61,770 nt of DNA, from the NCBI GenBank assembly GCA_964444705.1, contig CAYUHX010000005.1, positions 1 to 61,770 of the forward strand. Reading direction: 5' to 3'. A model generated the notes under the pieces. That model searched no databases and was not told the origin of the DNA. It saw nothing but the letters and a program-made list of their open reading frames with translations. Made by a program: the position numbers and the translations under genes. How positions within the stretch are numbered: position 1 is the stretch's first letter; every line of letters starts with the position of its first letter. This stretch comes from an uncultured Gammaproteobacteria bacterium (lineage in GTDB: Bacteria > Patescibacteriota > Patescibacteriia > Magasanikbacterales > GWA2-37-8). Shown piece after piece: positions 1-61,770 of the stretch.

Positions 1-1199
1 GCTTTGCGGGCTGGATATAAGCCAAAAATTAAACCAATAAATGCCGAAAAACCAACCGCAAGCACAATTGATTGCCAAGATATTGAATACACCCATTTAA
101 AGCCAGCTGCTGTGGCGCCCCAATAAATAAGAAAGGCAAACAATGCTCCTGCGACGACACCCACTACTCCCCCGCCAAGAGTTATCATTAACGCCTCACT
201 CAAGAATTGCCACAAAATATCTCGATACCTTGCCCCCAACGCTTTTCTTAAACCAATTTCAAAAGTGCGCTCAGCTACTGATACATACATGATATTCATA
301 ATACCCACGCCGCCCACCACAAGCGAAATACACACCAAGGCAACCAGTAAAAAAGTGAGTCCGCTTGCGACGCTTGCGATGGTTGATTGAGCTTCGGCCA
401 TGGTGTGGACACTAAAATCATCAGATTTTGCATCACTAATACCATGGTTGATACGCAAAACTTCTTCAAGATCTTGTTTAGTTTGATCAGCGCGTTTTTC
501 ATCTTTAAGTCTCGCAACGATGGAACTCATGTAATCAATGCCTAACAATTTTTTTTGCATGGTTTTTGTGGGCAAGACAATAAGATTATCCATATCGAAA
601 AAAAAGGCCGCGCCTCTTTTTTCAATGGTACCAGTAACACGAAATGGTTTACCTTTGATATAAATAGTTTTGCCGACAGGATTTTCATCACCAAATAATT
701 TTTCTTCAACCGTGGTGCCAAGCACTGCCACCTGAGCCAAACTTTCTTCTTCATCTTTACTAAAAAAACGTCCATTTTTCATGGTGAAACGTTCAACTTC
801 CGGCATGCTCGCGCCATGACCCATTAAAAGAACTTTTTTTATTTGATCTTGATAACTCACAATTTCTTGCCCAGTCACCATGCCATATCCAGTTAACACG
901 TTCGCATTTTTTAAAACCGAATTTAGATCAGTGTCTTTAAGAGTGGTGATTAAAATACCCGTGCTGCCTGGACCATTGCCGCTATCTTTTTTTCCATTTG
1001 GAACTTTTACTTCAATACTTATCATGTCTGATTGATAAATTTCGAGCTGCCCCATCACCAGGCGTTCAATTCCGCGGCCCGCTGCCATAATGACAATCAC
1101 CGCTGTAATGCCAATACTAATAGCAAGCATGGTTAAAAGTGTCCGTGTTTTTTGATGCCGAAGTGAGTGAAAAGCTAGTCGAACCGGGGTAAATCGCAT
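1..1199 (-). CDS. MacB/FtsX-family ABC efflux permease, C-terminus cut by the left window edge
   Basis: Absent from the ORF track because it runs off the window. Hand translation from ATG 1199..1197 gives MRFTPVRLAFHSLRHQKTRTLLTMLAISIGITAVIVIMAAGRGIERLV...GGVGIMNIMYVSVAERTFEIGLRKALGARYRDILWQFLSEAL... This shows an N-terminal TM, a MacB-type extracytoplasmic domain and FtsX C-terminal helices. It is a clear paralog of the next gene. Confidence 0.85.
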   Translation of the reverse strand, partial: MRFTPVRLAFHSLRHQKTRTLLTMLAISIGITAVIVIMAAGRGIERLVMGQLEIYQSDMISIEVKVPNGKKDSGNGPGSTGILITTLKDTDLNSVLKNANVLTGYGMVTGQEIVSYQDQIKKVLLMGHGASMPEVERFTMKNGRFFSKDEEESLAQVAVLGTTVEEKLFGDENPVGKTIYIKGKPFRVTGTIEKRGAAFFFDMDNLIVLPTKTMQKKLLGIDYMSSIVARLKDEKRADQTKQDLEEVLRINHGISDAKSDDFSVHTMAEAQSTIASVASGLTFLLVALVCISLVVGGVGIMNIMYVSVAERTFEIGLRKALGARYRDILWQFLSEALMITLGGGVVGVVAGALFAFLIYWGATAAGFKWVYSISWQSIVLAVGFSAFIGLIFGLYPARK

Positions 1200-1229
1200 A
1201 CATCAAGAAAGTAAAGTTAAATCATTGGT

Positions 1230-2465
1230 CTATTCATATCGAAGTGCTTCCATTGGATCAAGCCTACTGGCGCGACGAGCGGGCACCACCCCAAAAATAA
1301 AGCCAATGCCAATCGAAACTCCACACCCAAGAATAATTGACATGGGGGAAATAACTAAATCCCAGGAGTATCCTTTGCTCTGAGCAACTTCTGCAACAAG
1401 CACAGAAATGAGTGAGCCTAAAATAATACCAATCAGACCGCCTGCAAAAGTGATGACAATGGTTTCGATCAAAAATTGACTGACGATCTGACTGCTTTTG
1501 GCACCAACCGCCTTGCGGAGGCCAATTTCTTTCGTACGTTCTTGTACTGCGGCGAGCATGATGTTCATGATTCCAATACCACCAACTAAAAGTGAAATAG
1601 CAGAAATGGCTGCCAAAAAAAATCGTAATGCATTGGTGATGGTGCTAAGTGTATCAAGACCTTGGTTGGTAGACCGCACACTAAAATCGTCATTATCCGG
1701 GTTGTCGATATTATGACGGATGCGTAACGTTTGACGAATTGCTTCCATGCTACTATCTACTTGTTCGGCGCGTGCAATTTTTGCTCGAATAAAACTCACA
1801 TGACGAATGCCTAGAAGTGATTTCTGTACGCTTGTCACCGGTACAAACACTTGGTTATCCTGATTTTGAAAACCACTTGAGCCGCGTTCTTTCATGACAC
1901 CGATAATTTCAAAAACAGCTCGTTTAATTTTAATTTTTTCACCCAAAGGATTAAGATCGCCAAACAAATCTTTAGCCACACTACTTCCAAGCACCACCAC
2001 GCGCGCATTGCCATTTTCTTCTTCTTGATTAAAAAAACGGCCTTTCTCAACACGTGCATCTTCTACTTCTAAATAACTTGCAGAAGTACCAAGAATGGTT
2101 GTGTCTGTTTTGTTTTCATTCCATGTGATGGTGTCGGCACCACGCACGTATGATGCAACAGCTTTGATACTTGGAATGCTCGCAAGTAGAGCTTTACCGT
2201 CTTCGGCAGTGAGAGTTGTTATTACAATACCATAAGCTGCAGCAGGAGGTCCTTTATCATCAGATTTACCCGGAAGAATTCCTACCAAATTTGCACCCAA
2301 ACTTTTTACTTGATTAAGGATCAAACTTTGCGCTCCGGCGCCAACTGAAAGGATAATAATCATTGACATTACACCAATGACAATGCCAAGCATGGTTAAA
2401 AAAGAACGCACTTTATTGCGGCGAATGAGAGCAAGTGCATTCAAAATATTTCGAAAAAAATTCAT
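1230..2465 (-). CDS. MacB/FtsX-family ABC efflux permease (second tandem copy)
   Basis: 411 aa. N-terminal TM (RSFLTMLGIVIGVMSMIIILSVG), a large extracytoplasmic domain, and an FtsX block (GGIGIMNIMLAAVQERTKEIGLRKAVGAK) followed by 3 C-terminal TM helices. Confidence 0.9.
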   Translation of the reverse strand: MNFFRNILNALALIRRNKVRSFLTMLGIVIGVMSMIIILSVGAGAQSLILNQVKSLGANLVGILPGKSDDKGPPAAAYGIVITTLTAEDGKALLASIPSIKAVASYVRGADTITWNENKTDTTILGTSASYLEVEDARVEKGRFFNQEEENGNARVVVLGSSVAKDLFGDLNPLGEKIKIKRAVFEIIGVMKERGSSGFQNQDNQVFVPVTSVQKSLLGIRHVSFIRAKIARAEQVDSSMEAIRQTLRIRHNIDNPDNDDFSVRSTNQGLDTLSTITNALRFFLAAISAISLLVGGIGIMNIMLAAVQERTKEIGLRKAVGAKSSQIVSQFLIETIVITFAGGLIGIILGSLISVLVAEVAQSKGYSWDLVISPMSIILGCGVSIGIGFIFGVVPARRASRLDPMEALRYE

Positions 2466-2474
2466 TGAAAGAAA

Positions 2475-3209
2475 TTATTTGAGCAGATCTTCTTTATCGG
2501 CGGCAATTTGTCTACGCTCCACTATTTCATCTTTCAAAATTTCACCGTCTTTAATCTGAAGAATACGTTTGGCGTGTTCAGCGGTGGCACGTTCGTGAGT
2601 AACAAGAATAATAGTGTGGCCACTATCATTGAGCGACTGTAAAATTTTCATTACCTGCAAGCCAGATTTAGAATCCAAATTGCCGGTTGGCTCATCTGCA
2701 AAAATCACTTCGGGATTATTGATGAGCGCTCGAGCAATAGCAACACGTTGCTTTTCACCGCCCGAAAGCTGATTGGGTGAATGGCCTAAACGATGCGACA
2801 GTCCCACCGATTCAAGCATTTTTTTTCCGCGTTCTGTCTGCTCACTCGGAACAACCTTGCTGTATAAAAGCGGTAACGTCACATTTTCAAGAGCAGTGGC
2901 ACGGGGCAACAGGTTAAAAGCCTGAAAAACAAAGCCTACTTTTTCCCCGCGCATTTCCGCTAATCGATCGTCTGAAATGACACTGACATCTTCGCCGTTA
3001 AATAAATAACGACCACGAGTTAAGGTGTCAAGAAAACCAAGAATATGCATTAACGTCGACTTGCCCGAACCACTCGGACCCATGATGGCCACAAATTCTC
3101 CTTTTTGAATTTTAAAATTAAGTCCACGCAAAACCAACGTCGATACATCTCCATTGGTATATTCTTTTATGAGTTCTGCTACTTCAATAAGTGGAGTCGC
3201 GACACTCAT
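2475..3209 (-). CDS. ABC transporter ATP-binding protein, MacB/LolD type
   Basis: Walker [10 protein letters not shown], signature LSGGEKQR, Walker [13 protein letters not shown]-loop VTHE. Lies 9 nt upstream of the permease. Confidence 0.95.
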
Positions 3210-3214
3210 AAAAA

Positions 3215-4942
3215 TTATTTTTTACTGACAATAATTTCTTGTCCCTCAGCAACACCTTCAAGCACCTCAACATTGCCTTCGTTTGCCTTGAGCCCAAGCT
3301 TCACAACCACTTCTTTTTCTTGACTGTTTTCGAGGACACGTACTTTCTTTTCGTCTCCATCAGTCCGTACGGTGCGCAAAGGGATATAGAGCACATTTTT
3401 TCGTGCGTTAGTGGTAATACTAATGTTCGCAGTCATGCCAGGTTTAATTGGTTTATCAGAATCATCAAGACTCAAACGTACTTTATAATAGACCACATCT
3501 TGAATTAAGGTTGATGCAGGATCAACAGTTAAAATCTTACCAGAAAGTTTTACATCACTGCCTAATGCATCAACAGTAATAACGGCTTGATCTCCCACTT
3601 TTAACTTAGACACATCTGTCTCAGACACATCAACTTTTACTTCATAGTGTGGAGAAAGCAAATTCATCGTCGCCTCATTTGAGGAAATAAATTCTCCTCT
3701 TTTTTTATTTACTTTGGTTACGACACCATCTATCGGCGCGACAATAATTGCTTTATTTCGATTCGCAATCGCCTGCGAAAGAATTGCCCGGAGCGGAGCA
3801 AGATCAACTTCACGTGGAGTTGTGATCTTGCCTTGATAGTTGGCAAGTGCCTGCTCATAAGCCGCTTCTTTAAGCGTCACAGCTGTTTGAGCATTTGCTT
3901 GTGCTTGGGCCAAATCCCGCACCGCCTTATCATAGGCAATAGAATATGAAATTAAGCTATTTTTGGCATTTGCAATGGCTTGGCTTTGATTAACCACAGC
4001 TGTATATTGCAAGGAAATACTCGAACGAGTAGCTTCAATGGTAGATTTTTTGGCATCAAGCGTCGCCTGTGGTAATGCCGTCACTGGCGCAGTTGCTCTC
4101 AACACTTCAGAAACACTAAGCAAAAGAGTACTCATACTAGAAAGAGCCTGCTCTGCATTCGTAATTCCTGAATCTATTTTTGACTGATCACTTGAGGTAG
4201 AAAGCGAGGCAATTTGTTGTCGAGCGGCATCACACGCCAATTTTGTGTTTTTAAAATACGCCACTGCTATGTTTAATTTACTGGTATCAAGGGCCGCTAA
4301 ATGCTGACGAAAACCTTCGTTGGCCGAGGTATTATCAACACCCAAAATGTTATCAGCTTGTGTCAGCGCATCATCAAGTTTACCAAGGGTTGACTGTAAA
4401 ATAGTCGCTGCGCTCTCATACGCTTGATGGACAATCTGACTGTCATTTCCTCCTTCTGCTAATTTTAAATTGTTTTTTGCGGTTGCTACAGCAGATTCAG
4501 CGCTTGCAACAGTATTTTGAGAGTCAATTTTGCTTTGATCTAAATTTGCCTTTGCCGCCGCCACTGCCGCCGCGTAATAAGTGCGGTCTTCACGCGTTGC
4601 TCCAGCAAGACGTTGATTTAAGTTCGCCTCTGCCTGAGCAATCGACGCATTCAGCTCTGATAAGCGCAGGGTGGCTAACACAGTGCCAGATTTAACCGAA
4701 TCTCCCTCTTTTACATTCACTGAATCAATAATACCAGGAAGTTCAAACCGAAGAGACAGATCATCAACTGCTTCAATTTTACCGGTTGGTTCAACAGTTT
4801 GAGTTAAATCACCACGGACTACTTTGACTGTTTCATAGCTCGGCGGTGTATGGGCTTTTTTATATTGACTATATCCCACCCCACCGACAAGCACCACCAC
4901 TCCAAGCAAAATATAGAATTTTTTTGTTTTAAAAAAAGACAT
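3215..4942 (-). CDS. HlyD/MacA-family membrane-fusion (periplasmic adaptor) protein
   Basis: N-terminal TM anchor. Split lipoyl-like hairpin halves (VKVVRGDL.. and APIDGVVTKVNKK) flank a long Ala/Gln-rich coiled coil, followed by a C-terminal beta-barrel region. First gene of the ABC operon. Confidence 0.85.
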   Translation of the reverse strand: MSFFKTKKFYILLGVVVLVGGVGYSQYKKAHTPPSYETVKVVRGDLTQTVEPTGKIEAVDDLSLRFELPGIIDSVNVKEGDSVKSGTVLATLRLSELNASIAQAEANLNQRLAGATREDRTYYAAAVAAAKANLDQSKIDSQNTVASAESAVATAKNNLKLAEGGNDSQIVHQAYESAATILQSTLGKLDDALTQADNILGVDNTSANEGFRQHLAALDTSKLNIAVAYFKNTKLACDAARQQIASLSTSSDQSKIDSGITNAEQALSSMSTLLLSVSEVLRATAPVTALPQATLDAKKSTIEATRSSISLQYTAVVNQSQAIANAKNSLISYSIAYDKAVRDLAQAQANAQTAVTLKEAAYEQALANYQGKITTPREVDLAPLRAILSQAIANRNKAIIVAPIDGVVTKVNKKRGEFISSNEATMNLLSPHYEVKVDVSETDVSKLKVGDQAVITVDALGSDVKLSGKILTVDPASTLIQDVVYYKVRLSLDDSDKPIKPGMTANISITTNARKNVLYIPLRTVRTDGDEKKVRVLENSQEKEVVVKLGLKANEGNVEVLEGVAEGQEIIVSKK

Positions 4943-5002
4943 AAGGTGAATTTTTAGTTTTGAGTTTTTAAATTATTTAAATTGAAACAAAAATACATTA
5001 TA

Positions 5003-5031
5003 TATGTATCATTTTAAAAGGATTTTGTCAA
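5003..5031 (-). promoter_or_regulatory. putative sigma70-type promoter of the efflux operon
   Basis: Minus strand: TTGACA (5031..5026), 17 nt, TACATA (5008..5003), about 60 nt upstream of the adaptor ATG. Confidence 0.35.
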
Positions 5032-5063
5032 TATTTAGCAAAATTTAGGCACTACAACCATTG

Positions 5064-6524
5064 CTATGTGTGCAGTTTTTCCCAATCAGCAACCGATGCC
5101 AAAAAACCGTCTTTTATCTTCATAAAATAGTCCCTAGCAGCTTCGTGTTCATTGGGAATTAAACCATCTAAAATAGCTTCCTCAATTGCTTTCTTAATTT
5201 TACCAACGGTTGGTCCTGGTTTTAATCCACACAATTCCATTATTTCTTCTCCTCGAACAGGTGACTGAAAAGCCCTCAATTTATCTTTATCAATCACCTC
5301 AGCCACTCTTTTTTCAAGCCAATCATAATTAGCAAGACGTTTTTCTTTTTTAAAAGGGTTACCAGTAGTTATGTCTGAACGACCTAAAATGAGCAAATCA
5401 TTTATTTCATCTCCCATTGTAACGATCAACCTTCGCACTGCTGAATCGGTAATGCCTTTATCCATGAGACTAATAGGTTGCATGTGCCAACGAATGAGCT
5501 TGGCCAGATAATCAGTGTGCTCTTTGGAAAATTTTAATCGTCGACCCAAAGCGTACATCATTTTTTTCCCCACATGCTCATGTGCATGAAATGTCCAACC
5601 GATACGTGGCACAAATTGTTTGGTTGCCGGCTTGCCAATATCATGAAAAAGACCAGCTAAACGCAACCACACATTCGAAGAACATTCAGCGATATTATCA
5701 ACTACCTTAAATGTATGAAGTAGGTTGTTTTTATGAGAGTGACCATAGACATCCTCTACGCCATCAAGCGCAACAATTTCTGGCAAAATAAGATCAAGTA
5801 ACTTGGTTTGAAATAATAAAGTAAGAGCTACAGAAGGTGTTGTACACGCACACATTTTAATAAGTTCTTCCTGCACGCGTTCGGCAGAAATAATTTTGAT
5901 ACGTTCTCGATTACGATAGATTGCTTCAAGCGTTGCTGGTTCAATCGAAAAATGCAACTGAGCCGCAAAACGAATAGCTCGCAGCATACGAAGCGGATCG
6001 TCAGTAAATGTAACATCGGGATCAAGGGGTGTTCGCAGTGTTCCTTCTACAATATCTTCTTTTCCTTTAAAGTAATCTACCAACGCTTTTGTTACTTTTT
6101 CAATAGCAACCTCGCCTTTATCGGCCCAGACACTCGTCGGCACTGCCATCGCATTAATGGTAAAATCGCGACGCGCCAAATCTTGTTTTAAATCAGTGAG
6201 CGTTACTTGAGGCTTACGGGAATTTTGTGTATACACCTCAGTTCGAGCACCTGCAAATTCGAGAATTATCTGAGCTTCTCCCTCACCTATCACATAACGA
6301 GCCGTATCAAAATCAGGAAATTCCACTAAACTCCCAAGCTCTTGCAGCGAAGAATCTACTATTTTTGCAAAAGACAAACCACTTCCTTCTACGACAAAAT
6401 CTATGTCTTTTTTTTGCGCACGTTGCATCAAAAAATCACGCACAAAACCACCAACGACATACACCGAGGTTTTATTTTTTTTGGCAACAATATTTATTTT
6501 TTTGATAAGATCTACCGCATTCAT
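5064..6524 (-). CDS. cca: CCA-adding tRNA nucleotidyltransferase / poly(A) polymerase family with HD domain
   Basis: N-terminal GGFVRD..DIDF nucleotidyltransferase motif, RRDFTINA, central HD motif (LFHDIGKP) and a C-terminal RNA-binding region. Confidence 0.85.
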   Translation of the reverse strand: MNAVDLIKKINIVAKKNKTSVYVVGGFVRDFLMQRAQKKDIDFVVEGSGLSFAKIVDSSLQELGSLVEFPDFDTARYVIGEGEAQIILEFAGARTEVYTQNSRKPQVTLTDLKQDLARRDFTINAMAVPTSVWADKGEVAIEKVTKALVDYFKGKEDIVEGTLRTPLDPDVTFTDDPLRMLRAIRFAAQLHFSIEPATLEAIYRNRERIKIISAERVQEELIKMCACTTPSVALTLLFQTKLLDLILPEIVALDGVEDVYGHSHKNNLLHTFKVVDNIAECSSNVWLRLAGLFHDIGKPATKQFVPRIGWTFHAHEHVGKKMMYALGRRLKFSKEHTDYLAKLIRWHMQPISLMDKGITDSAVRRLIVTMGDEINDLLILGRSDITTGNPFKKEKRLANYDWLEKRVAEVIDKDKLRAFQSPVRGEEIMELCGLKPGPTVGKIKKAIEEAILDGLIPNEHEAARDYFMKIKDGFLASVADWEKLHT

Positions 6525-6545
6525 GCAATCTTTGCTAGAGGCAAA

Positions 6546-7586
6546 CTAAATTTTCCGACGACTCCCCATTCTTTTGTCTGCTACCTCTTGACTCACAAGC
6601 CCCTCGGCAAGGAGTTGTTTGATTGAATTCTCCATCGTAATCATACCGTCTTTACTACCAGTTTGAATGACTGACTTAATTTGAGGAATATTGTTTTCAC
6701 GAATGAGGCTGCCAACGGCTGGAGTGTTAATTAATACTTCTCGTGCTGGTACTCGACCACCATTAATGGTTGGCAAAAGCTGTTGAGAAACTACGGTGCG
6801 CAGTACAGAAGAAAGCTGTATGAGAATTTGTTTTTGCTTTGAACCTTCAAACACATCAACCATACGTTCTATAGCCTCAGCTGCGCTGCCGGTATGCAAT
6901 GTGGAAATTACCAAGTGTCCAGTTTCGGCGGCGGTAATGGCCATAGCAATAGTTTCTGGATCACGCATTTCACCTACCATGATTACATTTGGATCTTGAC
7001 GGAGCACATACTTAAGCGCGTTCGCAAAAGAAAGCGTATCTGTGCCAACTTCGCGCTGTTCAATTAAACATTTTTGGCGTTTAAACTTAAATTCAATCGG
7101 ATCTTCAACTGTAATAATATGTGCACAACGATTTTTATTAATTTCCTCAACCAGCGAAGCAATCGTTGTTGATTTTCCATATCCAGTAGCACCCGTCACA
7201 AGCACCAATCCATCAATCAATTTGGGAATTTCATACAACGCAGGCTCAAAACGAAGTTGCTCAGGTGAAGGTATGTTTAACGGGATCAATCGCGCGGCAA
7301 GTCCAATGCGTTCATCTTGTTGATGTAAATTAACACGAAAACGAGTTCCTTCAACTTCATAACCAAAATCAAGTTCTTTTATCTCGTGATATGTTTGTTC
7401 TTGGGCCCGAGAAAGAATATTAAAAACAGCGGCCTGAAGTTCATCGTTAAGAAACGGTTTGGAATCAATTTCTTTAAGCAAACCATGCACCCGCATTAAA
7501 GGTGGTTCTCCTCCCACAAGATGAATATCTGAAGCGGTTTCATTGATAGCGGCTCGAAAAAACGGTTCAAGATTAAGCATACGCAA
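6546..7586 (-). CDS. pilT: type IV pilus retraction ATPase PilT
   Basis: 346 aa. ASDIHL, Walker A GATGYGKST, Asp box IITVEDPIE, Walker B VIMVGEMRD, His box TGHLVISTLHT, and the PilT-type C-terminus. Confidence 0.9.
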   Translation of the reverse strand: MRMLNLEPFFRAAINETASDIHLVGGEPPLMRVHGLLKEIDSKPFLNDELQAAVFNILSRAQEQTYHEIKELDFGYEVEGTRFRVNLHQQDERIGLAARLIPLNIPSPEQLRFEPALYEIPKLIDGLVLVTGATGYGKSTTIASLVEEINKNRCAHIITVEDPIEFKFKRQKCLIEQREVGTDTLSFANALKYVLRQDPNVIMVGEMRDPETIAMAITAAETGHLVISTLHTGSAAEAIERMVDVFEGSKQKQILIQLSSVLRTVVSQQLLPTINGGRVPAREVLINTPAVGSLIRENNIPQIKSVIQTGSKDGMITMENSIKQLLAEGLVSQEVADKRMGSRRKI

Positions 7587-7630
7587 AACAAGCTAAACTA
7601 AGAATTTAATTCTAACACATGCCGCTGTGC

Positions 7631-7659
7631 TTGAAAAGCAAAAAATCATGTGCTATTCT
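7631..7659 (+). promoter_or_regulatory. possible promoter for the tRNA-Pro tandem
   Basis: TTGAAA (7631..7636), 17 nt, TATTCT (7654..7659), about 95 nt upstream of the first tRNA. The homologous position in copy 2 is not conserved, so this is weak. Confidence 0.3.
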
Positions 7660-7756
7660 TATCTTCAGTTTTCCATACTTATTCGGGTTATACTACGGTA
7701 TAGGCCCTCAACACACGGAATAAACAGAATAAATTCTCTTTATTCTCTCACTCAAA

Positions 7757-7830
7757 CGGGCTATAGCGAAGTTGGCTATCGCGCATGCATGGGGTGCATG
7801 AGGTCGTGGGTTCAAGTCCCACTAGCCCGA
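7757..7830 (+). tRNA. tRNA-Pro (anticodon GGG), no encoded CCA
   Basis: Hand-folded cloverleaf: acceptor CGGGCTA/TAGCCCG, D arm GCGA-AGTTGGCTA-TCGC, anticodon arm CATGC-ATGGGGT-GCATG, T arm GTGGG-TTCAAGT-CCCAC, discriminator A. Confidence 0.9.
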
Positions 7831-7996
7831 CACATATGAAACTACTTAACTTTAAAGATTTCCTTAGTTTCACACGACACATGAACTTGGATTGCGTCAT
7901 CTGAAAAATTATTCCTCACTTATTCGGGCTATATTTCATATAGTCCATTCTCATTCGGAATAAACAGAATAAATTCTCTTTATTCTCTCACTCAAA

Positions 7997-8070
7997 CGGG
8001 CTATAGCGAAGTTGGCTATCGCGCATCGTTCGGGACGATGAGGTCGTGGGTTCAAGTCCCACTAGCCCGA
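7997..8070 (+). tRNA. tRNA-Pro (anticodon CGG), no encoded CCA
   Basis: Identical to the first tRNA except for the anticodon arm, CATCG-TTCGGGA-CGATG. Confidence 0.9.
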
Positions 8071-8076
8071 CAAACT

Positions 8077-8106
8077 AAAAGACCATTTATGGAATGGTCT
8101 TTTTTA
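8077..8106. terminator. bidirectional rho-independent terminator
   Basis: AAAA, AGACCATT, tatgg, AATGGTCT, TTTTT. Lies between the tRNA pair (+) and the convergent 8111..8545 gene (-). Confidence 0.75.
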
Positions 8107-8110
8107 TTAT

Positions 8111-8545
8111 CTATTTATTGAACCGATAAATTATTAAAACACCAATAAAAATGAGTGCACCACCCACAAGGACACTGGGAGTAACTTCGTTTTTTTTATA
8201 AAGAAGATATGAAAAAAGAGCAATAAAAATTGGATAAGAAATTTCAATCAAACCAGACAAAGTTGCATTTTTTGCGCTGATAGAAAAACCAATGCAAAGT
8301 GCAGCTAACATTGCCACTGTTGTTTCAGCGGCCATAAGCGAAAGAAGACTTTTCGAAGCATACAAAGTATTCAAATCTTTTTTTAAAAAACCTCCCACTG
8401 CAGCCAAAAGCAAAAAAACCAAACAGGTGACAAGATTGCTAATTGTAAGCGAAGTGAGTACAGAAATTTTTTTATACACTTGTTCACTAAGCACGTACGT
8501 TAACCCCCAAAAAAAAGAGGCACTTAATGCAAAAAAAATCCACAT
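8111..8545 (-). CDS. small EamA/DMT-superfamily membrane protein (single EamA-like half, about 4-5 TM)
   Basis: 144 aa, entirely hydrophobic helices. N-terminus IFFALSASFFWGLTYVLSEQ and C-terminus GGALIFIGVLIIY are typical of EamA repeats. Confidence 0.6.
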   Translation of the reverse strand: MWIFFALSASFFWGLTYVLSEQVYKKISVLTSLTISNLVTCLVFLLLAAVGGFLKKDLNTLYASKSLLSLMAAETTVAMLAALCIGFSISAKNATLSGLIEISYPIFIALFSYLLYKKNEVTPSVLVGGALIFIGVLIIYRFNK

Positions 8546-8699
8546 AAATTAAAAAATTGAGAAATTATTCTATTTAATATTTATTTTTCGTATTGTTTTT
8601 TCGTTGCTCAATGTAAATGCAAAAAATGTGCTTAAATTTGGGTTTTTTGACAATATATCCTAATTTTGGGTTGGTAATTTTTATAACATTTTGCAAAAA

Positions 8700-9896
8700 T
8701 TAAATAATTTTTCGCAATAATTTTTTCTTAAAACGATGTTCATTTATTCTATTTCCCAAAACCACCGTTATGCCTGCCACTATAGATTCGGTAGAGCCAA
8801 TAGCAGCCAAAACCCAACCATTATGCATTACTCCCGTAACCGCACCAAGAATACCCATAAAAGGCGCCATTCCAGCCCCGACAAGAAGTCCGAGCCGGGC
8901 TGGATTGGTAAAATCCTGACGCAGAGCAACACGAAGCAAAGAATCCTTGCTTCGTGGTTTGAATTTTCCCATTTGAAACAACTTAATAATATTTTTATGA
9001 TACATAAATAATGACTGTATCGCAGTAGTGAGAGATAACGCTACTGCAGAAAGACCAAATATCACTCCAGCAAAAATCAGATTTCCATTTATGAGAAAAT
9101 GCTCAACTGAAAGTGCTCCGTATGTGGCCAACGCAAAGACTGGCACCAAAATATATGAACGTTTCGCAAGTTCTTTCCACGCAAAACCCGAACCACGTAA
9201 CGCCATTAATTCCGCAGTTTCTCCTAAAAGATCATCAGCTGAAGCGGCAAACAATTTTCCAATTCCTGACGCATATTTTTCTAAAATATGTGCAACCGGA
9301 CCAACAAAAAGCAAAGCTTTTACAATAGTTTGGGCTATTTCAGTGCGTTCGCTGGCGTTGTCAGCAATAACTCGAAAAACGGTATAATCAATTGACAAAG
9401 GATAAATAATTTCAGATAGTTCGGTCATTAGATTTTGTTCCTCTTCAGAAATACCTATATTTTCTTCATCAATGAGTACAAGACGCTTAAAACGCAGACG
9501 ATCACGGACAATAACTTCAACTGCCGCGTCAAGATTACATCCATGCAACGCTGCACGATCTACATCTTCGGCAGTAAAAATCGGTTTTTTATGATCACGC
9601 AACAAATCGGGCAACCACGTGACAATAAAATTTTCTTGACTGTACTGACTGATGGCATGAATAGCATTCAATACATTTTCAGGTGTTTTTAAAATACTCC
9701 GTACACCAATAGCTTTTCCTTGATTCAAAATCTTTTTTATTTTTTCTTTGTATGCTGGTTTGGTATTAAAAATATATCGAACTTCAATTGGTAGATAACG
9801 CTCCCAATCACATTCTTCGGCCAACGAAATAACATCTAAACGATATGAACCAATCGGGGAATTTTTGGGTGGCACATGACGAAAATTGAAAACCAT
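8700..9896 (-). CDS. hypothetical protein: about 200-aa soluble N-terminal domain plus about 5-TM C-terminal domain
   Basis: Long uninterrupted 398-aa ORF, 3 nt downstream of the nucleotidyltransferase gene stop. I recognise no family motif. Confidence 0.55.
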   Translation of the reverse strand: MVFNFRHVPPKNSPIGSYRLDVISLAEECDWERYLPIEVRYIFNTKPAYKEKIKKILNQGKAIGVRSILKTPENVLNAIHAISQYSQENFIVTWLPDLLRDHKKPIFTAEDVDRAALHGCNLDAAVEVIVRDRLRFKRLVLIDEENIGISEEEQNLMTELSEIIYPLSIDYTVFRVIADNASERTEIAQTIVKALLFVGPVAHILEKYASGIGKLFAASADDLLGETAELMALRGSGFAWKELAKRSYILVPVFALATYGALSVEHFLINGNLIFAGVIFGLSAVALSLTTAIQSLFMYHKNIIKLFQMGKFKPRSKDSLLRVALRQDFTNPARLGLLVGAGMAPFMGILGAVTGVMHNGWVLAAIGSTESIVAGITVVLGNRINEHRFKKKLLRKII

Positions 9897-9899
9897 ACG

Positions 9900-10982
9900 T
9901 TAAACTTCTATTAATGTGTTATCACCTACAATTAAACGTTGAAATCCATTTTCTGCATGTGGTGTAATCACCGTATCTTTGCCAATAATACTTTCTTGAA
10001 TATTGCTGTAAGAGTCAATTTTGCAATTACTAAAGACAAGAGAATTTCGAATAGTTACATTCGTGAGCTTTGAACCATTGCCAATGGTGGTATAGGGGTT
10101 AATAGTACAATTTTCAAGCTCACAATTATCACCAATAATTACCGGGCCTTTAATATGAACTGTGCCATTTAGCGTTGTTCCACTCCCGATTCCAATTTTT
10201 TTTGCGTGGCCTATTTTTTTTATGAGCTCAGAATTTTTTATAACAAACTCACTCTCCGGCATTTCTTCCATAAGAAGTTGATTAGCCGCAATAAGATCAT
10301 TTGGTTTGCCTGTATCTTTCCACCAACCAGTGATTTCTTGAAAACCTACATGATAACCATTTTTTAAAAAATAGGAATGAATACTTGAAATTTCATACTC
10401 ACCACGTGCAGAGGGTTGAATGTGGTCAAACGCAGTAAAAAAATTATTCTTATACAAATAAATACCCGTCACCGCAAAATTACTGGGCGGATTCGTTGGT
10501 TTTTCTATAATATCGACGAGTGTTCCTTCTGGATTAAACTGCGGTACACCAAAACGTTCTGGATCTGAAACTTTTGAAAGAGCCAACATACAATCAAGAT
10601 TTTCTTTCTCAAAACGTTCAAACAATGGCTTCAGACTACCTAAAATAATATTATCAGACAAATAAAACATAAACGGCTCAGTGCCCACAAATTTTTCTGC
10701 ACATTTTACCACATGCGCAATACCTTGCGGACCGCCCTCTTGCTCAAAAAAAGTAACCCGTATTCCCCATCGCGACCCATCACCCACTTCTTTCTGCAAT
10801 TGGGTTTCACCAGGATTAGTGTTAATAAAAACGTCTGTAACACCTGCTTCAACCACTTTTTCAATCGCATGAAAAATCATTGGTTTATTAGCCAAAGGAA
10901 TGAGGTGTTTATTAAGTGTGGTGGTAATGGGTCGAAGTCGAGTAGCACGACCTCCGCCGGTTAAAATTGCTTTTTTAATCAT
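9900..10982 (-). CDS. rmlA: glucose-1-phosphate thymidylyltransferase, long form (nucleotidyltransferase plus left-handed beta-helix)
   Basis: N-terminal GGGRATRLRPITTTLNKHLIPLANKPM (GxGxRLxPxT) and a C-terminal hexapeptide-repeat region (..TIGNGSKLTNVTIRNSLVFSNCKIDS..). Same operon as rmlB. Confidence 0.8.
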   Translation of the reverse strand: MIKKAILTGGGRATRLRPITTTLNKHLIPLANKPMIFHAIEKVVEAGVTDVFINTNPGETQLQKEVGDGSRWGIRVTFFEQEGGPQGIAHVVKCAEKFVGTEPFMFYLSDNIILGSLKPLFERFEKENLDCMLALSKVSDPERFGVPQFNPEGTLVDIIEKPTNPPSNFAVTGIYLYKNNFFTAFDHIQPSARGEYEISSIHSYFLKNGYHVGFQEITGWWKDTGKPNDLIAANQLLMEEMPESEFVIKNSELIKKIGHAKKIGIGSGTTLNGTVHIKGPVIIGDNCELENCTINPYTTIGNGSKLTNVTIRNSLVFSNCKIDSYSNIQESIIGKDTVITPHAENGFQRLIVGDNTLIEV

Positions 10983-11021
10983 ACATCTTGAATTACAAAA
11001 ATGAGGAAACTGTTTGTAACC

Positions 11022-12122
11022 CTACCAAAAAATTATGTTTTTTACAATAAAACCATACACGGACATAAAAGGATTAGCCACATAACGCAGGAGTGGACTG
11101 TTGAGGGTCTTTTTTTCTCCAAACGAAACTTCCGAAACCGTAGAACGCAGCAAATCACGATCAGAAAGAATTCTCATTTTTTGAATATGATGCCGAGCTC
11201 TAAGCCAACACTTCCAATGATCTGGCTCTGCCCAATATTTCCAAACAGAAATTTTTTCTTTCCACCAACCATTTCGCCAAAAAAAATAACTGATTCCGAA
11301 TTCCATAAGTATGAGCGCTGGCAATAAAAGTATGAGTGTTGGCCATTTGTAATAAAGCAAGAGAAGGGCGTAACGATTTCGTTCAATATAATAAAATTTG
11401 CTTGGACTACGACTAAACACATATTTGTGAAAAAAGAACGCATCACGGATTAGCACCACTCGAAAACCAACCATTTTTAAACGCAATGAATATTCAACAT
11501 CTTCATGGTAAGCAAACAAATCTTCATTAAGAAGACCGTATTTTTTAAGTAAATCAACTCTGAGTAAAAGCGCCGCACCGCTGGCATAGCCTATATCCGA
11601 CAAAGGTTTCAAGGATTTTGAAACAAATTTTTCTCCAAAATTAGGAATATACCCAAAACCCAAAAAATGATAGCTATTTCCTGTTGAATTAATACATTCT
11701 GTTTCGGGATGAAGAAGAACAGTTGTTTGTGCACACCCAATTGTTGAATCATTTTGGACCGCACTTACCATTTTTTCCAAGGCGTCTCCTGCTAAAAATC
11801 CATCTTGATTATGTAAAAACGCATAGTGGGCGCCCTCATCAATGGCCCAACGCAATCCCACATTATTACCGCCGCAAAAACCGGTATTTTCTTGCTGGGG
11901 CAAATACACGATTCGTGGCAACTCTTTTTCTGAAAATGGTAAAATATTTTTTTCAATATAGGCAGTAGAAAGACCATGTATCGGGTGTGGATTATCAACA
12001 ATAACAAGCACTACTTTCTCGCGTGGATATGAAAGTTTTTTTAGACTTGCCACCACATCATCCCAATAAGATTGAGAATGATATGATAAATAAATAAGGG
12101 CAACTTTAGGAAAATGGTCCAT
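11022..12122 (-). CDS. GT2 glycosyltransferase, WbbL/RfbF-like (rhamnosyltransferase-type) with C-terminal TM helices
   Basis: VALIYLSYHS.., VLVIVDNPHP, FCGGNNVG, AYHEDVEYSLR. Hydrophobic C-terminus. Confidence 0.75.
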   Translation of the reverse strand: MDHFPKVALIYLSYHSQSYWDDVVASLKKLSYPREKVVLVIVDNPHPIHGLSTAYIEKNILPFSEKELPRIVYLPQQENTGFCGGNNVGLRWAIDEGAHYAFLHNQDGFLAGDALEKMVSAVQNDSTIGCAQTTVLLHPETECINSTGNSYHFLGFGYIPNFGEKFVSKSLKPLSDIGYASGAALLLRVDLLKKYGLLNEDLFAYHEDVEYSLRLKMVGFRVVLIRDAFFFHKYVFSRSPSKFYYIERNRYALLLLYYKWPTLILLLPALILMEFGISYFFWRNGWWKEKISVWKYWAEPDHWKCWLRARHHIQKMRILSDRDLLRSTVSEVSFGEKKTLNSPLLRYVANPFMSVYGFIVKNIIFW

Positions 12123-12951
12123 AGTATTTATACGTAGTACGCCATTTCCACATAAACTTAAACCAACTAAAAAGATGAATGCGAGCTAATTTATTCTTAT
12201 AAAGCGCTTTAAATAATCCTGGAATTTTTGCTGATTCTCGTGTGTAGCGATGTTTGATGACGATATCGTGAACGTAATACACCGGCCAACCCTTTTCCCA
12301 CATAGCTCGACACCAATCACAATCTTCAAGATACATAAAATATCTGCCGTCAAACCAACCCAAATCTTTCACCACTTCATGCCGAACAATCATGGCCGCT
12401 CCAAGTACCCAATCAACCGGACGTGTTTCGTGATGATTAAAATCAGCCATGTGGAGTCGGTCAGTGTATTGTTTTACCCAGGTATATTTTTTATCCCAAT
12501 TTAAATGTTTAAATGGCTTAATAAGAATGGAACGTAAATCAAAACGAAAACATGACTGCTGTACATTACCTTCCATGTCGATCAGCTTGGGCCCAATACA
12601 ACCAATTTTTGGATGCGAGTCCATGAATGCAATAAGTCGATCAATCGTATGTGAATTTTCCAGCAACAATGTGTCACGATTAAGTGCAAAATAATAGCGT
12701 GCTGGAGTTGCTTCAAAACCAAGTACGTTTCCACGTCCAAAACCAATATTCTCGCCAGAATCAATATATGAAACTTGGCGAAAACGTTTTTTCAAGTCTT
12801 CTTTGATACCATCTTTATTTTGCGAGTTATCAACAACAGTAATTTGAATTGCAAATTTTGAATCACGAATATCTTTAATTACCGAATCTACAGCATTCAA
12901 AATGTCATCCTTACACCAGTAATTAAGAAATACAACGGTCAGGTCTTTCAT
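12106..12951 (-). CDS. GT2 glycosyltransferase, WbbL/RfbF-like
   Basis: TVVFLNYW, ITVVDNSQNKDG, GFGRGNVLG, MYLEDCDWCRAM. The ORF track begins at 12984. The ATG at 12951 (MKDLTVVF..) lies 1 nt after the upstream stop and fits the family N-terminus better. Confidence 0.75.
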   Translation of the reverse strand: MKDLTVVFLNYWCKDDILNAVDSVIKDIRDSKFAIQITVVDNSQNKDGIKEDLKKRFRQVSYIDSGENIGFGRGNVLGFEATPARYYFALNRDTLLLENSHTIDRLIAFMDSHPKIGCIGPKLIDMEGNVQQSCFRFDLRSILIKPFKHLNWDKKYTWVKQYTDRLHMADFNHHETRPVDWVLGAAMIVRHEVVKDLGWFDGRYFMYLEDCDWCRAMWEKGWPVYYVHDIVIKHRYTRESAKIPGLFKALYKNKLARIHLFSWFKFMWKWRTTYKYYGPFS

Positions 12952-12952
12952 A

Positions 12953-14056
12953 TTAGTATTGAGAACAATGTGTCCACCACGCACGCAAATCAGTGTAAGA
13001 CGTTTTTCTTTTTGATTTATTTAAAAATCGGGCATTCCAGATATCTTTGCGGTGTAGCCATAATTCTTTAAAACTTTTAAGCACTGCCCGATCAAAAATA
13101 AGACAGAATACCAGCTTCTTTAATTCATACCATATAATCCAAGGAAAGTCGCATATAAAGTTACGGCCATACTCATTTTGAAACAACAATCGAAGATGAT
13201 TACGATAGCTCAAAAATTTAATTCGTGCCGATTGTGATTGCTTATTAATTATAGTTGCCAAATTAGATGATGCATGCACACCAGAGGTGGTACGATCGTG
13301 ATATGCGACAGCTGAAGAACAGACAAAAGCTTTAAAACCACCTTGACGAAGGCGAAATGCAAGATCAACATCTTCTTTGTATGATTCGAAAGAAGAATCA
13401 AACAATTCACCTTCTTCAAGTGCAACCGCTTCTACAGCCGATCGACAGTATAAAGGCAGTGCGCCTGAAACTCCAAACACCTCAACGACGTCATTTGAAA
13501 ACAATGTATTTTCTTTAGAAAAATTTTTCCAATCTTCTCCCCCACCCCATTCTATGACGCGCCTATTTCTAAACACTTTTAACCCCATAGAATCTATTTG
13601 ATCAGAAAATGTCGTTGCTAGTGTTTCAAGATTAACTTCATCATGAAAAAAAAGTGTGGCATCAGATACGTTCCATTTCATAAGACGCGCAGTCACGGCG
13701 GCGGCTTTTTCGTGGTGACTGGCAAAAGAAAACATTTTTTCGATACACTCCGGATTAAGGTACATGTCTTGATTCAAGAGGAGGACAAAAGGTGCTTTGT
13801 GTTTCTTAAAAAGTTGGTTGTGCCCACCAGCGAATCCGATATTTTCTTGTGCTACTTCTATTTGGTTCGTAAAATTTCCATCAGCCAATTCTTGCTTGAG
13901 TAAAAGTACCGTCTCGTCAGTTGAACCATTATCCCAAATCATTAATTGCCAATTTTTCATCGTCTGTGCGCGCAAAGAACGACACAAAAATGGAATATAT
14001 CGTGCGCCATTATAGGTCACTAATTGCACCACTAACTGAGGAATAGTTTGATTCAT
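12953..14056 (-). CDS. GT2 glycosyltransferase, WbbL/RfbF-like
   Basis: VVQLVTYNGARYI, LMIWDNGSTDET, GFAGGHNQL, LLNQDMYL, YKEDVDLAFRL. ATGA overlap with the upstream gene. Confidence 0.75.
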   Translation of the reverse strand: MNQTIPQLVVQLVTYNGARYIPFLCRSLRAQTMKNWQLMIWDNGSTDETVLLLKQELADGNFTNQIEVAQENIGFAGGHNQLFKKHKAPFVLLLNQDMYLNPECIEKMFSFASHHEKAAAVTARLMKWNVSDATLFFHDEVNLETLATTFSDQIDSMGLKVFRNRRVIEWGGGEDWKNFSKENTLFSNDVVEVFGVSGALPLYCRSAVEAVALEEGELFDSSFESYKEDVDLAFRLRQGGFKAFVCSSAVAYHDRTTSGVHASSNLATIINKQSQSARIKFLSYRNHLRLLFQNEYGRNFICDFPWIIWYELKKLVFCLIFDRAVLKSFKELWLHRKDIWNARFLNKSKRKTSYTDLRAWWTHCSQY

Positions 14057-14973
14057 ACTCTATCGTCGCGGGTAATGGCGTCTTTTAATAAAGATTTGTG
14101 TGAACATAATATTTTTTGCATGTGCCCATAAACCCAAATCAGAAAAAAACCAACTGGACTAAAAAACTGAATAATACGCCATTCGTAAAATGAACCCCAT
14201 TTTTTAAAATAAAGTACCGCACTTGCAAAAAATTGTTTTTGACGAAACAGTTGATCTACTTGCTTAAAACTTTGTCCCACATAATCAACACATGAAACGA
14301 GCGGGTTGTACCACACTTCCCAGCCACGACTTCGGGCCTCCCGACAAATATCGACATCTTCAAAAAACAATCGATAACGTGGATCAAAAGCAAAGCCAGT
14401 TTCCTCAAGAAAAGAACGCCTCATAAGCATAAAAGAACCACGTACCGTATCCACAATTCGTTCTCCTACTAATTCCTCATCATGATAACCTCTACTAAAA
14501 AATTTTGGAAAAAGAACCGATAATTTAAACAAGATTCCTAAAACCGAAAAAAAAGTTGGAAAATAGGCTGGACGATGCGAATCTCGCATTTTTCCGTTAG
14601 AATTTAACAATCGACAACCAACAATTGCAAGCCGAGGTTTGGTCTCTGCCCAGGCGAGCAATGGCCGTAGAGTCACTTTTTCTAAAAGCATATCAGGATT
14701 AAGAAAAAGCAACCATTTTCCCCGAGCACAAGCCAAACCTTGATTGTTGGCTTTCGCAAAACCTTCATTATTTTCATTCGCAATAAAAACTATACCTGGT
14801 TGATTTTGAACTTCGTCTTTAATACGATCGGTAGATGCATTGTCAATCACAACGTGTTCATAGTTAAGACCTTCAACTGCATTCTTTACAGAAATCATTT
14901 GCGGTGTAATAAGCGCAGCCGAATTCCATGTGACTGTAATAACAGACAAATCAATCGGGAATACTTTTTCCAT
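14053..14973 (-). CDS. GT2 glycosyltransferase, WbbL/RfbF-like
   Basis: SVITVTWNS, VVIDNASTDR, GFAKANNQG, FLNPDMLL, FFEDVDICREA. Confidence 0.75.
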   Translation of the reverse strand: MEKVFPIDLSVITVTWNSAALITPQMISVKNAVEGLNYEHVVIDNASTDRIKDEVQNQPGIVFIANENNEGFAKANNQGLACARGKWLLFLNPDMLLEKVTLRPLLAWAETKPRLAIVGCRLLNSNGKMRDSHRPAYFPTFFSVLGILFKLSVLFPKFFSRGYHDEELVGERIVDTVRGSFMLMRRSFLEETGFAFDPRYRLFFEDVDICREARSRGWEVWYNPLVSCVDYVGQSFKQVDQLFRQKQFFASAVLYFKKWGSFYEWRIIQFFSPVGFFLIWVYGHMQKILCSHKSLLKDAITRDDRV

Positions 14974-14981
14974 ACGAGATT

Positions 14982-15821
14982 TTAATGGTTTTTCTTGAGT
15001 TCAGCGTATTTCACAAACGTGTCACGCACCGCTTCGTGGACCTCACGGAGAGAAATGTTATATCGTGCCAAATTTTCTGATTGCAAAATAGTATTGGATC
15101 TTTTTTTCTTGGCCAAACCACTTTCCACTAATTCAACTTCGCTAATCCATTCATTAAAATGAGATGGATCAACCAACTCTTTGTAAAGCGCTAAAATTTC
15201 TTGATGACGAATTGCTCCCGGATTTGTGACATGAAAAATTCCCTCGGCACGCTGTTCTAAAAGACCTCGAAAAGCTTTAATCATATCTTCAACTACCGTA
15301 ATACTATTTATCACATCAACCACGCGTGGATAAGCTGCCAACTTATCAATTAAATTTCCGGGTGAAGGAATGTAATCAAGAGGCATTCGGATGCGCGCCA
15401 CTCCCACACCAGAATATGTAGACAAACCTAGATCAGCAGCATACTTACTACGTGTATACACTGCCACAGGATTTGGAAATTCACTTTCTTTCCAACCCAA
15501 AGGATCTGGTGCATAGCCATAATAGACACACCCCGTGCCCATGTGCAGTAAATAGGTGTTTGTTTGACGACATGCATCTGCAATGAAAAGCGGCATGATC
15601 GTATTACCAAAGATTGTTTCAGTTTGGTGAGTTTCACACCAATCAACATTTGGTTTTCCCACCACACCCGCGGCATTAAGAATAGCATCAGGTTGGTGTT
15701 CTTTTATAATATCAAGAACATCATTTACCGAAGTGATCCTCCGATCAGATAACACCGAATCAGGCCAGGCTTTGTGACAACGTTGTCCCAAAAATCCTTT
15801 CCCAATAATACAAATTTTCAT
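14982..15821 (-). CDS. SDR of the NRS/ER type: probable bifunctional 4-keto-6-deoxyhexose 3,5-epimerase/4-reductase (rhamnose synthase C-terminal-domain-like), in the place of RmlC plus RmlD
   Basis: GKGFLG Rossmann motif. NAAGVVGKPNVDWCETHQTETIFGN and RIRMPLDY..GNLIDKL..VVDVINSITVVEDM..GIFHVTNPGAIRHQEILALYKE closely resemble my memory of Arabidopsis NRS/ER (NAAGVTGRPNVDWCESHKTETIRTN; RVRMPISS..). YTRSK catalytic pair. Confidence 0.6.
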   Translation of the reverse strand: MKICIIGKGFLGQRCHKAWPDSVLSDRRITSVNDVLDIIKEHQPDAILNAAGVVGKPNVDWCETHQTETIFGNTIMPLFIADACRQTNTYLLHMGTGCVYYGYAPDPLGWKESEFPNPVAVYTRSKYAADLGLSTYSGVGVARIRMPLDYIPSPGNLIDKLAAYPRVVDVINSITVVEDMIKAFRGLLEQRAEGIFHVTNPGAIRHQEILALYKELVDPSHFNEWISEVELVESGLAKKKRSNTILQSENLARYNISLREVHEAVRDTFVKYAELKKNH

Positions 15822-15836
15822 ATCTACTAGGCTTAA

Positions 15837-16853
15837 TTAAGAAATAGGGTCACCATACACCCTTTTATAGTAGGTTTTATATGCACCATTTTTGCATCGT
15901 TCCAACCAATCTTGATGAGACACATACCACGCCACCACGTCCTTCAAACCTTGATCTAATTTTATCAATGGTCGCCACCCAAGCTCATGCGTGGCTTTTG
16001 AAAAATCAATCGCGTATCTTCGATCGTGCCCAGGGCGATCTTTCACCCACTCAATCATTGATTCATCTTTACTGAGAAGCGCAAGAATTTTTTTAGTGAG
16101 AGTGAGATTGGTGACTTCGCAGTCTCCGCCCAAGCAATATGTCTCTCCTGTTTTACCCTGATGGATAATACGATCAATTCCTGCGCAATGATCATCAACA
16201 TGAATCCAATCGCGCACTTGCTCACCATCGCCATATACTGGAACTTTTTTATTTTCGAGTAAATTAGAAATAAATAAAGGAATTATTTTTTCAGGAAACA
16301 TGAACGGTCCATAATTATTAGAACAATTTGAAATTGTGACCGGAAGATTATACGTATGAAAATAAGCACGGACCAAATGATCAGAGCCAGCTTTAGAGGC
16401 AGAATACGGACTACGTGGATCGTAGGGAGTGTGTTCATTAAAAGGTAAATCAGTTGGAGACAACGCACCAAACACTTCATCGGTTGACACATGATGATAA
16501 CGCAGACCAAACTCTTTACATACTTCAAGCAACGTATATGTACCGAGTACATTTGTTTTTACAAATATGCTTGGATCAAGGATGGAACGATCAACATGAG
16601 TTTCCGCAGCAAAGTTAATTACATGTGTGATTTCATTTTTTTTTATTACCTCTCGAATCTTTTTTTCATCTGTAATATCACCCTCTACAAAAGAGTACGT
16701 CTGTAAACGTTCAATATCTTGAAGATTTTCTAAGTTGCCGGCATAGGTTAATTTATCATAATTGACCACAGTGTATGCAGGATAACGATGAGAAATGTAT
16801 CGAATAAAATTGGAACCAATAAACCCCGCTCCACCACACACAAGAAGTTTCAT
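15837..16853 (-). CDS. rmlB: dTDP-glucose 4,6-dehydratase
   Basis: GGAGFIGSNF, HVSTDEVFG, YSASKAGSDHLVRAY, RDWIHVDDH. 338 aa. Confidence 0.9.
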   Translation of the reverse strand: MKLLVCGGAGFIGSNFIRYISHRYPAYTVVNYDKLTYAGNLENLQDIERLQTYSFVEGDITDEKKIREVIKKNEITHVINFAAETHVDRSILDPSIFVKTNVLGTYTLLEVCKEFGLRYHHVSTDEVFGALSPTDLPFNEHTPYDPRSPYSASKAGSDHLVRAYFHTYNLPVTISNCSNNYGPFMFPEKIIPLFISNLLENKKVPVYGDGEQVRDWIHVDDHCAGIDRIIHQGKTGETYCLGGDCEVTNLTLTKKILALLSKDESMIEWVKDRPGHDRRYAIDFSKATHELGWRPLIKLDQGLKDVVAWYVSHQDWLERCKNGAYKTYYKRVYGDPIS

Positions 16854-16869
16854 AAAAAATAATTTAAAT

Positions 16870-17982
16870 TTAGACTGAACCAGGTGTTGCCTTGCTTACG
16901 CTCATTACCATCCCCATCGCACTTAGCATACTCATAAGAGCCGTACCGCCGTGGCTAATAAAAGGCAACGGCACACCGGTAAGCGGCAAAGCTCCAACCA
17001 TCGCACCAATATTTAAAAAAGATTGCCACATAAACCACACCATAATGCCCGTTACCAAAATTTTCCCGCCTAATTCGGGAGCACGATCGGCAATTTTTAA
17101 TCCTCTCCATCCAATGAGCAGTATAAGGAAAATGACCCCAGCTGAAACAAAAAAACCCATTTCTTCCGCAATGATAGCAAAGATTGAGTCTGCATTCACT
17201 TCGGGCAAATATTGATACTTTTGTCGAGATTGATTAAATCCCAATCCCCAAAAACCACCCGATCCGACCGCCAAAAAAGCCTGGTTAATTTGATATCCCA
17301 CACCTTGCGGATCAAGCGCAGGATGCAAAAAAGTGGTAAGACGTTGCATGCGATATGGCGCCGCAATTACAAGTACAACAAAAGCAGTGACACACAGACT
17401 ACCAAGTACCACTAAATAACGAGTGGGAACCTCGGCCACAAAGAGAATAAAAAAAATGGCCATCACTAAAATTGATAATGTTCCTACGTCATGCACCAAA
17501 AGCAACACTGGAGCAATGATGGCAAGCACCGGAAGCAAGCTTGATTGCCAATCATCCCAATGATATTTACGGTGCGAAAGCAAGGCGGCAAGCAAGGTAA
17601 TAATAGCAATTTTCGAAATTTCCGAAGGCTGAAAACTAAAACCTTTGATATGAATCCAGTTGCGAGAACCATTAATCACTGCCCCAACGCCTGGAACAAA
17701 AACTGCAGCAAGAAGAATGATAGTTCCTATATACAAAGGCCAAGCCATTTTTAGAATTTTTCGATAATCTAAGCGTGAGAAAAAAATAAACAAAATAATC
17801 CCTGGTATAGCCCCAAAAAGAATTTGTTTTTTTATAAAAAAATAGGTGTCATGAAAATTACTATATGCGAGCGGACCGGTTGCGGAAATAAGAGCGATAA
17901 GTCCAAAGCCAAATAATCCTAAAAGGTATACTAAAAGCTGTTTGTCTCCTCCAGGAGTTGTTTTTTTCTCAAAAGCACGCAT
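16870..17982 (-). CDS. SEDS-family peptidoglycan glycosyltransferase (FtsW/RodA/SpoVE)
   Basis: 370 aa, about 10 TM. Motifs NGSRNWI, FQPSEISKIA, LPEVNADSIFAIIAEEMGF and GVPLPFISHGGTALM. Confidence 0.85.
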   Translation of the reverse strand: MRAFEKKTTPGGDKQLLVYLLGLFGFGLIALISATGPLAYSNFHDTYFFIKKQILFGAIPGIILFIFFSRLDYRKILKMAWPLYIGTIILLAAVFVPGVGAVINGSRNWIHIKGFSFQPSEISKIAIITLLAALLSHRKYHWDDWQSSLLPVLAIIAPVLLLVHDVGTLSILVMAIFFILFVAEVPTRYLVVLGSLCVTAFVVLVIAAPYRMQRLTTFLHPALDPQGVGYQINQAFLAVGSGGFWGLGFNQSRQKYQYLPEVNADSIFAIIAEEMGFFVSAGVIFLILLIGWRGLKIADRAPELGGKILVTGIMVWFMWQSFLNIGAMVGALPLTGVPLPFISHGGTALMSMLSAMGMVMSVSKATPGSV

Positions 17983-17984
17983 AC

Positions 17985-18386
17985 TTAAACATTCAATCCC
18001 ACCAAAAGATAGACAATCCAGGCGAGAAAAAGTTGAAAAAATAATATCGAACCTACTAAAATACGTGCCAGCGTGCGATCTTTGCTATAGACCAAAAGTG
18101 ACAACACGGTATTTATGCACCAAACTCCCACACCCACCAAAGGCAATTGAAAAAGCTTCCACCAAGGTCCTTCTTGATCAATACCAAGAAGCACGGTGTA
18201 GTGTAGAAAAAAATTTTCTGTCGAAGGATGAATGGTGCGCAATAAATACAGCCACATTACACTCTGTATGACCAAAATTAATAAGAAAGAAAACAAGACA
18301 ACTCTGTCTCGAAAATAAACTTTAATTAAAAAAAGATTCATATAATTTTCTAAAGACATTTTATCAAGTAATTGATCCCTTGACAA
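17985..18386 (-). CDS. small hypothetical membrane protein (3-4 TM)
   Basis: 133-aa ORF ending 2 nt before the SEDS start. Hydrophobic helices, no recognisable family motif, start codon uncertain. Confidence 0.45.
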   Translation of the reverse strand: MSRDQLLDKMSLENYMNLFLIKVYFRDRVVLFSFLLILVIQSVMWLYLLRTIHPSTENFFLHYTVLLGIDQEGPWWKLFQLPLVGVGVWCINTVLSLLVYSKDRTLARILVGSILFFQLFLAWIVYLLVGLNV

Positions 18387-18408
18387 GAATAAATTCTTTC
18401 ATTATACT
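18380..18408 (+). promoter_or_regulatory. sigma70-type promoter of rpmA
   Basis: TTGACA (18380..18385), 17 nt, TATACT (18403..18408), about 54 nt upstream of the rpmA ATG. Confidence 0.6.
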
Positions 18409-18461
18409 TGGTCTATTAGATTATTTTGATCTCTTTTTTACTGTAAAATTAGCTATTTTGT

Positions 18462-18740
18462 ATGTCACATAAGAAAGCAGCAGGTTCATCACGTAATGGT
18501 CGTGATTCCCAAGCACAACGTCTGGGCATTAAAATACATGACGGGCAAACCATCAAACCAGGAATGATTTTGGTCCGCCAGCGTGGAACTAAAATTCACC
18601 CTGGAAAAAACGTTGGTAAAGGAAAAGACGATACCCTTTTTGCACTTGCTGCAGGCAAAGTGGAGTATACTCGCAGCAAAAGACGACGTTTTGATGGCAG
18701 TCTGAAACCATCTCAGTCAGTGAATGTACTTACCGCTTAA
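18462..18740 (+). CDS. rpmA: 50S ribosomal protein L27
   Basis: [52 protein letters not shown]: canonical L27 with no Prp-type N-terminal extension. Confidence 0.95.
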
Positions 18741-18755
18741 ATCTCATCAAAAGTT

Positions 18756-18785
18756 AAAAAACCTCCTTATTAAGGAGGTTTTTTG
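18756..18785. terminator. bidirectional rho-independent terminator
   Basis: AAAAA, ACCTCCTT, att, AAGGAGGT, TTTTT. Lies between rpmA (+) and the convergent epimerase gene (-). Confidence 0.75.
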
Positions 18786-19700
18786 TTACATTAAATTTAA
18801 TTCTTGTTTAAGACGCATAATTCCTTCTTGGAGAGAAATAGTTGGTTTCCATCCCAAAAGATTTCGCGCTTTAGTATTGTCGGCATGAGTCATACGCACT
18901 TCTCCAGGCAATTCGGGCACAAACTCAACTCTACCACCCACCAAATGTGCTACTTCATTGACTGTGTGCGGCTCACCACAACCTAGATTAATTACCTCCC
19001 CCCTACCAACAGTTTCTTTTTGCATGGCAAGTTCTAGAGCTGCCACCACATCATCGACATGAGTGTAATCACGAGCCATTGTGCCATCACCACGAATGGT
19101 AAGCGGCTTACCTTCTTTTTTCAGTTTTAAAAAACGACCGATAACAAGAGCATATGCCCCTTCGGGATCAAAATAAGGACCATAAACATTAAAAAAACAA
19201 GTTGAAACCGTTTCTACCCCATATAATTCGGCAAACATACGGCAATAATGTTCACCAATTAATTTATGCAGTGCATATGGACTCAAAGGGTTTTTTTCAA
19301 CCCCATCTTCCTTTACAGGATAGATGGATTGATTACCATATGCAGCTGAAGATGTGGCAAAAATGACTCTTTTAACCTTATTATCTCTGGCAGCGAGGAG
19401 TACTTTAAGTGTACCAGTCACATTTACCTCATGCGTAATTTCTGGATTTGCTACTGAAAAAAGAACCCGTGGTAATGCTGCAAGATGAAAAATACCATCA
19501 ATGCCTTGGCAGGCTGTGCTAAGAGCCGCCATATCTCGTATATCACCTTCAATATATTCAACTCCTTTAATAAATCTTTCGGATATTTTACCATTTGCGT
19601 AGTTGTCATATGACAAAACACGATGACCTTTTTCAAGTAATTTTTTTACTAAATTTGTTCCAATAAAACCTGCCCCTCCCGTAACCAGATATGAAGCCAT
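18786..19700 (-). CDS. NAD-dependent nucleotide-sugar 4-epimerase family SDR (GalE/WbpP-like; substrate unknown)
   Basis: TGGAGFIGTNL, SSAAYG, SPYALHK (YxxxK), RDYTHVDDV. 304 aa. Confidence 0.7.
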   Translation of the reverse strand: MASYLVTGGAGFIGTNLVKKLLEKGHRVLSYDNYANGKISERFIKGVEYIEGDIRDMAALSTACQGIDGIFHLAALPRVLFSVANPEITHEVNVTGTLKVLLAARDNKVKRVIFATSSAAYGNQSIYPVKEDGVEKNPLSPYALHKLIGEHYCRMFAELYGVETVSTCFFNVYGPYFDPEGAYALVIGRFLKLKKEGKPLTIRGDGTMARDYTHVDDVVAALELAMQKETVGRGEVINLGCGEPHTVNEVAHLVGGRVEFVPELPGEVRMTHADNTKARNLLGWKPTISLQEGIMRLKQELNLM

Positions 19701-19722
19701 AAAACTAGGTATTAAAGAAAAT

Positions 19723-21135
19723 CTATACCCTGCTACCTTTAATAAAAGCAGAGCCTACGCTGATGATGTTATATCCTCGTTGTGAAAGTTCATTAAAATC
19801 TGCCTGAAGCAGACGACGCCCATCCATAATGGTGTACGGTGGCTGAACCGTTTTTAAAATGGCTGGAGTAAGCCCTTTAAATTGGGGCCAATCTGTACAT
19901 AAAATAGCAACCTCAGTTCCCAGCAATGCTTCAGTTTCATTTTGAACGTAGTGTATTCGGGTATACAAGTCATTTTTGTCAGTTGCAAAATATTTTTGAC
20001 ACTCTGCCATGGCTGCAGGATCATAGATGTTAATACGAGCAACACCCGCGCCAAGAAGCTGATGAATAATGGCAATTGCTCCCGAATTACGAATATCATT
20101 CGTATTTTGTTTAAATGCAACACCAAGAACTGCTACTACTTTATTTGACCATTGTATACCTGCTTCGGTCTCAGCACGCCCAAAAAAGTGATCACGCTGA
20201 AATACATTAGCTTCTAAAATAGAGCGTATTAATGTCGCATGGGAACCAGCTTGTTCTAATTGATGCGCCAAAGATCCTGCATCTTTAATAAAGCAGCTGC
20301 CACCACAAAACAAACTATCATATAACCCCCAGCTACCAATTCTCGGATCAGTGAGCAAAATTTTTCGTATCTGTTCGTAATTAACACGTGGAAAATATTC
20401 ACACACACGCCCGACCACGTCATAGGCGGTGACCACTCGATTGAAAAGAAGAAAATTTGCTAAAAGCTTGCTACAGGCAGCTTCGTAAGGATTTACCTCT
20501 AAATAAGTAACACTCGTTGAATCATAAAATCGCTGATACACTTTTCTCATAATTGAAAAGTCTTCTTCATTTTCAGCACCTACCACCACTCGATCGGGAT
20601 GGATAGAATTTTCAATGGCTTTTCCCTCAACTAAAAACTCTGGATTGGAAACAATGCCAAAATTTGCAATACCCTGTTTTTCAAATAATTCTTTGGTGTA
20701 ATCTATCATACGGATAGGAACCGTGCTTTTGTTGACGATTACCAGACGGTTGGCACTATTTCCTCCATTGCGAGCTGCCAAGAGTGGACCGATCATCTCC
20801 ACAGCTGCTTCGTAATATGAAAGGTCGGTTTCACCTGAAGCGTCTTTTTTTTCAGGCGTAGGCAGGCACATAAACACCACATCGACCGCCTCTTTGGTAA
20901 AGACTTGAATATCACTCAGCATGCTAGTGAATTTTAGTCGACTACGATTACGAATAAGGAGCTCGCCTAAACCCTGTTCATGGATACAAGATTCAATTAC
21001 CTCTCGATCATCAATCGACAGCTTTTTTACCTTTTCTTCTTCAATATCAAAAACTAATGTCTCATGACCAGAGTCAGCACTTACCGCCGAAGAGCACGCA
21101 CCCACAAAACCTCCTCCAATATAAAGAATTCTCAT
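19723..21135 (-). CDS. ugd: UDP-glucose/UDP-sugar 6-dehydrogenase family
   Basis: GGGFVGACSS Rossmann motif, catalytic GGSCFIKD motif, C-terminal UDP-binding domain. ATGA overlap with the UXS gene upstream. Confidence 0.8.
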   Translation of the reverse strand: MRILYIGGGFVGACSSAVSADSGHETLVFDIEEEKVKKLSIDDREVIESCIHEQGLGELLIRNRSRLKFTSMLSDIQVFTKEAVDVVFMCLPTPEKKDASGETDLSYYEAAVEMIGPLLAARNGGNSANRLVIVNKSTVPIRMIDYTKELFEKQGIANFGIVSNPEFLVEGKAIENSIHPDRVVVGAENEEDFSIMRKVYQRFYDSTSVTYLEVNPYEAACSKLLANFLLFNRVVTAYDVVGRVCEYFPRVNYEQIRKILLTDPRIGSWGLYDSLFCGGSCFIKDAGSLAHQLEQAGSHATLIRSILEANVFQRDHFFGRAETEAGIQWSNKVVAVLGVAFKQNTNDIRNSGAIAIIHQLLGAGVARINIYDPAAMAECQKYFATDKNDLYTRIHYVQNETEALLGTEVAILCTDWPQFKGLTPAILKTVQPPYTIMDGRRLLQADFNELSQRGYNIISVGSAFIKGSRV

Positions 21136-22073
21136 ATTAATTTTTCTTTAAAATAGGCAATTGTTTTTTCAAGCCCAACGCTAAGAGGTGTTTTTGGTAC
21201 CCATTTCAAAACTTCCTTAGCTTTAGAAATATCAGGTCGGCGTTGGAGAGGATCGTCGATTGGTAAAGGATTGTAAACAAGAGAACTCTTCGATCTGGTT
21301 TCGGCAAGCACCCGAACAGCTAGATCATTAATAGTAATTTCTTCAGGATTACCAAGATTGATAGGGCCAGTAACTTCTTTACTTGAAGTCATCATTCGCT
21401 GCAAACCATCAACCAGATCATCAACGTAACAAAAACTTCTCGTCTGCGTGCCCTGACCATAAATAGTAATATCTTGCCCACGAAGCGCTTGTACCACAAA
21501 ATTAGACACCGCTCGACCGTCTTCAATGGCCATGCCTGGGCCGTAGGTATTAAAAATACGCACGACTTTAATAGACACCGCATGAGAACGATAATATTCA
21601 AAAAAAAGTGCTTCAGCACAACGTTTACCTTCATCATAACATGCCCGCGGACCAATACTACTCACGTTGCCACGATAATCTTCTCGTTGCGGAGATATGA
21701 GCGGTTCACCATAAATTTCAGAAGTTGACGTTTGGAGAATCTTTGCCTGCATTTTTTTTGCCAATCCAAGCATGTTGATAACCCCAATAGTGTTTGTTTT
21801 AAGTGTATGAATAGCGTTTTGTTGATAATGCGGCACTGAAGCTGGACACGCTAAGTTGTATATTTCATCTATTTTTTCAGAAAAATAAATCGGCTCAACA
21901 ATATCGTGCTCTACAAAGGAAAACAAAGTGTTTTCTTCTAAGGATTTAAGGGCGGTTTTTGATCCAGTAAAGAGATTATCAAGACAAATGACTTTGTGCC
22001 CCTCTGAAAGCAAGGCTGCGCATAAATGCCGGCCAATAAAACCTGCTCCACCTGTGACAAGAATGGTCTTCAT
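21132..22073 (-). CDS. uxs: UDP-glucuronate decarboxylase (UDP-xylose synthase)
   Basis: TGGAGFIGRHL, DNLFTGSK, IYNLACPASVPHYQ, TSTSEIYG, YDEGKRCAE, VRIFNTYGP. Typical UXS signatures. Confidence 0.85.
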   Translation of the reverse strand: MKTILVTGGAGFIGRHLCAALLSEGHKVICLDNLFTGSKTALKSLEENTLFSFVEHDIVEPIYFSEKIDEIYNLACPASVPHYQQNAIHTLKTNTIGVINMLGLAKKMQAKILQTSTSEIYGEPLISPQREDYRGNVSSIGPRACYDEGKRCAEALFFEYYRSHAVSIKVVRIFNTYGPGMAIEDGRAVSNFVVQALRGQDITIYGQGTQTRSFCYVDDLVDGLQRMMTSSKEVTGPINLGNPEEITINDLAVRVLAETRSKSSLVYNPLPIDDPLQRRPDISKAKEVLKWVPKTPLSVGLEKTIAYFKEKLI

Positions 22074-22128
22074 ACGAGAGTCTACAGCTCAAAAATGTGC
22101 GGTTAGTATATCATTACTTCTTGATTAT

Positions 22129-23091
22129 TCAAGGGCGAACAGCTTGTTTTTTAAAGCGTCGACAAACCCCTGCCGGCCAACCAACCATTTTAGCGACATC
22201 TCCCAAAGCAATGACTGCGGGAATACAGCATAGACCGATAAAACGGAAAAAAAATGGCTTATTTTTGGTAAAAATTAACCAACGACGATAAAATTTTATG
22301 AGATAAAGAACTGCCCCAGCGCCCACAAACAACCCCAACCAAGGGAATTGAAATATAAAAAAAGGGATGAGCAACAAGCCACCGTACACACTATAACGTA
22401 TTAACTGACGAGATAAAAAAAGACCACCTTCCCCATCACCACGGGTGTATTTAAATAATTGAAGAAAATAACTACGCCACGTTTGACGAGGTCGCCAAAA
22501 TACCAACGGTTCACGTACGTGATGTAAAACAATTTTTTTTTCTAAAATGCGCTGATCAAAATAAACATCTTCACCAATAGGGAGCCAATCGGGGTAGCCA
22601 CCTACGTCTTCCCATACTTTTCGGTAAAATGCCACCGATCGACTGGAGGGTAACCAATCGCGTTTAAATTCTGGTGGGGCGGGAGTGGTAGCGGTGGCAA
22701 TTAAAAAGAAGCGCAATGGATCGGTTTCTTCAAGCCAAGGACCGAAAGCAGTGCAGGCCCACATTGTCTCTTTATCTTTTAATGATTGAGATAACCTCTC
22801 AAACCAGCAATGGTCGTAGACACATCCAGCATCCGTTACCACTATTTTTTCTCCCCTCGCCTCACGGATAGCATAATTTCTACCCTGAGGGATAGTTAAA
22901 CCTGGCTGTTGAAATACTCTTAAAAATGAAATATTTTTTGTCTGAAGCAAAAGAAATTCCCACGTACCATCTTTTGAGCCACCATCAACCACCACTATTT
23001 CATCAGGTAACACACTTTGTGCCAGCAAACTGTCAAACCAGCGTTCAATAGCTCGACGTTCATTTAAAATGGTGATGATAAGAGAAATCAT
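22129..23091 (-). CDS. GT2 glycosyltransferase with C-terminal TM helices
   Basis: ISLIITILNE, IVVVDGGSKDGT, VVTDAGC. Two or three hydrophobic helices at the C-terminus. Confidence 0.7.
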   Translation of the reverse strand: MISLIITILNERRAIERWFDSLLAQSVLPDEIVVVDGGSKDGTWEFLLLQTKNISFLRVFQQPGLTIPQGRNYAIREARGEKIVVTDAGCVYDHCWFERLSQSLKDKETMWACTAFGPWLEETDPLRFFLIATATTPAPPEFKRDWLPSSRSVAFYRKVWEDVGGYPDWLPIGEDVYFDQRILEKKIVLHHVREPLVFWRPRQTWRSYFLQLFKYTRGDGEGGLFLSRQLIRYSVYGGLLLIPFFIFQFPWLGLFVGAGAVLYLIKFYRRWLIFTKNKPFFFRFIGLCCIPAVIALGDVAKMVGWPAGVCRRFKKQAVRP

Positions 23092-23975
23092 ACTTTTTCT
23101 CTAAATTGCTTAAGCCAAATACTCAGTCTGCCACCAAACTTTATTTCTGCCAAAATAATATATCGCACAAAACCAGAGTAATGTTTATTTACAAATAAAA
23201 TAAGGCTTTTTAAAAATAGTGCCAATCGCTCTGGACGATATTTACCTCTAAAACTCCCGCCATATACATGCATGAGCGGTGTAGTTGGCGCAACCACACA
23301 TTTCCAGCCTCGTGCGCGCAAACGCCAACACAAATCAGTTTCTTCAAAATACATAAAATAGTCTTCACTCAAAAAGCCTACTTCTTCTAATGCGGCACGA
23401 CGAAGTAAAAGAGCCGCACCAGTAACATACTCCACTTCTTTACCATCTGAAGGAATTTGCTGAGGGTAAAGGGCAAGTGAATGAAATTTTCTTTTTATGC
23501 TACTCGGCAAAAAATACCAGATTGGAAAAAGATACAAAAAAACATTTAATGGTCGAGGAAAATAACCTCCCACCGACTGCCATTTACCATCGGGGTACAC
23601 AAGCATTGGGCCACACGCCCCAACAGAAGGGTGTGTTTCCATAAAATTTAATAGCTCTTCAAGAACAGGCGGGGCAGTTTCGGTGTCGCTATTAAGTAAC
23701 CACACAAACGGTGTGGTGGAACGACGTACACCTTGATTATTCGCTTTTGCAAACCCTACATTTTCTTTGTTTTCAATTAAAATAACGTCAGGAAAATTTT
23801 TTTTCACCATCGTACCACTTCCGTCGATTGAGGCATTGTCTACGACTATTATTTCACGAGGAGTAACCGTAGAAGCTGAGAGTGCAACCAAAGTTCGTTG
23901 CAACAAATCAACCGTGTTGAAGCTAACAATAATCACCGTTACTGCAGTTTTATTTCCTCCGTTCATATAAATCAA
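23088..23975 (-). CDS. GT2 glycosyltransferase, WbbL/RfbF-like
   Basis: TVIIVSFNT, IIVVDNASIDGS, GFAKANNQG, LLNSDTE, MYFEETDLCWRL. Confidence 0.75.
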   Translation of the reverse strand: MIYMNGGNKTAVTVIIVSFNTVDLLQRTLVALSASTVTPREIIVVDNASIDGSGTMVKKNFPDVILIENKENVGFAKANNQGVRRSTTPFVWLLNSDTETAPPVLEELLNFMETHPSVGACGPMLVYPDGKWQSVGGYFPRPLNVFLYLFPIWYFLPSSIKRKFHSLALYPQQIPSDGKEVEYVTGAALLLRRAALEEVGFLSEDYFMYFEETDLCWRLRARGWKCVVAPTTPLMHVYGGSFRGKYRPERLALFLKSLILFVNKHYSGFVRYIILAEIKFGGRLSIWLKQFREKV

Positions 23976-25449
23976 ACTTCACCTTGAAAAAACCGATAGT
24001 TTTACGATACACAAAATCACGCTCGATAAGTGCACGGATTTTTTTCTCTGGATCTTTTTGCCATTCTAAAAATTGTGAATACCAAATGTACTCACGACCA
24101 TTAAGTGCCGTCTTTAAATACTCCGCAATGACCGAATAATCTTCAGGAAGCACACCGACAGGATAGGTGCTTACAACATCGATACGACCACGGCTATAAA
24201 GCGAAAAAGTAGGTGGTGGTTGGTTATATCCAATAAAAACGACAGCATCATTAGGTCGACTTTCGGCCTCAAGCTCTGGTACTACATATTTCCATGGCTC
24301 TCGCGCGTACCATGGATCACATACAAATAAAAGCAAAATGCTTATATGTGCCACCATCAATGCAAAAAGAGCTATGGATTGGAGTCGTTTTTTTTGTTCA
24401 GCCAAGGAAATAACAGCACTGGTTACAATAAGTAAAAAAAATGGAAAAATCTCAGCATAATAACGCGGATCAAAAACTGGAAAACGGATAACAGAAATAA
24501 AAAGTGAAATAGAAAATGGTCCCAGAAATAAAAAAAATACTTTTTCTACCCACACATCTCTTTTACGCTGCTTAAACCAGTAGTAAACAGCACTAAAAAG
24601 CACCGCAAAATACAAGCCAGCATTTAAAATAGTTGGCCAATAGTGATGCAGGTGATTAAGATCAGTAATCGCAACACGACCGCCTGTAAATCCAACAAAC
24701 ACAATAGCCGGAATTTGCCACCACGGGATAGCTAAAAAATGTCCAGGTTTTTCAGCTAAACGGTGTAGTAAAACTGCTCCAATCCAAGGAAGATACGCAA
24801 GGATAATCACCGTCCACGGCGTTAAGAAAGAAAGAATTTTTTTTCTTTGGATAAAAAAGAGATAGCAGGCTTCGGCAATGAGCGAAAAAATAAATGGATA
24901 AAAAAGATAAAGAGCGACAACTGAACTAAGTGTATAACCAATTTTTTGAAATTTTTTGGTAGAAAAAGATGATTCAGATGCTGATAATTCATCAAAATAC
25001 CAAAACCTCACCAAAGCTATGAGAACAACCGCCATGTAAGAACGCACTTCCGTGGCATAGTATAAGGCAAAAGGAGATGACAAAAATAGAACAAAACCAA
25101 CAAGATATGATTTTTTATTTAAAACCGGTGATGAAAATTTCTTTTTTACTACCGCAGCAAAAAGAAAACTACTGAGAACATAAAAGATTATACTCCACGC
25201 ACGATACATAAAAATCGGTGATCCCCACGGCGCCACCAAAGCGTGCAAAAAAAGATTATAGAGCGGTGGATGCAAATCACCCTGAGCAAGTTGCATGATT
25301 TGAGGTATTGAATAATGAGAAAATAAAATTGTAAGACCTTCATCAAGCCACACCGATTGTTGCAAGGATACGTACACCGCTAATACAAAAAAACTAAAAG
25401 CAATTGCATATTGCCAAAAGCGAGTGGTACTAAAAAAACTAAGCTTCAT
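23950..25449 (-). CDS. polytopic GT-C-fold glycosyltransferase (ArnT/PMT, GT39/83-like)
   Basis: 499 aa, more than 10 TM. Acidic first-loop motif SVWLDEG, a soluble C-terminal domain of about 110 aa, and placement directly downstream of a Dpm1-like synthase. Confidence 0.6.
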   Translation of the reverse strand: MKLSFFSTTRFWQYAIAFSFFVLAVYVSLQQSVWLDEGLTILFSHYSIPQIMQLAQGDLHPPLYNLFLHALVAPWGSPIFMYRAWSIIFYVLSSFLFAAVVKKKFSSPVLNKKSYLVGFVLFLSSPFALYYATEVRSYMAVVLIALVRFWYFDELSASESSFSTKKFQKIGYTLSSVVALYLFYPFIFSLIAEACYLFFIQRKKILSFLTPWTVIILAYLPWIGAVLLHRLAEKPGHFLAIPWWQIPAIVFVGFTGGRVAITDLNHLHHYWPTILNAGLYFAVLFSAVYYWFKQRKRDVWVEKVFFLFLGPFSISLFISVIRFPVFDPRYYAEIFPFFLLIVTSAVISLAEQKKRLQSIALFALMVAHISILLLFVCDPWYAREPWKYVVPELEAESRPNDAVVFIGYNQPPPTFSLYSRGRIDVVSTYPVGVLPEDYSVIAEYLKTALNGREYIWYSQFLEWQKDPEKKIRALIERDFVYRKTIGFFKVKFDLYERRK

Positions 25450-25451
25450 AC

Positions 25452-26141
25452 TTAATGCATTAGTTTATACCAAGAATATTCCATCAATTGAGTCATAAAA
25501 AGAAAATATTCTCGATAATTAAGCTTACTCGTACTATATTTACGCATGCGAAAATTAAATGGTATTTCAGCAACCCGCTGATAGGTGCCTTTTACCAAAA
25601 TTTCAAGCAAAATTTTATATCCAGTTGTATTAAGTGATGCTTTCTCAATAACACTGCGACGCAGAAAAAAATAGCCACTTAAAGGATCGTGAACCCCAGT
25701 AAGCTTCTTTGCAAAATAAACCCCTGTAAGTGAAAGAGCTTTTCTCCACCACGCCCACTGTTCGACATGGCTTTCTTTTTCAAAACGACTACCGATCGCA
25801 ATGTCGTAATCACTCAAGGAATTAATGAGCTGATTGAGAATAATCGGATTGTGACTTAGGTCAGCGTCCATCACACCAATAATTTCACGCAACGAGGCAG
25901 CAAATCCTTCACGCACCGCACTTCCTAAACCAAGCTTTCCTGCCCTACTAATGAGACGAACTGGATATCGCGCAGATATTTGCTTTACTACCATCGCAGT
26001 GCCATCTGGAGAATTGTCATCAACAACAATAATTTCTAAATCAATCTTGTGTGTATCAATGACAGAAAAAATTTCTTCAATCAGCAATGGAATGTTTTTT
26101 GCTTCGTTGTAGGTAGGGATAATTAAAGACACCAATTGCAT
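25452..26141 (-). CDS. polyprenyl-phosphate sugar synthase (Dpm1/GtrB/ArnC-like GT2)
   Basis: IIPTYNEAKNI, IIVVDDNSPDGT, GLGSAVREG, VMDADLSH. 229 aa. Confidence 0.8.
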   Translation of the reverse strand: MQLVSLIIPTYNEAKNIPLLIEEIFSVIDTHKIDLEIIVVDDNSPDGTAMVVKQISARYPVRLISRAGKLGLGSAVREGFAASLREIIGVMDADLSHNPIILNQLINSLSDYDIAIGSRFEKESHVEQWAWWRKALSLTGVYFAKKLTGVHDPLSGYFFLRRSVIEKASLNTTGYKILLEILVKGTYQRVAEIPFNFRMRKYSTSKLNYREYFLFMTQLMEYSWYKLMH

Positions 26142-26150
26142 AGAGATTTA

Positions 26151-27806
26151 TTAAGAAGAAGTAGCGACAAAAATAAATTGTACTGCCCACCAATTTGGAA
26201 AACGAAACAACAACTCTCTCCCTACCATTTCTAATCCCACTTTTCTCCCCCACCGCTCAAGGTCACCACGTGGACGCACACGCTCTACCTGCCAACCAGC
26301 AGCAGCAAGAAGAGCGCGGGCAGTTTTTTGAGTATAAAAATGAAGATGGGTTCGATCTAAAATTCCAGCATCTTGCATATCCCAACGACCGCAAAGCAAG
26401 TGTGCTCGCACAGAATAATGCGCTACATTAGGAAGTGAAATTACTAATTTGCCTCCTGGCTTAAGAAACGTTTTAAACGTGCGGAGTACTTGTTCAGGAT
26501 TCAAAAGATGCTCGCACACATCGCCTGCCAAAATGTAATCAAACTTTTCCTCCTTCAAACGACGATCTTTTAATGCTTCCTCAACTGAAGTGGGCACACA
26601 TACCACATAGCCTTTACGCACAGCCTCAGCCGCACCTTGCGCGTGTGGTTCAATACCAAAAACACGACATTTTTTTTGAATAATAAGACTCTCTCCTAGA
26701 TAACCATCAGCAGCTCCCACATCAAGCACTGTACTTTCGGGTGTTATTTCATTAAGCAATAACTGGTGAGTGCCCGTTGGTTCATTCGAGAAAGAATAGG
26801 GAGATACTGAAATTGCAGAAGTTGTCGATAAGAGAGGCTTTTCCGCCACCAGCATAAGTCCTTGACTGTGATCAAGCGAAGTAAAATATTCAACAACTAG
26901 ATTAAGTGGGTTAAGAAAAATATTTACTCCCACTTGAACCAACTTTACCGCACTGAGCCAGTTCGACAGCGCCACCACCATTCGAACAATTACTGATTTT
27001 TCTTTATACTCATTGTTAAACAAAGATGCATAATCTTGAATTGGCCAAATAAGTCCCCAAATTTTTTCTGCAACACTGACTTTAAAACCAGCCCTTTCGA
27101 AACGCGCAACACATGCACTTGGAAGTTCGAGCCCAACATGCCCACCAATCTGCTCAATAAAATATTTTTTAAACAAATCAGGAAAACGATGAGCAAAACG
27201 AAACCAATAATTGCTACTGTCGGTTTCAATAATGTGTATAGTTTTACCACCGGGTTTAAGCACGCGCGACATCTCTTTAATAATTGCATCTTTATCTTGC
27301 TCCCGCACATGACCGAAAAAATCAGAACTTACCACATAATCAAATATGCCATCCGCAAACGGTAAATTAGTTGCCCCGCTTTGCAGCACACATGCATAAC
27401 GGTGCTTCGCAATGGTAAGCGGCTCGAAGGAAAGATCAACTCCAACTACCGAGCCGTACTCGGCAAAATAATCTCGACCAGCACCACAAGCCACGTCTAA
27501 AATCCGCATCCCCTTACCTTGGAGATGTTTTTTAAAAAAACGTTCTCGTCGATAACTGAGACTGATAAATTCTAAAAACTGTTTTAAAATACTTTTTCGA
27601 TTTAACCCCTGCACCCATTTTTGACCATGTGCATCAGTGTAAATGCTGTCGTAATAACTTTTATCTTTTTCCACTACCACTGTTTCATTAACAAATACTC
27701 CGTCTTTTTTTTTAAGCCGAAATAGACACTTTTCACAACGTGCTTCAATTTCATTTTCCCGCAAACGTTCGTGGCAATGTGGACAATACAATAACAGCGA
27801 ATCCAT
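26151..27806 (-). CDS. zinc-ribbon plus two tandem class-I SAM-dependent methyltransferase domains
   Basis: N-terminal CPHC..(13)..CEKC. Motif I copies: RILDVACGAGRD (domain 1) and VLDVGAADGYLG (domain 2). Each is followed by a D/E acidic loop and a post-I motif (LKPGGK.. appears twice). Confidence 0.7.
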   Translation of the reverse strand: MDSLLLYCPHCHERLRENEIEARCEKCLFRLKKKDGVFVNETVVVEKDKSYYDSIYTDAHGQKWVQGLNRKSILKQFLEFISLSYRRERFFKKHLQGKGMRILDVACGAGRDYFAEYGSVVGVDLSFEPLTIAKHRYACVLQSGATNLPFADGIFDYVVSSDFFGHVREQDKDAIIKEMSRVLKPGGKTIHIIETDSSNYWFRFAHRFPDLFKKYFIEQIGGHVGLELPSACVARFERAGFKVSVAEKIWGLIWPIQDYASLFNNEYKEKSVIVRMVVALSNWLSAVKLVQVGVNIFLNPLNLVVEYFTSLDHSQGLMLVAEKPLLSTTSAISVSPYSFSNEPTGTHQLLLNEITPESTVLDVGAADGYLGESLIIQKKCRVFGIEPHAQGAAEAVRKGYVVCVPTSVEEALKDRRLKEEKFDYILAGDVCEHLLNPEQVLRTFKTFLKPGGKLVISLPNVAHYSVRAHLLCGRWDMQDAGILDRTHLHFYTQKTARALLAAAGWQVERVRPRGDLERWGRKVGLEMVGRELLFRFPNWWAVQFIFVATSS

Positions 27807-27810
27807 AAGA

Positions 27811-29001
27811 TTACACTATAGAATGATACAGCGAAACTAATTTACTGCGAAAATCCATCACCGCAAATTTTTGCTTCTCCACGCGACAGATTTGTTTAAT
27901 CTTTGCATATATCTCAGCATTATCAAAAGAACGCAAGGCCTCACGCACAGCCACCGGATTACCAGGTGAACATAGAGCCCCCGCCCCGCCAACCACCTCT
28001 GGAATAGCTCCGGAATATGTAGTAATTACAGGGCATTCTGCCGAAATAGCTTCAGCGAGCACATATCCAAATTGCTCTTGCCACAATGGTCCTGGCAAAC
28101 TGCCGAGAAGCAAACACTTAGCCTTTGAATATAAAGAACGCACGGCTTGATTCGGCATGCGTGCAATAAAACGAACTTGTTTTTGCAAACCCCACTCATC
28201 TACTAATCGTTTTAAATTATTTGTTTCTTTTCCACTACCAATGATAAGCAGACACTTCTGCGGCATGATAGAAAAAGAAGCGAGGTATAATTTCCAGCCA
28301 TAGAGAATATCGTAAACTCCTTTTTCTTTTACGAGACGATTAACCATGAGATAAAGCTCATCTTCACTATCTTTTAGTCCAATTGATGATACAATATCAG
28401 CTGCAGAAAAGGTATTAACTTCATCGCGCACAACTCCCGGAGTAAGTACAACGACTTTTTCTTTTGGCACTCCCTGTTCGTAAAGCAGTTCAGCAGAAAG
28501 TTTAGTGATAGGTAAAAAGAGATCAACTCCTCGCACATTTTCTCTTATCATGAACTCAATTTTTTTTCGCCAAAATGCTGGCGGCTGACCAAAACCTGGC
28601 CAATAATTATATTCAAAACGCCCAAAGCTGTTATCCCACACCGTAGCTACCACTTTAAGTGCCGGATTATTTTTTTTGGCACGTACCGCTTGTGTTGTAT
28701 AAAAATAGCTTATTTCTGAAGTATGCGCGATTTGAAAATTTTGTATTTTTTTTTCAAGGCCCCGCATCGCTTGAAATTTACCATGCACAAAACGATCCCA
28801 AAGCGAATGAAGACGATTATCTGTACTGGTAGCCAGATGAGTTACCGGAAAAGAAAGTCCCGATATAGGATATAAGTTTTTTTGACTACAAAAACCAGTA
28901 ATGTCAAATTCATTACCAAGATCTTCCCACTGGCGACCCTCCCATTCGTTCAAACTATCGCCCCGCACCAATGCTACTTTGATTTTCGAGTGATTTTCCA
29001 T
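27811..29001 (-). CDS. GT4 (GT-B fold) glycosyltransferase
   Basis: C-terminal E-x7-E motif (EQFGYVLAE) and a GT-B Rossmann pair. 396 aa. Confidence 0.75.
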   Translation of the reverse strand: MENHSKIKVALVRGDSLNEWEGRQWEDLGNEFDITGFCSQKNLYPISGLSFPVTHLATSTDNRLHSLWDRFVHGKFQAMRGLEKKIQNFQIAHTSEISYFYTTQAVRAKKNNPALKVVATVWDNSFGRFEYNYWPGFGQPPAFWRKKIEFMIRENVRGVDLFLPITKLSAELLYEQGVPKEKVVVLTPGVVRDEVNTFSAADIVSSIGLKDSEDELYLMVNRLVKEKGVYDILYGWKLYLASFSIMPQKCLLIIGSGKETNNLKRLVDEWGLQKQVRFIARMPNQAVRSLYSKAKCLLLGSLPGPLWQEQFGYVLAEAISAECPVITTYSGAIPEVVGGAGALCSPGNPVAVREALRSFDNAEIYAKIKQICRVEKQKFAVMDFRSKLVSLYHSIV

Positions 29002-29786
29002 AAGGTAATTCCTAAAAAAAATTGATACAACCCTAGCTGCAGGCTTACAAGAAAACCTGCCAAGCCATCTAAATAAACATGGCGATATGATCCAATAAAA
29101 TGTTTAAAAAAGTTGATTACTGCATACAAGAGTGGATACGATAAATATGCAGACAACCAATGTTTAAATGTTTCTGGAATAATTTTTTCGTTATATTTTT
29201 TTAACCCTTCATATCCTAAAGCATATTGTACTGCATCGCGTGTTACTCGTTTTTTTAATCTGGGTAATGCAGGCAACCCCAATTTGCTTTCTTTCGGCTC
29301 GTGAGCAAGAACATAGGGGAAATTGGCTATAGGCCCAATAGATTGGATAGAAAAATTATGCAATCCAATTGCCCAACATTTTTTTCGATTAAAAAAACAC
29401 GGTCGATAATTATGACTGGTGATAGCTTTTTTTCCATTCCAAAGCGGCCATTTAAAAGCTACTGCTCCATAATTACTGAGCACCTTTTCATTACATGTTT
29501 TTAAAAATGCAATGAGCTCAGGTGACAAAAACTCATCGGCGTCAATCATGAATACCCAATCATTTTTAGCTTCTTCTAAAATAGCAAGACGATGCGGATC
29601 ACTTCCTCCATACCGAGGACCAACAATACATTTTGCGCCAAATGTAGCAGCTAGTTCAAGCGTGCGATCTTCACAAGGACCGTCATGCACGACAATAATT
29701 TCATCAGCCACTTCTTTTACGCTTGCTAAACAACGACTAATCATTTTTTCTTCATGATATGCGACCGTGCCAAAAGTTATTTTCAT
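28974..29786 (-). CDS. GT2-family glycosyltransferase (short SpsA-like form)
   Basis: TVAYHEEKMISRCL, IIVVHDGPCEDRT, MIDADEF. Confidence 0.65.
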   Translation of the reverse strand: MKITFGTVAYHEEKMISRCLASVKEVADEIIVVHDGPCEDRTLELAATFGAKCIVGPRYGGSDPHRLAILEEAKNDWVFMIDADEFLSPELIAFLKTCNEKVLSNYGAVAFKWPLWNGKKAITSHNYRPCFFNRKKCWAIGLHNFSIQSIGPIANFPYVLAHEPKESKLGLPALPRLKKRVTRDAVQYALGYEGLKKYNEKIIPETFKHWLSAYLSYPLLYAVINFFKHFIGSYRHVYLDGLAGFLVSLQLGLYQFFLGITLWKITRKSK

Positions 29787-31090
29787 ACCCCTTTTATAAA
29801 TCCGCGAGCAGTAAGCGAATCATTTAAGCGCCAACGCCATTTGGCGATAAAATGTGCTACTTCCCAGAACGGTTGCGAAGGATGCGTTATATCTATTTTT
29901 TTTTGGTGCTGATACCAACTTGGAAAAGATAGTATCGTCTCTGCCGAAGGAAAAATGAGTGTTGCTAAATCTTTCTCATCTATCAAACCCATAAGCTGGC
30001 GATATGCTAATTCGTATTGGGTAACCCCTCTTGTGAGATCAAAGAATTCCACGACTTTTTTTCGTCCTGCCCTGCCGAATGCTATTCGCGCATCTCTATC
30101 TTTTGCCAAGTCCTCAATCGCACTCACAAGACCAGACACAGTGCTCACCACCCAGCCAGTTTTGCCATGATCGACCTGTTCGAGCTGTCCATTATCCCAA
30201 TGAGGTGTATTTTCGACCACAATCGGAAGAGACCACACCATGGCTTCATTCAGGGTATTACCAAAAGCTTCTCCTCGTCTCGAAGGATGCACATAGACGT
30301 CGAGCAGCTGATACGTGGCAGCAATTTCAGCTTCATTGTTGGTCTCGGGAAGCACTACCACCCGGTCTAAGTAACCACACTTCTTAAGCCAGGTCAAACG
30401 CGCCGTGGGCAGAGTACGAAACACAAATTTTACCTGTGGAATTTTTTGTACTAACGCAGGCAATGCCGATAAAATAAGGTCTCCCCATTTTACCGGATCA
30501 TTACGACCAATACGACCAAGCACAAAATCATTAGGCTTAAGACCAAGAGCGCTACGCCTGGCGATTATTTCTTCTTTTGAAAGTTTAAATGCATCAAAAT
30601 AATTAACAGTAACTGGGTTATAGATGACACGTTCGCGCAGCCAGGGATTAATTACTCTAGGAATTTTGCCTTTCCAAATTCGCTCAGTGAGCATCATCAT
30701 GCTTTTGTAAATTTGCAGATCAAAACGCGGCCCTAATACAGGATCAGTAAAAGCAAAAATATTCACTTCCATCATTTTTTTTGGTTTAAGGTACTCCACT
30801 ACCGCAGTATGCAACGGCTCCATGTGCCCACTTCGTTGTAAGTGCAACACATCCACCTCTCCGGGTTGGCAGAGTTTTTTGATACTTTCGATACTGCCAT
30901 CTCCCACAAGTACCCTAACACCCGCCTGCACGAGTTCTTCCACCCGCCCACCACCCGCTTCCATACAAAGCACAGTGACATCAAACTGTTCTTTATTAAG
31001 ATACCGCGCAACAGTTTGCACAGTGCGTTCAGCCCCACCAAGCCCCATGATGTTTGTGGCGAGCATCACTTTGATTCGGGTACTACTCAT
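29783..31090 (-). CDS. GT4 (GT-B fold) glycosyltransferase
   Basis: GGAERTV N-terminal motif and E-x7-E (EAFGNTLNE). The ORF track starts at 31138, but the ATG at 31090 (MSSTRIKVML..) forms an ATGA overlap with the asnB-like stop and matches the family N-terminus. Confidence 0.75.
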   Translation of the reverse strand: MSSTRIKVMLATNIMGLGGAERTVQTVARYLNKEQFDVTVLCMEAGGGRVEELVQAGVRVLVGDGSIESIKKLCQPGEVDVLHLQRSGHMEPLHTAVVEYLKPKKMMEVNIFAFTDPVLGPRFDLQIYKSMMMLTERIWKGKIPRVINPWLRERVIYNPVTVNYFDAFKLSKEEIIARRSALGLKPNDFVLGRIGRNDPVKWGDLILSALPALVQKIPQVKFVFRTLPTARLTWLKKCGYLDRVVVLPETNNEAEIAATYQLLDVYVHPSRRGEAFGNTLNEAMVWSLPIVVENTPHWDNGQLEQVDHGKTGWVVSTVSGLVSAIEDLAKDRDARIAFGRAGRKKVVEFFDLTRGVTQYELAYRQLMGLIDEKDLATLIFPSAETILSFPSWYQHQKKIDITHPSQPFWEVAHFIAKWRWRLNDSLTARGFIKGV

Positions 31091-33009
31091 ACAGAAAAAA
31101 ATTTCTCTAACCACGCTTCTAGAAGTAAAAGCGACCAAATATGATTGCTATAATCGGCCAATCCATTTTTATGATCTTCGATTAAACGCTCAATAACTGA
31201 TTTTCGACAAAATTGATAGAGCGGAGTGTTGCTGCTCAGTAATTTTTCTCGCACATAGGGGTACATTTCTTTTTTCATCCAGTCACCAATAGGAATACCA
31301 AATCCCATTTTACGACGAGTAAGAATAGTTTCTGGTAAACGATTTTTCATCACTTCTTTCCAAATCCATTTTACTTTGCCTCCATGAATTTTAAGGTTTT
31401 GGTTCAGGCTAAGGGATTTTTCAATCAATCGATGGTCTAAAAAAGGTGGACGAGTTTCGATTGCATAGCGCATCCCGCCGAAATCAACTTTCATTAAATA
31501 ATCATCGCTGAGGCGTGAAACAATATCCGCTAAAATTGCTTGATTTGAGGCGCCATACTTTTTTAATTCATTTGCACCCAGCCATTCCTCCATGATCTTT
31601 TCAGCCGCCGAAATGTCAATTTGCTTTTTAAATTCTTCTGTATATAAATCTTCTTTAGTGAGATAAAAATGGCTGGCGTGAAATTCCTTTTGCCAAATAC
31701 CATAATAATCAACATATGCCTGAAGAGCTGGATGGCTGAGCATTTCTGAACGATACCATTGTTTACCTATCGCACGACTATGAGTAAGCTTGGCTGCAGC
31801 TGAAAAAAAAGAAGGAACCGCTTTTTGATAAAACCACGACGGCAACCGTTGATACGACAAAAGATGTGCATAAAAAGAATGATTCGGATAACCACCAAAA
31901 CACTCATCTCCCCCATCACCTGTTAAAACCACCGTGACATGTGGTTTGGTAAGTTCGGCCATAGCCATGGTTGGCACCGCAGAATTATCAAAAAATGGTT
32001 CTTCATACTGCGCCACAAGACCTGGCAACATGGTGATTACCTGCGGATCAATAATAATTTCCGTGTGTTCTGTTTTGAAACGATCAGAAACTATTTTAGC
32101 AAAAGGTGTTTCACTATCAGGGCGATCTTTAAAACCCACTGAAAATGTTTTAACTGGCCGCGAAGAAACTTCGGCCATGGCGGCCACCACAGAACTCGAA
32201 TCAAGCCCACCACTTAAAAAAGCTCCTACTGGCACATCGCTGATCATTCTTTTTTGCACTGCGTCTTTAAATAGTGACCAGAGTTCGTTTTTAAGAGTGG
32301 TGATATCCAGATTTTCTCTCACTTTAGCAAAATTTTTTGGTTGCCAATAGGCTTTAATTTTTAACTGTCCTTCATGCCATTCAAGATAATGTCCTGCGGG
32401 CAACTTAAAAATTCCTTTGAACCCTGTGGCTGGCGCCGGCACATAGCGATATGTCAATGCCAAATCAACCGCAGACCAATCAACCTGTCTTTTGACCTGT
32501 GGATAGGCCAAAAGAGCTTTTAGCTCTGATGCAAAAACAAAACAATTTTCATCAAAATAATATTTAAATGGTTTTTCTCCAAGTCGATCCCGCGCAGCAA
32601 AAAGACGCTGTTCTTGTTCATCCCACACCGCAAAAGCAAACATGCCATTAAGCTTATCAAGACACGCAGCTCCCCAGGCAGCAAACGCATAAAGAAGCAC
32701 TTCTGTATCACTTTGTGATTTAAAGTGCCAACCAATTTTTTCTAATTCTTGCTTAATTTCCTGATAATTATAAATTTCACCATTAAAGGTAATTGAAAAA
32801 CGCCCATCGGGCGTCTGCATAGGTTGGTGACCGAGCGGACTAAGGTCAATTATAGCTAGGCGTCGGTGACCCAAGGCAACATTTTTATGCACACCAAACC
32901 AAGATCCTTCATCTTCGGGTCCACGATGTACAATGGCGCCAAGCATATCGCGAAAAACCTTTTGGTCTATCGGAACACGGCGTTGAATTACTCCAAAAAT
33001 GCCACACAT
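31087..33009 (-). CDS. glutamine-hydrolysing asparagine synthase family amidotransferase (AsnB/WbpS-like)
   Basis: MCGI N-terminal nucleophile, GHRRLAIID, and the PP-loop SGGLDSS. 640 aa. Confidence 0.85.
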   Translation of the reverse strand: MCGIFGVIQRRVPIDQKVFRDMLGAIVHRGPEDEGSWFGVHKNVALGHRRLAIIDLSPLGHQPMQTPDGRFSITFNGEIYNYQEIKQELEKIGWHFKSQSDTEVLLYAFAAWGAACLDKLNGMFAFAVWDEQEQRLFAARDRLGEKPFKYYFDENCFVFASELKALLAYPQVKRQVDWSAVDLALTYRYVPAPATGFKGIFKLPAGHYLEWHEGQLKIKAYWQPKNFAKVRENLDITTLKNELWSLFKDAVQKRMISDVPVGAFLSGGLDSSSVVAAMAEVSSRPVKTFSVGFKDRPDSETPFAKIVSDRFKTEHTEIIIDPQVITMLPGLVAQYEEPFFDNSAVPTMAMAELTKPHVTVVLTGDGGDECFGGYPNHSFYAHLLSYQRLPSWFYQKAVPSFFSAAAKLTHSRAIGKQWYRSEMLSHPALQAYVDYYGIWQKEFHASHFYLTKEDLYTEEFKKQIDISAAEKIMEEWLGANELKKYGASNQAILADIVSRLSDDYLMKVDFGGMRYAIETRPPFLDHRLIEKSLSLNQNLKIHGGKVKWIWKEVMKNRLPETILTRRKMGFGIPIGDWMKKEMYPYVREKLLSSNTPLYQFCRKSVIERLIEDHKNGLADYSNHIWSLLLLEAWLEKFFSV

Positions 33010-33050
33010 ATAGGCTATATAGTACCATTTTTACTCAAAAACAGCAATAA

Positions 33051-34859
33051 TTATTTCTTAAAAAGATACATTTTAAAGTAAGGCGTTTCCTCACGTAAGT
33101 CGTAGTGAGTAAGTTTAGGATAAAGAAAATTTTCAGCCACCACAATTGCGGGTTCAGTGGTTTTGAAAAAAAATATGGCATCATAATTCTGCTGCTGAAT
33201 GTCAGACAATAGTTCTTGTCGCGTAGAAGTAGAAAAGACAAAAAGTGGATTGGCAAAGCGAGAATAATTTGGCCGGTTGGCAATATAATATAACCCCGGA
33301 GCATCCTCAGAGACAATGAGTATTTTTGCAGATGTAGGCAATTCAGAAACACTCTCTTGAAAGGCATTAATAAGAGCAACTGTTTCGGGTGGAAAAAAGA
33401 AAGAAACCTGTGAATGAGAATCTCGCCAACGTTCAGTTCTTGTGGTGCTATGCACGTCAAAACGATAAAAGAAAAATGCCCATACAAGCACGCCTACAAG
33501 GCCATATAGCCCTACAATTCCCACTACCATCAAATGAAATGGATCATTTCGATTTTCAATAAACAAAAGATAGGCGGCCGGCAGCACAAACACTAACGTA
33601 AGCGATTCATATGCATACCCAGTTGCGCCACCAAGTGATTTAAAAAAATACCCCAAGGCAAGCATGATAAAAGAAAAAAGAACAAGCTCAAAAACAGTTA
33701 GGTGTTTAGTTTTAATAAAAGAGAGCAGCCATTTAATTGCCCAAAAAGAAAAAATACTTAACGGAAAAAGATAGAGATAAAATAAACCGCTAAACACCAA
33801 TTTACCAGCCCCGTCCAAGCTGTGTGTCATTAAAATTTTTTTTAAGAGAGGCCAAAAAATTGGTAGATTATACTCAACCAAGCCACCCACCACCGAACGA
33901 GCATATTGAAAAGAATTTTTAAAAAAAGGAGTGAGTGGAGAATAAAAAAAACACACACCGAGCAACGCATACCACGCAAAAATGATCCATTTTTTATTCG
34001 TAACAATGCCCTTTGTTTTTTCCGCATACCACAATATTCCCCACAAAATAAGCGCCAAAGCTTCGGCTACAATACCTGTTTCTGGAGATATTAAAAAAAC
34101 AAAAATCGGACTTACTTGACTCAAAATAAAAAAAATTGACGATCGGTATTCAAGTGCCAAAGCAGCAAAAAGTAAAGGTAAAAGTGCTGATAGTGGGCGC
34201 AAAAGGGTACCATGAATAGAGGCTGGACTAAAAAAAAGCGACTGAAATAAAATGATACTCCACACAATAAAAAAATATCTATTCCAAGTGTTCACTTTCG
34301 CCATCCGCAACGTCAGCCAGACAAAAAATAAAGCCAAACTATCAAGTGCTATTTTGAGTATTAAAGTAGCAATAACACTGTTGCCGAAAAGGAAGGTCAA
34401 CCCCCACGCACACACAATTGGTAAAAAACCATAGGGAAAATAAAAATGTACGTTTGGCCACAAACCATGCTGTATAGACACAATACTCCCCCAAAACAAA
34501 CCCTGTTCTCGCATGAATCCGGTTTCGCCAATTAAAGATAAAGTGGCATATCCTATCACAAAAGCAGTCAGAAAAAATAAAAAAAAGAACCACACTGCAT
34601 CACGTCTTAATTTAAAAGGTTTTTGAGCTGACAAAATTGAGACTGGTGCCAAAACTATTTTTTTTGGCTCGACAAATTTTTCATACCACACCAACAACAA
34701 TGCCACACTCCCTATATACCCATAGACAATCAATGGGTTGCGTGGGCTACTTGATAAAAATAAAATTAAAAAATGATGTGCAAAATAAAAAGGAATTACA
34801 GGCATGATCACACACAATGCTACCAATGATATTTTTTTTAGCAGCGTTTGATGAAACAC
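33051..34859 (-). CDS. large polytopic membrane protein with soluble C-terminal domain (possible GT-C-type transferase)
   Basis: 602 aa, about 13 TM, about 130-aa C-terminal soluble domain. GTG start. I recognise no diagnostic motif. The alternative-frame ORF 33035..33487 is spurious. Confidence 0.45.
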   Translation of the reverse strand: MFHQTLLKKISLVALCVIMPVIPFYFAHHFLILFLSSSPRNPLIVYGYIGSVALLLVWYEKFVEPKKIVLAPVSILSAQKPFKLRRDAVWFFFLFFLTAFVIGYATLSLIGETGFMREQGLFWGSIVSIQHGLWPNVHFYFPYGFLPIVCAWGLTFLFGNSVIATLILKIALDSLALFFVWLTLRMAKVNTWNRYFFIVWSIILFQSLFFSPASIHGTLLRPLSALLPLLFAALALEYRSSIFFILSQVSPIFVFLISPETGIVAEALALILWGILWYAEKTKGIVTNKKWIIFAWYALLGVCFFYSPLTPFFKNSFQYARSVVGGLVEYNLPIFWPLLKKILMTHSLDGAGKLVFSGLFYLYLFPLSIFSFWAIKWLLSFIKTKHLTVFELVLFSFIMLALGYFFKSLGGATGYAYESLTLVFVLPAAYLLFIENRNDPFHLMVVGIVGLYGLVGVLVWAFFFYRFDVHSTTRTERWRDSHSQVSFFFPPETVALINAFQESVSELPTSAKILIVSEDAPGLYYIANRPNYSRFANPLFVFSTSTRQELLSDIQQQNYDAIFFFKTTEPAIVVAENFLYPKLTHYDLREETPYFKMYLFKK

Positions 34860-34865
34860 AAAATT

Positions 34866-34979
34866 TTAGAAATTATTATAAATAAAAATCTCTGAATTGC
34901 CAGTTGATGCTAATAAAATAGCTATAACAATGAGCGCAAGAAAAAAACCTATAATCAATTGTTTCGCCTTAACATACAT
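34866..34979 (-). CDS. 37-aa DltX-like microprotein (single TM plus C-terminal F-x-Y-x-x-F acyl-shuttle motif)
   Basis: Hand-translated: MYVKAKQLIIGFFLALIVIAILLASTGNSEIFIYNNF*. The ATG lies 8 nt after the MBOAT stop, and the TAA lies 6 nt before the next gene start. It is below the 60-aa cut-off of the ORF track. The C-terminus FIYNNF matches the DltX (DUF3687) terminal hexapeptide as I remember it. Confidence 0.6.
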   Translation of the reverse strand: MYVKAKQLIIGFFLALIVIAILLASTGNSEIFIYNNF

Positions 34980-34987
34980 ATTTTAAA

Positions 34988-36139
34988 TTAAAAAATTTTT
35001 TTCAAAATTAAAAAAGCATCATGTATATTTTCGGTAACAAAAAAAGACCAACCAATTGACACAAAACTAAATGTAAGCACACCTGATAAGATCTTTTTAA
35101 TAAAGCTGGAATTTTGCTGTGGTAAATAACGTTGAAAACATTTCTCAAGACACAACCCTAACCCATGCCATAAACCCCAAAGCGCAAACGTCCAGTTCGC
35201 ACCGTGCCAAAAACCACTCAATAAAAATGTAAATAAAATATTACGATACATCGCCATTTCACCTGTGCGGCTACCGCCCAGCGGAATATATACATAATCC
35301 TTAAACCATGACGAAAGAGATATATGCCAACGTTTCCAAAAATCAGTTAATGTAATACTTAGATATGGAGCGTTAAAATTCTGAGGAATATTGATTCCAA
35401 AAAGTAATGCACTTCCAATAGCAATATTGCTTAAACCAGCAAAATCAAAAAAAATTCGAAATGAATATACACATAATTGGCGCAATGCAGCCATTCGCGA
35501 ATAAAGTGTTATCGGATGTGCTAAATCAGTAGTGAGTGGCACCAGATTATCTGCAATAAGATATTTTTGCGCATACCCAAGTACGATAAGACTAACACCA
35601 TAATACAAAAATCGCGGTTCAAATACGATTTTTTCTAATTGTGGCTTAAATGATTCATAACGCTTTACTGGGCCAGACAATAAACTTGGGAAAAATAAAC
35701 TAAAACAAAGAAAATCTTTTAAACGAACATGTGAAATTTTTTGCTGATAGACATCAACCAAATAGTGTATAAATTCAAACGTAAAAAAAGAAATACCGAG
35801 CGGCATGACAATAGCACTAAAACCAACGCCAACACCAATTGAACGGAGTGTTGCCGTAAATAAAGTACCATACTTAAAATACAACAAAGTCAACACCAAA
35901 AAACAAACGGCAACAGCAAGATCAGAACGTCGCCGTGTGCGTACAATTTTTTTCGCGAAGAAAAAAACTATGGCAGCAAGTACGGCAACCTCAAAAAGCG
36001 ATCGTCCGCCATAAGAGGCATAAAAAATAATTCCAAAAATAATTAAAGCGTGCACTCGCCACTTCGCAGGAATACACCACCAATAAATACCAAGACTACC
36101 GACCAAAAAAACAAAATAAAGATAACTATTAAAAAGCAT
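34988..36139 (-). CDS. MBOAT-family membrane O-acyltransferase (DltB/AlgI/PatA-like)
   Basis: MLFNSYLYF start typical of AlgI/DltB. FWKRWHISLSSWFKDYVYIPLGG and the catalytic-His motif GFWHGANW. The ORF track starts at 36166; the ATG at 36139 is preferred. Confidence 0.85.
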   Translation of the reverse strand: MLFNSYLYFVFLVGSLGIYWWCIPAKWRVHALIIFGIIFYASYGGRSLFEVAVLAAIVFFFAKKIVRTRRRSDLAVAVCFLVLTLLYFKYGTLFTATLRSIGVGVGFSAIVMPLGISFFTFEFIHYLVDVYQQKISHVRLKDFLCFSLFFPSLLSGPVKRYESFKPQLEKIVFEPRFLYYGVSLIVLGYAQKYLIADNLVPLTTDLAHPITLYSRMAALRQLCVYSFRIFFDFAGLSNIAIGSALLFGINIPQNFNAPYLSITLTDFWKRWHISLSSWFKDYVYIPLGGSRTGEMAMYRNILFTFLLSGFWHGANWTFALWGLWHGLGLCLEKCFQRYLPQQNSSFIKKILSGVLTFSFVSIGWSFFVTENIHDAFLILKKIF

Positions 36140-37970
36140 ACGGCATATACTCGCGCAGGTGTGCAAACAAAATATCAGTAAAATAAACAGCGCCTTGTGA
36201 ATTTAAATGATGTGCATCTACAAACAAAGAAGTGGTTGACAGAGAGTGACTTAAATCAATACCGTTTTTTTCAAACACACCAATAATCTTAGTATTGTTA
36301 CCTACATAAAGAGGATCGCTCGCAAAAGAACCCAGCACCGCCGAGTTCTGAGGCATAAGATATGCCATAAATGTTGACGTCGCCTGCATAGCTCCATACT
36401 GTGCGAGCGCTTTTGTAAGACAAAAATTAATATGCTCTTCATCCAACAAATGATGTGCAAACACTTCTCCGGAAGATGTGGTTACTTCAGCTTGTGTCTG
36501 CAAGGCCTCTTCGGGGCTTACCAATGCTGAAAACGAAGGTTTCGTGCCTTTAGCCAGTTCCATAAACATTTTAAATAATTCTTGCAATACCTGAGAAAAA
36601 TGTTTTTTAAAAAAGAAATAGTTAATATCATCTTTATACGTAAGTAGTGGCAGTGCACGGAGAAAAAAAGATTCGATTTTTTTTTCAAGCGTTGGTGCAA
36701 AAAAATGATCAAGACCTTTTTTTTGAAGACACGTATCAGCTTCAGGAGTAATAATGCCGTCATGGGCATACGTTTCTTCGGCCAGTGCTTTTATACGAAT
36801 AAAAGCACTAGGGTCAGTGGATGCAGTTTGGTTGAATTCCGGTTCGTAAAATTGATAGTTTATATCAGTCACCACTACATCAGCTTTGCCTTGTAGACGT
36901 TTGAGAAGGAGGAGTATATCAAGTGGCCGCCCAGCATTAAGCGCAAGGTTGTACACGCTCCAGCGTGAAGAATCTAGTTTTTTGGAAAATAAAAAAGGAA
37001 TAGTATCTTGATAATTTTTTAAGGTCGAACCCCAAAGCACGCTGCCGCCCAAAAATACAATCTTCTTTTTTGGATCGTGTTCAATAGCAGAAATAGTCGC
37101 ATTAATTTGTCGCAAGGAGGGGTTGTAGCGCAGACGCGGCCCCACCAAATTAGATTCTTTTCCATGAAATGCCACAAAAGCTGCACTATTTGCACATACG
37201 AAAAAAAACAATGCCCAAATAAAAATTTTCAAATCACCCCAATGTTTTGAAGGAAAACGACCTTGTTTTTTGTGCAAAAAATTTTTGAAAGTGGTGTATT
37301 CAATGATCATTTGCGACAAAATAGAGCGCCCATCTTTCATCACTCGTATTTTTGAGCCTGCTCGCGGCGTATCATATTGTACGGGAATTTCTACTACAGA
37401 AAGACCGCTTGCCTCACCATACATAATGAGTTGCGTACAAAAAAAAGCATCATTCGCAGTCGCGTGTGGCAACAATGGAATAATTCGTTCTTTTCTAAAA
37501 AGCAAACTACCTTGCGTATCACCAGCTGAAACTGAAAAAAACAAACGGAGTAAATAATTAAAACAAAAAGAAACAAACTTACGTTTAAAAGGGGCGTGAT
37601 TAATGCTTTTTGAATGAGCCTTAGAACCAATAATAATATCAGCCTCAGTTGCTTTCGCAAGCGAATTACCGATTATTTCAAAACCAAACGGCACGTCGAT
37701 GGCATAGAACATTACTAGCGAAAAACGTGCAGCAAGAATGCCTGCTCGAATTGCTCGACCCAATCCTTTTTCAGACAACCGTACATACTGAATCTCGCTA
37801 CTTTCAAAAGATGCCATGATTTTTTCAGTATCATCAGTACTGCCATTATCAATAATAATTATTTCAAAAGAAATACCTTGTGCTGCAAGATATTCTTTGG
37901 TACGAAGAAGTGTATGCGGTAAAATCTCAGCTTCGTTATATACCGGATAAAGCAAGCTCAAACCTTCCAT
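36129..37970 (-). CDS. fusion protein: Dpm1/GtrB-like GT2 domain, one TM, extracytoplasmic DltD/SGNH-like acyltransferase domain
   Basis: aa 1-230: YPVYNEAEIL, IIIIDNGSTDDT, GLGRAIRAG. aa ~245-270: TM (IFIWALFFFVCANSAAFVAF). C-terminal domain: KKIVFLGGSVLWGS (Ser block) and LFVDAHHLNSQG (Asp-x-x-His block). Confidence 0.65.
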   Translation of the reverse strand: MEGLSLLYPVYNEAEILPHTLLRTKEYLAAQGISFEIIIIDNGSTDDTEKIMASFESSEIQYVRLSEKGLGRAIRAGILAARFSLVMFYAIDVPFGFEIIGNSLAKATEADIIIGSKAHSKSINHAPFKRKFVSFCFNYLLRLFFSVSAGDTQGSLLFRKERIIPLLPHATANDAFFCTQLIMYGEASGLSVVEIPVQYDTPRAGSKIRVMKDGRSILSQMIIEYTTFKNFLHKKQGRFPSKHWGDLKIFIWALFFFVCANSAAFVAFHGKESNLVGPRLRYNPSLRQINATISAIEHDPKKKIVFLGGSVLWGSTLKNYQDTIPFLFSKKLDSSRWSVYNLALNAGRPLDILLLLKRLQGKADVVVTDINYQFYEPEFNQTASTDPSAFIRIKALAEETYAHDGIITPEADTCLQKKGLDHFFAPTLEKKIESFFLRALPLLTYKDDINYFFFKKHFSQVLQELFKMFMELAKGTKPSFSALVSPEEALQTQAEVTTSSGEVFAHHLLDEEHINFCLTKALAQYGAMQATSTFMAYLMPQNSAVLGSFASDPLYVGNNTKIIGVFEKNGIDLSHSLSTTSLFVDAHHLNSQGAVYFTDILFAHLREYMPYAF

Positions 37971-37975
37971 ATTAT

Positions 37976-38500
37976 TTAAAGCCCTATTTTTTCAACGATT
38001 TTTCCCGCTTCATTTACTCGCGCAATTAAACGAGCAGGGTTTCCAACAACCAAACCAAAGTCAGGCACATCTTTAGTGACCACCGAACCTGCACCAACCA
38101 TTGCAAATCTACCAATCGTAACACCTGGCAAAAGCACCGAATGCGCCCCGATTGACGCACCATATTTAATGGTAACACCTTCCACCTGCCAATCATCAGC
38201 TTCTTTGAGGGCACCTTCAGGAGTGATGGCACGCGGTATTTTATCGTTGGTAAGCACCACGTGTGGCCCTACAAATACACCGTCTTCAAGTACTGCACCA
38301 TGATACAGCGAAGAATTATTTTGAATTTTACAATTTTTTCCCACCATTACCTCAAAATCAATATATACATTTTTTCCAACAATCGTATTATCACCAATAT
38401 GGACACTTTCTCGCACTTGAACCAAATGCCATATTTTTACCTCTTCACCGACATGAACATTGTCGGCTATAAGTGCGCTTGGATGAATAAAATAGGGCAT
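37976..38500 (-). CDS. left-handed beta-helix N-acetyltransferase, WbpD/WlbB-like
   Basis: IHPSALI..VHVGEEVKIWHLVQV..KIQNN.S.Y.GV.LEDGVFVGP..VLTND...VGAGSVVTKDVPDFGLVVGNPAR matches the WlbB/WbpD pattern from memory. Confidence 0.75.
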   Translation of the reverse strand: MPYFIHPSALIADNVHVGEEVKIWHLVQVRESVHIGDNTIVGKNVYIDFEVMVGKNCKIQNNSSLYHGAVLEDGVFVGPHVVLTNDKIPRAITPEGALKEADDWQVEGVTIKYGASIGAHSVLLPGVTIGRFAMVGAGSVVTKDVPDFGLVVGNPARLIARVNEAGKIVEKIGL

Positions 38501-38506
38501 ATTATT

Positions 38507-39466
38507 TTAGTAAGAGGCAATTTTAAGTGCCTCAATGGCATATGACGGATCAAAAGAACCACCTTCAATAACCAGACCAATAAAAAAAGATAATTCTTCT
38601 TTCAGCGGCTCCTTTTTGGCTACTGAAATAACTATTTTATCTGGATCAGAAAAACGTAAAATATAATCAGAAAAATCACCGATCTGCTCTTTAAATTTTT
38701 CAAAGTTACTTTTGTAAAATTCAATTTGCTGAGTAACATAATCCATTTCTAAATAACCGTTTGAACCAGTAATAGTAAGCTTCCGAATCTTAACTGGCGT
38801 AATCCAATTTGCCTGAATGTACGCAGAAGCGCTGTGATATTTGAGAAAAAATTCAACTGCGTCTTCGCGCTGCTCAATATGATTTTTTTCTTTATGCACC
38901 ATAATTTCCTGCGGCAACTCACCTAAAAGATAATTCACTACATCAATATCATGAATCGCGAGATCAACTGCAATATTTGCATCTTTAATTTGTGGAGGAA
39001 ATCCTCCCACACGTCGAGCGATAAGTGCCGTAATTTTTCCGAGCTCACCTTTGTCAATTAATTCTTTTACCTTGCGTACAGCAGGATTAAAACGCTCAAT
39101 ATGACCCACACACAACAATCGATTTTTTTCTTGCGCAATTTCAGCTAATTGCTGTGCTTCTACGACGTTGAGAGTGATTGGTTTTTCAACGAGCACATGC
39201 ACCCCTGCCCGAAGACAATAAGCTGCTACTGCAAAATGATGAGCTGTCGGCACGCAAATTGAAACTAATTCAGGGCACTCTTTCTCAATCATCTCTTGAT
39301 ATGAAGCGTATGTCGGCAGATTAAATTCTGTTCCTACCTGGGTTCGAAGCACATCACTAATATCAGAAACAGCCACAAGTTCTACTTCGGGCAACTGGGC
39401 ATACGTGCGTACGTGGTTTTTTCCCATATTCCCCACACCGATAACCGCACATTTAGGTCGAGGCAT
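38507..39466 (-). CDS. Gfo/Idh/MocA-family NAD oxidoreductase, WbpB/WlbA/GnnA-like sugar 3-dehydrogenase
   Basis: KCAVIGVGNMGKNH Rossmann motif, VLVEKP motif, placement between the DegT and LbH genes. Confidence 0.7.
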   Translation of the reverse strand: MPRPKCAVIGVGNMGKNHVRTYAQLPEVELVAVSDISDVLRTQVGTEFNLPTYASYQEMIEKECPELVSICVPTAHHFAVAAYCLRAGVHVLVEKPITLNVVEAQQLAEIAQEKNRLLCVGHIERFNPAVRKVKELIDKGELGKITALIARRVGGFPPQIKDANIAVDLAIHDIDVVNYLLGELPQEIMVHKEKNHIEQREDAVEFFLKYHSASAYIQANWITPVKIRKLTITGSNGYLEMDYVTQQIEFYKSNFEKFKEQIGDFSDYILRFSDPDKIVISVAKKEPLKEELSFFIGLVIEGGSFDPSYAIEALKIASY

Positions 39467-40568
39467 ATTTTTTTACTGCATCAATAATACAATCTAAATC
39501 AGTGGTTGAAAGCGATGGATGTACTGGCAACGACAACACTTCCTTCGCTGCTTGTTCGGCAACAGGAAACGTGCCTATTCCTTGATTAAGGAAAGCAAAA
39601 TGTGGGTACAGATGCAATGGTTTTGGATAGTATACCCCAGAACCAATATTCAGCGTGCGAAGATATTCAAACAATCCGTCACGAGAATGTTCAGAAAGAT
39701 TTGACACTCGAATCGTAAATTGATGAAACACGTGTTGATTTTCTTTTCGAATAGATGGCAGTGTTATTCCTGGAAGATCAACCAAACCCGCGGCCAAATG
39801 CATGGCATTCGATCTTCTTTTCTCATTAAGATTATCCACTTTTTTTAACTGCTCAAAAGCAATAGCTGCTTGCATTTCATTTAATCGATAATTATACCCT
39901 AACGCTTGATAATCATAACGCCCGACTTCAGACTGTCCTTGATTACGAAACATGCGTGCACGACTGGCATATTCTTCACTATTCGTCACCACCATTCCTC
40001 CTTCGCCGCACATAATATTTTTAGTGGCATAGAGCGAAAACACACCGCAATCAGCAAGTGCACCAGTTTTTTGGCCAAACTGTGTAGCACCAATACTTTG
40101 GCAGGCGTCTTCAAGAAGTGCCAGATGATTTTTTTCGGCAATTTTTTTTAACGCTGTATAGTCTGCAGCTTGCCCATATAAATCAACAGCCAAAATGGCT
40201 TTGGTTTTGGGAGTGATTTTTGCTTCCACTTCTTTGGGATCAAGATTAAAATTGTCAGGCGAAATGTCGGCAAAAACCGGTCGTGCACCTTGCATTAAAA
40301 TGGCGTTCGCCGTGGCCACAAAAGTAAATGGAGTAGTAATTACTTCGTCTCCCCGATCAATGCCTGCTGCATAAAGAGCCGTATGAAGACCAGCAGTACC
40401 ATTATTTATCGCCACCGCATAATGAGTGCCGCAATATGCCGACCACGCCTCTTCAAGAGCTTTCACTCGCGCCCCCTGAGCCAATTGACCAGATTGAAGC
40501 ACCGCGGTCGCAGCTGCAATTTCTTCCTGTCCAATAATTGGTTTACAAACAGAAATCATAGAATACAT
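39453..40568 (-). CDS. DegT/DnrJ/EryC1/StrS-family PLP aminotransferase, WbpE/WlbC-like
   Basis: QGARVKALEEAW, and FSLYATKNIMCGEGGMV with the PLP lysine present. 371 aa. TAATG junction with the radical-SAM gene. Confidence 0.8.
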   Translation of the reverse strand: MYSMISVCKPIIGQEEIAAATAVLQSGQLAQGARVKALEEAWSAYCGTHYAVAINNGTAGLHTALYAAGIDRGDEVITTPFTFVATANAILMQGARPVFADISPDNFNLDPKEVEAKITPKTKAILAVDLYGQAADYTALKKIAEKNHLALLEDACQSIGATQFGQKTGALADCGVFSLYATKNIMCGEGGMVVTNSEEYASRARMFRNQGQSEVGRYDYQALGYNYRLNEMQAAIAFEQLKKVDNLNEKRRSNAMHLAAGLVDLPGITLPSIRKENQHVFHQFTIRVSNLSEHSRDGLFEYLRTLNIGSGVYYPKPLHLYPHFAFLNQGIGTFPVAEQAAKEVLSLPVHPSLSTTDLDCIIDAVKKYAST

Positions 40569-42025
40569 TACACACCTACAGCCTGAACAGTTGTTTTGGC
40601 CGCTCGTTTTTGTTTAAGTTCTAAAAGTTTGTGCGCTGCCCATTCAGCTACTCTTTTTAATCCCATCATATGCAATACTTCTTTTCCAAAAAAAAGAACG
40701 TAATTTTTGAAAGAGTATTCATTTTTAAGATCAATAATTTTGGTGCGATTGCGCACGGCTTGGGTAAAAATAAATAAACGAAATTTAGAAAACACACTAA
40801 AATCTGCTTTGTACGATTTATTACTGAGCCAAAAATCGTCTTTCATATAACCATCACGCACCGCCTGATTATAATACATCGTGCCAGGCACCATAAGAAG
40901 CCCACCAGCAGTAGAAAAACTATCTGGATCAACAGCATTCAAAAAATCAATAGTTTCATTAATGGTTTCAGGAGTTTCTTTAGGTGACCCCACAATCATA
41001 AGTGCGTGAAATTTAAGTCCCACACGCTTTACTAACTGCAACGTTTTTTTCATTTGTTCGGCATCTACCTCTTTATTAAATTCATCGAGAATGGTTTGAG
41101 AACCAGTTTCAACGCCATAGGCAATATTATAACAACCAGCATCGCGAAGTTTTATAAGCAAATACTCTTCACTGATCACATCAACGCGTGAAGACACTAA
41201 AAAGGCAATTTTAATGCCCGAGCGAATGATTTCGTCGCAGAAAATTTCTAATTCTTTTTTATTGACACCAAAACAATCATCACGAAATTCAAAATTACGC
41301 ACACCGTAGCGCATATACAAATCGTGAATTTCTTTAAACATGGCAAGACCGCTTTTAGTGCGCCATTTTTGCCACACCCACCAGAGTGCACAATATTTAC
41401 ACGACCCAGGACAGCCTCGCGAAAAACGCACTGGTACCGTTACCTCACGGCTAAGATCAATGCCATTATACACTCCCTCGCCTTTGGGGTAATGTGTAAA
41501 ATCAATTAAATTCCAAGCCGGAGCGCCAAGAACATCTAAATTTTTCTCAGGCACCCGATCATTATTTTTTACTACTTTACCCTCACGACGATAAGCAATG
41601 CCAGGGATACTATTTAACTCTTTTTTTTCTGCCAGGTCAGCCAAGGTGTATTCACATTCGCCAATGGTGCAGATATCAATTTGAGGAATGTGTGTTAAAA
41701 CGTGGTGCCACATGGTGGTGGTTTGCGAATCGTTGTTAAATACAGTGCCGGCGACCACGAGCATGGTAGGGTTATATTTTTTAATTTTTTTGATTATTTT
41801 TAATGCATGAACCCGATTCATGGAATAATACGCCACTAACACAAAATCAAACCCCTTTAAAGTTTCTGCGGTAAATGGAATTTTAGGATTATTCAAAAAA
41901 TCAAGAATGACCACTTCGTGGCCGCGACTTTGCAAAAAACCAGCTGATTCAAGTAATTCCAAAGGTGGCCCAAGCAAGGCAAACTGCTTAACACTGTCTG
42001 GTCTTATAAAAAGAAGTTTCGACAT
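40568..42025 (-). CDS. class B (cobalamin-binding-domain) radical SAM enzyme
   Basis: N-terminal B12-binding-like Rossmann domain (VVILDF.., FDFVLVAYYS, MLVVAGTVF), then RFSRGCPGSCKYC (CxxxCxxC) and a TIM-barrel core (IAYGVETGS). Confidence 0.75.
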   Translation of the reverse strand: MSKLLFIRPDSVKQFALLGPPLELLESAGFLQSRGHEVVILDFLNNPKIPFTAETLKGFDFVLVAYYSMNRVHALKIIKKIKKYNPTMLVVAGTVFNNDSQTTTMWHHVLTHIPQIDICTIGECEYTLADLAEKKELNSIPGIAYRREGKVVKNNDRVPEKNLDVLGAPAWNLIDFTHYPKGEGVYNGIDLSREVTVPVRFSRGCPGSCKYCALWWVWQKWRTKSGLAMFKEIHDLYMRYGVRNFEFRDDCFGVNKKELEIFCDEIIRSGIKIAFLVSSRVDVISEEYLLIKLRDAGCYNIAYGVETGSQTILDEFNKEVDAEQMKKTLQLVKRVGLKFHALMIVGSPKETPETINETIDFLNAVDPDSFSTAGGLLMVPGTMYYNQAVRDGYMKDDFWLSNKSYKADFSVFSKFRLFIFTQAVRNRTKIIDLKNEYSFKNYVLFFGKEVLHMMGLKRVAEWAAHKLLELKQKRAAKTTVQAVGV

Positions 42026-42819
42026 TTAGCAAGAGTTAGTGCGTATAAATTGCGCCAAGAACAGAGGAGCGGCAATGGCTCAAGCCGCTGATCAGCCGCA
42101 CCCTGGAACACTTCGGGAAATTGACTGTTGGTGGGAATTGAAAAACCCATCCCCAAGCATTTGAGACTATAGGTCATCACGGCTTTGTGACGACCAAGTG
42201 TCACCTCTTCATCACGAGAGGAACGATTAAGCGCAGACAAATGCCAAAATTTATTTTTAAGGAAATGAGTATTGTATTCATTATAAAAAATTGACCCTGT
42301 ACTGTCAACCAAAAAATCACCCTCACCATAGTCTCCACCAAAGTGCATGCCCGGTTTTTTTCTGAATATTTTGGGGGAAAAATGCTCTTCCCGGCCAAAC
42401 ATTCGGTATTTACCACGTGTACTATAATGAAATACATCACCGACGCACAAATAAAAAGGTGCGACCAGACAATCAATTTTTGGATTTCCCTCTTTGATGA
42501 CCTTTTGCACCTCACAGAAACCTTCCCGAGTCCAAATTTCATCGCCATCGAGAATGAGACACCATGCAGTATCGGTACGCTCAATCATTTCATTACGAAG
42601 GGCGGTATGCCTTTTTTTATCACAAGGTCCTTTTTGCTCCAAAATTATTTTATGAGGAAACTCCTGTGCCAATTTTTCAACAATCGAAAAGGTGCGATCA
42701 GTTGAACCCGTATCAAAGACTAATATTTTTTCCACAAATGGAAGGGCAGCTCGCAAAGCATACTGAACAAAGTATTCTTCGTTTTTAACCGTACAATGGG
42801 CGGTAACACCAGACAACAT
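42004..42819 (-). CDS. GT2-like glycosyltransferase (short form)
   Basis: CTVKNEEYFVQYAL, ILVFDTGSTDRT, LILDGDEIW. 22-nt overlap with the radical-SAM start. Confidence 0.6.
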   Translation of the reverse strand: MLSGVTAHCTVKNEEYFVQYALRAALPFVEKILVFDTGSTDRTFSIVEKLAQEFPHKIILEQKGPCDKKRHTALRNEMIERTDTAWCLILDGDEIWTREGFCEVQKVIKEGNPKIDCLVAPFYLCVGDVFHYSTRGKYRMFGREEHFSPKIFRKKPGMHFGGDYGEGDFLVDSTGSIFYNEYNTHFLKNKFWHLSALNRSSRDEEVTLGRHKAVMTYSLKCLGMGFSIPTNSQFPEVFQGAADQRLEPLPLLCSWRNLYALTLAKCRNFFL

Positions 42820-42845
42820 ATATTATATCCAGGCTTTAAGAATAG

Positions 42846-43529
42846 TTAAAATAGTTCTACCTGAATCTGTTTAGGCGAAACCCCCAAGCTTTGTAGCAAC
42901 ATACGCACGTCATTAACCATTCCGCCAGCACCACACAAATAAAAATGATACGCATGTGGTGCACGATCGAGATGATCCGTAACTCGCCCCTTGAGTCCTC
43001 GCCAATCAGCGGAAGGTTCAGAAAGCGTGACGGAATACGAAAATTGGGAAAATTGTTTTACCAGCTGATCAAGCTCGTCAATCCAAAAAATATCAGCTTC
43101 GGAACGTACTCCAAAAAGTAAATACACGGGCTCTGAACTTTTAAGATCTTCGAGCTGGTGACGGATCATGGATAAAAGCGGAGCAATGCCCACACTCGCT
43201 GCCACATACCAATAGCCAGGCGCCCCGGCCAACCAGCGGAAATCACCGCCCGGGCCGCGCAGCTCTAAACGGTCGCCTTTTTCGAGTCTCGAAAGATAGG
43301 TAGTAGCCAACCCTTCATTGACTATTTTAATACAAAAAACTAATTCTGTGTCCTTGGGCACCGAGGCGATTGAATAGGCGCGAAAAACACTCTGTGCACC
43401 GTCGGGAACTTTAATTTGGATATATTCTCCAGAAACAAACGAAAATCTCGCTGGTTTTTCAAAACGAAGTTCGATGACTTTTGGGGTAATAAACTTCTTT
43501 TGAGTAAGCACTACAGAGTACGACTGCAT
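42846..43529 (-). CDS. ferredoxin-NADP reductase-type flavoprotein (FAD plus NAD(P)H domains, no Fe-S domain)
   Basis: RAYSIAS (RxYS FAD motif), GPGG, VGIAPLLSM (NAD(P) motif), C-terminal YLCGAGGM. 227 aa. Confidence 0.75.
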   Translation of the reverse strand: MQSYSVVLTQKKFITPKVIELRFEKPARFSFVSGEYIQIKVPDGAQSVFRAYSIASVPKDTELVFCIKIVNEGLATTYLSRLEKGDRLELRGPGGDFRWLAGAPGYWYVAASVGIAPLLSMIRHQLEDLKSSEPVYLLFGVRSEADIFWIDELDQLVKQFSQFSYSVTLSEPSADWRGLKGRVTDHLDRAPHAYHFYLCGAGGMVNDVRMLLQSLGVSPKQIQVELF

Positions 43530-43538
43530 AGAAAGACA

Positions 43539-44840
43539 TTATTTGGTCGGAAATGGCTGTGTTTTTAATAAATAGAACGAACAGGCCATAGTATAACATT
43601 GTGAGACTCCAATGCCAACAAGAAAAGTAAGGCCAGCGCCAAAACTGCCATAACGTGGAATAAGGACATAACTGAGCCCTATATTAAGCAATAATTGAAG
43701 GAAGCCAGAAAAAGCTATCAGTTCGGTACGATTAAAGACGGTGATAATGAGTCCAAGCGGCGCCGCCAAAAAATTTATAAGCATACTATAGCTGAGAAGC
43801 AAATAAATGGGGAGTGACTGTGCATATTTCATACCAAACAACCAGCGCACCACATATTGACTAGGATAAATAAACAGTGCGACCAAAACCGTGGTTGGCA
43901 CGAGCCAGCGCATTATTTTTTTCACAAACAGCCACACCTCTGGCACAGTAGTGAGTGCGTTTATTTTGGGTGTTAACACTGCAGTGATTGATTGCAAAGC
44001 CAGCGAATAGACAAACACAAACTGAAAGGCCACTGTATAAGTTGCCACCTCTTCCAGCCCCAAAAAACGACTGAGCATAGCCTGATCAATTCGACTCGCC
44101 ACAATTGCCGACAACGACCAAATGGTGAGCCAAAAACTAAACCGGAGCAAAGTGTGATGAAGTTGTTTTTTTGAAGCAGAATCAATTTTTACCTTAGAAA
44201 ACGAAGCTGGCAATACCCGCACGGTGACAAGAAAAAGAATCCAAGGAATGCCAATATAGACCGAAAGATAGACAAAAATATTGTGCACCCCCGTCATAAT
44301 AAGCCCAACAACAAACAGTAATCGCACCAGCCCTTTGGCCGATTGTATTGTGGCATTATACAAAAATTGTTGCGTGGCTTGAAGATATGTAGTAACAAAC
44401 CCCAAGAGTACCACCCCTCCCACGCCCAAAAAAGAAAATGCTATGTAAGGCGCGAGTACGGGCTGTTTAAAAATACCATTCGCAATAACTCCGCTTAACA
44501 CCACACCACCCACCGTCAAAAGGACAGAAAGTCCTACTCTCCATTGCCAAATGGTTTTTACGAGCTGTTTAAGTTTTATCTCTTCTTTAAGACCGAGATA
44601 AAGCGGCACAAATCGAAGCAATCCACCATTGAGACCTAAATCAGAGAGTTCTGCCACGGTACTTAAAGCAATTAAAGAAAGTGAAAAAATTCCAAATGCT
44701 GTTTTTTCAAGCGAACGTCCGAGCACTACATTGATTAAAAACAACGATATACCATTTAAAAGCGCACCACAATATACATACAGTACTTCTCGCGCCGACT
44801 TCGTGTGCAACATTTTATTGATTGTGTTAATTAACCACAT
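43539..44840 (-). CDS. wzx: Wzx-type (MOP superfamily) lipid-linked oligosaccharide flippase
   Basis: About 12-14 TM with polysaccharide-biosynthesis-protein-type topology. The ORF-track start at 44846 is TTG; the ATG at 44840 (MWLINT..) is preferred. Confidence 0.65.
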   Translation of the reverse strand: MWLINTINKMLHTKSAREVLYVYCGALLNGISLFLINVVLGRSLEKTAFGIFSLSLIALSTVAELSDLGLNGGLLRFVPLYLGLKEEIKLKQLVKTIWQWRVGLSVLLTVGGVVLSGVIANGIFKQPVLAPYIAFSFLGVGGVVLLGFVTTYLQATQQFLYNATIQSAKGLVRLLFVVGLIMTGVHNIFVYLSVYIGIPWILFLVTVRVLPASFSKVKIDSASKKQLHHTLLRFSFWLTIWSLSAIVASRIDQAMLSRFLGLEEVATYTVAFQFVFVYSLALQSITAVLTPKINALTTVPEVWLFVKKIMRWLVPTTVLVALFIYPSQYVVRWLFGMKYAQSLPIYLLLSYSMLINFLAAPLGLIITVFNRTELIAFSGFLQLLLNIGLSYVLIPRYGSFGAGLTFLVGIGVSQCYTMACSFYLLKTQPFPTK

Positions 44841-46305
44841 ATGCAATACATCTCCATTTAAAAACTAAAATAAGCGGATAGACGGTAATAGTTAAAAAAA
44901 TACACCAAAAAAAAGACAAATGTGACACATTGTTATGTGCCAATGCTTGCCAGACATAAAAACCAAGTGGAGCTATACCAAGGAATAAGACAAAACGATC
45001 GAAGAGAATCTCATCATAAATCACGAAAAGAACACCTAGTAGGGGTAGAACCCACGCTCCATACCAAGGCCAAAATGATTTTTGCCATACAAACAGGAAT
45101 ACCAATAAAGTGATGAGAATAGCTGTAAAAAATCTCTGTGACGACCAATGAACACGATGACGAAAAATTAACCATGCTTCTTTCGCCAAAGGCCACAACA
45201 AAAAACTTGCAATACACACCACCATACCGTGCACCAATCCGGTAAGTAGTAGATGTGAAAATGTAACTCCAAGTGCTTGACTGATAAATTCTAATGAATA
45301 ATAAAAGGTTGCAAAGAGACTAGACACCGCCCATTTTGATTGCGTTATTAATGTATCAAATACTCTTAGCCCTACCCAATATGGCCGCCATGCAACAAAA
45401 GTAACAAGAAAACTTAAAAAAAATCCCAGACCCAACTGCACAATCTGCCGTTGCCAGTTTGTTTTTTTTATTTCTTGCCACCACCAAAGTAAAAACCACG
45501 GAACGAGCAATACGGGAATAAACTTAACCCATACACCTAGCGCAAGCAAAGGAAATACAAGCCACCAGTGGTGTTTTTTTGCAGCAAGAAAAGAACCACT
45601 TAACGCCAAAAGCCATACACTATCAAAATGTCCATTCACTATCCATTCCCACAACAATAACGGCTGTAAAAACCATATTTTTTGGATATATAATCGACGT
45701 TCTGAAGTTAAAAAATCGTCATTAAAAAAAACATGTTCAATAACGTAACCCAAAACTACGAACATAAAAACCATGAAGGTTTTCCATAAAAAAATAAACC
45801 ACCACATTGAACCACTGCTTATATAATAAGCAATTTTAAACAAATCAATCGCAAGTGGTCCATACATACTTCCGTACGTAAAACTTGATTGTGGTGGAGA
45901 AAAAAAAGGATTTTCCAAAAGCCATGAATTCGTATAAAGATTTTTACCACCCGCAGCTGCTTTACCGCTGCTGAAATAATATTCAATATCTCCTGAAGAG
46001 AACGGCACTACTAAAAACGCACACAACACAACAAAAAAAATCATTTTTTTATGACCTCCAACAAAAAAATTATTGTCCTTATTTTTAGAGAAAAAAAACC
46101 AAAGAGCACTTATACATACGATAAAGATTCCAATTAGGCCCGCACGGATATAGTCATTGAAAGGCACACAGGTTGGCCAGGCGGAAAGAAAATAACACTC
46201 TTTCTGACTAAGGAAATGAAAAAAAATAATGGGGGTTACCAAAGCGGCACTTCCCCACCCCACCAAACCTAACCACAACGCCCATTTACAGATGAAGCGT
46301 TTCAT
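44827..46305 (-). CDS. polytopic membrane protein, GT-C-like (DUF2029/GT87-like mannosyltransferase type)
   Basis: 492 aa, more than 12 TM and Trp-rich loops (WVKFIPVLLVPWFLLWWW). Sits in a module with a Dpm1-like synthase and a methyltransferase. Confidence 0.5.
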   Translation of the reverse strand: MKRFICKWALWLGLVGWGSAALVTPIIFFHFLSQKECYFLSAWPTCVPFNDYIRAGLIGIFIVCISALWFFFSKNKDNNFFVGGHKKMIFFVVLCAFLVVPFSSGDIEYYFSSGKAAAGGKNLYTNSWLLENPFFSPPQSSFTYGSMYGPLAIDLFKIAYYISSGSMWWFIFLWKTFMVFMFVVLGYVIEHVFFNDDFLTSERRLYIQKIWFLQPLLLWEWIVNGHFDSVWLLALSGSFLAAKKHHWWLVFPLLALGVWVKFIPVLLVPWFLLWWWQEIKKTNWQRQIVQLGLGFFLSFLVTFVAWRPYWVGLRVFDTLITQSKWAVSSLFATFYYSLEFISQALGVTFSHLLLTGLVHGMVVCIASFLLWPLAKEAWLIFRHRVHWSSQRFFTAILITLLVFLFVWQKSFWPWYGAWVLPLLGVLFVIYDEILFDRFVLFLGIAPLGFYVWQALAHNNVSHLSFFWCIFLTITVYPLILVFKWRCIAYVVN

Positions 46306-46308
46306 ACA

Positions 46309-47043
46309 TTATTTATTTTTTTGAGCAACACCCAAAAGTGAAAGACCCCACGGCAATGAACGAAAATGCGCAAACCAAGCAATTTCAAAAAAATATATTT
46401 TTTTCATGAGTATATTTATCAGTGAATTTGCTGGTCGAACATCTGATTCTTGCTTCTGAGTAACCACCCCTCGGCGAAATAAACGAACAAAAATGGCCGG
46501 CAACAAAATCACACAATGAATCCACTGTACTTCAACATTCACAAACGCAGTGCTCAATAGCTTATTAAATTCTGCCTTAGTATAGCGCCGCACATGATGC
46601 AGAGCCACATCATGATATGACCACAAAAAAGGATGTGCAGGCACAGTCGCAATAAAAATTCCACCCGGCTTTAACACGCGCTTTATTTCAACCACCGCTC
46701 GCTCATGAACACTCACATGCTCAAGCACATCACAGGCAAGCACAGCATCAAAGTAGTTATCAGGAAATTCTAACGCATCTGCTAAACCACTTTTTACACA
46801 CAATTTTTTTTGACGACAAAATGATAAGGCATCTTGACTCATATCAACCCCTTCAGCCTCATAGCCCTCATGCTGCAAAAAATCAATAATGGCCCCCGTG
46901 CCGCAGCCGACATCTAAAATTCGTTTTTTTTCACCAGAAGAGAAAAACCTACGAAGCGTATATTTCAAAAAATTTCTCTTTGCCACAAACCACCAATGAT
47001 TTTTTTCTATCTTTTCCATTTTTTGATATTCAGCAACCTCCAT
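46309..47043 (-). CDS. class-I SAM-dependent methyltransferase
   Basis: Motif I RILDVGCGTGAI, post-I EGVDMS, LKPGGIF. Hydrophobic C-terminal tail. Confidence 0.8.
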   Translation of the reverse strand: MEVAEYQKMEKIEKNHWWFVAKRNFLKYTLRRFFSSGEKKRILDVGCGTGAIIDFLQHEGYEAEGVDMSQDALSFCRQKKLCVKSGLADALEFPDNYFDAVLACDVLEHVSVHERAVVEIKRVLKPGGIFIATVPAHPFLWSYHDVALHHVRRYTKAEFNKLLSTAFVNVEVQWIHCVILLPAIFVRLFRRGVVTQKQESDVRPANSLINILMKKIYFFEIAWFAHFRSLPWGLSLLGVAQKNK

Positions 47044-47054
47044 ACAAATAATAC

Positions 47055-47777
47055 CTAACGATATAATCCCATGAGTTGATTAAATTTCATTTCAAACAAC
47101 TCCTTAAGCGAACTCACCACTGCCTTCCAGACAGTTACCTTAGAATCAGCGTCATGAGCCCAAACTACCGGCATTTGACGTATGTGCAAACCATGTAGAT
47201 GGGCAATATACAAAAGCTCCGTATCAAACCCCCAACGATCAATGCGTGCACGCTGAAAAATAATTTCAGCTGCCTCTCTTGAAAATGCTTTAAAACCACA
47301 GGTAAAATCGGTAATTCCTGGTACCAAAAAATTTGAAATCTTAGTAAATCCATGGCCAAGAAAAGTGCGTATCGATGATTCGCTTTTTGTAATAGCAGAC
47401 GACGCAAGCCGTCGACTACCAACAACAATCTGATCATCAGGATTCATAAAATCGAGCAGATGATCAAATTCAGTAAGTGGCGTAGCAAGATCAATATCAA
47501 AAAAAATGATCCATTTTCCTCGTGCATGTAAAGCGCCTTGCCGCACTGCATAACCCTTCCCTCTATTCAAAGGATAACTCACAAGAGCAAATTCATATGT
47601 ATTTTTGAAACCAAGCAGCACCTCCTCTGTACGATCACGCGAACCATCATTCACAAAAATGATTTCTGTGCTCAATTTTTTTGATCTAAAAAAGTTAAAA
47701 ATTTCATCAATGTGCGGAGGAATTCGTCGCTCTTCATTGTAGACTGGTATCACTATTGAAAAATCAATCATGTCCAT
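47055..47777 (-). CDS. polyprenyl-phosphate sugar synthase (Dpm1/GtrB-like GT2)
   Basis: IVIPVYNEERRI, IIFVNDGSRDRT, GKGYAVRQG, FFDIDLATP. 240 aa. Confidence 0.8.
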   Translation of the reverse strand: MDMIDFSIVIPVYNEERRIPPHIDEIFNFFRSKKLSTEIIFVNDGSRDRTEEVLLGFKNTYEFALVSYPLNRGKGYAVRQGALHARGKWIIFFDIDLATPLTEFDHLLDFMNPDDQIVVGSRRLASSAITKSESSIRTFLGHGFTKISNFLVPGITDFTCGFKAFSREAAEIIFQRARIDRWGFDTELLYIAHLHGLHIRQMPVVWAHDADSKVTVWKAVVSSLKELFEMKFNQLMGLYR

Positions 47778-47792
47778 AAAATGAAAAACGTA

Positions 47793-49862
47793 TTATTTAA
47801 CTGTTGAAGAAATCGGAGTGGTGCTATTAATTCCAATTTGCTTCAAGATGTTTTTTTCTTGATCTGTAAATAAAACTTCATTCTTTTTCGCCAAAAGCAT
47901 TACCTCATCCACTTTTGGTAACTGTTGAGTAATCTTATATACATATGCTAACCGCCAATAACTTTCAGCAATACGTGGATTATCTGAAATGGCTGCCTCA
48001 AGAAGCTTCACCGCATCTTGCCATTTGCCCAGTTGAGCCTTCACTCCCACCAAATTATAAACAAGCTGTTGTCGACGCGGAGAATAAGCCAGCGCTTGTT
48101 CTAAATAAAATTCACTTTTTGCAAGATACTTGGGATCATTATTAATAAGAAGACCAAGCTGCATTAGTTGCGACAAGCTCAAATGAACACGAACATCAAG
48201 TGGGTGAAGTACCAAATTTTTTTCCAACTCGAGAATCATAAGATCCAAAATTTGATTACTTTTTTCTTTACCTATTTTTTGATAATTATTACTGAGTAAG
48301 CTATATACTCCACGACTAATATCATTACGAATATCATCAATATGAGGAGAACTAAAAGCCAACGCCTCTTGCATGGAAATAAACGCTTCATTTGGATTTT
48401 GTCCCAAAGCTACAAGAGTATGTAATGTTTTAGTATTGGCCCGCGCAGGTTGCAGGTTAAAAATAAATACCGCACAAAAACCTACCACCCCCAAAACTAC
48501 GAGTGTTCCAGTTCCACACACCGCATCAGCTGACGCAGGTATAATTTTTTTAAGCACATCTTCCTTGAGAGAAAAAGTGGATGATTTATAAGAAACGCTA
48601 TTTATAAAAGCAAGCCAAAACATGAAGTATAAATACGAGGTTGGGTTTTCAAATACTGTGATATTTTGTACTAAATGTGCAATCAAAAACACACTTCCAA
48701 TCACCAGCATGTGGGCATCAATCGTTTTCTTGGCATATGCTGAGTAGAGAATCCAAATTGCCACCACAAAAATGGCTATATAGGTCACAAGGCCGATTAC
48801 ACCCTGCACAGCCAATGTATTCACTAAAATGTTGTGTGCATTATCAAACCAAGTTTCACTATAGCCAAACTCGAGCGAACGAGGGTTATAATGCTGATTG
48901 AACGCATAGAAAAAATTATTTGGTCCCCAACCAAACAAAGGGTGGTCTTTAAAACTTTCTAGGGCAATCTTCCAAGCGATAATGCGAGGACCACCAACCA
49001 ATTCGTTCAATGAGGTATTAAAAGTACGGTCAAGAATCACCACGCGATGAACAAAATTTGAATCTCGATTAAAAAACAGCAACACCACAAGCGCAACGAG
49101 GACTCCCCCACTAATCCAAAGTGTATGACGTACCCTTGGATATTCTTTTAACACAAAAGAATACACAGTTACACCATACATAATACCAGCCACAAGCCCC
49201 AGCATAGAGCCGCGAGTGCCACTAAACACCAAACCTAATAGCGCCAACACCCCCGCCAAAGCATACACAATTTTTCTTCCAATTGTTTTTTCTTTTAGAA
49301 GAAGAAGGCACGAAACAGCAGTCAAAAAAAGTCCATAACCACCGACATAAATTGAATTACCAAGACTACTCGCTACCCGCAAACTACCTTGATTCAAAAG
49401 TAAATCCGGCAAAAATACCTGCAACACACCAATAGCCATCACAACCGAACCAGCAATCAAAAAAATATTCAAAGCTCTCTTCCAGTCAGCCCAGTTTTTA
49501 AAAAGGCTAGTTATCATGAGGTAATACACTACGTAATGAGCTAGGGTAAAAAGTCCTAACATACGCTCATGATTGTCCCAAAAACTATGATATGAATCAA
49601 CGCCAAAAAAAGTAGACAGTAAAAAACTAACTAAAAAAAGAACAACTGCAATGGTCAAGTTTGTTCTCTTTGGCACATATTCCTTCCAGTTGATAATTAA
49701 AAGTCCGCAGTATCCCGCACACATGAGCTCAACCAATGAACGAAATACTAAAATTTTAGGGACAATAAAAGGAAAAATAAATGATGAAGGAAATACTAAT
49801 AATGGTACAAAAAAAGTACCATATGCTAAAATTTTTAGACAAGTTTCGAGAATTTTTTTCAC
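47793..49862 (-). CDS. O-antigen ligase/polymerase-family (Wzy_C) membrane protein with C-terminal TPR domain
   Basis: About 11 TM. SGTRGSMLGLVAGI and WFDNAHNILVNTLAVQG (Wzy_C hallmarks). The C-terminal ~250 aa have TPR-like repeats (..EQALAYSPRRQQLVYNLVGV..AISDNPRIAESYWRLAYVY). GTG start. Confidence 0.75.
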   Translation of the reverse strand: MKKILETCLKILAYGTFFVPLLVFPSSFIFPFIVPKILVFRSLVELMCAGYCGLLIINWKEYVPKRTNLTIAVVLFLVSFLLSTFFGVDSYHSFWDNHERMLGLFTLAHYVVYYLMITSLFKNWADWKRALNIFLIAGSVVMAIGVLQVFLPDLLLNQGSLRVASSLGNSIYVGGYGLFLTAVSCLLLLKEKTIGRKIVYALAGVLALLGLVFSGTRGSMLGLVAGIMYGVTVYSFVLKEYPRVRHTLWISGGVLVALVVLLFFNRDSNFVHRVVILDRTFNTSLNELVGGPRIIAWKIALESFKDHPLFGWGPNNFFYAFNQHYNPRSLEFGYSETWFDNAHNILVNTLAVQGVIGLVTYIAIFVVAIWILYSAYAKKTIDAHMLVIGSVFLIAHLVQNITVFENPTSYLYFMFWLAFINSVSYKSSTFSLKEDVLKKIIPASADAVCGTGTLVVLGVVGFCAVFIFNLQPARANTKTLHTLVALGQNPNEAFISMQEALAFSSPHIDDIRNDISRGVYSLLSNNYQKIGKEKSNQILDLMILELEKNLVLHPLDVRVHLSLSQLMQLGLLINNDPKYLAKSEFYLEQALAYSPRRQQLVYNLVGVKAQLGKWQDAVKLLEAAISDNPRIAESYWRLAYVYKITQQLPKVDEVMLLAKKNEVLFTDQEKNILKQIGINSTTPISSTVK

Positions 49863-49924
49863 ACTAAAAATGATAATTCATTAATAAAATTGAGTTTAGT
49901 GTAGAGCACCCTGCTTAATAAGTC

Positions 49925-49957
49925 AAATAAAAAACCACATATATTTTTATGCGGTTG
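49925..49957 (-). terminator. rho-independent terminator downstream of the 743-aa gene (coordinates +/-1)
   Basis: Minus strand: AACCGCAT, aaaaatat, ATGTGGTT, TTTTTTATTT (8-bp stem with one G-U). Confidence 0.55.
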
Positions 49958-50035
49958 TTTACCCCCCTCCTTCTCCAAATTTAGAAAAAGTATACCACAT
50001 CATTCTTTTTTAATCTAATGTCCTATGTGGATAAC

Positions 50036-52267
50036 TTAGTTATTATTTGTTGAGAAATAAGCCCTATTTAGCCTGTTTGCCTCCTCTATTCTTTTGTCTG
50101 CAACTAAAAAATCAATATATTCCTGGATTAATTTTTTATTAATTCTATTCGTACTATCCAACGTTTTTTTCATCATTTCTTCACCCATTGCCTTATTTTG
50201 AGCCACCATAAGAGGAAACGCCACAACCGCTTCCTCTTGACTAAACGAATATCCTTCTACGAATGCTTTAATAAAATGCTCTGCCGCCCGATCTTTTTCA
50301 CCAGCCTGCGTCAGGAGCAACGCATATAGAATTTGTGCTCGAGATGCCTGTGGATCTTCACTGAGTGCTGTCTCCGCAATTTTTAGCGCCTCATCTTTTT
50401 TTTCAAGCAGAAATTTAACACGTGCAAAACTAAATAAAATAGTTTGACGTTTAGAACTAAATGGAATGATATGTGTGGTATAAAATTCTTCAGCTTCCAT
50501 CAAATATTTTGGATTTTGCCAAAAGTCATACCCATCGACATAACTTCTCCCTAAAACCTCCGCCGCACGCACATCTTTTGGGTAGAGTGCTAAATATTTT
50601 TTAAGATCTGAAACACCAACACGATACATGTCTTGCGATAGTAAACGATATTGACTAAAAGGAAAATCTGGATGCTGATTAAGCCATGTCAGCAAAAATT
50701 GCCCGAAATCTAAATAAATATCACTTACATACGGATTGGGAATTTGAATCGCCCGCGCGTGTACAACAAGAGATTGCTTGAAATCAACCATGGCTTTGGT
50801 CGTTGCTTCAGCCGCCAGATTATCCGCTTTAGCGGGTAAAAAGGTGAAACGATACAACAGAGTTATACTTCCAACCACCATCGCGCTGCTGAGCACAAAC
50901 CGCACCAAACTGGTTACATTTTTCCCTCCAAGATACTGTTCTTTTTTGTGAAAAAACGGAATGATTAATGGCTCACGTTCTGGTGTGGAAAGAAGTGTTG
51001 CACCAGCAACTACCCAAAAAAAGGTTAAATACGACACCTGGTCTTCAAATGCAAACAAATTCGCCACAAAGTGCGCAACTAAAAACGAAATAAGCCCAGA
51101 CACAAACACACGCTCTGCAGAAGTCGAAGTGTAGTATTTTTTAAAAAGAACAAAAAACAACACGCCATAAAGCGCTACATATGCTACCACGCCCATAATA
51201 CCAGTCGTTGCAAGAGTGTTAAGAACAGTATTATGTGCATTGTCTACCCATTCTTCATGGGCTCCGAATCGCAAAAGCTCTGGTAAATAATGAGCGTTGG
51301 CGAGATCATAAAAATTTTCCCATCCCCAACCTGTCCACGGTCTCTCTTTCCAACCAAGATAAGCCATTTTCCAAAAAACAACACGAGTAGAATCTTCTCT
51401 AATCGCAGACACAAATCTATTCACCACTGGCAAATGGGGTGTTACGCCCGAATATGCCATAATTAAAATTGCAACCGGAAACATTACCACAAAAGCGATA
51501 AGACAGCTCACTACTTTTTTCTCTAAAGCGGAATGATTTTTTTCTAAAAGAAAAATTCCACCAGTCACTACTATGCCCGCTAAAAGACCAATAATAGCAC
51601 CACGGGTTTGAGTGTTGAACAAAATAAACAAACTCAAAAAACTCGCACCCAACCACTCCCATCGGCGAATATCTTCTTTTTTAAAAGAAAAATAAAAACA
51701 TGCCGAAGAAAAAAATAGAAAAAGAGCAAAATTTCCAAGATACACGGGATTTCCCAGTGTGGAAGCTACTCGATCTGAACCAAAATTATATAAAAACTGA
51801 GGAAAAATAAGCTGAACAATAGCCAGAAGCAGCACCAGCATTCCAATTCGAACAAACCAGCGCCAAAGCATTAGCCATTCTTCCTTAGTGAGAAAATAAA
51901 CCCAAACAATAAAAAATAACAGGTAATGAAACAAGGCAAAAAGACCAACCATGCGTTCTCCTCTACTCCACACACTTCGCCAAAAATCTACACCCAAGCA
52001 CGCTGACAAAAAAATGGCTGCATAAAAAAATAAAACCAGTAATGGAATGAAACTTTTGCGCAGTTTAAAGAAACCTGGATAATACACAAAACCAAAAAAA
52101 GCAGCCAGACCAGCCACTATTGCTAAAAATTGCAACAAAAATGCTTTAGGTAAAATAAATGGGAAGACTGAATGCGGTAAAACTACTAGTGGCAAAAAAA
52201 ATACTGCCAAGGTTGCACTAATAATAAAAAAATGCGAAATAGAAATTTTTTTAAACATAGCATGCAC
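50036..52267 (-). CDS. O-antigen ligase/polymerase-family (Wzy_C) membrane protein with C-terminal TPR domain (paralog)
   Basis: TQTRGAIIGLLAGI and WVDNAHNTVLNTLATTG. C-terminal TPR-like region (..ALKIAETALSEDPQASRAQILYALLL..). The start at 52267 is GTG; the ATG at 52258 (MFKKISI..) is equally possible. Confidence 0.75.
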   Translation of the reverse strand: MHAMFKKISISHFFIISATLAVFFLPLVVLPHSVFPFILPKAFLLQFLAIVAGLAAFFGFVYYPGFFKLRKSFIPLLVLFFYAAIFLSACLGVDFWRSVWSRGERMVGLFALFHYLLFFIVWVYFLTKEEWLMLWRWFVRIGMLVLLLAIVQLIFPQFLYNFGSDRVASTLGNPVYLGNFALFLFFSSACFYFSFKKEDIRRWEWLGASFLSLFILFNTQTRGAIIGLLAGIVVTGGIFLLEKNHSALEKKVVSCLIAFVVMFPVAILIMAYSGVTPHLPVVNRFVSAIREDSTRVVFWKMAYLGWKERPWTGWGWENFYDLANAHYLPELLRFGAHEEWVDNAHNTVLNTLATTGIMGVVAYVALYGVLFFVLFKKYYTSTSAERVFVSGLISFLVAHFVANLFAFEDQVSYLTFFWVVAGATLLSTPEREPLIIPFFHKKEQYLGGKNVTSLVRFVLSSAMVVGSITLLYRFTFLPAKADNLAAEATTKAMVDFKQSLVVHARAIQIPNPYVSDIYLDFGQFLLTWLNQHPDFPFSQYRLLSQDMYRVGVSDLKKYLALYPKDVRAAEVLGRSYVDGYDFWQNPKYLMEAEEFYTTHIIPFSSKRQTILFSFARVKFLLEKKDEALKIAETALSEDPQASRAQILYALLLTQAGEKDRAAEHFIKAFVEGYSFSQEEAVVAFPLMVAQNKAMGEEMMKKTLDSTNRINKKLIQEYIDFLVADKRIEEANRLNRAYFSTNNN

Positions 52268-52300
52268 TTAAATAACAATCGCTAGTATACAAGAGACCAA

Positions 52301-52337
52301 TAAAAAAACAACCCCCACCGATTTCTCGGTGGGGGTG
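52301..52337 (-). terminator. strong rho-independent terminator of the surface-protein gene
   Basis: Minus strand: ACCCCCACCG, agaaat, CGGTGGGGGT, then TGTTTTTTT. A second small hairpin, CTTTTGC-tta-GCAAAAG (52361-52377), lies just after the stop. Confidence 0.8.
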
Positions 52338-52380
52338 TTTTCACTATAGGAACCTCTCTACTTTTGCTAAGCAAAAGTGA

Positions 52381-55300
52381 TTAGTAGCTATAAGTCTGGC
52401 CGAACAAAGGCACTCCAGCAACAGGTGTTGCTGTGGTTGAACCATCGTTCCAATTGTATGATACCAATTGAGTGGTTAATTTCTCATTGTTGGTGGTATC
52501 ACTGAAATCAGTATCGGTGGTGTCAACTACTACGTACACTTTCTTCGCACCTGTGAAATCGTTATTGGCAGTCAATGCAATTTGAACACTATTACTTGCT
52601 CCAGTGTCAAGGCCAGAAACGGTAGCTGAACCCATCAAGTGGGCAGCATCAGGAGTGGCACTATCGTACAAGTAAACAGTAGTGGTGTTGTTTCCTGCAC
52701 TGTTGGCAATCAAACTGCCAGACAATGACACAGTCACGATGCCAAGAACACTGTTCTGAGAAGAACCAGGTTCAGCTTGTGAAGTGAAGGTAAATACACC
52801 AACTGGATCTAGTGTTTTAGTTGAATGACTAGGCGAAACGGTGTCGCTTTCAGCCACACTTACGCGTGTCTTGTAGAGAGTTTGAGCATTGATGTTTGAA
52901 CCATCAAAAGTCAAACTGTTGCTCGCTCCATAGTAAGTGGTGTTTGAAGATTCACCAAGTAAGATGAAGGAGTTGGTAAGAGTGCTTCCAGCTGAGAAGC
53001 GCAAACCGGTGTTAACTTTGTCGAAACCAATTTTAACCGCATCTCCAGAAGCAGCGCCTCCGTTGATGGTAGTCAAAGTGGCTCCTACGGTGATAAGGTT
53101 AGTTTGATCTCGTTGGAGATAACAACCAAGCTGACCGTTAGTTAAAGTAGCAATACCAGTAGTACTGTCAAAAGACAAAGTCTTTGTGAGAGTGGCACCA
53201 GCTTTATCTTTACAGGTGATAAAGGCTTTATCGATATCACGTGTATAGTTGGTGCTGTTCAAAGCTAACGCAACTCCGTTCAAGAAAAAGCTTTCTTGAG
53301 CAGGAGTTAATTTATATGTGGTAAAGGTCACAGGACCAGAACCAGATACAACACTATCAGCTTTTGGAGTAGATCCATCAACAGCGATGGTGATGCTTCC
53401 ACCAGTTCCTACCGTAAGATAGGTAATAGAACCAGCAGTTGCGTTCACGCGTGAACTACTGTTGTTGGTCACTGATTTACCTTCAAGAGTTTCCAAGTTC
53501 ATGTCGGTGCTTGGGAGAACATCAGCTGCTGTATAGGTAGTAGCAGAGATGGAATCTTTCAAACCGAATGAAACGATGAGTTTTTTAGCAACTCCAGCTG
53601 GAACGGTGTAGTTAAGGTTGTTGAAGGTGACATAGTAATATCCACCAGAACCAATGGTTCCAGAGAGATTACTTAAGTTTTGAGTTGCAAGAGGGGCTGC
53701 AGCACCTTCTTCCCAGAGGGAAACGGTGTTCACTACAGTGTTACCTGCGGTGTTACCTGCAGTGCTTCCATCAAGTGACGCAGTAAATGCGGTTGAAGAA
53801 GCATACACTCTCACGTTCATGCTGGTCACGCGAACAGCATCAGAGGTACCTGGGGTCAAGAGTAAGCCCAAAGCTTGCTGAGTTGCGCCTTTTACAACGC
53901 TGGCAGAAGCTGGAGGAGTAACTCGAGTAATGGTCAATTGAGCACCATTGATGGTCATGTTGTTGCCAGTCAAAGTGTTTGGCACAATGTTACTTGCGTC
54001 AACATACTGTGAGTTGTCAACATACTTAACGTAGTTGGTGCCACTCCAATCGATTTTGGTAAATACCTGGAAACCGGTGGTGATTGCACTGTCAATATCT
54101 GCAACTACTGCTAAGTGACGAGTTTGACCAGCGTTGATATCAAAGTTGTCAGTCAATACTTTATAGTAACCATTGCCACTTTGGGTGGTTCCGGTACCAA
54201 AGTTTGTTACTGGTCCAACCAAGACCTGGTTGTTGTTATCCAAATCTACGATCTTAACATTTTTGATTAAGTCATAGTTGGTAGAAGTGGTGTTAACCAC
54301 TCCGGCTGCATCAAGTAAGTACACCCAAATTTTGGTGCTCTTGACAGTGATGTTGTTTGCTGCACTGAAAGAGAATTTCTGGAGCTGAACATTGGTCACA
54401 TTGCGTGCAATTGTTCCTGCAGCAGGACCATTGTTAGCCAAAGTCAAATCTCCTCCGGTAACAGTGTAAGTCTGATCTCCGGTAGACCAACTGTTGGTGA
54501 GGTTAACACCAGCATTGTATTGGGTGTCCCAGAGCTGTACATCAGAAGATTGATCAACGTAGAATTTAACATTGTCATTTACGCGGCCACCTGAGATGTC
54601 AGCATACACATAAGCTGTTTTACTGTCACCTTTGGTGATAACGGTAGAAGTTGACAAAGTAAATACTGCTTTGTCTCCAGTCATTGAAGGAGTAGCAGCT
54701 ACTTGATTTCCACCTACAAATAATTTGAGGTTAGAAAGGTAACTGTTAGACAAAGATCCTCCGTTGGTAAGAGTGATGCCGGTCCATTTTACGTCGTAGG
54801 TTGCACTTCCTGCGTTAACAGTGAAGCGAGCAACTTCTGCTTGAGAAGCTCCTAAACGCATAGAACCGGTTGATCCAGAGTTATCAACGGTAACCGCTGA
54901 TACAGAAGAAGCACCAACTCTCATGATGTTTCCTACTACTCCAGTCACAGAAGCGCCGTTGACTGACACAACCTCAAAACCATCTTCATCGCCAGTGCCG
55001 GCGTTGGTGGTGTCGAGATCAGCAACGATGCGAAGTGTTTTGCTTTCGCCTGATTTAAGGGCGATTTTTAAGTTGCTAAAGGTAACTTTGTTGGTATCTG
55101 AAGCAACTGTTCGGCCACTCGTAAGACGGGTGTTACCATCGTATACATACACAGATGCGAGGTCGTTGGAAGATCCAAGACCAATACGATGAACCACAAG
55201 GTCGTTAAGAGTTAAGTCTCCGGCATTGGCTTTTACAACAAAGTGTAAAAAGTCTACTCCGGTGGCTTTTTGTGGGATGCCCATAGCAGCTGGATTGTCA

Positions 55301-56187
55301 GCAGCGAGGCTTACCATTGCACTTCCTGAAGGAGTTGTAGGAGTAGTTGGGGAAGAGGAAGCTCGTACCCAAGCCTGAGTTTTGTCAGTAGATTTACTCC
55401 ATACAGACATGATGGCATCTCCTTTAGTGTAACCAACAAGCATACTATCAGTAACGATGTGTGCATAGCGTGATTGGAAGCCGTTGGCTACCATACCATC
55501 ACTGGTTACTTCACGGAGAACATTTCCTGCGTCAACATACCAAGTTTTGCCACCATTGCTCACGAGCATACCTTCGTGAGGTTTGGCTTCAGTGATGTCG
55601 GCAACACGGCCAGCAGCACTGTAGTTGTTCCAGTCAGCATCATCGATGGTGACGACTGGTAATGGTGTTCCATATAAAGTCTGAGCGGCTTCTTTGGTAA
55701 TTTTTGCAAGACGAGTACCGGCAACTACACCATCTGAAGGCAAGATAGCATACAGGGTGTCTTTGTCAGCAGGTCGGTTGACCAAAGTGCTGCCTGGACG
55801 AAAGTTCACGCCAGCTGGAAAAGCTTTTGGAACTGATAAGTCGTTGAAACAAGCGCGTGAAATAGGAGAGAAGTGGTACACGTTGTTACCATTCGCATCT
55901 TTTTCTGCTTTGTTCCATGACCAATATTGTGTACTACCGTAGTAGTAATACAAATCGTTGTTAGCACCTACTACATAAATAGCAGGATGGCGATAGACAA
56001 CTTTTCCGTTGGAATCTTTTTCAAGAACCTGAACCTGACTTCCGACGGCTAAATCTGCTGGGCAGTTTGTGCTTGCAGCACTCACGAGTCCAGCCACCAA
56101 CACGTTGGCGCCGACAGAAGAAAGGATGGTAACTCCAGCAACAAAAGTGCTAAAGGCTTTTCTTCCTAAATTAGTAACATTACTCAT
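52381..56187 (-). CDS. 1268-aa secreted cell-surface repeat protein (S-layer/adhesin candidate)
   Basis: Signal/anchor peptide (KAFSTFVAGVTILSSVGANVLVAGLVSAAS). N-terminal wall-association-like modules, PT-rich linker SSSPTTPTTPSGS, then at least 6 beta-sandwich-like modules of about 100 aa. Rich in Thr/Ser/Asn/Gly/Val. Own terminator. Confidence 0.7.
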   Translation of the reverse strand: MSNVTNLGRKAFSTFVAGVTILSSVGANVLVAGLVSAASTNCPADLAVGSQVQVLEKDSNGKVVYRHPAIYVVGANNDLYYYYGSTQYWSWNKAEKDANGNNVYHFSPISRACFNDLSVPKAFPAGVNFRPGSTLVNRPADKDTLYAILPSDGVVAGTRLAKITKEAAQTLYGTPLPVVTIDDADWNNYSAAGRVADITEAKPHEGMLVSNGGKTWYVDAGNVLREVTSDGMVANGFQSRYAHIVTDSMLVGYTKGDAIMSVWSKSTDKTQAWVRASSSPTTPTTPSGSAMVSLAADNPAAMGIPQKATGVDFLHFVVKANAGDLTLNDLVVHRIGLGSSNDLASVYVYDGNTRLTSGRTVASDTNKVTFSNLKIALKSGESKTLRIVADLDTTNAGTGDEDGFEVVSVNGASVTGVVGNIMRVGASSVSAVTVDNSGSTGSMRLGASQAEVARFTVNAGSATYDVKWTGITLTNGGSLSNSYLSNLKLFVGGNQVAATPSMTGDKAVFTLSTSTVITKGDSKTAYVYADISGGRVNDNVKFYVDQSSDVQLWDTQYNAGVNLTNSWSTGDQTYTVTGGDLTLANNGPAAGTIARNVTNVQLQKFSFSAANNITVKSTKIWVYLLDAAGVVNTTSTNYDLIKNVKIVDLDNNNQVLVGPVTNFGTGTTQSGNGYYKVLTDNFDINAGQTRHLAVVADIDSAITTGFQVFTKIDWSGTNYVKYVDNSQYVDASNIVPNTLTGNNMTINGAQLTITRVTPPASASVVKGATQQALGLLLTPGTSDAVRVTSMNVRVYASSTAFTASLDGSTAGNTAGNTVVNTVSLWEEGAAAPLATQNLSNLSGTIGSGGYYYVTFNNLNYTVPAGVAKKLIVSFGLKDSISATTYTAADVLPSTDMNLETLEGKSVTNNSSSRVNATAGSITYLTVGTGGSITIAVDGSTPKADSVVSGSGPVTFTTYKLTPAQESFFLNGVALALNSTNYTRDIDKAFITCKDKAGATLTKTLSFDSTTGIATLTNGQLGCYLQRDQTNLITVGATLTTINGGAASGDAVKIGFDKVNTGLRFSAGSTLTNSFILLGESSNTTYYGASNSLTFDGSNINAQTLYKTRVSVAESDTVSPSHSTKTLDPVGVFTFTSQAEPGSSQNSVLGIVTVSLSGSLIANSAGNNTTTVYLYDSATPDAAHLMGSATVSGLDTGASNSVQIALTANNDFTGAKKVYVVVDTTDTDFSDTTNNEKLTTQLVSYNWNDGSTTATPVAGVPLFGQTYSY

Positions 56188-56395
56188 AATTAATAATTAT
56201 TTAAACTCTTTTCAAGCTGATATATGAAAATTCAGTCTTGAAAAAGAGCACCTGTCACGATGGCGTGACATACAACTAGCCAGGCAGATCCTTATGGACC
56301 TTCGACTTTTAAGCACTGGCTTCAATAATCTGTTTCCCCTCCCCACGCAACATACAGTCTTAAGACTCTAGGTTTGGTGCGGAGGGGAATTCAGC
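56188..56395 (-). promoter_or_regulatory. 208-nt hairpin-dense leader/intergenic RNA element upstream of the surface-protein gene
   Basis: Three nested or successive stem-loops on the minus strand (56334-56389, 56278-56321, 56253-70). No canonical promoter found by eye. Confidence 0.4.
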
Positions 56396-57769
56396 TCATT
56401 TTATCAAAAAACTATTTACTCCGGAAGAGGCAGTACTTGACCCATTGTTTTTTAAAGCACCTTCAACATTTATCATTTTTATAACTCCTCCCATTATAGC
56501 CGGACTATTAGTAGCCGTTGAAGTTACCACACCATTAATTGAAGAGGTAACTGCTGAAATCATCGTGTTGGCTGCAGCCGCGATTTCTCTGTTGGTGCTG
56601 GTGGAGTTATCTGCGTTCATGGTGTTAAGAACACCTACCGCAGGAACAACCGCAGGTAAAATAACTTGTACTTTAGTGATAGTATCTTTATAAATGGTTT
56701 CAACAGCTTTTGATGCAATATTTGCCTCGCCAATTCCACTGATTGCTTTTTCAATTTGTCCCTGTGCAATAAAATTTTTAATTTCACTTATTTTTTTATC
56801 CACTTTTTGTGTGGCATCACCAGCTTCTTGGGCAGCTTCTTTGGTTTGAGCGGCTACGGCCAACAAATCACTATTAAATTGTTTAGTAGTAGTAGGAAGA
56901 GCAAGCTCTTCTTTTTTTGTCAGGTCGTTTTTAAGAGTCTTAGCTGCTTGACTCACAAGTAAACTTACATCTTCTACTCCTTTTTTTGATTCAACCGCAT
57001 CGGTGGCCACTGTTTGGAGTGTGCTGCTAATGATCTGTTTTTTCACATCGCCAGACAAAGAAGAATTTCCGGTCAAAACCGCTCCCACCACTGCCAAATG
57101 CACATCTTTAGCAAGTTCTGTTGTTTCGGATAAATTTTTAGCAAGATCATCCGAAGTGGTTGGAGTACTTTCAGATAAATTTTGTTTTGATTCTTTGATG
57201 AGTGATTTAATTTCTTCAGTTTCTTGTACTGCCTCTACCGCAAGAGGTGGTGAATTCTTATCTTTCAAATCATGATTTACATCTTCTAAGGCTTTTTTAA
57301 GATATGAAACGGCGGTAGGAACGTGCTGTTTTTTTTCTGGATACGCCGTTATTTTTCGAGTATCATAGGCAATTTCTTTGGCCAAAGCTATTTTCTTTAA
57401 TTTAGCTCCTTCTCGATTTCCTACTTGCTCAGTGAGCACTACCTGTGCACGTTCAAGAGCAATTTTAAGGTCATATAATTTTTCGCCTGGAGAAGCAGCA
57501 TACGAAGCACGTACTGTGCTACTAAAGACAACCGCCATAACAAGCACCACCGCCAAAGATCGCACAGTGACAAACGACCAAGGACCAGCAAAAAAATGGA
57601 TGAAAAACGAAAAATCAAATAAACCTTTAGTGTGATTATTCGCTTTTGATGGAAGGGTATTTTTAATCAACGATAACAAAAGAACACGATTTTCTTTCAC
57701 CCACTCTTCGCGAGGACTCACATTCGTGTTACGTAATTTTTTTAATTGTCTGATTAAATCTCGTGACAT
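56396..57769 (-). CDS. membrane-anchored coiled-coil protein, probable anti-sigma partner (DUF5667-like)
   Basis: Short cytoplasmic N-terminus, one TM (SFVTVRSLAVVLVMAVVFSS), then a long Ala/Lys/Glu-rich extracytoplasmic region. The start lies 6 nt after the ECF sigma stop. There is no HxxxCxxC zinc motif, so the assignment is positional. Confidence 0.45.
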   Translation of the reverse strand: MSRDLIRQLKKLRNTNVSPREEWVKENRVLLLSLIKNTLPSKANNHTKGLFDFSFFIHFFAGPWSFVTVRSLAVVLVMAVVFSSTVRASYAASPGEKLYDLKIALERAQVVLTEQVGNREGAKLKKIALAKEIAYDTRKITAYPEKKQHVPTAVSYLKKALEDVNHDLKDKNSPPLAVEAVQETEEIKSLIKESKQNLSESTPTTSDDLAKNLSETTELAKDVHLAVVGAVLTGNSSLSGDVKKQIISSTLQTVATDAVESKKGVEDVSLLVSQAAKTLKNDLTKKEELALPTTTKQFNSDLLAVAAQTKEAAQEAGDATQKVDKKISEIKNFIAQGQIEKAISGIGEANIASKAVETIYKDTITKVQVILPAVVPAVGVLNTMNADNSTSTNREIAAAANTMISAVTSSINGVVTSTATNSPAIMGGVIKMINVEGALKNNGSSTASSGVNSFLIK

Positions 57770-57775
57770 ATATTT

Positions 57776-58342
57776 TTATAGCTGCGTCTCGACAAGTTCT
57801 TTTATTTTCTTTAGTGCGCGGTGAATAGTTACTCGTACAGTCAATTTACTTTTTCCTACAATTTCAGCAATTTCTTCAATGGTTAATTCGTCAATGTATT
57901 TTAAGGTAATTACTTCTTGATATTCTTGTTTTAATTTTTTAAGCACTTTGAGCAGGTTTTCATTTTCTAATTTCGCATCAAGCTTTTCATAAAAAATTCC
58001 TTGATCCCCTACTTCTCGTTTTTCTTCTTCTCCGCCATTTTCATCAATCGTAATAACTTCTGGCTGATTAGCACGACGGCGGTACAAGTCTATAACGCAA
58101 TTGCGTGCAATCCGGTAGAGAAGCCCACTAAAACTTTTTACCTCTTTTTTTTCTTGAAGAAAATTCCATGCTTTAAGAAAAACATCAGCGGTAATATCTT
58201 CTGCATCTTCAGACCGACGTACTTTAAAATACACAAAGCGATAGATTCGCTTTACATAGAAATCATACAACTGGCCAAAGGCTTCAGGATCATTATTGAT
58301 TCTTATTTTGGAAAGAAGAATCTTTTCAGAGAGCGTAGTCAT
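57776..58342 (-). CDS. ECF-type sigma-70 family RNA polymerase sigma factor
   Basis: Region 2 (FGQLYDFYVKRIYRFVYFKV..EDITADVFLKAW) and region 4 HTH (LTIEEIAEIVGKSKLTVRVTIHRALKKI). The ORF-track start at 58411 is TTG; the ATG at 58342 (MTTLSEK..) gives a normal 188-aa ECF sigma. Confidence 0.85.
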   Translation of the reverse strand: MTTLSEKILLSKIRINNDPEAFGQLYDFYVKRIYRFVYFKVRRSEDAEDITADVFLKAWNFLQEKKEVKSFSGLLYRIARNCVIDLYRRRANQPEVITIDENGGEEEKREVGDQGIFYEKLDAKLENENLLKVLKKLKQEYQEVITLKYIDELTIEEIAEIVGKSKLTVRVTIHRALKKIKELVETQL

Positions 58343-58580
58343 TATAGAAGACGAAGAAAAGTAAAAAGTGTTACACCTGAGATTCACACTTTGAGATTCA
58401 TAGCTTACCAAAAAAATAGACTTAAGGTCAATGAATTTATTTATAGTATAGCATAAATATACCTAACTCTTCTGAATTTATAGTTAAAAAATCAATAATC
58501 AAGAATTGTTCATTAAAAAATGCGTCCCACGCTTGTCTACACAAGTATAGACAAAAAAAATTTTGACCTTCGTATAACCA

Positions 58581-58609
58581 TTGACAAAACCCTCTAAATA
58601 TGCTAAAAT
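58581..58609 (+). promoter_or_regulatory. sigma70-type promoter of the HTH gene
   Basis: TTGACA (58581..58586), 17 nt, TAAAAT (58604..58609), 24 nt upstream of the ATG. Confidence 0.55.
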
Positions 58610-58632
58610 TGTATAAGCTAATCTAGACAATT

Positions 58633-58947
58633 ATGAATAATTTGACCGAAGAAGGCAAAGAAATGATCCGAGTTTCTGTATCAGAAGCAGCCAGGCTTTT
58701 TGGAGTTAATACACAAACTATTCGTCGAGCCATCAGAGCTCAAGAAGTTACCTATGTCGTGGTTTCAGGTCGCTACAAACTAAATTTCGAAAGTTTAGTT
58801 AAATGGTCACAACGCCACACCACCGTGCAAAACAAACTAAGCAAAAAAGGTATTGGGCAGTTTGTAGAACGTTGGAAAATTAAAAACCCCCTTTTCTCTC
58901 CAAATCCAAAAAGTATCAAATCTTCTCCAAACACCACTCTTCCATAA
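58633..58947 (+). CDS. small helix-turn-helix DNA-binding protein (excisionase/MerR-like HTH_17 type)
   Basis: VSEAARLFGVNTQTIRRAIRAQEV HTH near the N-terminus. 104 aa with a basic C-terminal tail. Confidence 0.65.
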   Translation: MNNLTEEGKEMIRVSVSEAARLFGVNTQTIRRAIRAQEVTYVVVSGRYKLNFESLVKWSQRHTTVQNKLSKKGIGQFVERWKIKNPLFSPNPKSIKSSPNTTLP

Positions 58948-58977
58948 AAAAATTGTTCACCCATAACTCTTTTGCCT

Positions 58978-59013
58978 CACCCATCTTTGTAATAATAAGA
59001 GGGGTGTTTTTTT
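58978..59013 (+). terminator. rho-independent terminator of the HTH gene
   Basis: CACCCATCTT, tgtaataat, AAGAGGGGTG (one mismatch), then TTTTTTT. Confidence 0.65.
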
Positions 59014-59021
59014 GTGCCTCA

Positions 59022-59051
59022 TTGACATGTTTTTTCAAGTACTTATATAAT
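59022..59051 (+). promoter_or_regulatory. sigma70-type promoter of the 585-aa gene
   Basis: TTGACA (59022..59027), 18 nt, TATAAT (59046..59051), 28 nt upstream of the ATG. Confidence 0.6.
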
Positions 59052-59078
59052 GAGATATAATTTTCTTACCTTTTTATT

Positions 59079-60836
59079 ATGTTTGCTGTGATATACAAAT
59101 TTTTTCACGGACATTACCACACTCGTTACCACGGCATCTACTCTCACGCCAAACAACTCTTCGTATTCGACCTTATACTCTTAGCCACTGCCATTTTTCT
59201 ACTCATCAGCTCACTTTTTTTCTTTTTTTGGAGACCCGGACTCACAGGATTCATTGATTTGTCCATGAATATTGGTGAAAATCGAATCAAAAGCGGCGAA
59301 CTCGTCCATATCACCTTTGAATATGCGAATCGCAGCACACGCCCTCTTACTTCTTCAACCCTCGCAGTTCATTTACCGCCAGGTTTTTTGATTGACCGCA
59401 CCCGCACTCCCGAAAGTGTTTTTTCTTCTAATTCAATTTTTAACCTTCACACCCTTGAACCAGGTGCTCGTGGACGCTCCGAACTATACGGTCACTTCTG
59501 GACAGAACCTCGCCAAGAAGAAGATTTTACCGCCACTCTCACCTATCAACCCGAAGGTTCTACCCGCAAAGAACAAAAGATATCTCAATTCACTGCACTT
59601 CTTCCAGAAAGTGTGCTACGCATGGATTGGCAAATTGCCACCACCTCTTTTCCTCAAAAACAAATTCCATTTTCGATCACATTAGTTAACACCAGCAACG
59701 AACCACAATCTGATTTGGTGATTCGTGCTTCAGTGCCTGATTTTATTCTGCCAGAAGAATATCTCACTTCATTTTCATTAAAAGCAAAAGAGACCCGCAT
59801 GGTCACCGGCACTTTGACACTTTCTTCGATAAATGGCGGCGAACCTGCTGCTTTTATTTCTCTCAATACCCGCGTGAATGGCCACACGATTCCGCAAGAA
59901 AAGATCACTCGCTCTTTCACTCTTTTGCACCCTGAATTTGAGGCAACACTTCGCCTCACTTCTTCCACCACCTATATTGAACCCGACCAACTCATTCCAC
60001 TCGAAGTGCGTTGGAAAAACAATGGAACTATTGCGCTCAATAATTTACGTGTTCGTGTCCATTTTTCGTCACCTTTAGTCGATCTACCAGCCACAGCCAG
60101 CCTTAATGGGGCTTACATCGAGAATGGTGATTTGATTCTTGATCACACCGCCCGTACCGCTCTTGCCTACAGCACTCCACAAAGCGAAGACTCAGCCACT
60201 TTTTCTCTTAAATTGGTTTCCTCTTTTGCCAACCTTGCCATTCCACCAAACACTTCATTTGTTATCACCCCAATCTTAGAAGGTGAAACATCATCTGTAC
60301 AAAATCAATCCTACACCATTCCAGGAAACGGTGTAGGACTTCCTGTGGCAGGCGAGCTTCACATGAACACCAATGTGCGCTACTACACACCAGAAGGAGA
60401 CCAGCTTGGCCGAGGTCCTTTGCCACCACACGTAGGAGAAACCACTAAATATTGGATTCTACTACAAGCGTTTACCACCCTTAATCCGCTTAAAAACGCT
60501 TCGTTTGAAACTAAACTTCCTGCAGGTGTTTCGTTCACCGGCAAACAAAGCATTACTCTTGGTCCTTCACTTGCCTTTGATGAAAAGACGAGAATGCTCT
60601 CTTGGAACTATCGAGAATTGCCACCCCAAAGTCGAACGGGTATCTATTTTGAACTTGCTGTTTCTCCCACACTGGAACAAATTGGTAAAAACCTTAATCT
60701 TACTGAAGAAATACTTTTCTCCGCTACTGATGAATCGGTTCAAAAAGAAATTAAAATTTCTCAACCAGGTCTTAATAACGTGCTTAAAAAAGACGACCAA
60801 GGGTCACGAAAAGGTAGTGCGGTTGCTGCCGAGTAA
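59079..60836 (+). CDS. membrane-anchored extracytoplasmic protein with repeated beta-sandwich (DUF11/CARDB-like) domains
   Basis: His-rich cytoplasmic N-terminus (HGHYHTRYHGIYSH), one TM, then several segments of about 100 aa with alternating beta-strand patterns. The motif RYYTPEGDQLGRGPLPPHVGETTKYWI is one I associate with CPR conserved-repeat-domain proteins. Confidence 0.5.
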   Translation: MFAVIYKFFHGHYHTRYHGIYSHAKQLFVFDLILLATAIFLLISSLFFFFWRPGLTGFIDLSMNIGENRIKSGELVHITFEYANRSTRPLTSSTLAVHLPPGFLIDRTRTPESVFSSNSIFNLHTLEPGARGRSELYGHFWTEPRQEEDFTATLTYQPEGSTRKEQKISQFTALLPESVLRMDWQIATTSFPQKQIPFSITLVNTSNEPQSDLVIRASVPDFILPEEYLTSFSLKAKETRMVTGTLTLSSINGGEPAAFISLNTRVNGHTIPQEKITRSFTLLHPEFEATLRLTSSTTYIEPDQLIPLEVRWKNNGTIALNNLRVRVHFSSPLVDLPATASLNGAYIENGDLILDHTARTALAYSTPQSEDSATFSLKLVSSFANLAIPPNTSFVITPILEGETSSVQNQSYTIPGNGVGLPVAGELHMNTNVRYYTPEGDQLGRGPLPPHVGETTKYWILLQAFTTLNPLKNASFETKLPAGVSFTGKQSITLGPSLAFDEKTRMLSWNYRELPPQSRTGIYFELAVSPTLEQIGKNLNLTEEILFSATDESVQKEIKISQPGLNNVLKKDDQGSRKGSAVAAE

Positions 60837-60855
60837 AGTACTATACACATTTAAT

Positions 60856-60886
60856 AAAAACCATCGGAATAATCCGATGGTTTTTT
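60856..60886. terminator. bidirectional rho-independent terminator
   Basis: AAAAA, CCATCGGA, ataa, TCCGATGG, TTTTTT. Confidence 0.75.
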
Positions 60887-61015
60887 ATGGAATTAAATTT
60901 CCTTAAAATGTACCTTATTAACCACTCTTTATCTAGCTTCTACAGTCATTAAAAATTGATTCAGCACTCTTTTGTCAACCTGTGGTAAAGCTGCTTGCAT
61001 TTCGGACATAAAAGT

Positions 61016-61597
61016 CTATGCCGCTTCTTTTTGCAATGCTTCTTGTAAATCTTTTTGAAAACCAGGAGTTTCATACTGGGGCCCTTTTTCACGAGTGTAT
61101 GACTTTCTCAACTCCTTGGTTACTCTTGTCATTGCCTGTCCATGTAACACTTCACCCATTTTTTTAAGTATTAACGCAAGTTCATCAATAGCTGGTTTGT
61201 TTCTTTCATTCGCAAAAAAATAGTTAAGCGTGGTAACGGGATCGCCTGTCAGAACAAGCGTGTAATTTTTGCTAAGCTCCACATATTTAGCCAAAGATTT
61301 GAGAGTTCGATCAACAGTATCACACCACAATCTTTGAAATCGTTCGGGAGGCAATGTTCGTACTGTAGGATTATCAAATGTGTGTACCGTTTGTGGTGTA
61401 GCGACATCTATCTGCGAAGCACGGTGCATCGCCGACATCAAATGCCCAATCGTAGAAATTTGAACATCTGAAAGATATGAGTCTTTAATTTGTTGCCAAT
61501 CTGCTGGCGGTTTATTTACCAAAGCTTCGGCAACTAAACCATTCATGGCCGTCCCAGATTGCGGCCAAATAGAATTTCCCTCAATGAAGGCTTGCAC
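61016..61597 (-). CDS. hypothetical protein
   Basis: 193-aa ORF with a GTG start and no upstream in-frame ATG. No motif recognised. Confidence 0.4.
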   Translation of the reverse strand: MQAFIEGNSIWPQSGTAMNGLVAEALVNKPPADWQQIKDSYLSDVQISTIGHLMSAMHRASQIDVATPQTVHTFDNPTVRTLPPERFQRLWCDTVDRTLKSLAKYVELSKNYTLVLTGDPVTTLNYFFANERNKPAIDELALILKKMGEVLHGQAMTRVTKELRKSYTREKGPQYETPGFQKDLQEALQKEAA

Positions 61598-61671
61598 CCA
61601 AGAATCTTGAGCTTCAAACCCTTGACCCTCTACAGATTCTTCAACTTCTTGTTGGTATACAAATGGCTGTG

Positions 61672-61703
61672 TAAAACAAAAAACAGAGTTTTATCTCTGT
61701 TTT
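61672..61703 (-). terminator. rho-independent terminator after tRNA-Val
   Basis: Minus strand: AAACAGAG, ataaaa, CTCTGTTT, then TTTGTTTT, immediately 3' of the tRNA. Confidence 0.6.
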
Positions 61704-61708
61704 GCGTT

Positions 61709-61770
61709 TGGTGCACGCCAAGGGATTCGAACCCCTGACCCTCTCGGTGTAAACGAGATGCTCTAACCAA
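61709..61770 (-). tRNA. tRNA-Val (anticodon UAC), 5' end cut by the window edge, CCA encoded
   Basis: Reverse complement reads ..GTTGGTTAGAGCA-TCTCG-TTTACAC-CGAGA-GGGTC-AGGGG-TTCGAAT-CCCTT-GGCGTGC-A-CCA. Confidence 0.8.

Follow-up and report, generated by a model that had tools for sequence, protein, structure and literature searches.

Three adjacent genes on the minus strand of the window, that is, the whole 61,770-nucleotide stretch of DNA analyzed here, encode a 613-aa fusion protein with GT2 and SGNH domains, a short-form MBOAT acyltransferase and a 37-aa membrane microprotein (Table 1). The genes are closely packed: the final 11 nt of the 613-aa gene overlap the ATG of the MBOAT gene, the true start of which is at 36139, the microprotein ORF begins 8 nt past the MBOAT stop, and a gap of 6 nt separates its end from the GTG of the next ORF, which encodes a 602-aa polytopic membrane protein.

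The module sits in a glycan locus of amino-sugar, GT and Wzx/Wzy-type genes identified with Pfam, in agreement with the surface-glycan setting described in an initial annotation of this DNA. Upstream of it lies a sugar-nucleotide trio (37976..40568 (-)), the order of which is kept in the related loci L001, L002 and L003 and which likely makes an N-acylated amino-sugar that is handled by the GT2. The 602-aa protein matches nothing in Pfam or NCBIfam, and its single-sequence AF2 model (pLDDT 46) is unusable. Its only homologues are in L001 (32%) and L003 (31%), where it is 3′ of the micro-ORF in both and directly adjacent to it in L003, and it may be a GT-C-like transferase of the same pathway. 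DltA and DltC are absent throughout the 61.8-kb contig, as the initial annotation had stated, and the contig is also devoid of AMP-binding/AMP-ligase, PP-binding, ACP, FkbH and ACPS genes.

Table 1. Positions of the genes, domains and candidate catalytic codons of the locus
Feature	Position	Strand	Basis or remark
602-aa polytopic membrane protein (gene call: 584 aa), C-terminal soluble part	33051..34859	(-)	directly downstream of microprotein
37-aa membrane microprotein	34866..34979	(-)	ATG to TAA; conserved ORFs, chance expectation, hhalign vs DltX
Tyr34 codon of microprotein	34878-34880		putative acyl acceptor
Short-form MBOAT acyltransferase, 383 aa	34988..36139	(-)	Pfam MBOAT, TIGR04091, closest structure DltB, NJ tree
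His312 codon of MBOAT	35204-35206		putative catalytic residue, in GFWHG
613-aa fusion protein, GT2 + TM + SGNH	36129..37970	(-)	Pfam GT2, AF2 model, Foldseek, conserved residues
Cytoplasmic GT2 domain, aa about 1-230	37281-37970	(-)	Pfam GT2 1.7e-14
Single TM of fusion protein, aa about 246-268	37167-37235	(-)	precedes SGNH domain
Extracytoplasmic SGNH domain, DltD-like fold (predicted), aa about 270-613	36132-37162	(-)	AF2 + Foldseek
Codons of catalytic candidates of fusion protein	Ser310 37041-37043; Asp585 36216-36218; His588 36207-36209	(-)	
Hexapeptide acyltransferase	37976-38500	(-)	Pfam
GFO/IDH/MocA oxidoreductase	38507-39466	(-)	Pfam
DegT aminotransferase	39453-40568	(-)	Pfam

A conserved 37-aa membrane microprotein

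The microprotein (MYVKAKQLIIGFFLALIVIAILLASTGNSEIFIYNNF) has a basic N-terminus (K4, K6), a single TM helix and the short tail SEIFIYNNF-stop, in which FIYNNF comes after a hydrophobic stretch of 22 residues, and by the positive-inside rule its C-terminus would face outward. Three stop-terminated FxYxxF strings occur in the six frames of the window and only that of the microprotein ORF is preceded by a hydrophobic helix, while first-order Markov simulations give an expectation of 0.005 such ORFs per window by chance. An equivalent ORF of 36–39 aa ending FIYN[NH]F was found in all five related loci (L001, L002, L003, L012 and L013), directly 3′ of the MBOAT gene in three of them, and the motif codons vary synonymously among the five, including TCN/AGY serine codons. 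The microprotein ORF is thus confirmed as a real conserved gene and a chance product is excluded, so that the initial annotation, which had proposed the ORF with its TM helix and terminal motif and suggested looking for it in related genomes, was correct on this point. In L002, the closest relative found (MBOAT 52% identical), the ORF has no gene call. The FIYNNF type is also shared by a Peregrinibacteria MAG, the one hint towards the CPR-like origin suggested by the initial annotation.

The hallmark shared with DltX is that of a single-TM microprotein with F-x-Y-x-x-F at its extreme C-terminus. The Pfam search proposed by the initial annotation (DltX, PF12459, named there as DUF3687) was negative even at E ≤ 10, and the NCBIfam DltX model gave nothing at E ≤ 1; four annotated DltX proteins reached 57–73 bits in the same scan, and ten micro-peptides of the type described here reached 14.5 bits at most. 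In a direct comparison with real DltX by hhalign, the alignment covers the TM helix and the motif (probability 49.6%, E 1.7e-4). Outside the motif, an HMM of 41 micro-ORFs has little in common with DltX or with long-MBOAT tails, and such profiles cannot show homology of these peptides to either. The peptide profile had a single match among PDB sequences, a spurious one to the TM of ExbB, and phmmer with the 37-aa peptide gave 0 matches in 1.84 billion proteins, which is expected because the query is so short.

The MBOAT and its SGNH partner

The MBOAT carries FWKRWHISLSSWF at residues 267–279 and GFWHG at 309–313, and has no FxYxxF at its C-terminus. It is a member of Pfam MBOAT (PF03062; 2.8e-32, 112.8 bits, cut-off 27) and scores 195.8 bits against the DltB model TIGR04091, under the equivalog cut-off of 375. 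Its nearest solved structure is DltB (6bug, 8jem; E 1.4e-33) with the catalytic His aligned and the two GFWHG motifs (that of DltB in 6bug) in register, and an NJ tree places it apart from four DltB sequences in a clade of split MBOATs.

In the 613-aa protein, KKIVFLGGSVLWGS is found at residue 302 and LFVDAHHLNSQG at 582, and G308, S310, N341, D585 and H588 are near-invariant across 28 partner proteins. The top four Foldseek matches of the SGNH domain (AF2 model, pLDDT 76.6) are DltD 6pfx and 3bma (E 4e-4, probability 1.0), aligned over about 375 columns with a TM-score of only 0.45. As modeled, the domain shares with DltD the SGNH fold and its large helical insertion, together with an N-terminal TM anchor and a putative Ser/Asp/His triad. 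Pfam DltD (PF04914) does not match the protein, and a narrow profile of 8 SGNH sequences showed no similarity to DltD in hhalign (probability 0.5%). A broad profile of 28 sequences reached 4/4 real DltD proteins at the DxxH block with 11–27 bits when the search was targeted at 8 proteins, which indicates remote homology with DltD rather than membership. The domain had no match among PDB sequences, and its alignment retrieved no relatives from metagenomes.

The GT2 domain scores 54.5 bits with Pfam GT2, and its best NCBIfam matches are ArnC-type (7e-10), dolichyl-P-hexose transferase and PpgS, all far under the cut-offs. Its database homologues are joined to GtrA or PMT domains, and L001 has a GtrA-family gene close by. 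The GT2::SGNH fusion is lineage-specific, with GT2 and SGNH encoded by separate genes in L002 and L003. The initial annotation had described an MBOAT with the GFWHG catalytic-His motif and a GT2-TM-SGNH fusion protein with Ser and DxxH blocks, and both descriptions hold; of the family models it named for these neighbors, MBOAT and GT2 matched and DltD did not.

Split and fused MBOATs

Among 161 related loci, FxYxxF is fused to the MBOAT C-terminus in 118, and 43 have a short MBOAT. A TM micro-ORF ending FxYxxF lies near 40 of the 43 short MBOATs, usually ≤300 nt downstream, with variable spacing and position (upstream in L013 and L107); none was found for the short MBOAT of L092. No convincing ORF of this kind occurs within 4 kb of the 118 fused MBOATs, three TM-like extras beside these (one in L071, two in L106) being read as paralogous long-MBOAT tails. 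The Tyr and both Phe are invariant in 41/41 micro-ORFs and the TM helix is freely variable, with motifs such as FIYIDF, FIYNNF and FIYTDF. Long MBOATs have an extension of 70–100 aa, corresponding to two helices (PMC12148441), and the motif is mostly FIYFQF. In the NJ tree the split MBOATs group together in a single clade free of fused members, and a related SGNH-like gene adjoins the MBOAT in 27/43 split loci vs 5/118 fused loci. Split systems are spread over about ten phyla, their carriers including Paenibacillus, Cystobacter, Verrucomicrobia, Actinomycetota, Planctomycetota, Chthonomonadales and Peregrinibacteria. The combination, of which the initial annotation knew no description, is not confined to this genome: the split MBOAT with its micro-ORF is common across phyla, and the GT2::SGNH fusion is lineage-specific.

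Some split loci also encode a potential donor system. Among the closest relatives, an ACPS-FkbH-ACP-MaoC-SDR cassette comes immediately after the micro-ORF in L002 and lies between MBOAT and micro-ORF in L012, and FkbH-ACP precedes the MBOAT by about 4 kb in the more distant L039; the small proteins of these cassettes exceed the Pfam PP-binding threshold. FkbH and ACP together occur within about 10 kb in only 3/44 split loci, and no ACP, FkbH, ACPS or AMP-ligase was found in L001 or L003.

It is reported that a separate microprotein is used only by Dlt and that the motif is held in cis in all other MBOAT/SGNH pathways (PMC12148441), a generalization that this locus and 43 split loci run against. 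The functional micro-ORF class is largely unannotated, as the curated models recognize none of its members, and the cultured Paenibacillus and Cystobacter offer experimentally tractable split systems. The window may, in a tentative reading on which we are somewhat short of evenly divided, belong to a broad and apparently undescribed non-Dlt clade of split MBOATs with the Tyr shuttle on an unannotated microprotein of about 35–45 aa and an SGNH of DltD-like fold as the usual partner, the SGNH being fused to a polyprenyl-phosphate-sugar synthase in the sub-lineage of the window and an FkbH-loaded ACP serving as donor in sister loci. If so, the GT2::SGNH fusion would couple synthesis of a lipid-linked sugar to acylation outside the cell, and the FkbH-ACP sister loci would add a glycerate-derived ester to a surface glycan instead of acetyl or D-alanyl. 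Fusion and cassettes together hint at uncharacterized glycan modifications in poorly known lineages.

A candidate acyl relay and its relatives

Shuttling of an acyl group on a tyrosine is the current model for bacterial acyl transfer across the membrane onto envelope polymers. All parts of the bacterial MBOAT-SGNH scheme, an MBOAT with its His, a C-terminal FxYxxF and an SGNH with its Ser, are found here in adjacent or overlapping genes, with a topology that is predicted. We therefore consider it likely that the three genes specify a split acyl relay of the MBOAT-SGNH kind, by which a glycan outside the cytoplasm would be esterified; its covalent steps and topology, like its donor and acceptor, are inferred. 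In this relay a cytoplasmic thioester would give up its acyl group to the short MBOAT at His312, and the MBOAT would pass it on to Tyr34 in the outward-facing F-I-Y-N-N-F of the microprotein. The microprotein would thereby stand in for the helices and motif that are present in cis at the C-terminus of most bacterial MBOATs. From the acyl-Tyr the group would go to Ser310 in the SGNH domain, which is anchored in the membrane (putative Ser-Asp-His triad with an Asn oxyanion hole), and the SGNH domain would acylate a sugar hydroxyl. The acyl-Tyr chemistry is established for DltX and PatA (PMC12148441). Since FxYxxF on a separate peptide has so far been described only in Gram-positive D-alanylation, the locus probably runs the same relay outside Dlt, applying a Dlt-type Tyr shuttle in a non-Dlt surface-sugar setting. 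The SGNH is fused via a TM to a GT2 that may be of the polyprenyl-phosphate-sugar-synthase type and the 602-aa protein comes next, and therefore the acceptor is probably a sugar made by this locus, either lipid-linked still or already on a polymer. As donor, an acyl-CoA is possible, and so is a carrier protein whose gene lies in another part of the genome.

The initial annotation proposed a carrier-less system and hence probably acyl-CoA as the donor. This is not established, because L002, L012 and L039 carry FkbH and ACP, and because the window is one entire contig and the genome beyond its 61.8 kb is unseen. A carrier-dependent relay, fed by an acyl-S-ACP from genes in another part of the genome, e.g., a glycerate-derived one from an FkbH-type enzyme, would parallel DltB-DltC more closely than that annotation assumed. 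The cassette of the closest relative, its counterpart in L012, the FkbH and ACP of L039 and the PP-binding scores all point to it, as does DltB, which uses a carrier and is the sole other short MBOAT known to work with a microprotein of its own; against it are the contig, L001 and L003, all without ACP, FkbH, ACPS or AMP-ligase, and the rarity of FkbH with ACP among split loci, so that this version is judged possible but rather unlikely. Split or fused architecture is in any case not simply matched to a carrier-protein or acyl-CoA donor. A plain Dlt system, in which teichoic acid would be D-alanylated and dltA and dltC would lie elsewhere in the genome, is given very little credence. FIYNNF is one position apart from the FIYNEF of DltX, and DltB and DltD are the nearest structure and fold, but the microprotein is unmatched by the models that give real DltX 57–73 bits, the MBOAT falls below the DltB cut-off in a clade separate from DltB, Pfam DltD is unmatched, the donor cassettes of relatives are FkbH and ACP and never DltA and DltC, and the surroundings are a glycan locus with amino-sugar, GT and Wzx/Wzy-type genes.

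The microprotein might instead have a purely structural or assembly role, completing the helix bundle of the MBOAT or tethering the SGNH protein, with the acyl group going directly to the SGNH Ser or the glycan and no acyl-Tyr being formed. DltX does hold DltB and DltD together (PMC12148441), but it is the Tyr and both Phe that are invariant, with the TM helix free to vary, and both DltX and PatA use the motif catalytically, which makes this role improbable. As for a chance ORF in an AT-rich intergenic stretch or a leftover from a frameshifted long MBOAT, the GC content of the genome is 39.7% and the codons for F, I, Y and N are AT-rich; both origins are nonetheless ruled out by the comparative data and retain practically no probability, given the chance expectation of 0.005, a separate ORF kept in five related loci and in 40/43 split loci at varying spacing and position, the synonymous codon variation, and a microprotein that brings one TM helix in 37 aa vs the 70–100-aa extension of long forms.

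The preferred relay, with a Tyr shuttle on a separate peptide, has the working logic of the Gram-positive DltX/DltB/DltD system, which is the part of the Dlt-like proposal of the initial annotation that stands; the locus is not a Dlt member, with its MBOAT under the DltB cut-off and Pfam DltD unmatched. Like Dlt, it pairs a short MBOAT, itself without the motif at its C-terminus, with a single-TM microprotein of about 40 aa that has its own gene and ends F-I-Y-N-x-F. The SGNH protein is likewise TM-anchored and extracytoplasmic, with a predicted DltD fold and putative Ser/Asp/His triad, and the genes are adjacent or overlapping. Unlike Dlt, its contig is without DltA and DltC, the microprotein, MBOAT and SGNH protein are all outside the curated Dlt models, the gene order is SGNH-MBOAT-peptide rather than X-A-B-C-D, and the SGNH is joined to a GT2 in a glycan locus rather than one for teichoic acid. 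DltX itself has 45–49 aa with an N-terminal K-T...Y region that is missing from the shorter peptide described here, which with its equivalents in the related loci measures 36–39 aa.

The PatA/PatB, AlgI/AlgJ/AlgX, WssH/WssI and PatA1/B1 systems likewise combine an MBOAT, an FxYxxF Tyr motif and an SGNH partner. These fused acetylation systems modify glycans, probably from acyl-CoA donors, and as here they lie outside Dlt and lack DltA and DltC, but they carry the motif on two extra TM helices of the MBOAT and have no microprotein, while here the motif has a gene of its own, and the partner SGNH protein appears closer to DltD than to the DHHW or DUF1574 partners beside long MBOATs. There may also be a resemblance to GtrA/GtrB/GtrC, CsbB/GtcA/YfhO and ArnC/ArnT, in which a large polytopic membrane protein comes after a GT2 of the polyprenyl-phosphate-sugar-synthase type. 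Compared to such three-component extracytoplasmic glycosylation, the 602-aa protein is of no recognizable family, its GT-C identity being presumptive, and the GT2 is joined to an extracytoplasmic acyltransferase domain.

The microprotein gene and its partners in the window

The micro-ORF that the initial annotation described as encoding a DltX-like microprotein (product MYVKAKQLIIGFFLALIVIAILLASTGNSEIFIYNNF) is present in the sequence as an ATG-to-TAA frame, starting 8 nt past the MBOAT stop and ending 6 nt ahead of the start of the next ORF. Three stop-terminated FxYxxF strings occur in the six frames of the window and only this one is preceded by a hydrophobic helix, while first-order Markov simulations of the window give an expectation of 0.005 FxYxxF-type ORFs after a helix per window. 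The two MBOAT motifs named earlier, FWKRWHISLSSWF and GFWHG, were located at residues 267-279 and 309-313. The protein matches Pfam PF03062 (2.8e-32), its nearest solved structures are DltB 6bug and 8jem (E 1.4e-33, GFWHG aligned with GFWHG), and its score of 195.8 bits against TIGR04091, the DltB equivalog model, falls short of the cut-off of 375.

The 613-aa protein carries KKIVFLGGSVLWGS at residue 302 and LFVDAHHLNSQG at residue 582, with a single TM between GT2 and SGNH. Its Pfam match is confined to the N-terminal GT2 domain, the DltD search proposed earlier gave no match to the Pfam DltD model, and its best NCBIfam matches (ArnC, dolichyl-P-hexose and PpgS types) all lie far under their own cut-offs. 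An 8-sequence alignment served to model the C-terminal 354 residues (pLDDT 76.6, pTM 0.76), and a Foldseek search of the PDB with this model ranks DltD structures of E. faecium and S. pneumoniae in the first four places (E 4e-4 to 1.5e-3, probability 1.0, ∼375 aligned columns, TM-score 0.45), followed by TesA and other SGNH hydrolases. A narrow SGNH profile (8 sequences) finds nothing in DltD at the sequence level by hhalign (probability 0.5%). A broad profile, built from 28 partner proteins of split loci (short MBOAT plus separate micro-ORF) in many phyla, matches all four real DltD in a targeted search of eight proteins (27, 21, 15, and 11 bits), its DxxH block aligning with the E-D-x-x-H-L block of DltD. 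Near-invariant columns in the 28 partners (G308, S310, N341, P540, F583, D585, H588, G593, and L601) cover SGNH blocks I, III, and V. The model and the near-invariance of S310, D585, and H588 support the earlier proposal that this domain is DltD/SGNH-like. In the window and L001 (41% identical) one gene encodes both GT2 and SGNH; L002 and L003 have a gene for each, adjoining and overlapping in L003. Judged from these sequences, the fusion is therefore real yet confined to one lineage. Standalone SGNH-like proteins of L003 (P0003) and L004 (P0004) have weak precomputed matches to Pfam PF27429 'LB_356', which may represent SGNH proteins associated with MBOATs and may take its name from a Leptospira gene.

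Features of the window and of related MBOAT loci (L numbers; L001-L003 are contigs of homologues of the 613-aa protein)
Sequence	Feature	Position	Strand	Remarks
Window	tRNA-Pro pair	7757-7831, 7997-8071	plus	anticodons GGG and CGG, 165 nt apart
Window	two ∼495-aa proteins	23950-25449, 44827-46305	minus	unmatched in Pfam
Window	micro-ORF	34866-34979	minus	ATG to TAA
Window	MBOAT, 383 aa	start ATG 36139	minus	true start chosen from homologues
Window	613-aa ORF	36129-37970	minus	11-nt overlap with MBOAT ATG
Window	B12-binding radical SAM enzyme	40568-42025	minus	in glycan locus, just upstream of DegT aminotransferase
Window	tandem large Wzy_C (O-antigen ligase/polymerase) proteins	47793-49862, 50036-52267	minus	C-terminal TPR repeats
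Window	1268-aa ORF	52381-56187	minus	after Wzy_C/TPR pair; no Pfam match
L001	micro-ORF			MFKARNILLGLLFAIGICILMLFTKGVSEVFIYNNF; immediately 3' of MBOAT
L002	micro-ORF			MFKFRNIFVGLILACIVTLLMLASTGNSEVFIYNHF; immediately 3' of MBOAT; missed by gene calling
L003	micro-ORF			MFEIKNIIWGLALALIVSLLILFSTGSSEVFIYNNF; immediately 3' of MBOAT
L012	micro-ORF			ends SSEVFIYNNF; 4 kb downstream; closest species-representative genome, MAG
L013	micro-ORF			ends TSDMFIYNNF; just upstream of MBOAT; Peregrinibacteria MAG
L092	short MBOAT, split type	6879-8081		between HlyD-like and RelA/SpoT-like genes
L002, L012	cassettes	7856-11335 (L002), 11220-15058 (L012)		ACPS, FkbH-type loader, 77-aa carrier protein, MaoC dehydratase, SDR; contiguous with split MBOAT module
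L012	43-aa peptide MWSFLKIRKKWWLAPIIIILFLFATLLVFAQTSPLAPFIYTLF	∼13555-13686	plus	Pfam DUF5989, 71.6 bits; ends F-x-Y-x-x-F
L039	FkbH and ACP	1423-3553		∼4 kb upstream of MBOAT

Split and fused MBOATs across bacteria

The 613-aa protein has very few homologues (7 among 5.8 billion proteins) and their contigs carry the same module as the window (GC 39.7%), whose MBOAT is just 44% identical to the closest one in species-representative genomes. A short FxYxxF ORF, whose conservation at related loci the initial annotation proposed to check, is found in all five examined; the slot directly after the MBOAT is kept in L001, L002, and L003 and not in L012 and L013. Among these five and the window, the final eleven codons show synonymous changes (Gly GGC/GGG/GGT; Ser TCA/AGT/TCT/AGC/TCG; Glu GAG/GAA; also Phe, Ile, and Asn), a signature of selection on the peptide, in which G27, S29, F32, I33, Y34, N35, and F37 are constant and the helix sequence is variable.

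A scan of species-representative genomes and metagenomes with the window MBOAT as query added 160 loci, giving 161 evaluable ones with L001-L003. At 118 of these the MBOAT is long, with a 70-100 aa extension and its own C-terminal FxYxxF (mostly FIYFQF), an ending also found in plasmid-borne long MBOATs of Bacillus, Vescimonas, and Leptospira. No convincing TM micro-ORF ending in FxYxxF lies within 4 kb at these loci, the TM-like extra matches at two of them (L071 and L106) resembling tails of paralogous long MBOATs. The other 43 MBOATs are short and lack the C-terminal motif, and 40 have a nearby TM micro-ORF ending in FxYxxF, which in most cases ends 110-270 nt past the MBOAT stop. For two of the remaining three, the contig stops <170 nt from the MBOAT; the third, L092, has no such micro-ORF within 4 kb and is the sole clear exception. 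The motifs of the 40 loci and the window are FIYIDF (22), FIYNNF (5), FIYTDF, FIYVDF, and FVYIDF (3 each), FAYVDF (2), and FIYNHF, FVYVDF, and FIYIAF (1 each), and the genomes they come from belong to, among others, Paenibacillus, Cystobacter, Verrucomicrobiae, Actinomycetota, Planctomycetota, Chthonomonadales, Abditibacterium, Sericytochromatia, Syntrophomonadaceae, and Peregrinibacteria. A neighbor-joining tree puts the 26 full-length split MBOATs together in a single clade, with no fused member within and with DltB on a separate long branch, and a related SGNH-like gene adjoins 27 of the 43 split MBOATs versus 5 of the 118 fused ones.

Acyl donor and glycan context

As stated in the initial annotation, DltA and DltC are absent from the 61,770-base contig, all of which the window appears to cover, as are FkbH and ACPS, according to Pfam (almost all ORFs ≥110 aa), tblastn, and custom HMMs, with the small ORFs of larger intergenic gaps inspected as well. 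The conclusion drawn there, that the donor is hence an acyl-CoA, is possible but unproven. FkbH/ACP-type genes accompany split MBOATs in L002, L012, and L039, with carrier proteins that exceed the Pfam PP-binding threshold (24-35 bits), so the subfamily can, on this gene content, work with a carrier protein, like DltB; the genes suggest a glycerate-derived acyl donor on that carrier. Such genes lie near only 3 of 44 split loci, and the window, L001, and L003 lack them. Since a DltC-like small carrier lies within 10 kb of four fused long MBOATs (L049, L117, L132, and L163), a fused motif may not imply an acyl-CoA donor in general either. In the L012 cassette the DUF5989 peptide is encoded between FkbH and ACP; DUF5989 may be a second, catalogued though uncharacterized, family of Tyr-motif microproteins, and no paper was found that mentions it.

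The surrounding locus encodes a DegT, GFO/IDH/MocA, and hexapeptide-transferase sugar trio, the radical SAM enzyme, an AsnB-like amidotransferase, many GT2 and GT1 proteins, a Wzx-like flippase, and the two Wzy_C/TPR proteins. A B12-binding radical SAM enzyme is in the matching position in L003, and the L001 counterpart of the second ∼495-aa protein, beside a Wzx-like gene, has a precomputed MptA_B_family match (GT-C mannosyltransferase-like). The 602-aa membrane protein is kept solely in L001 and L003. Because of this context, the acceptor is suggested to be the sugar put on polyprenyl phosphate by the GT2 of the module, or the polymer receiving that sugar.

The proposed relay and known systems

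A relay of the type known from the Dlt/PatAB acyl shuttle (PMC12148441) is the best-supported reading of the module, although we infer every chemical step. The acyl group would pass from a thioester to MBOAT His312, then at the outer face to Tyr34 of the microprotein, from there to Ser310 of the SGNH domain, and finally to a glycan hydroxyl. The outward C-terminus of the peptide would follow from its basic N-terminus, and the predicted extracytoplasmic SGNH domain from the single TM that separates it from GT2.

Plasmid records supplied four annotated dltXABCD operons for comparison. DltX in these is 45-49 aa long, always ends in FIYNEF, and scores 57-73 bits on Pfam DltX, whereas the window peptide, for which this search had been proposed, gives no match at E ≤ 10, and 0 of 10 representative split-type micro-peptides reach the DltX threshold. 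By hhalign, small alignments of the window type and of DltX match with a probability of 49.6% (E 1.7e-4, 24 columns), driven by helix and motif. The group that defined the shuttle stated that dltX-like genes are missing from other MBOAT/SGNH operons, the motif being fused to the MBOAT (PMC12148441), and a 2026 paper still takes DltX as a feature of the Gram-positive Dlt system. Our literature search, which did not cover Schultz et al. 2023, found no 'DltX-like' proteins elsewhere and no MBOATs in candidate phyla, and for FkbH with MBOAT nothing beyond two unrelated natural-product papers. Judged by this literature, what is new here is a putative split MBOAT/microprotein/SGNH relay outside Dlt, in the window with a GT2 fusion, while the mechanism itself would be that of the known shuttle.
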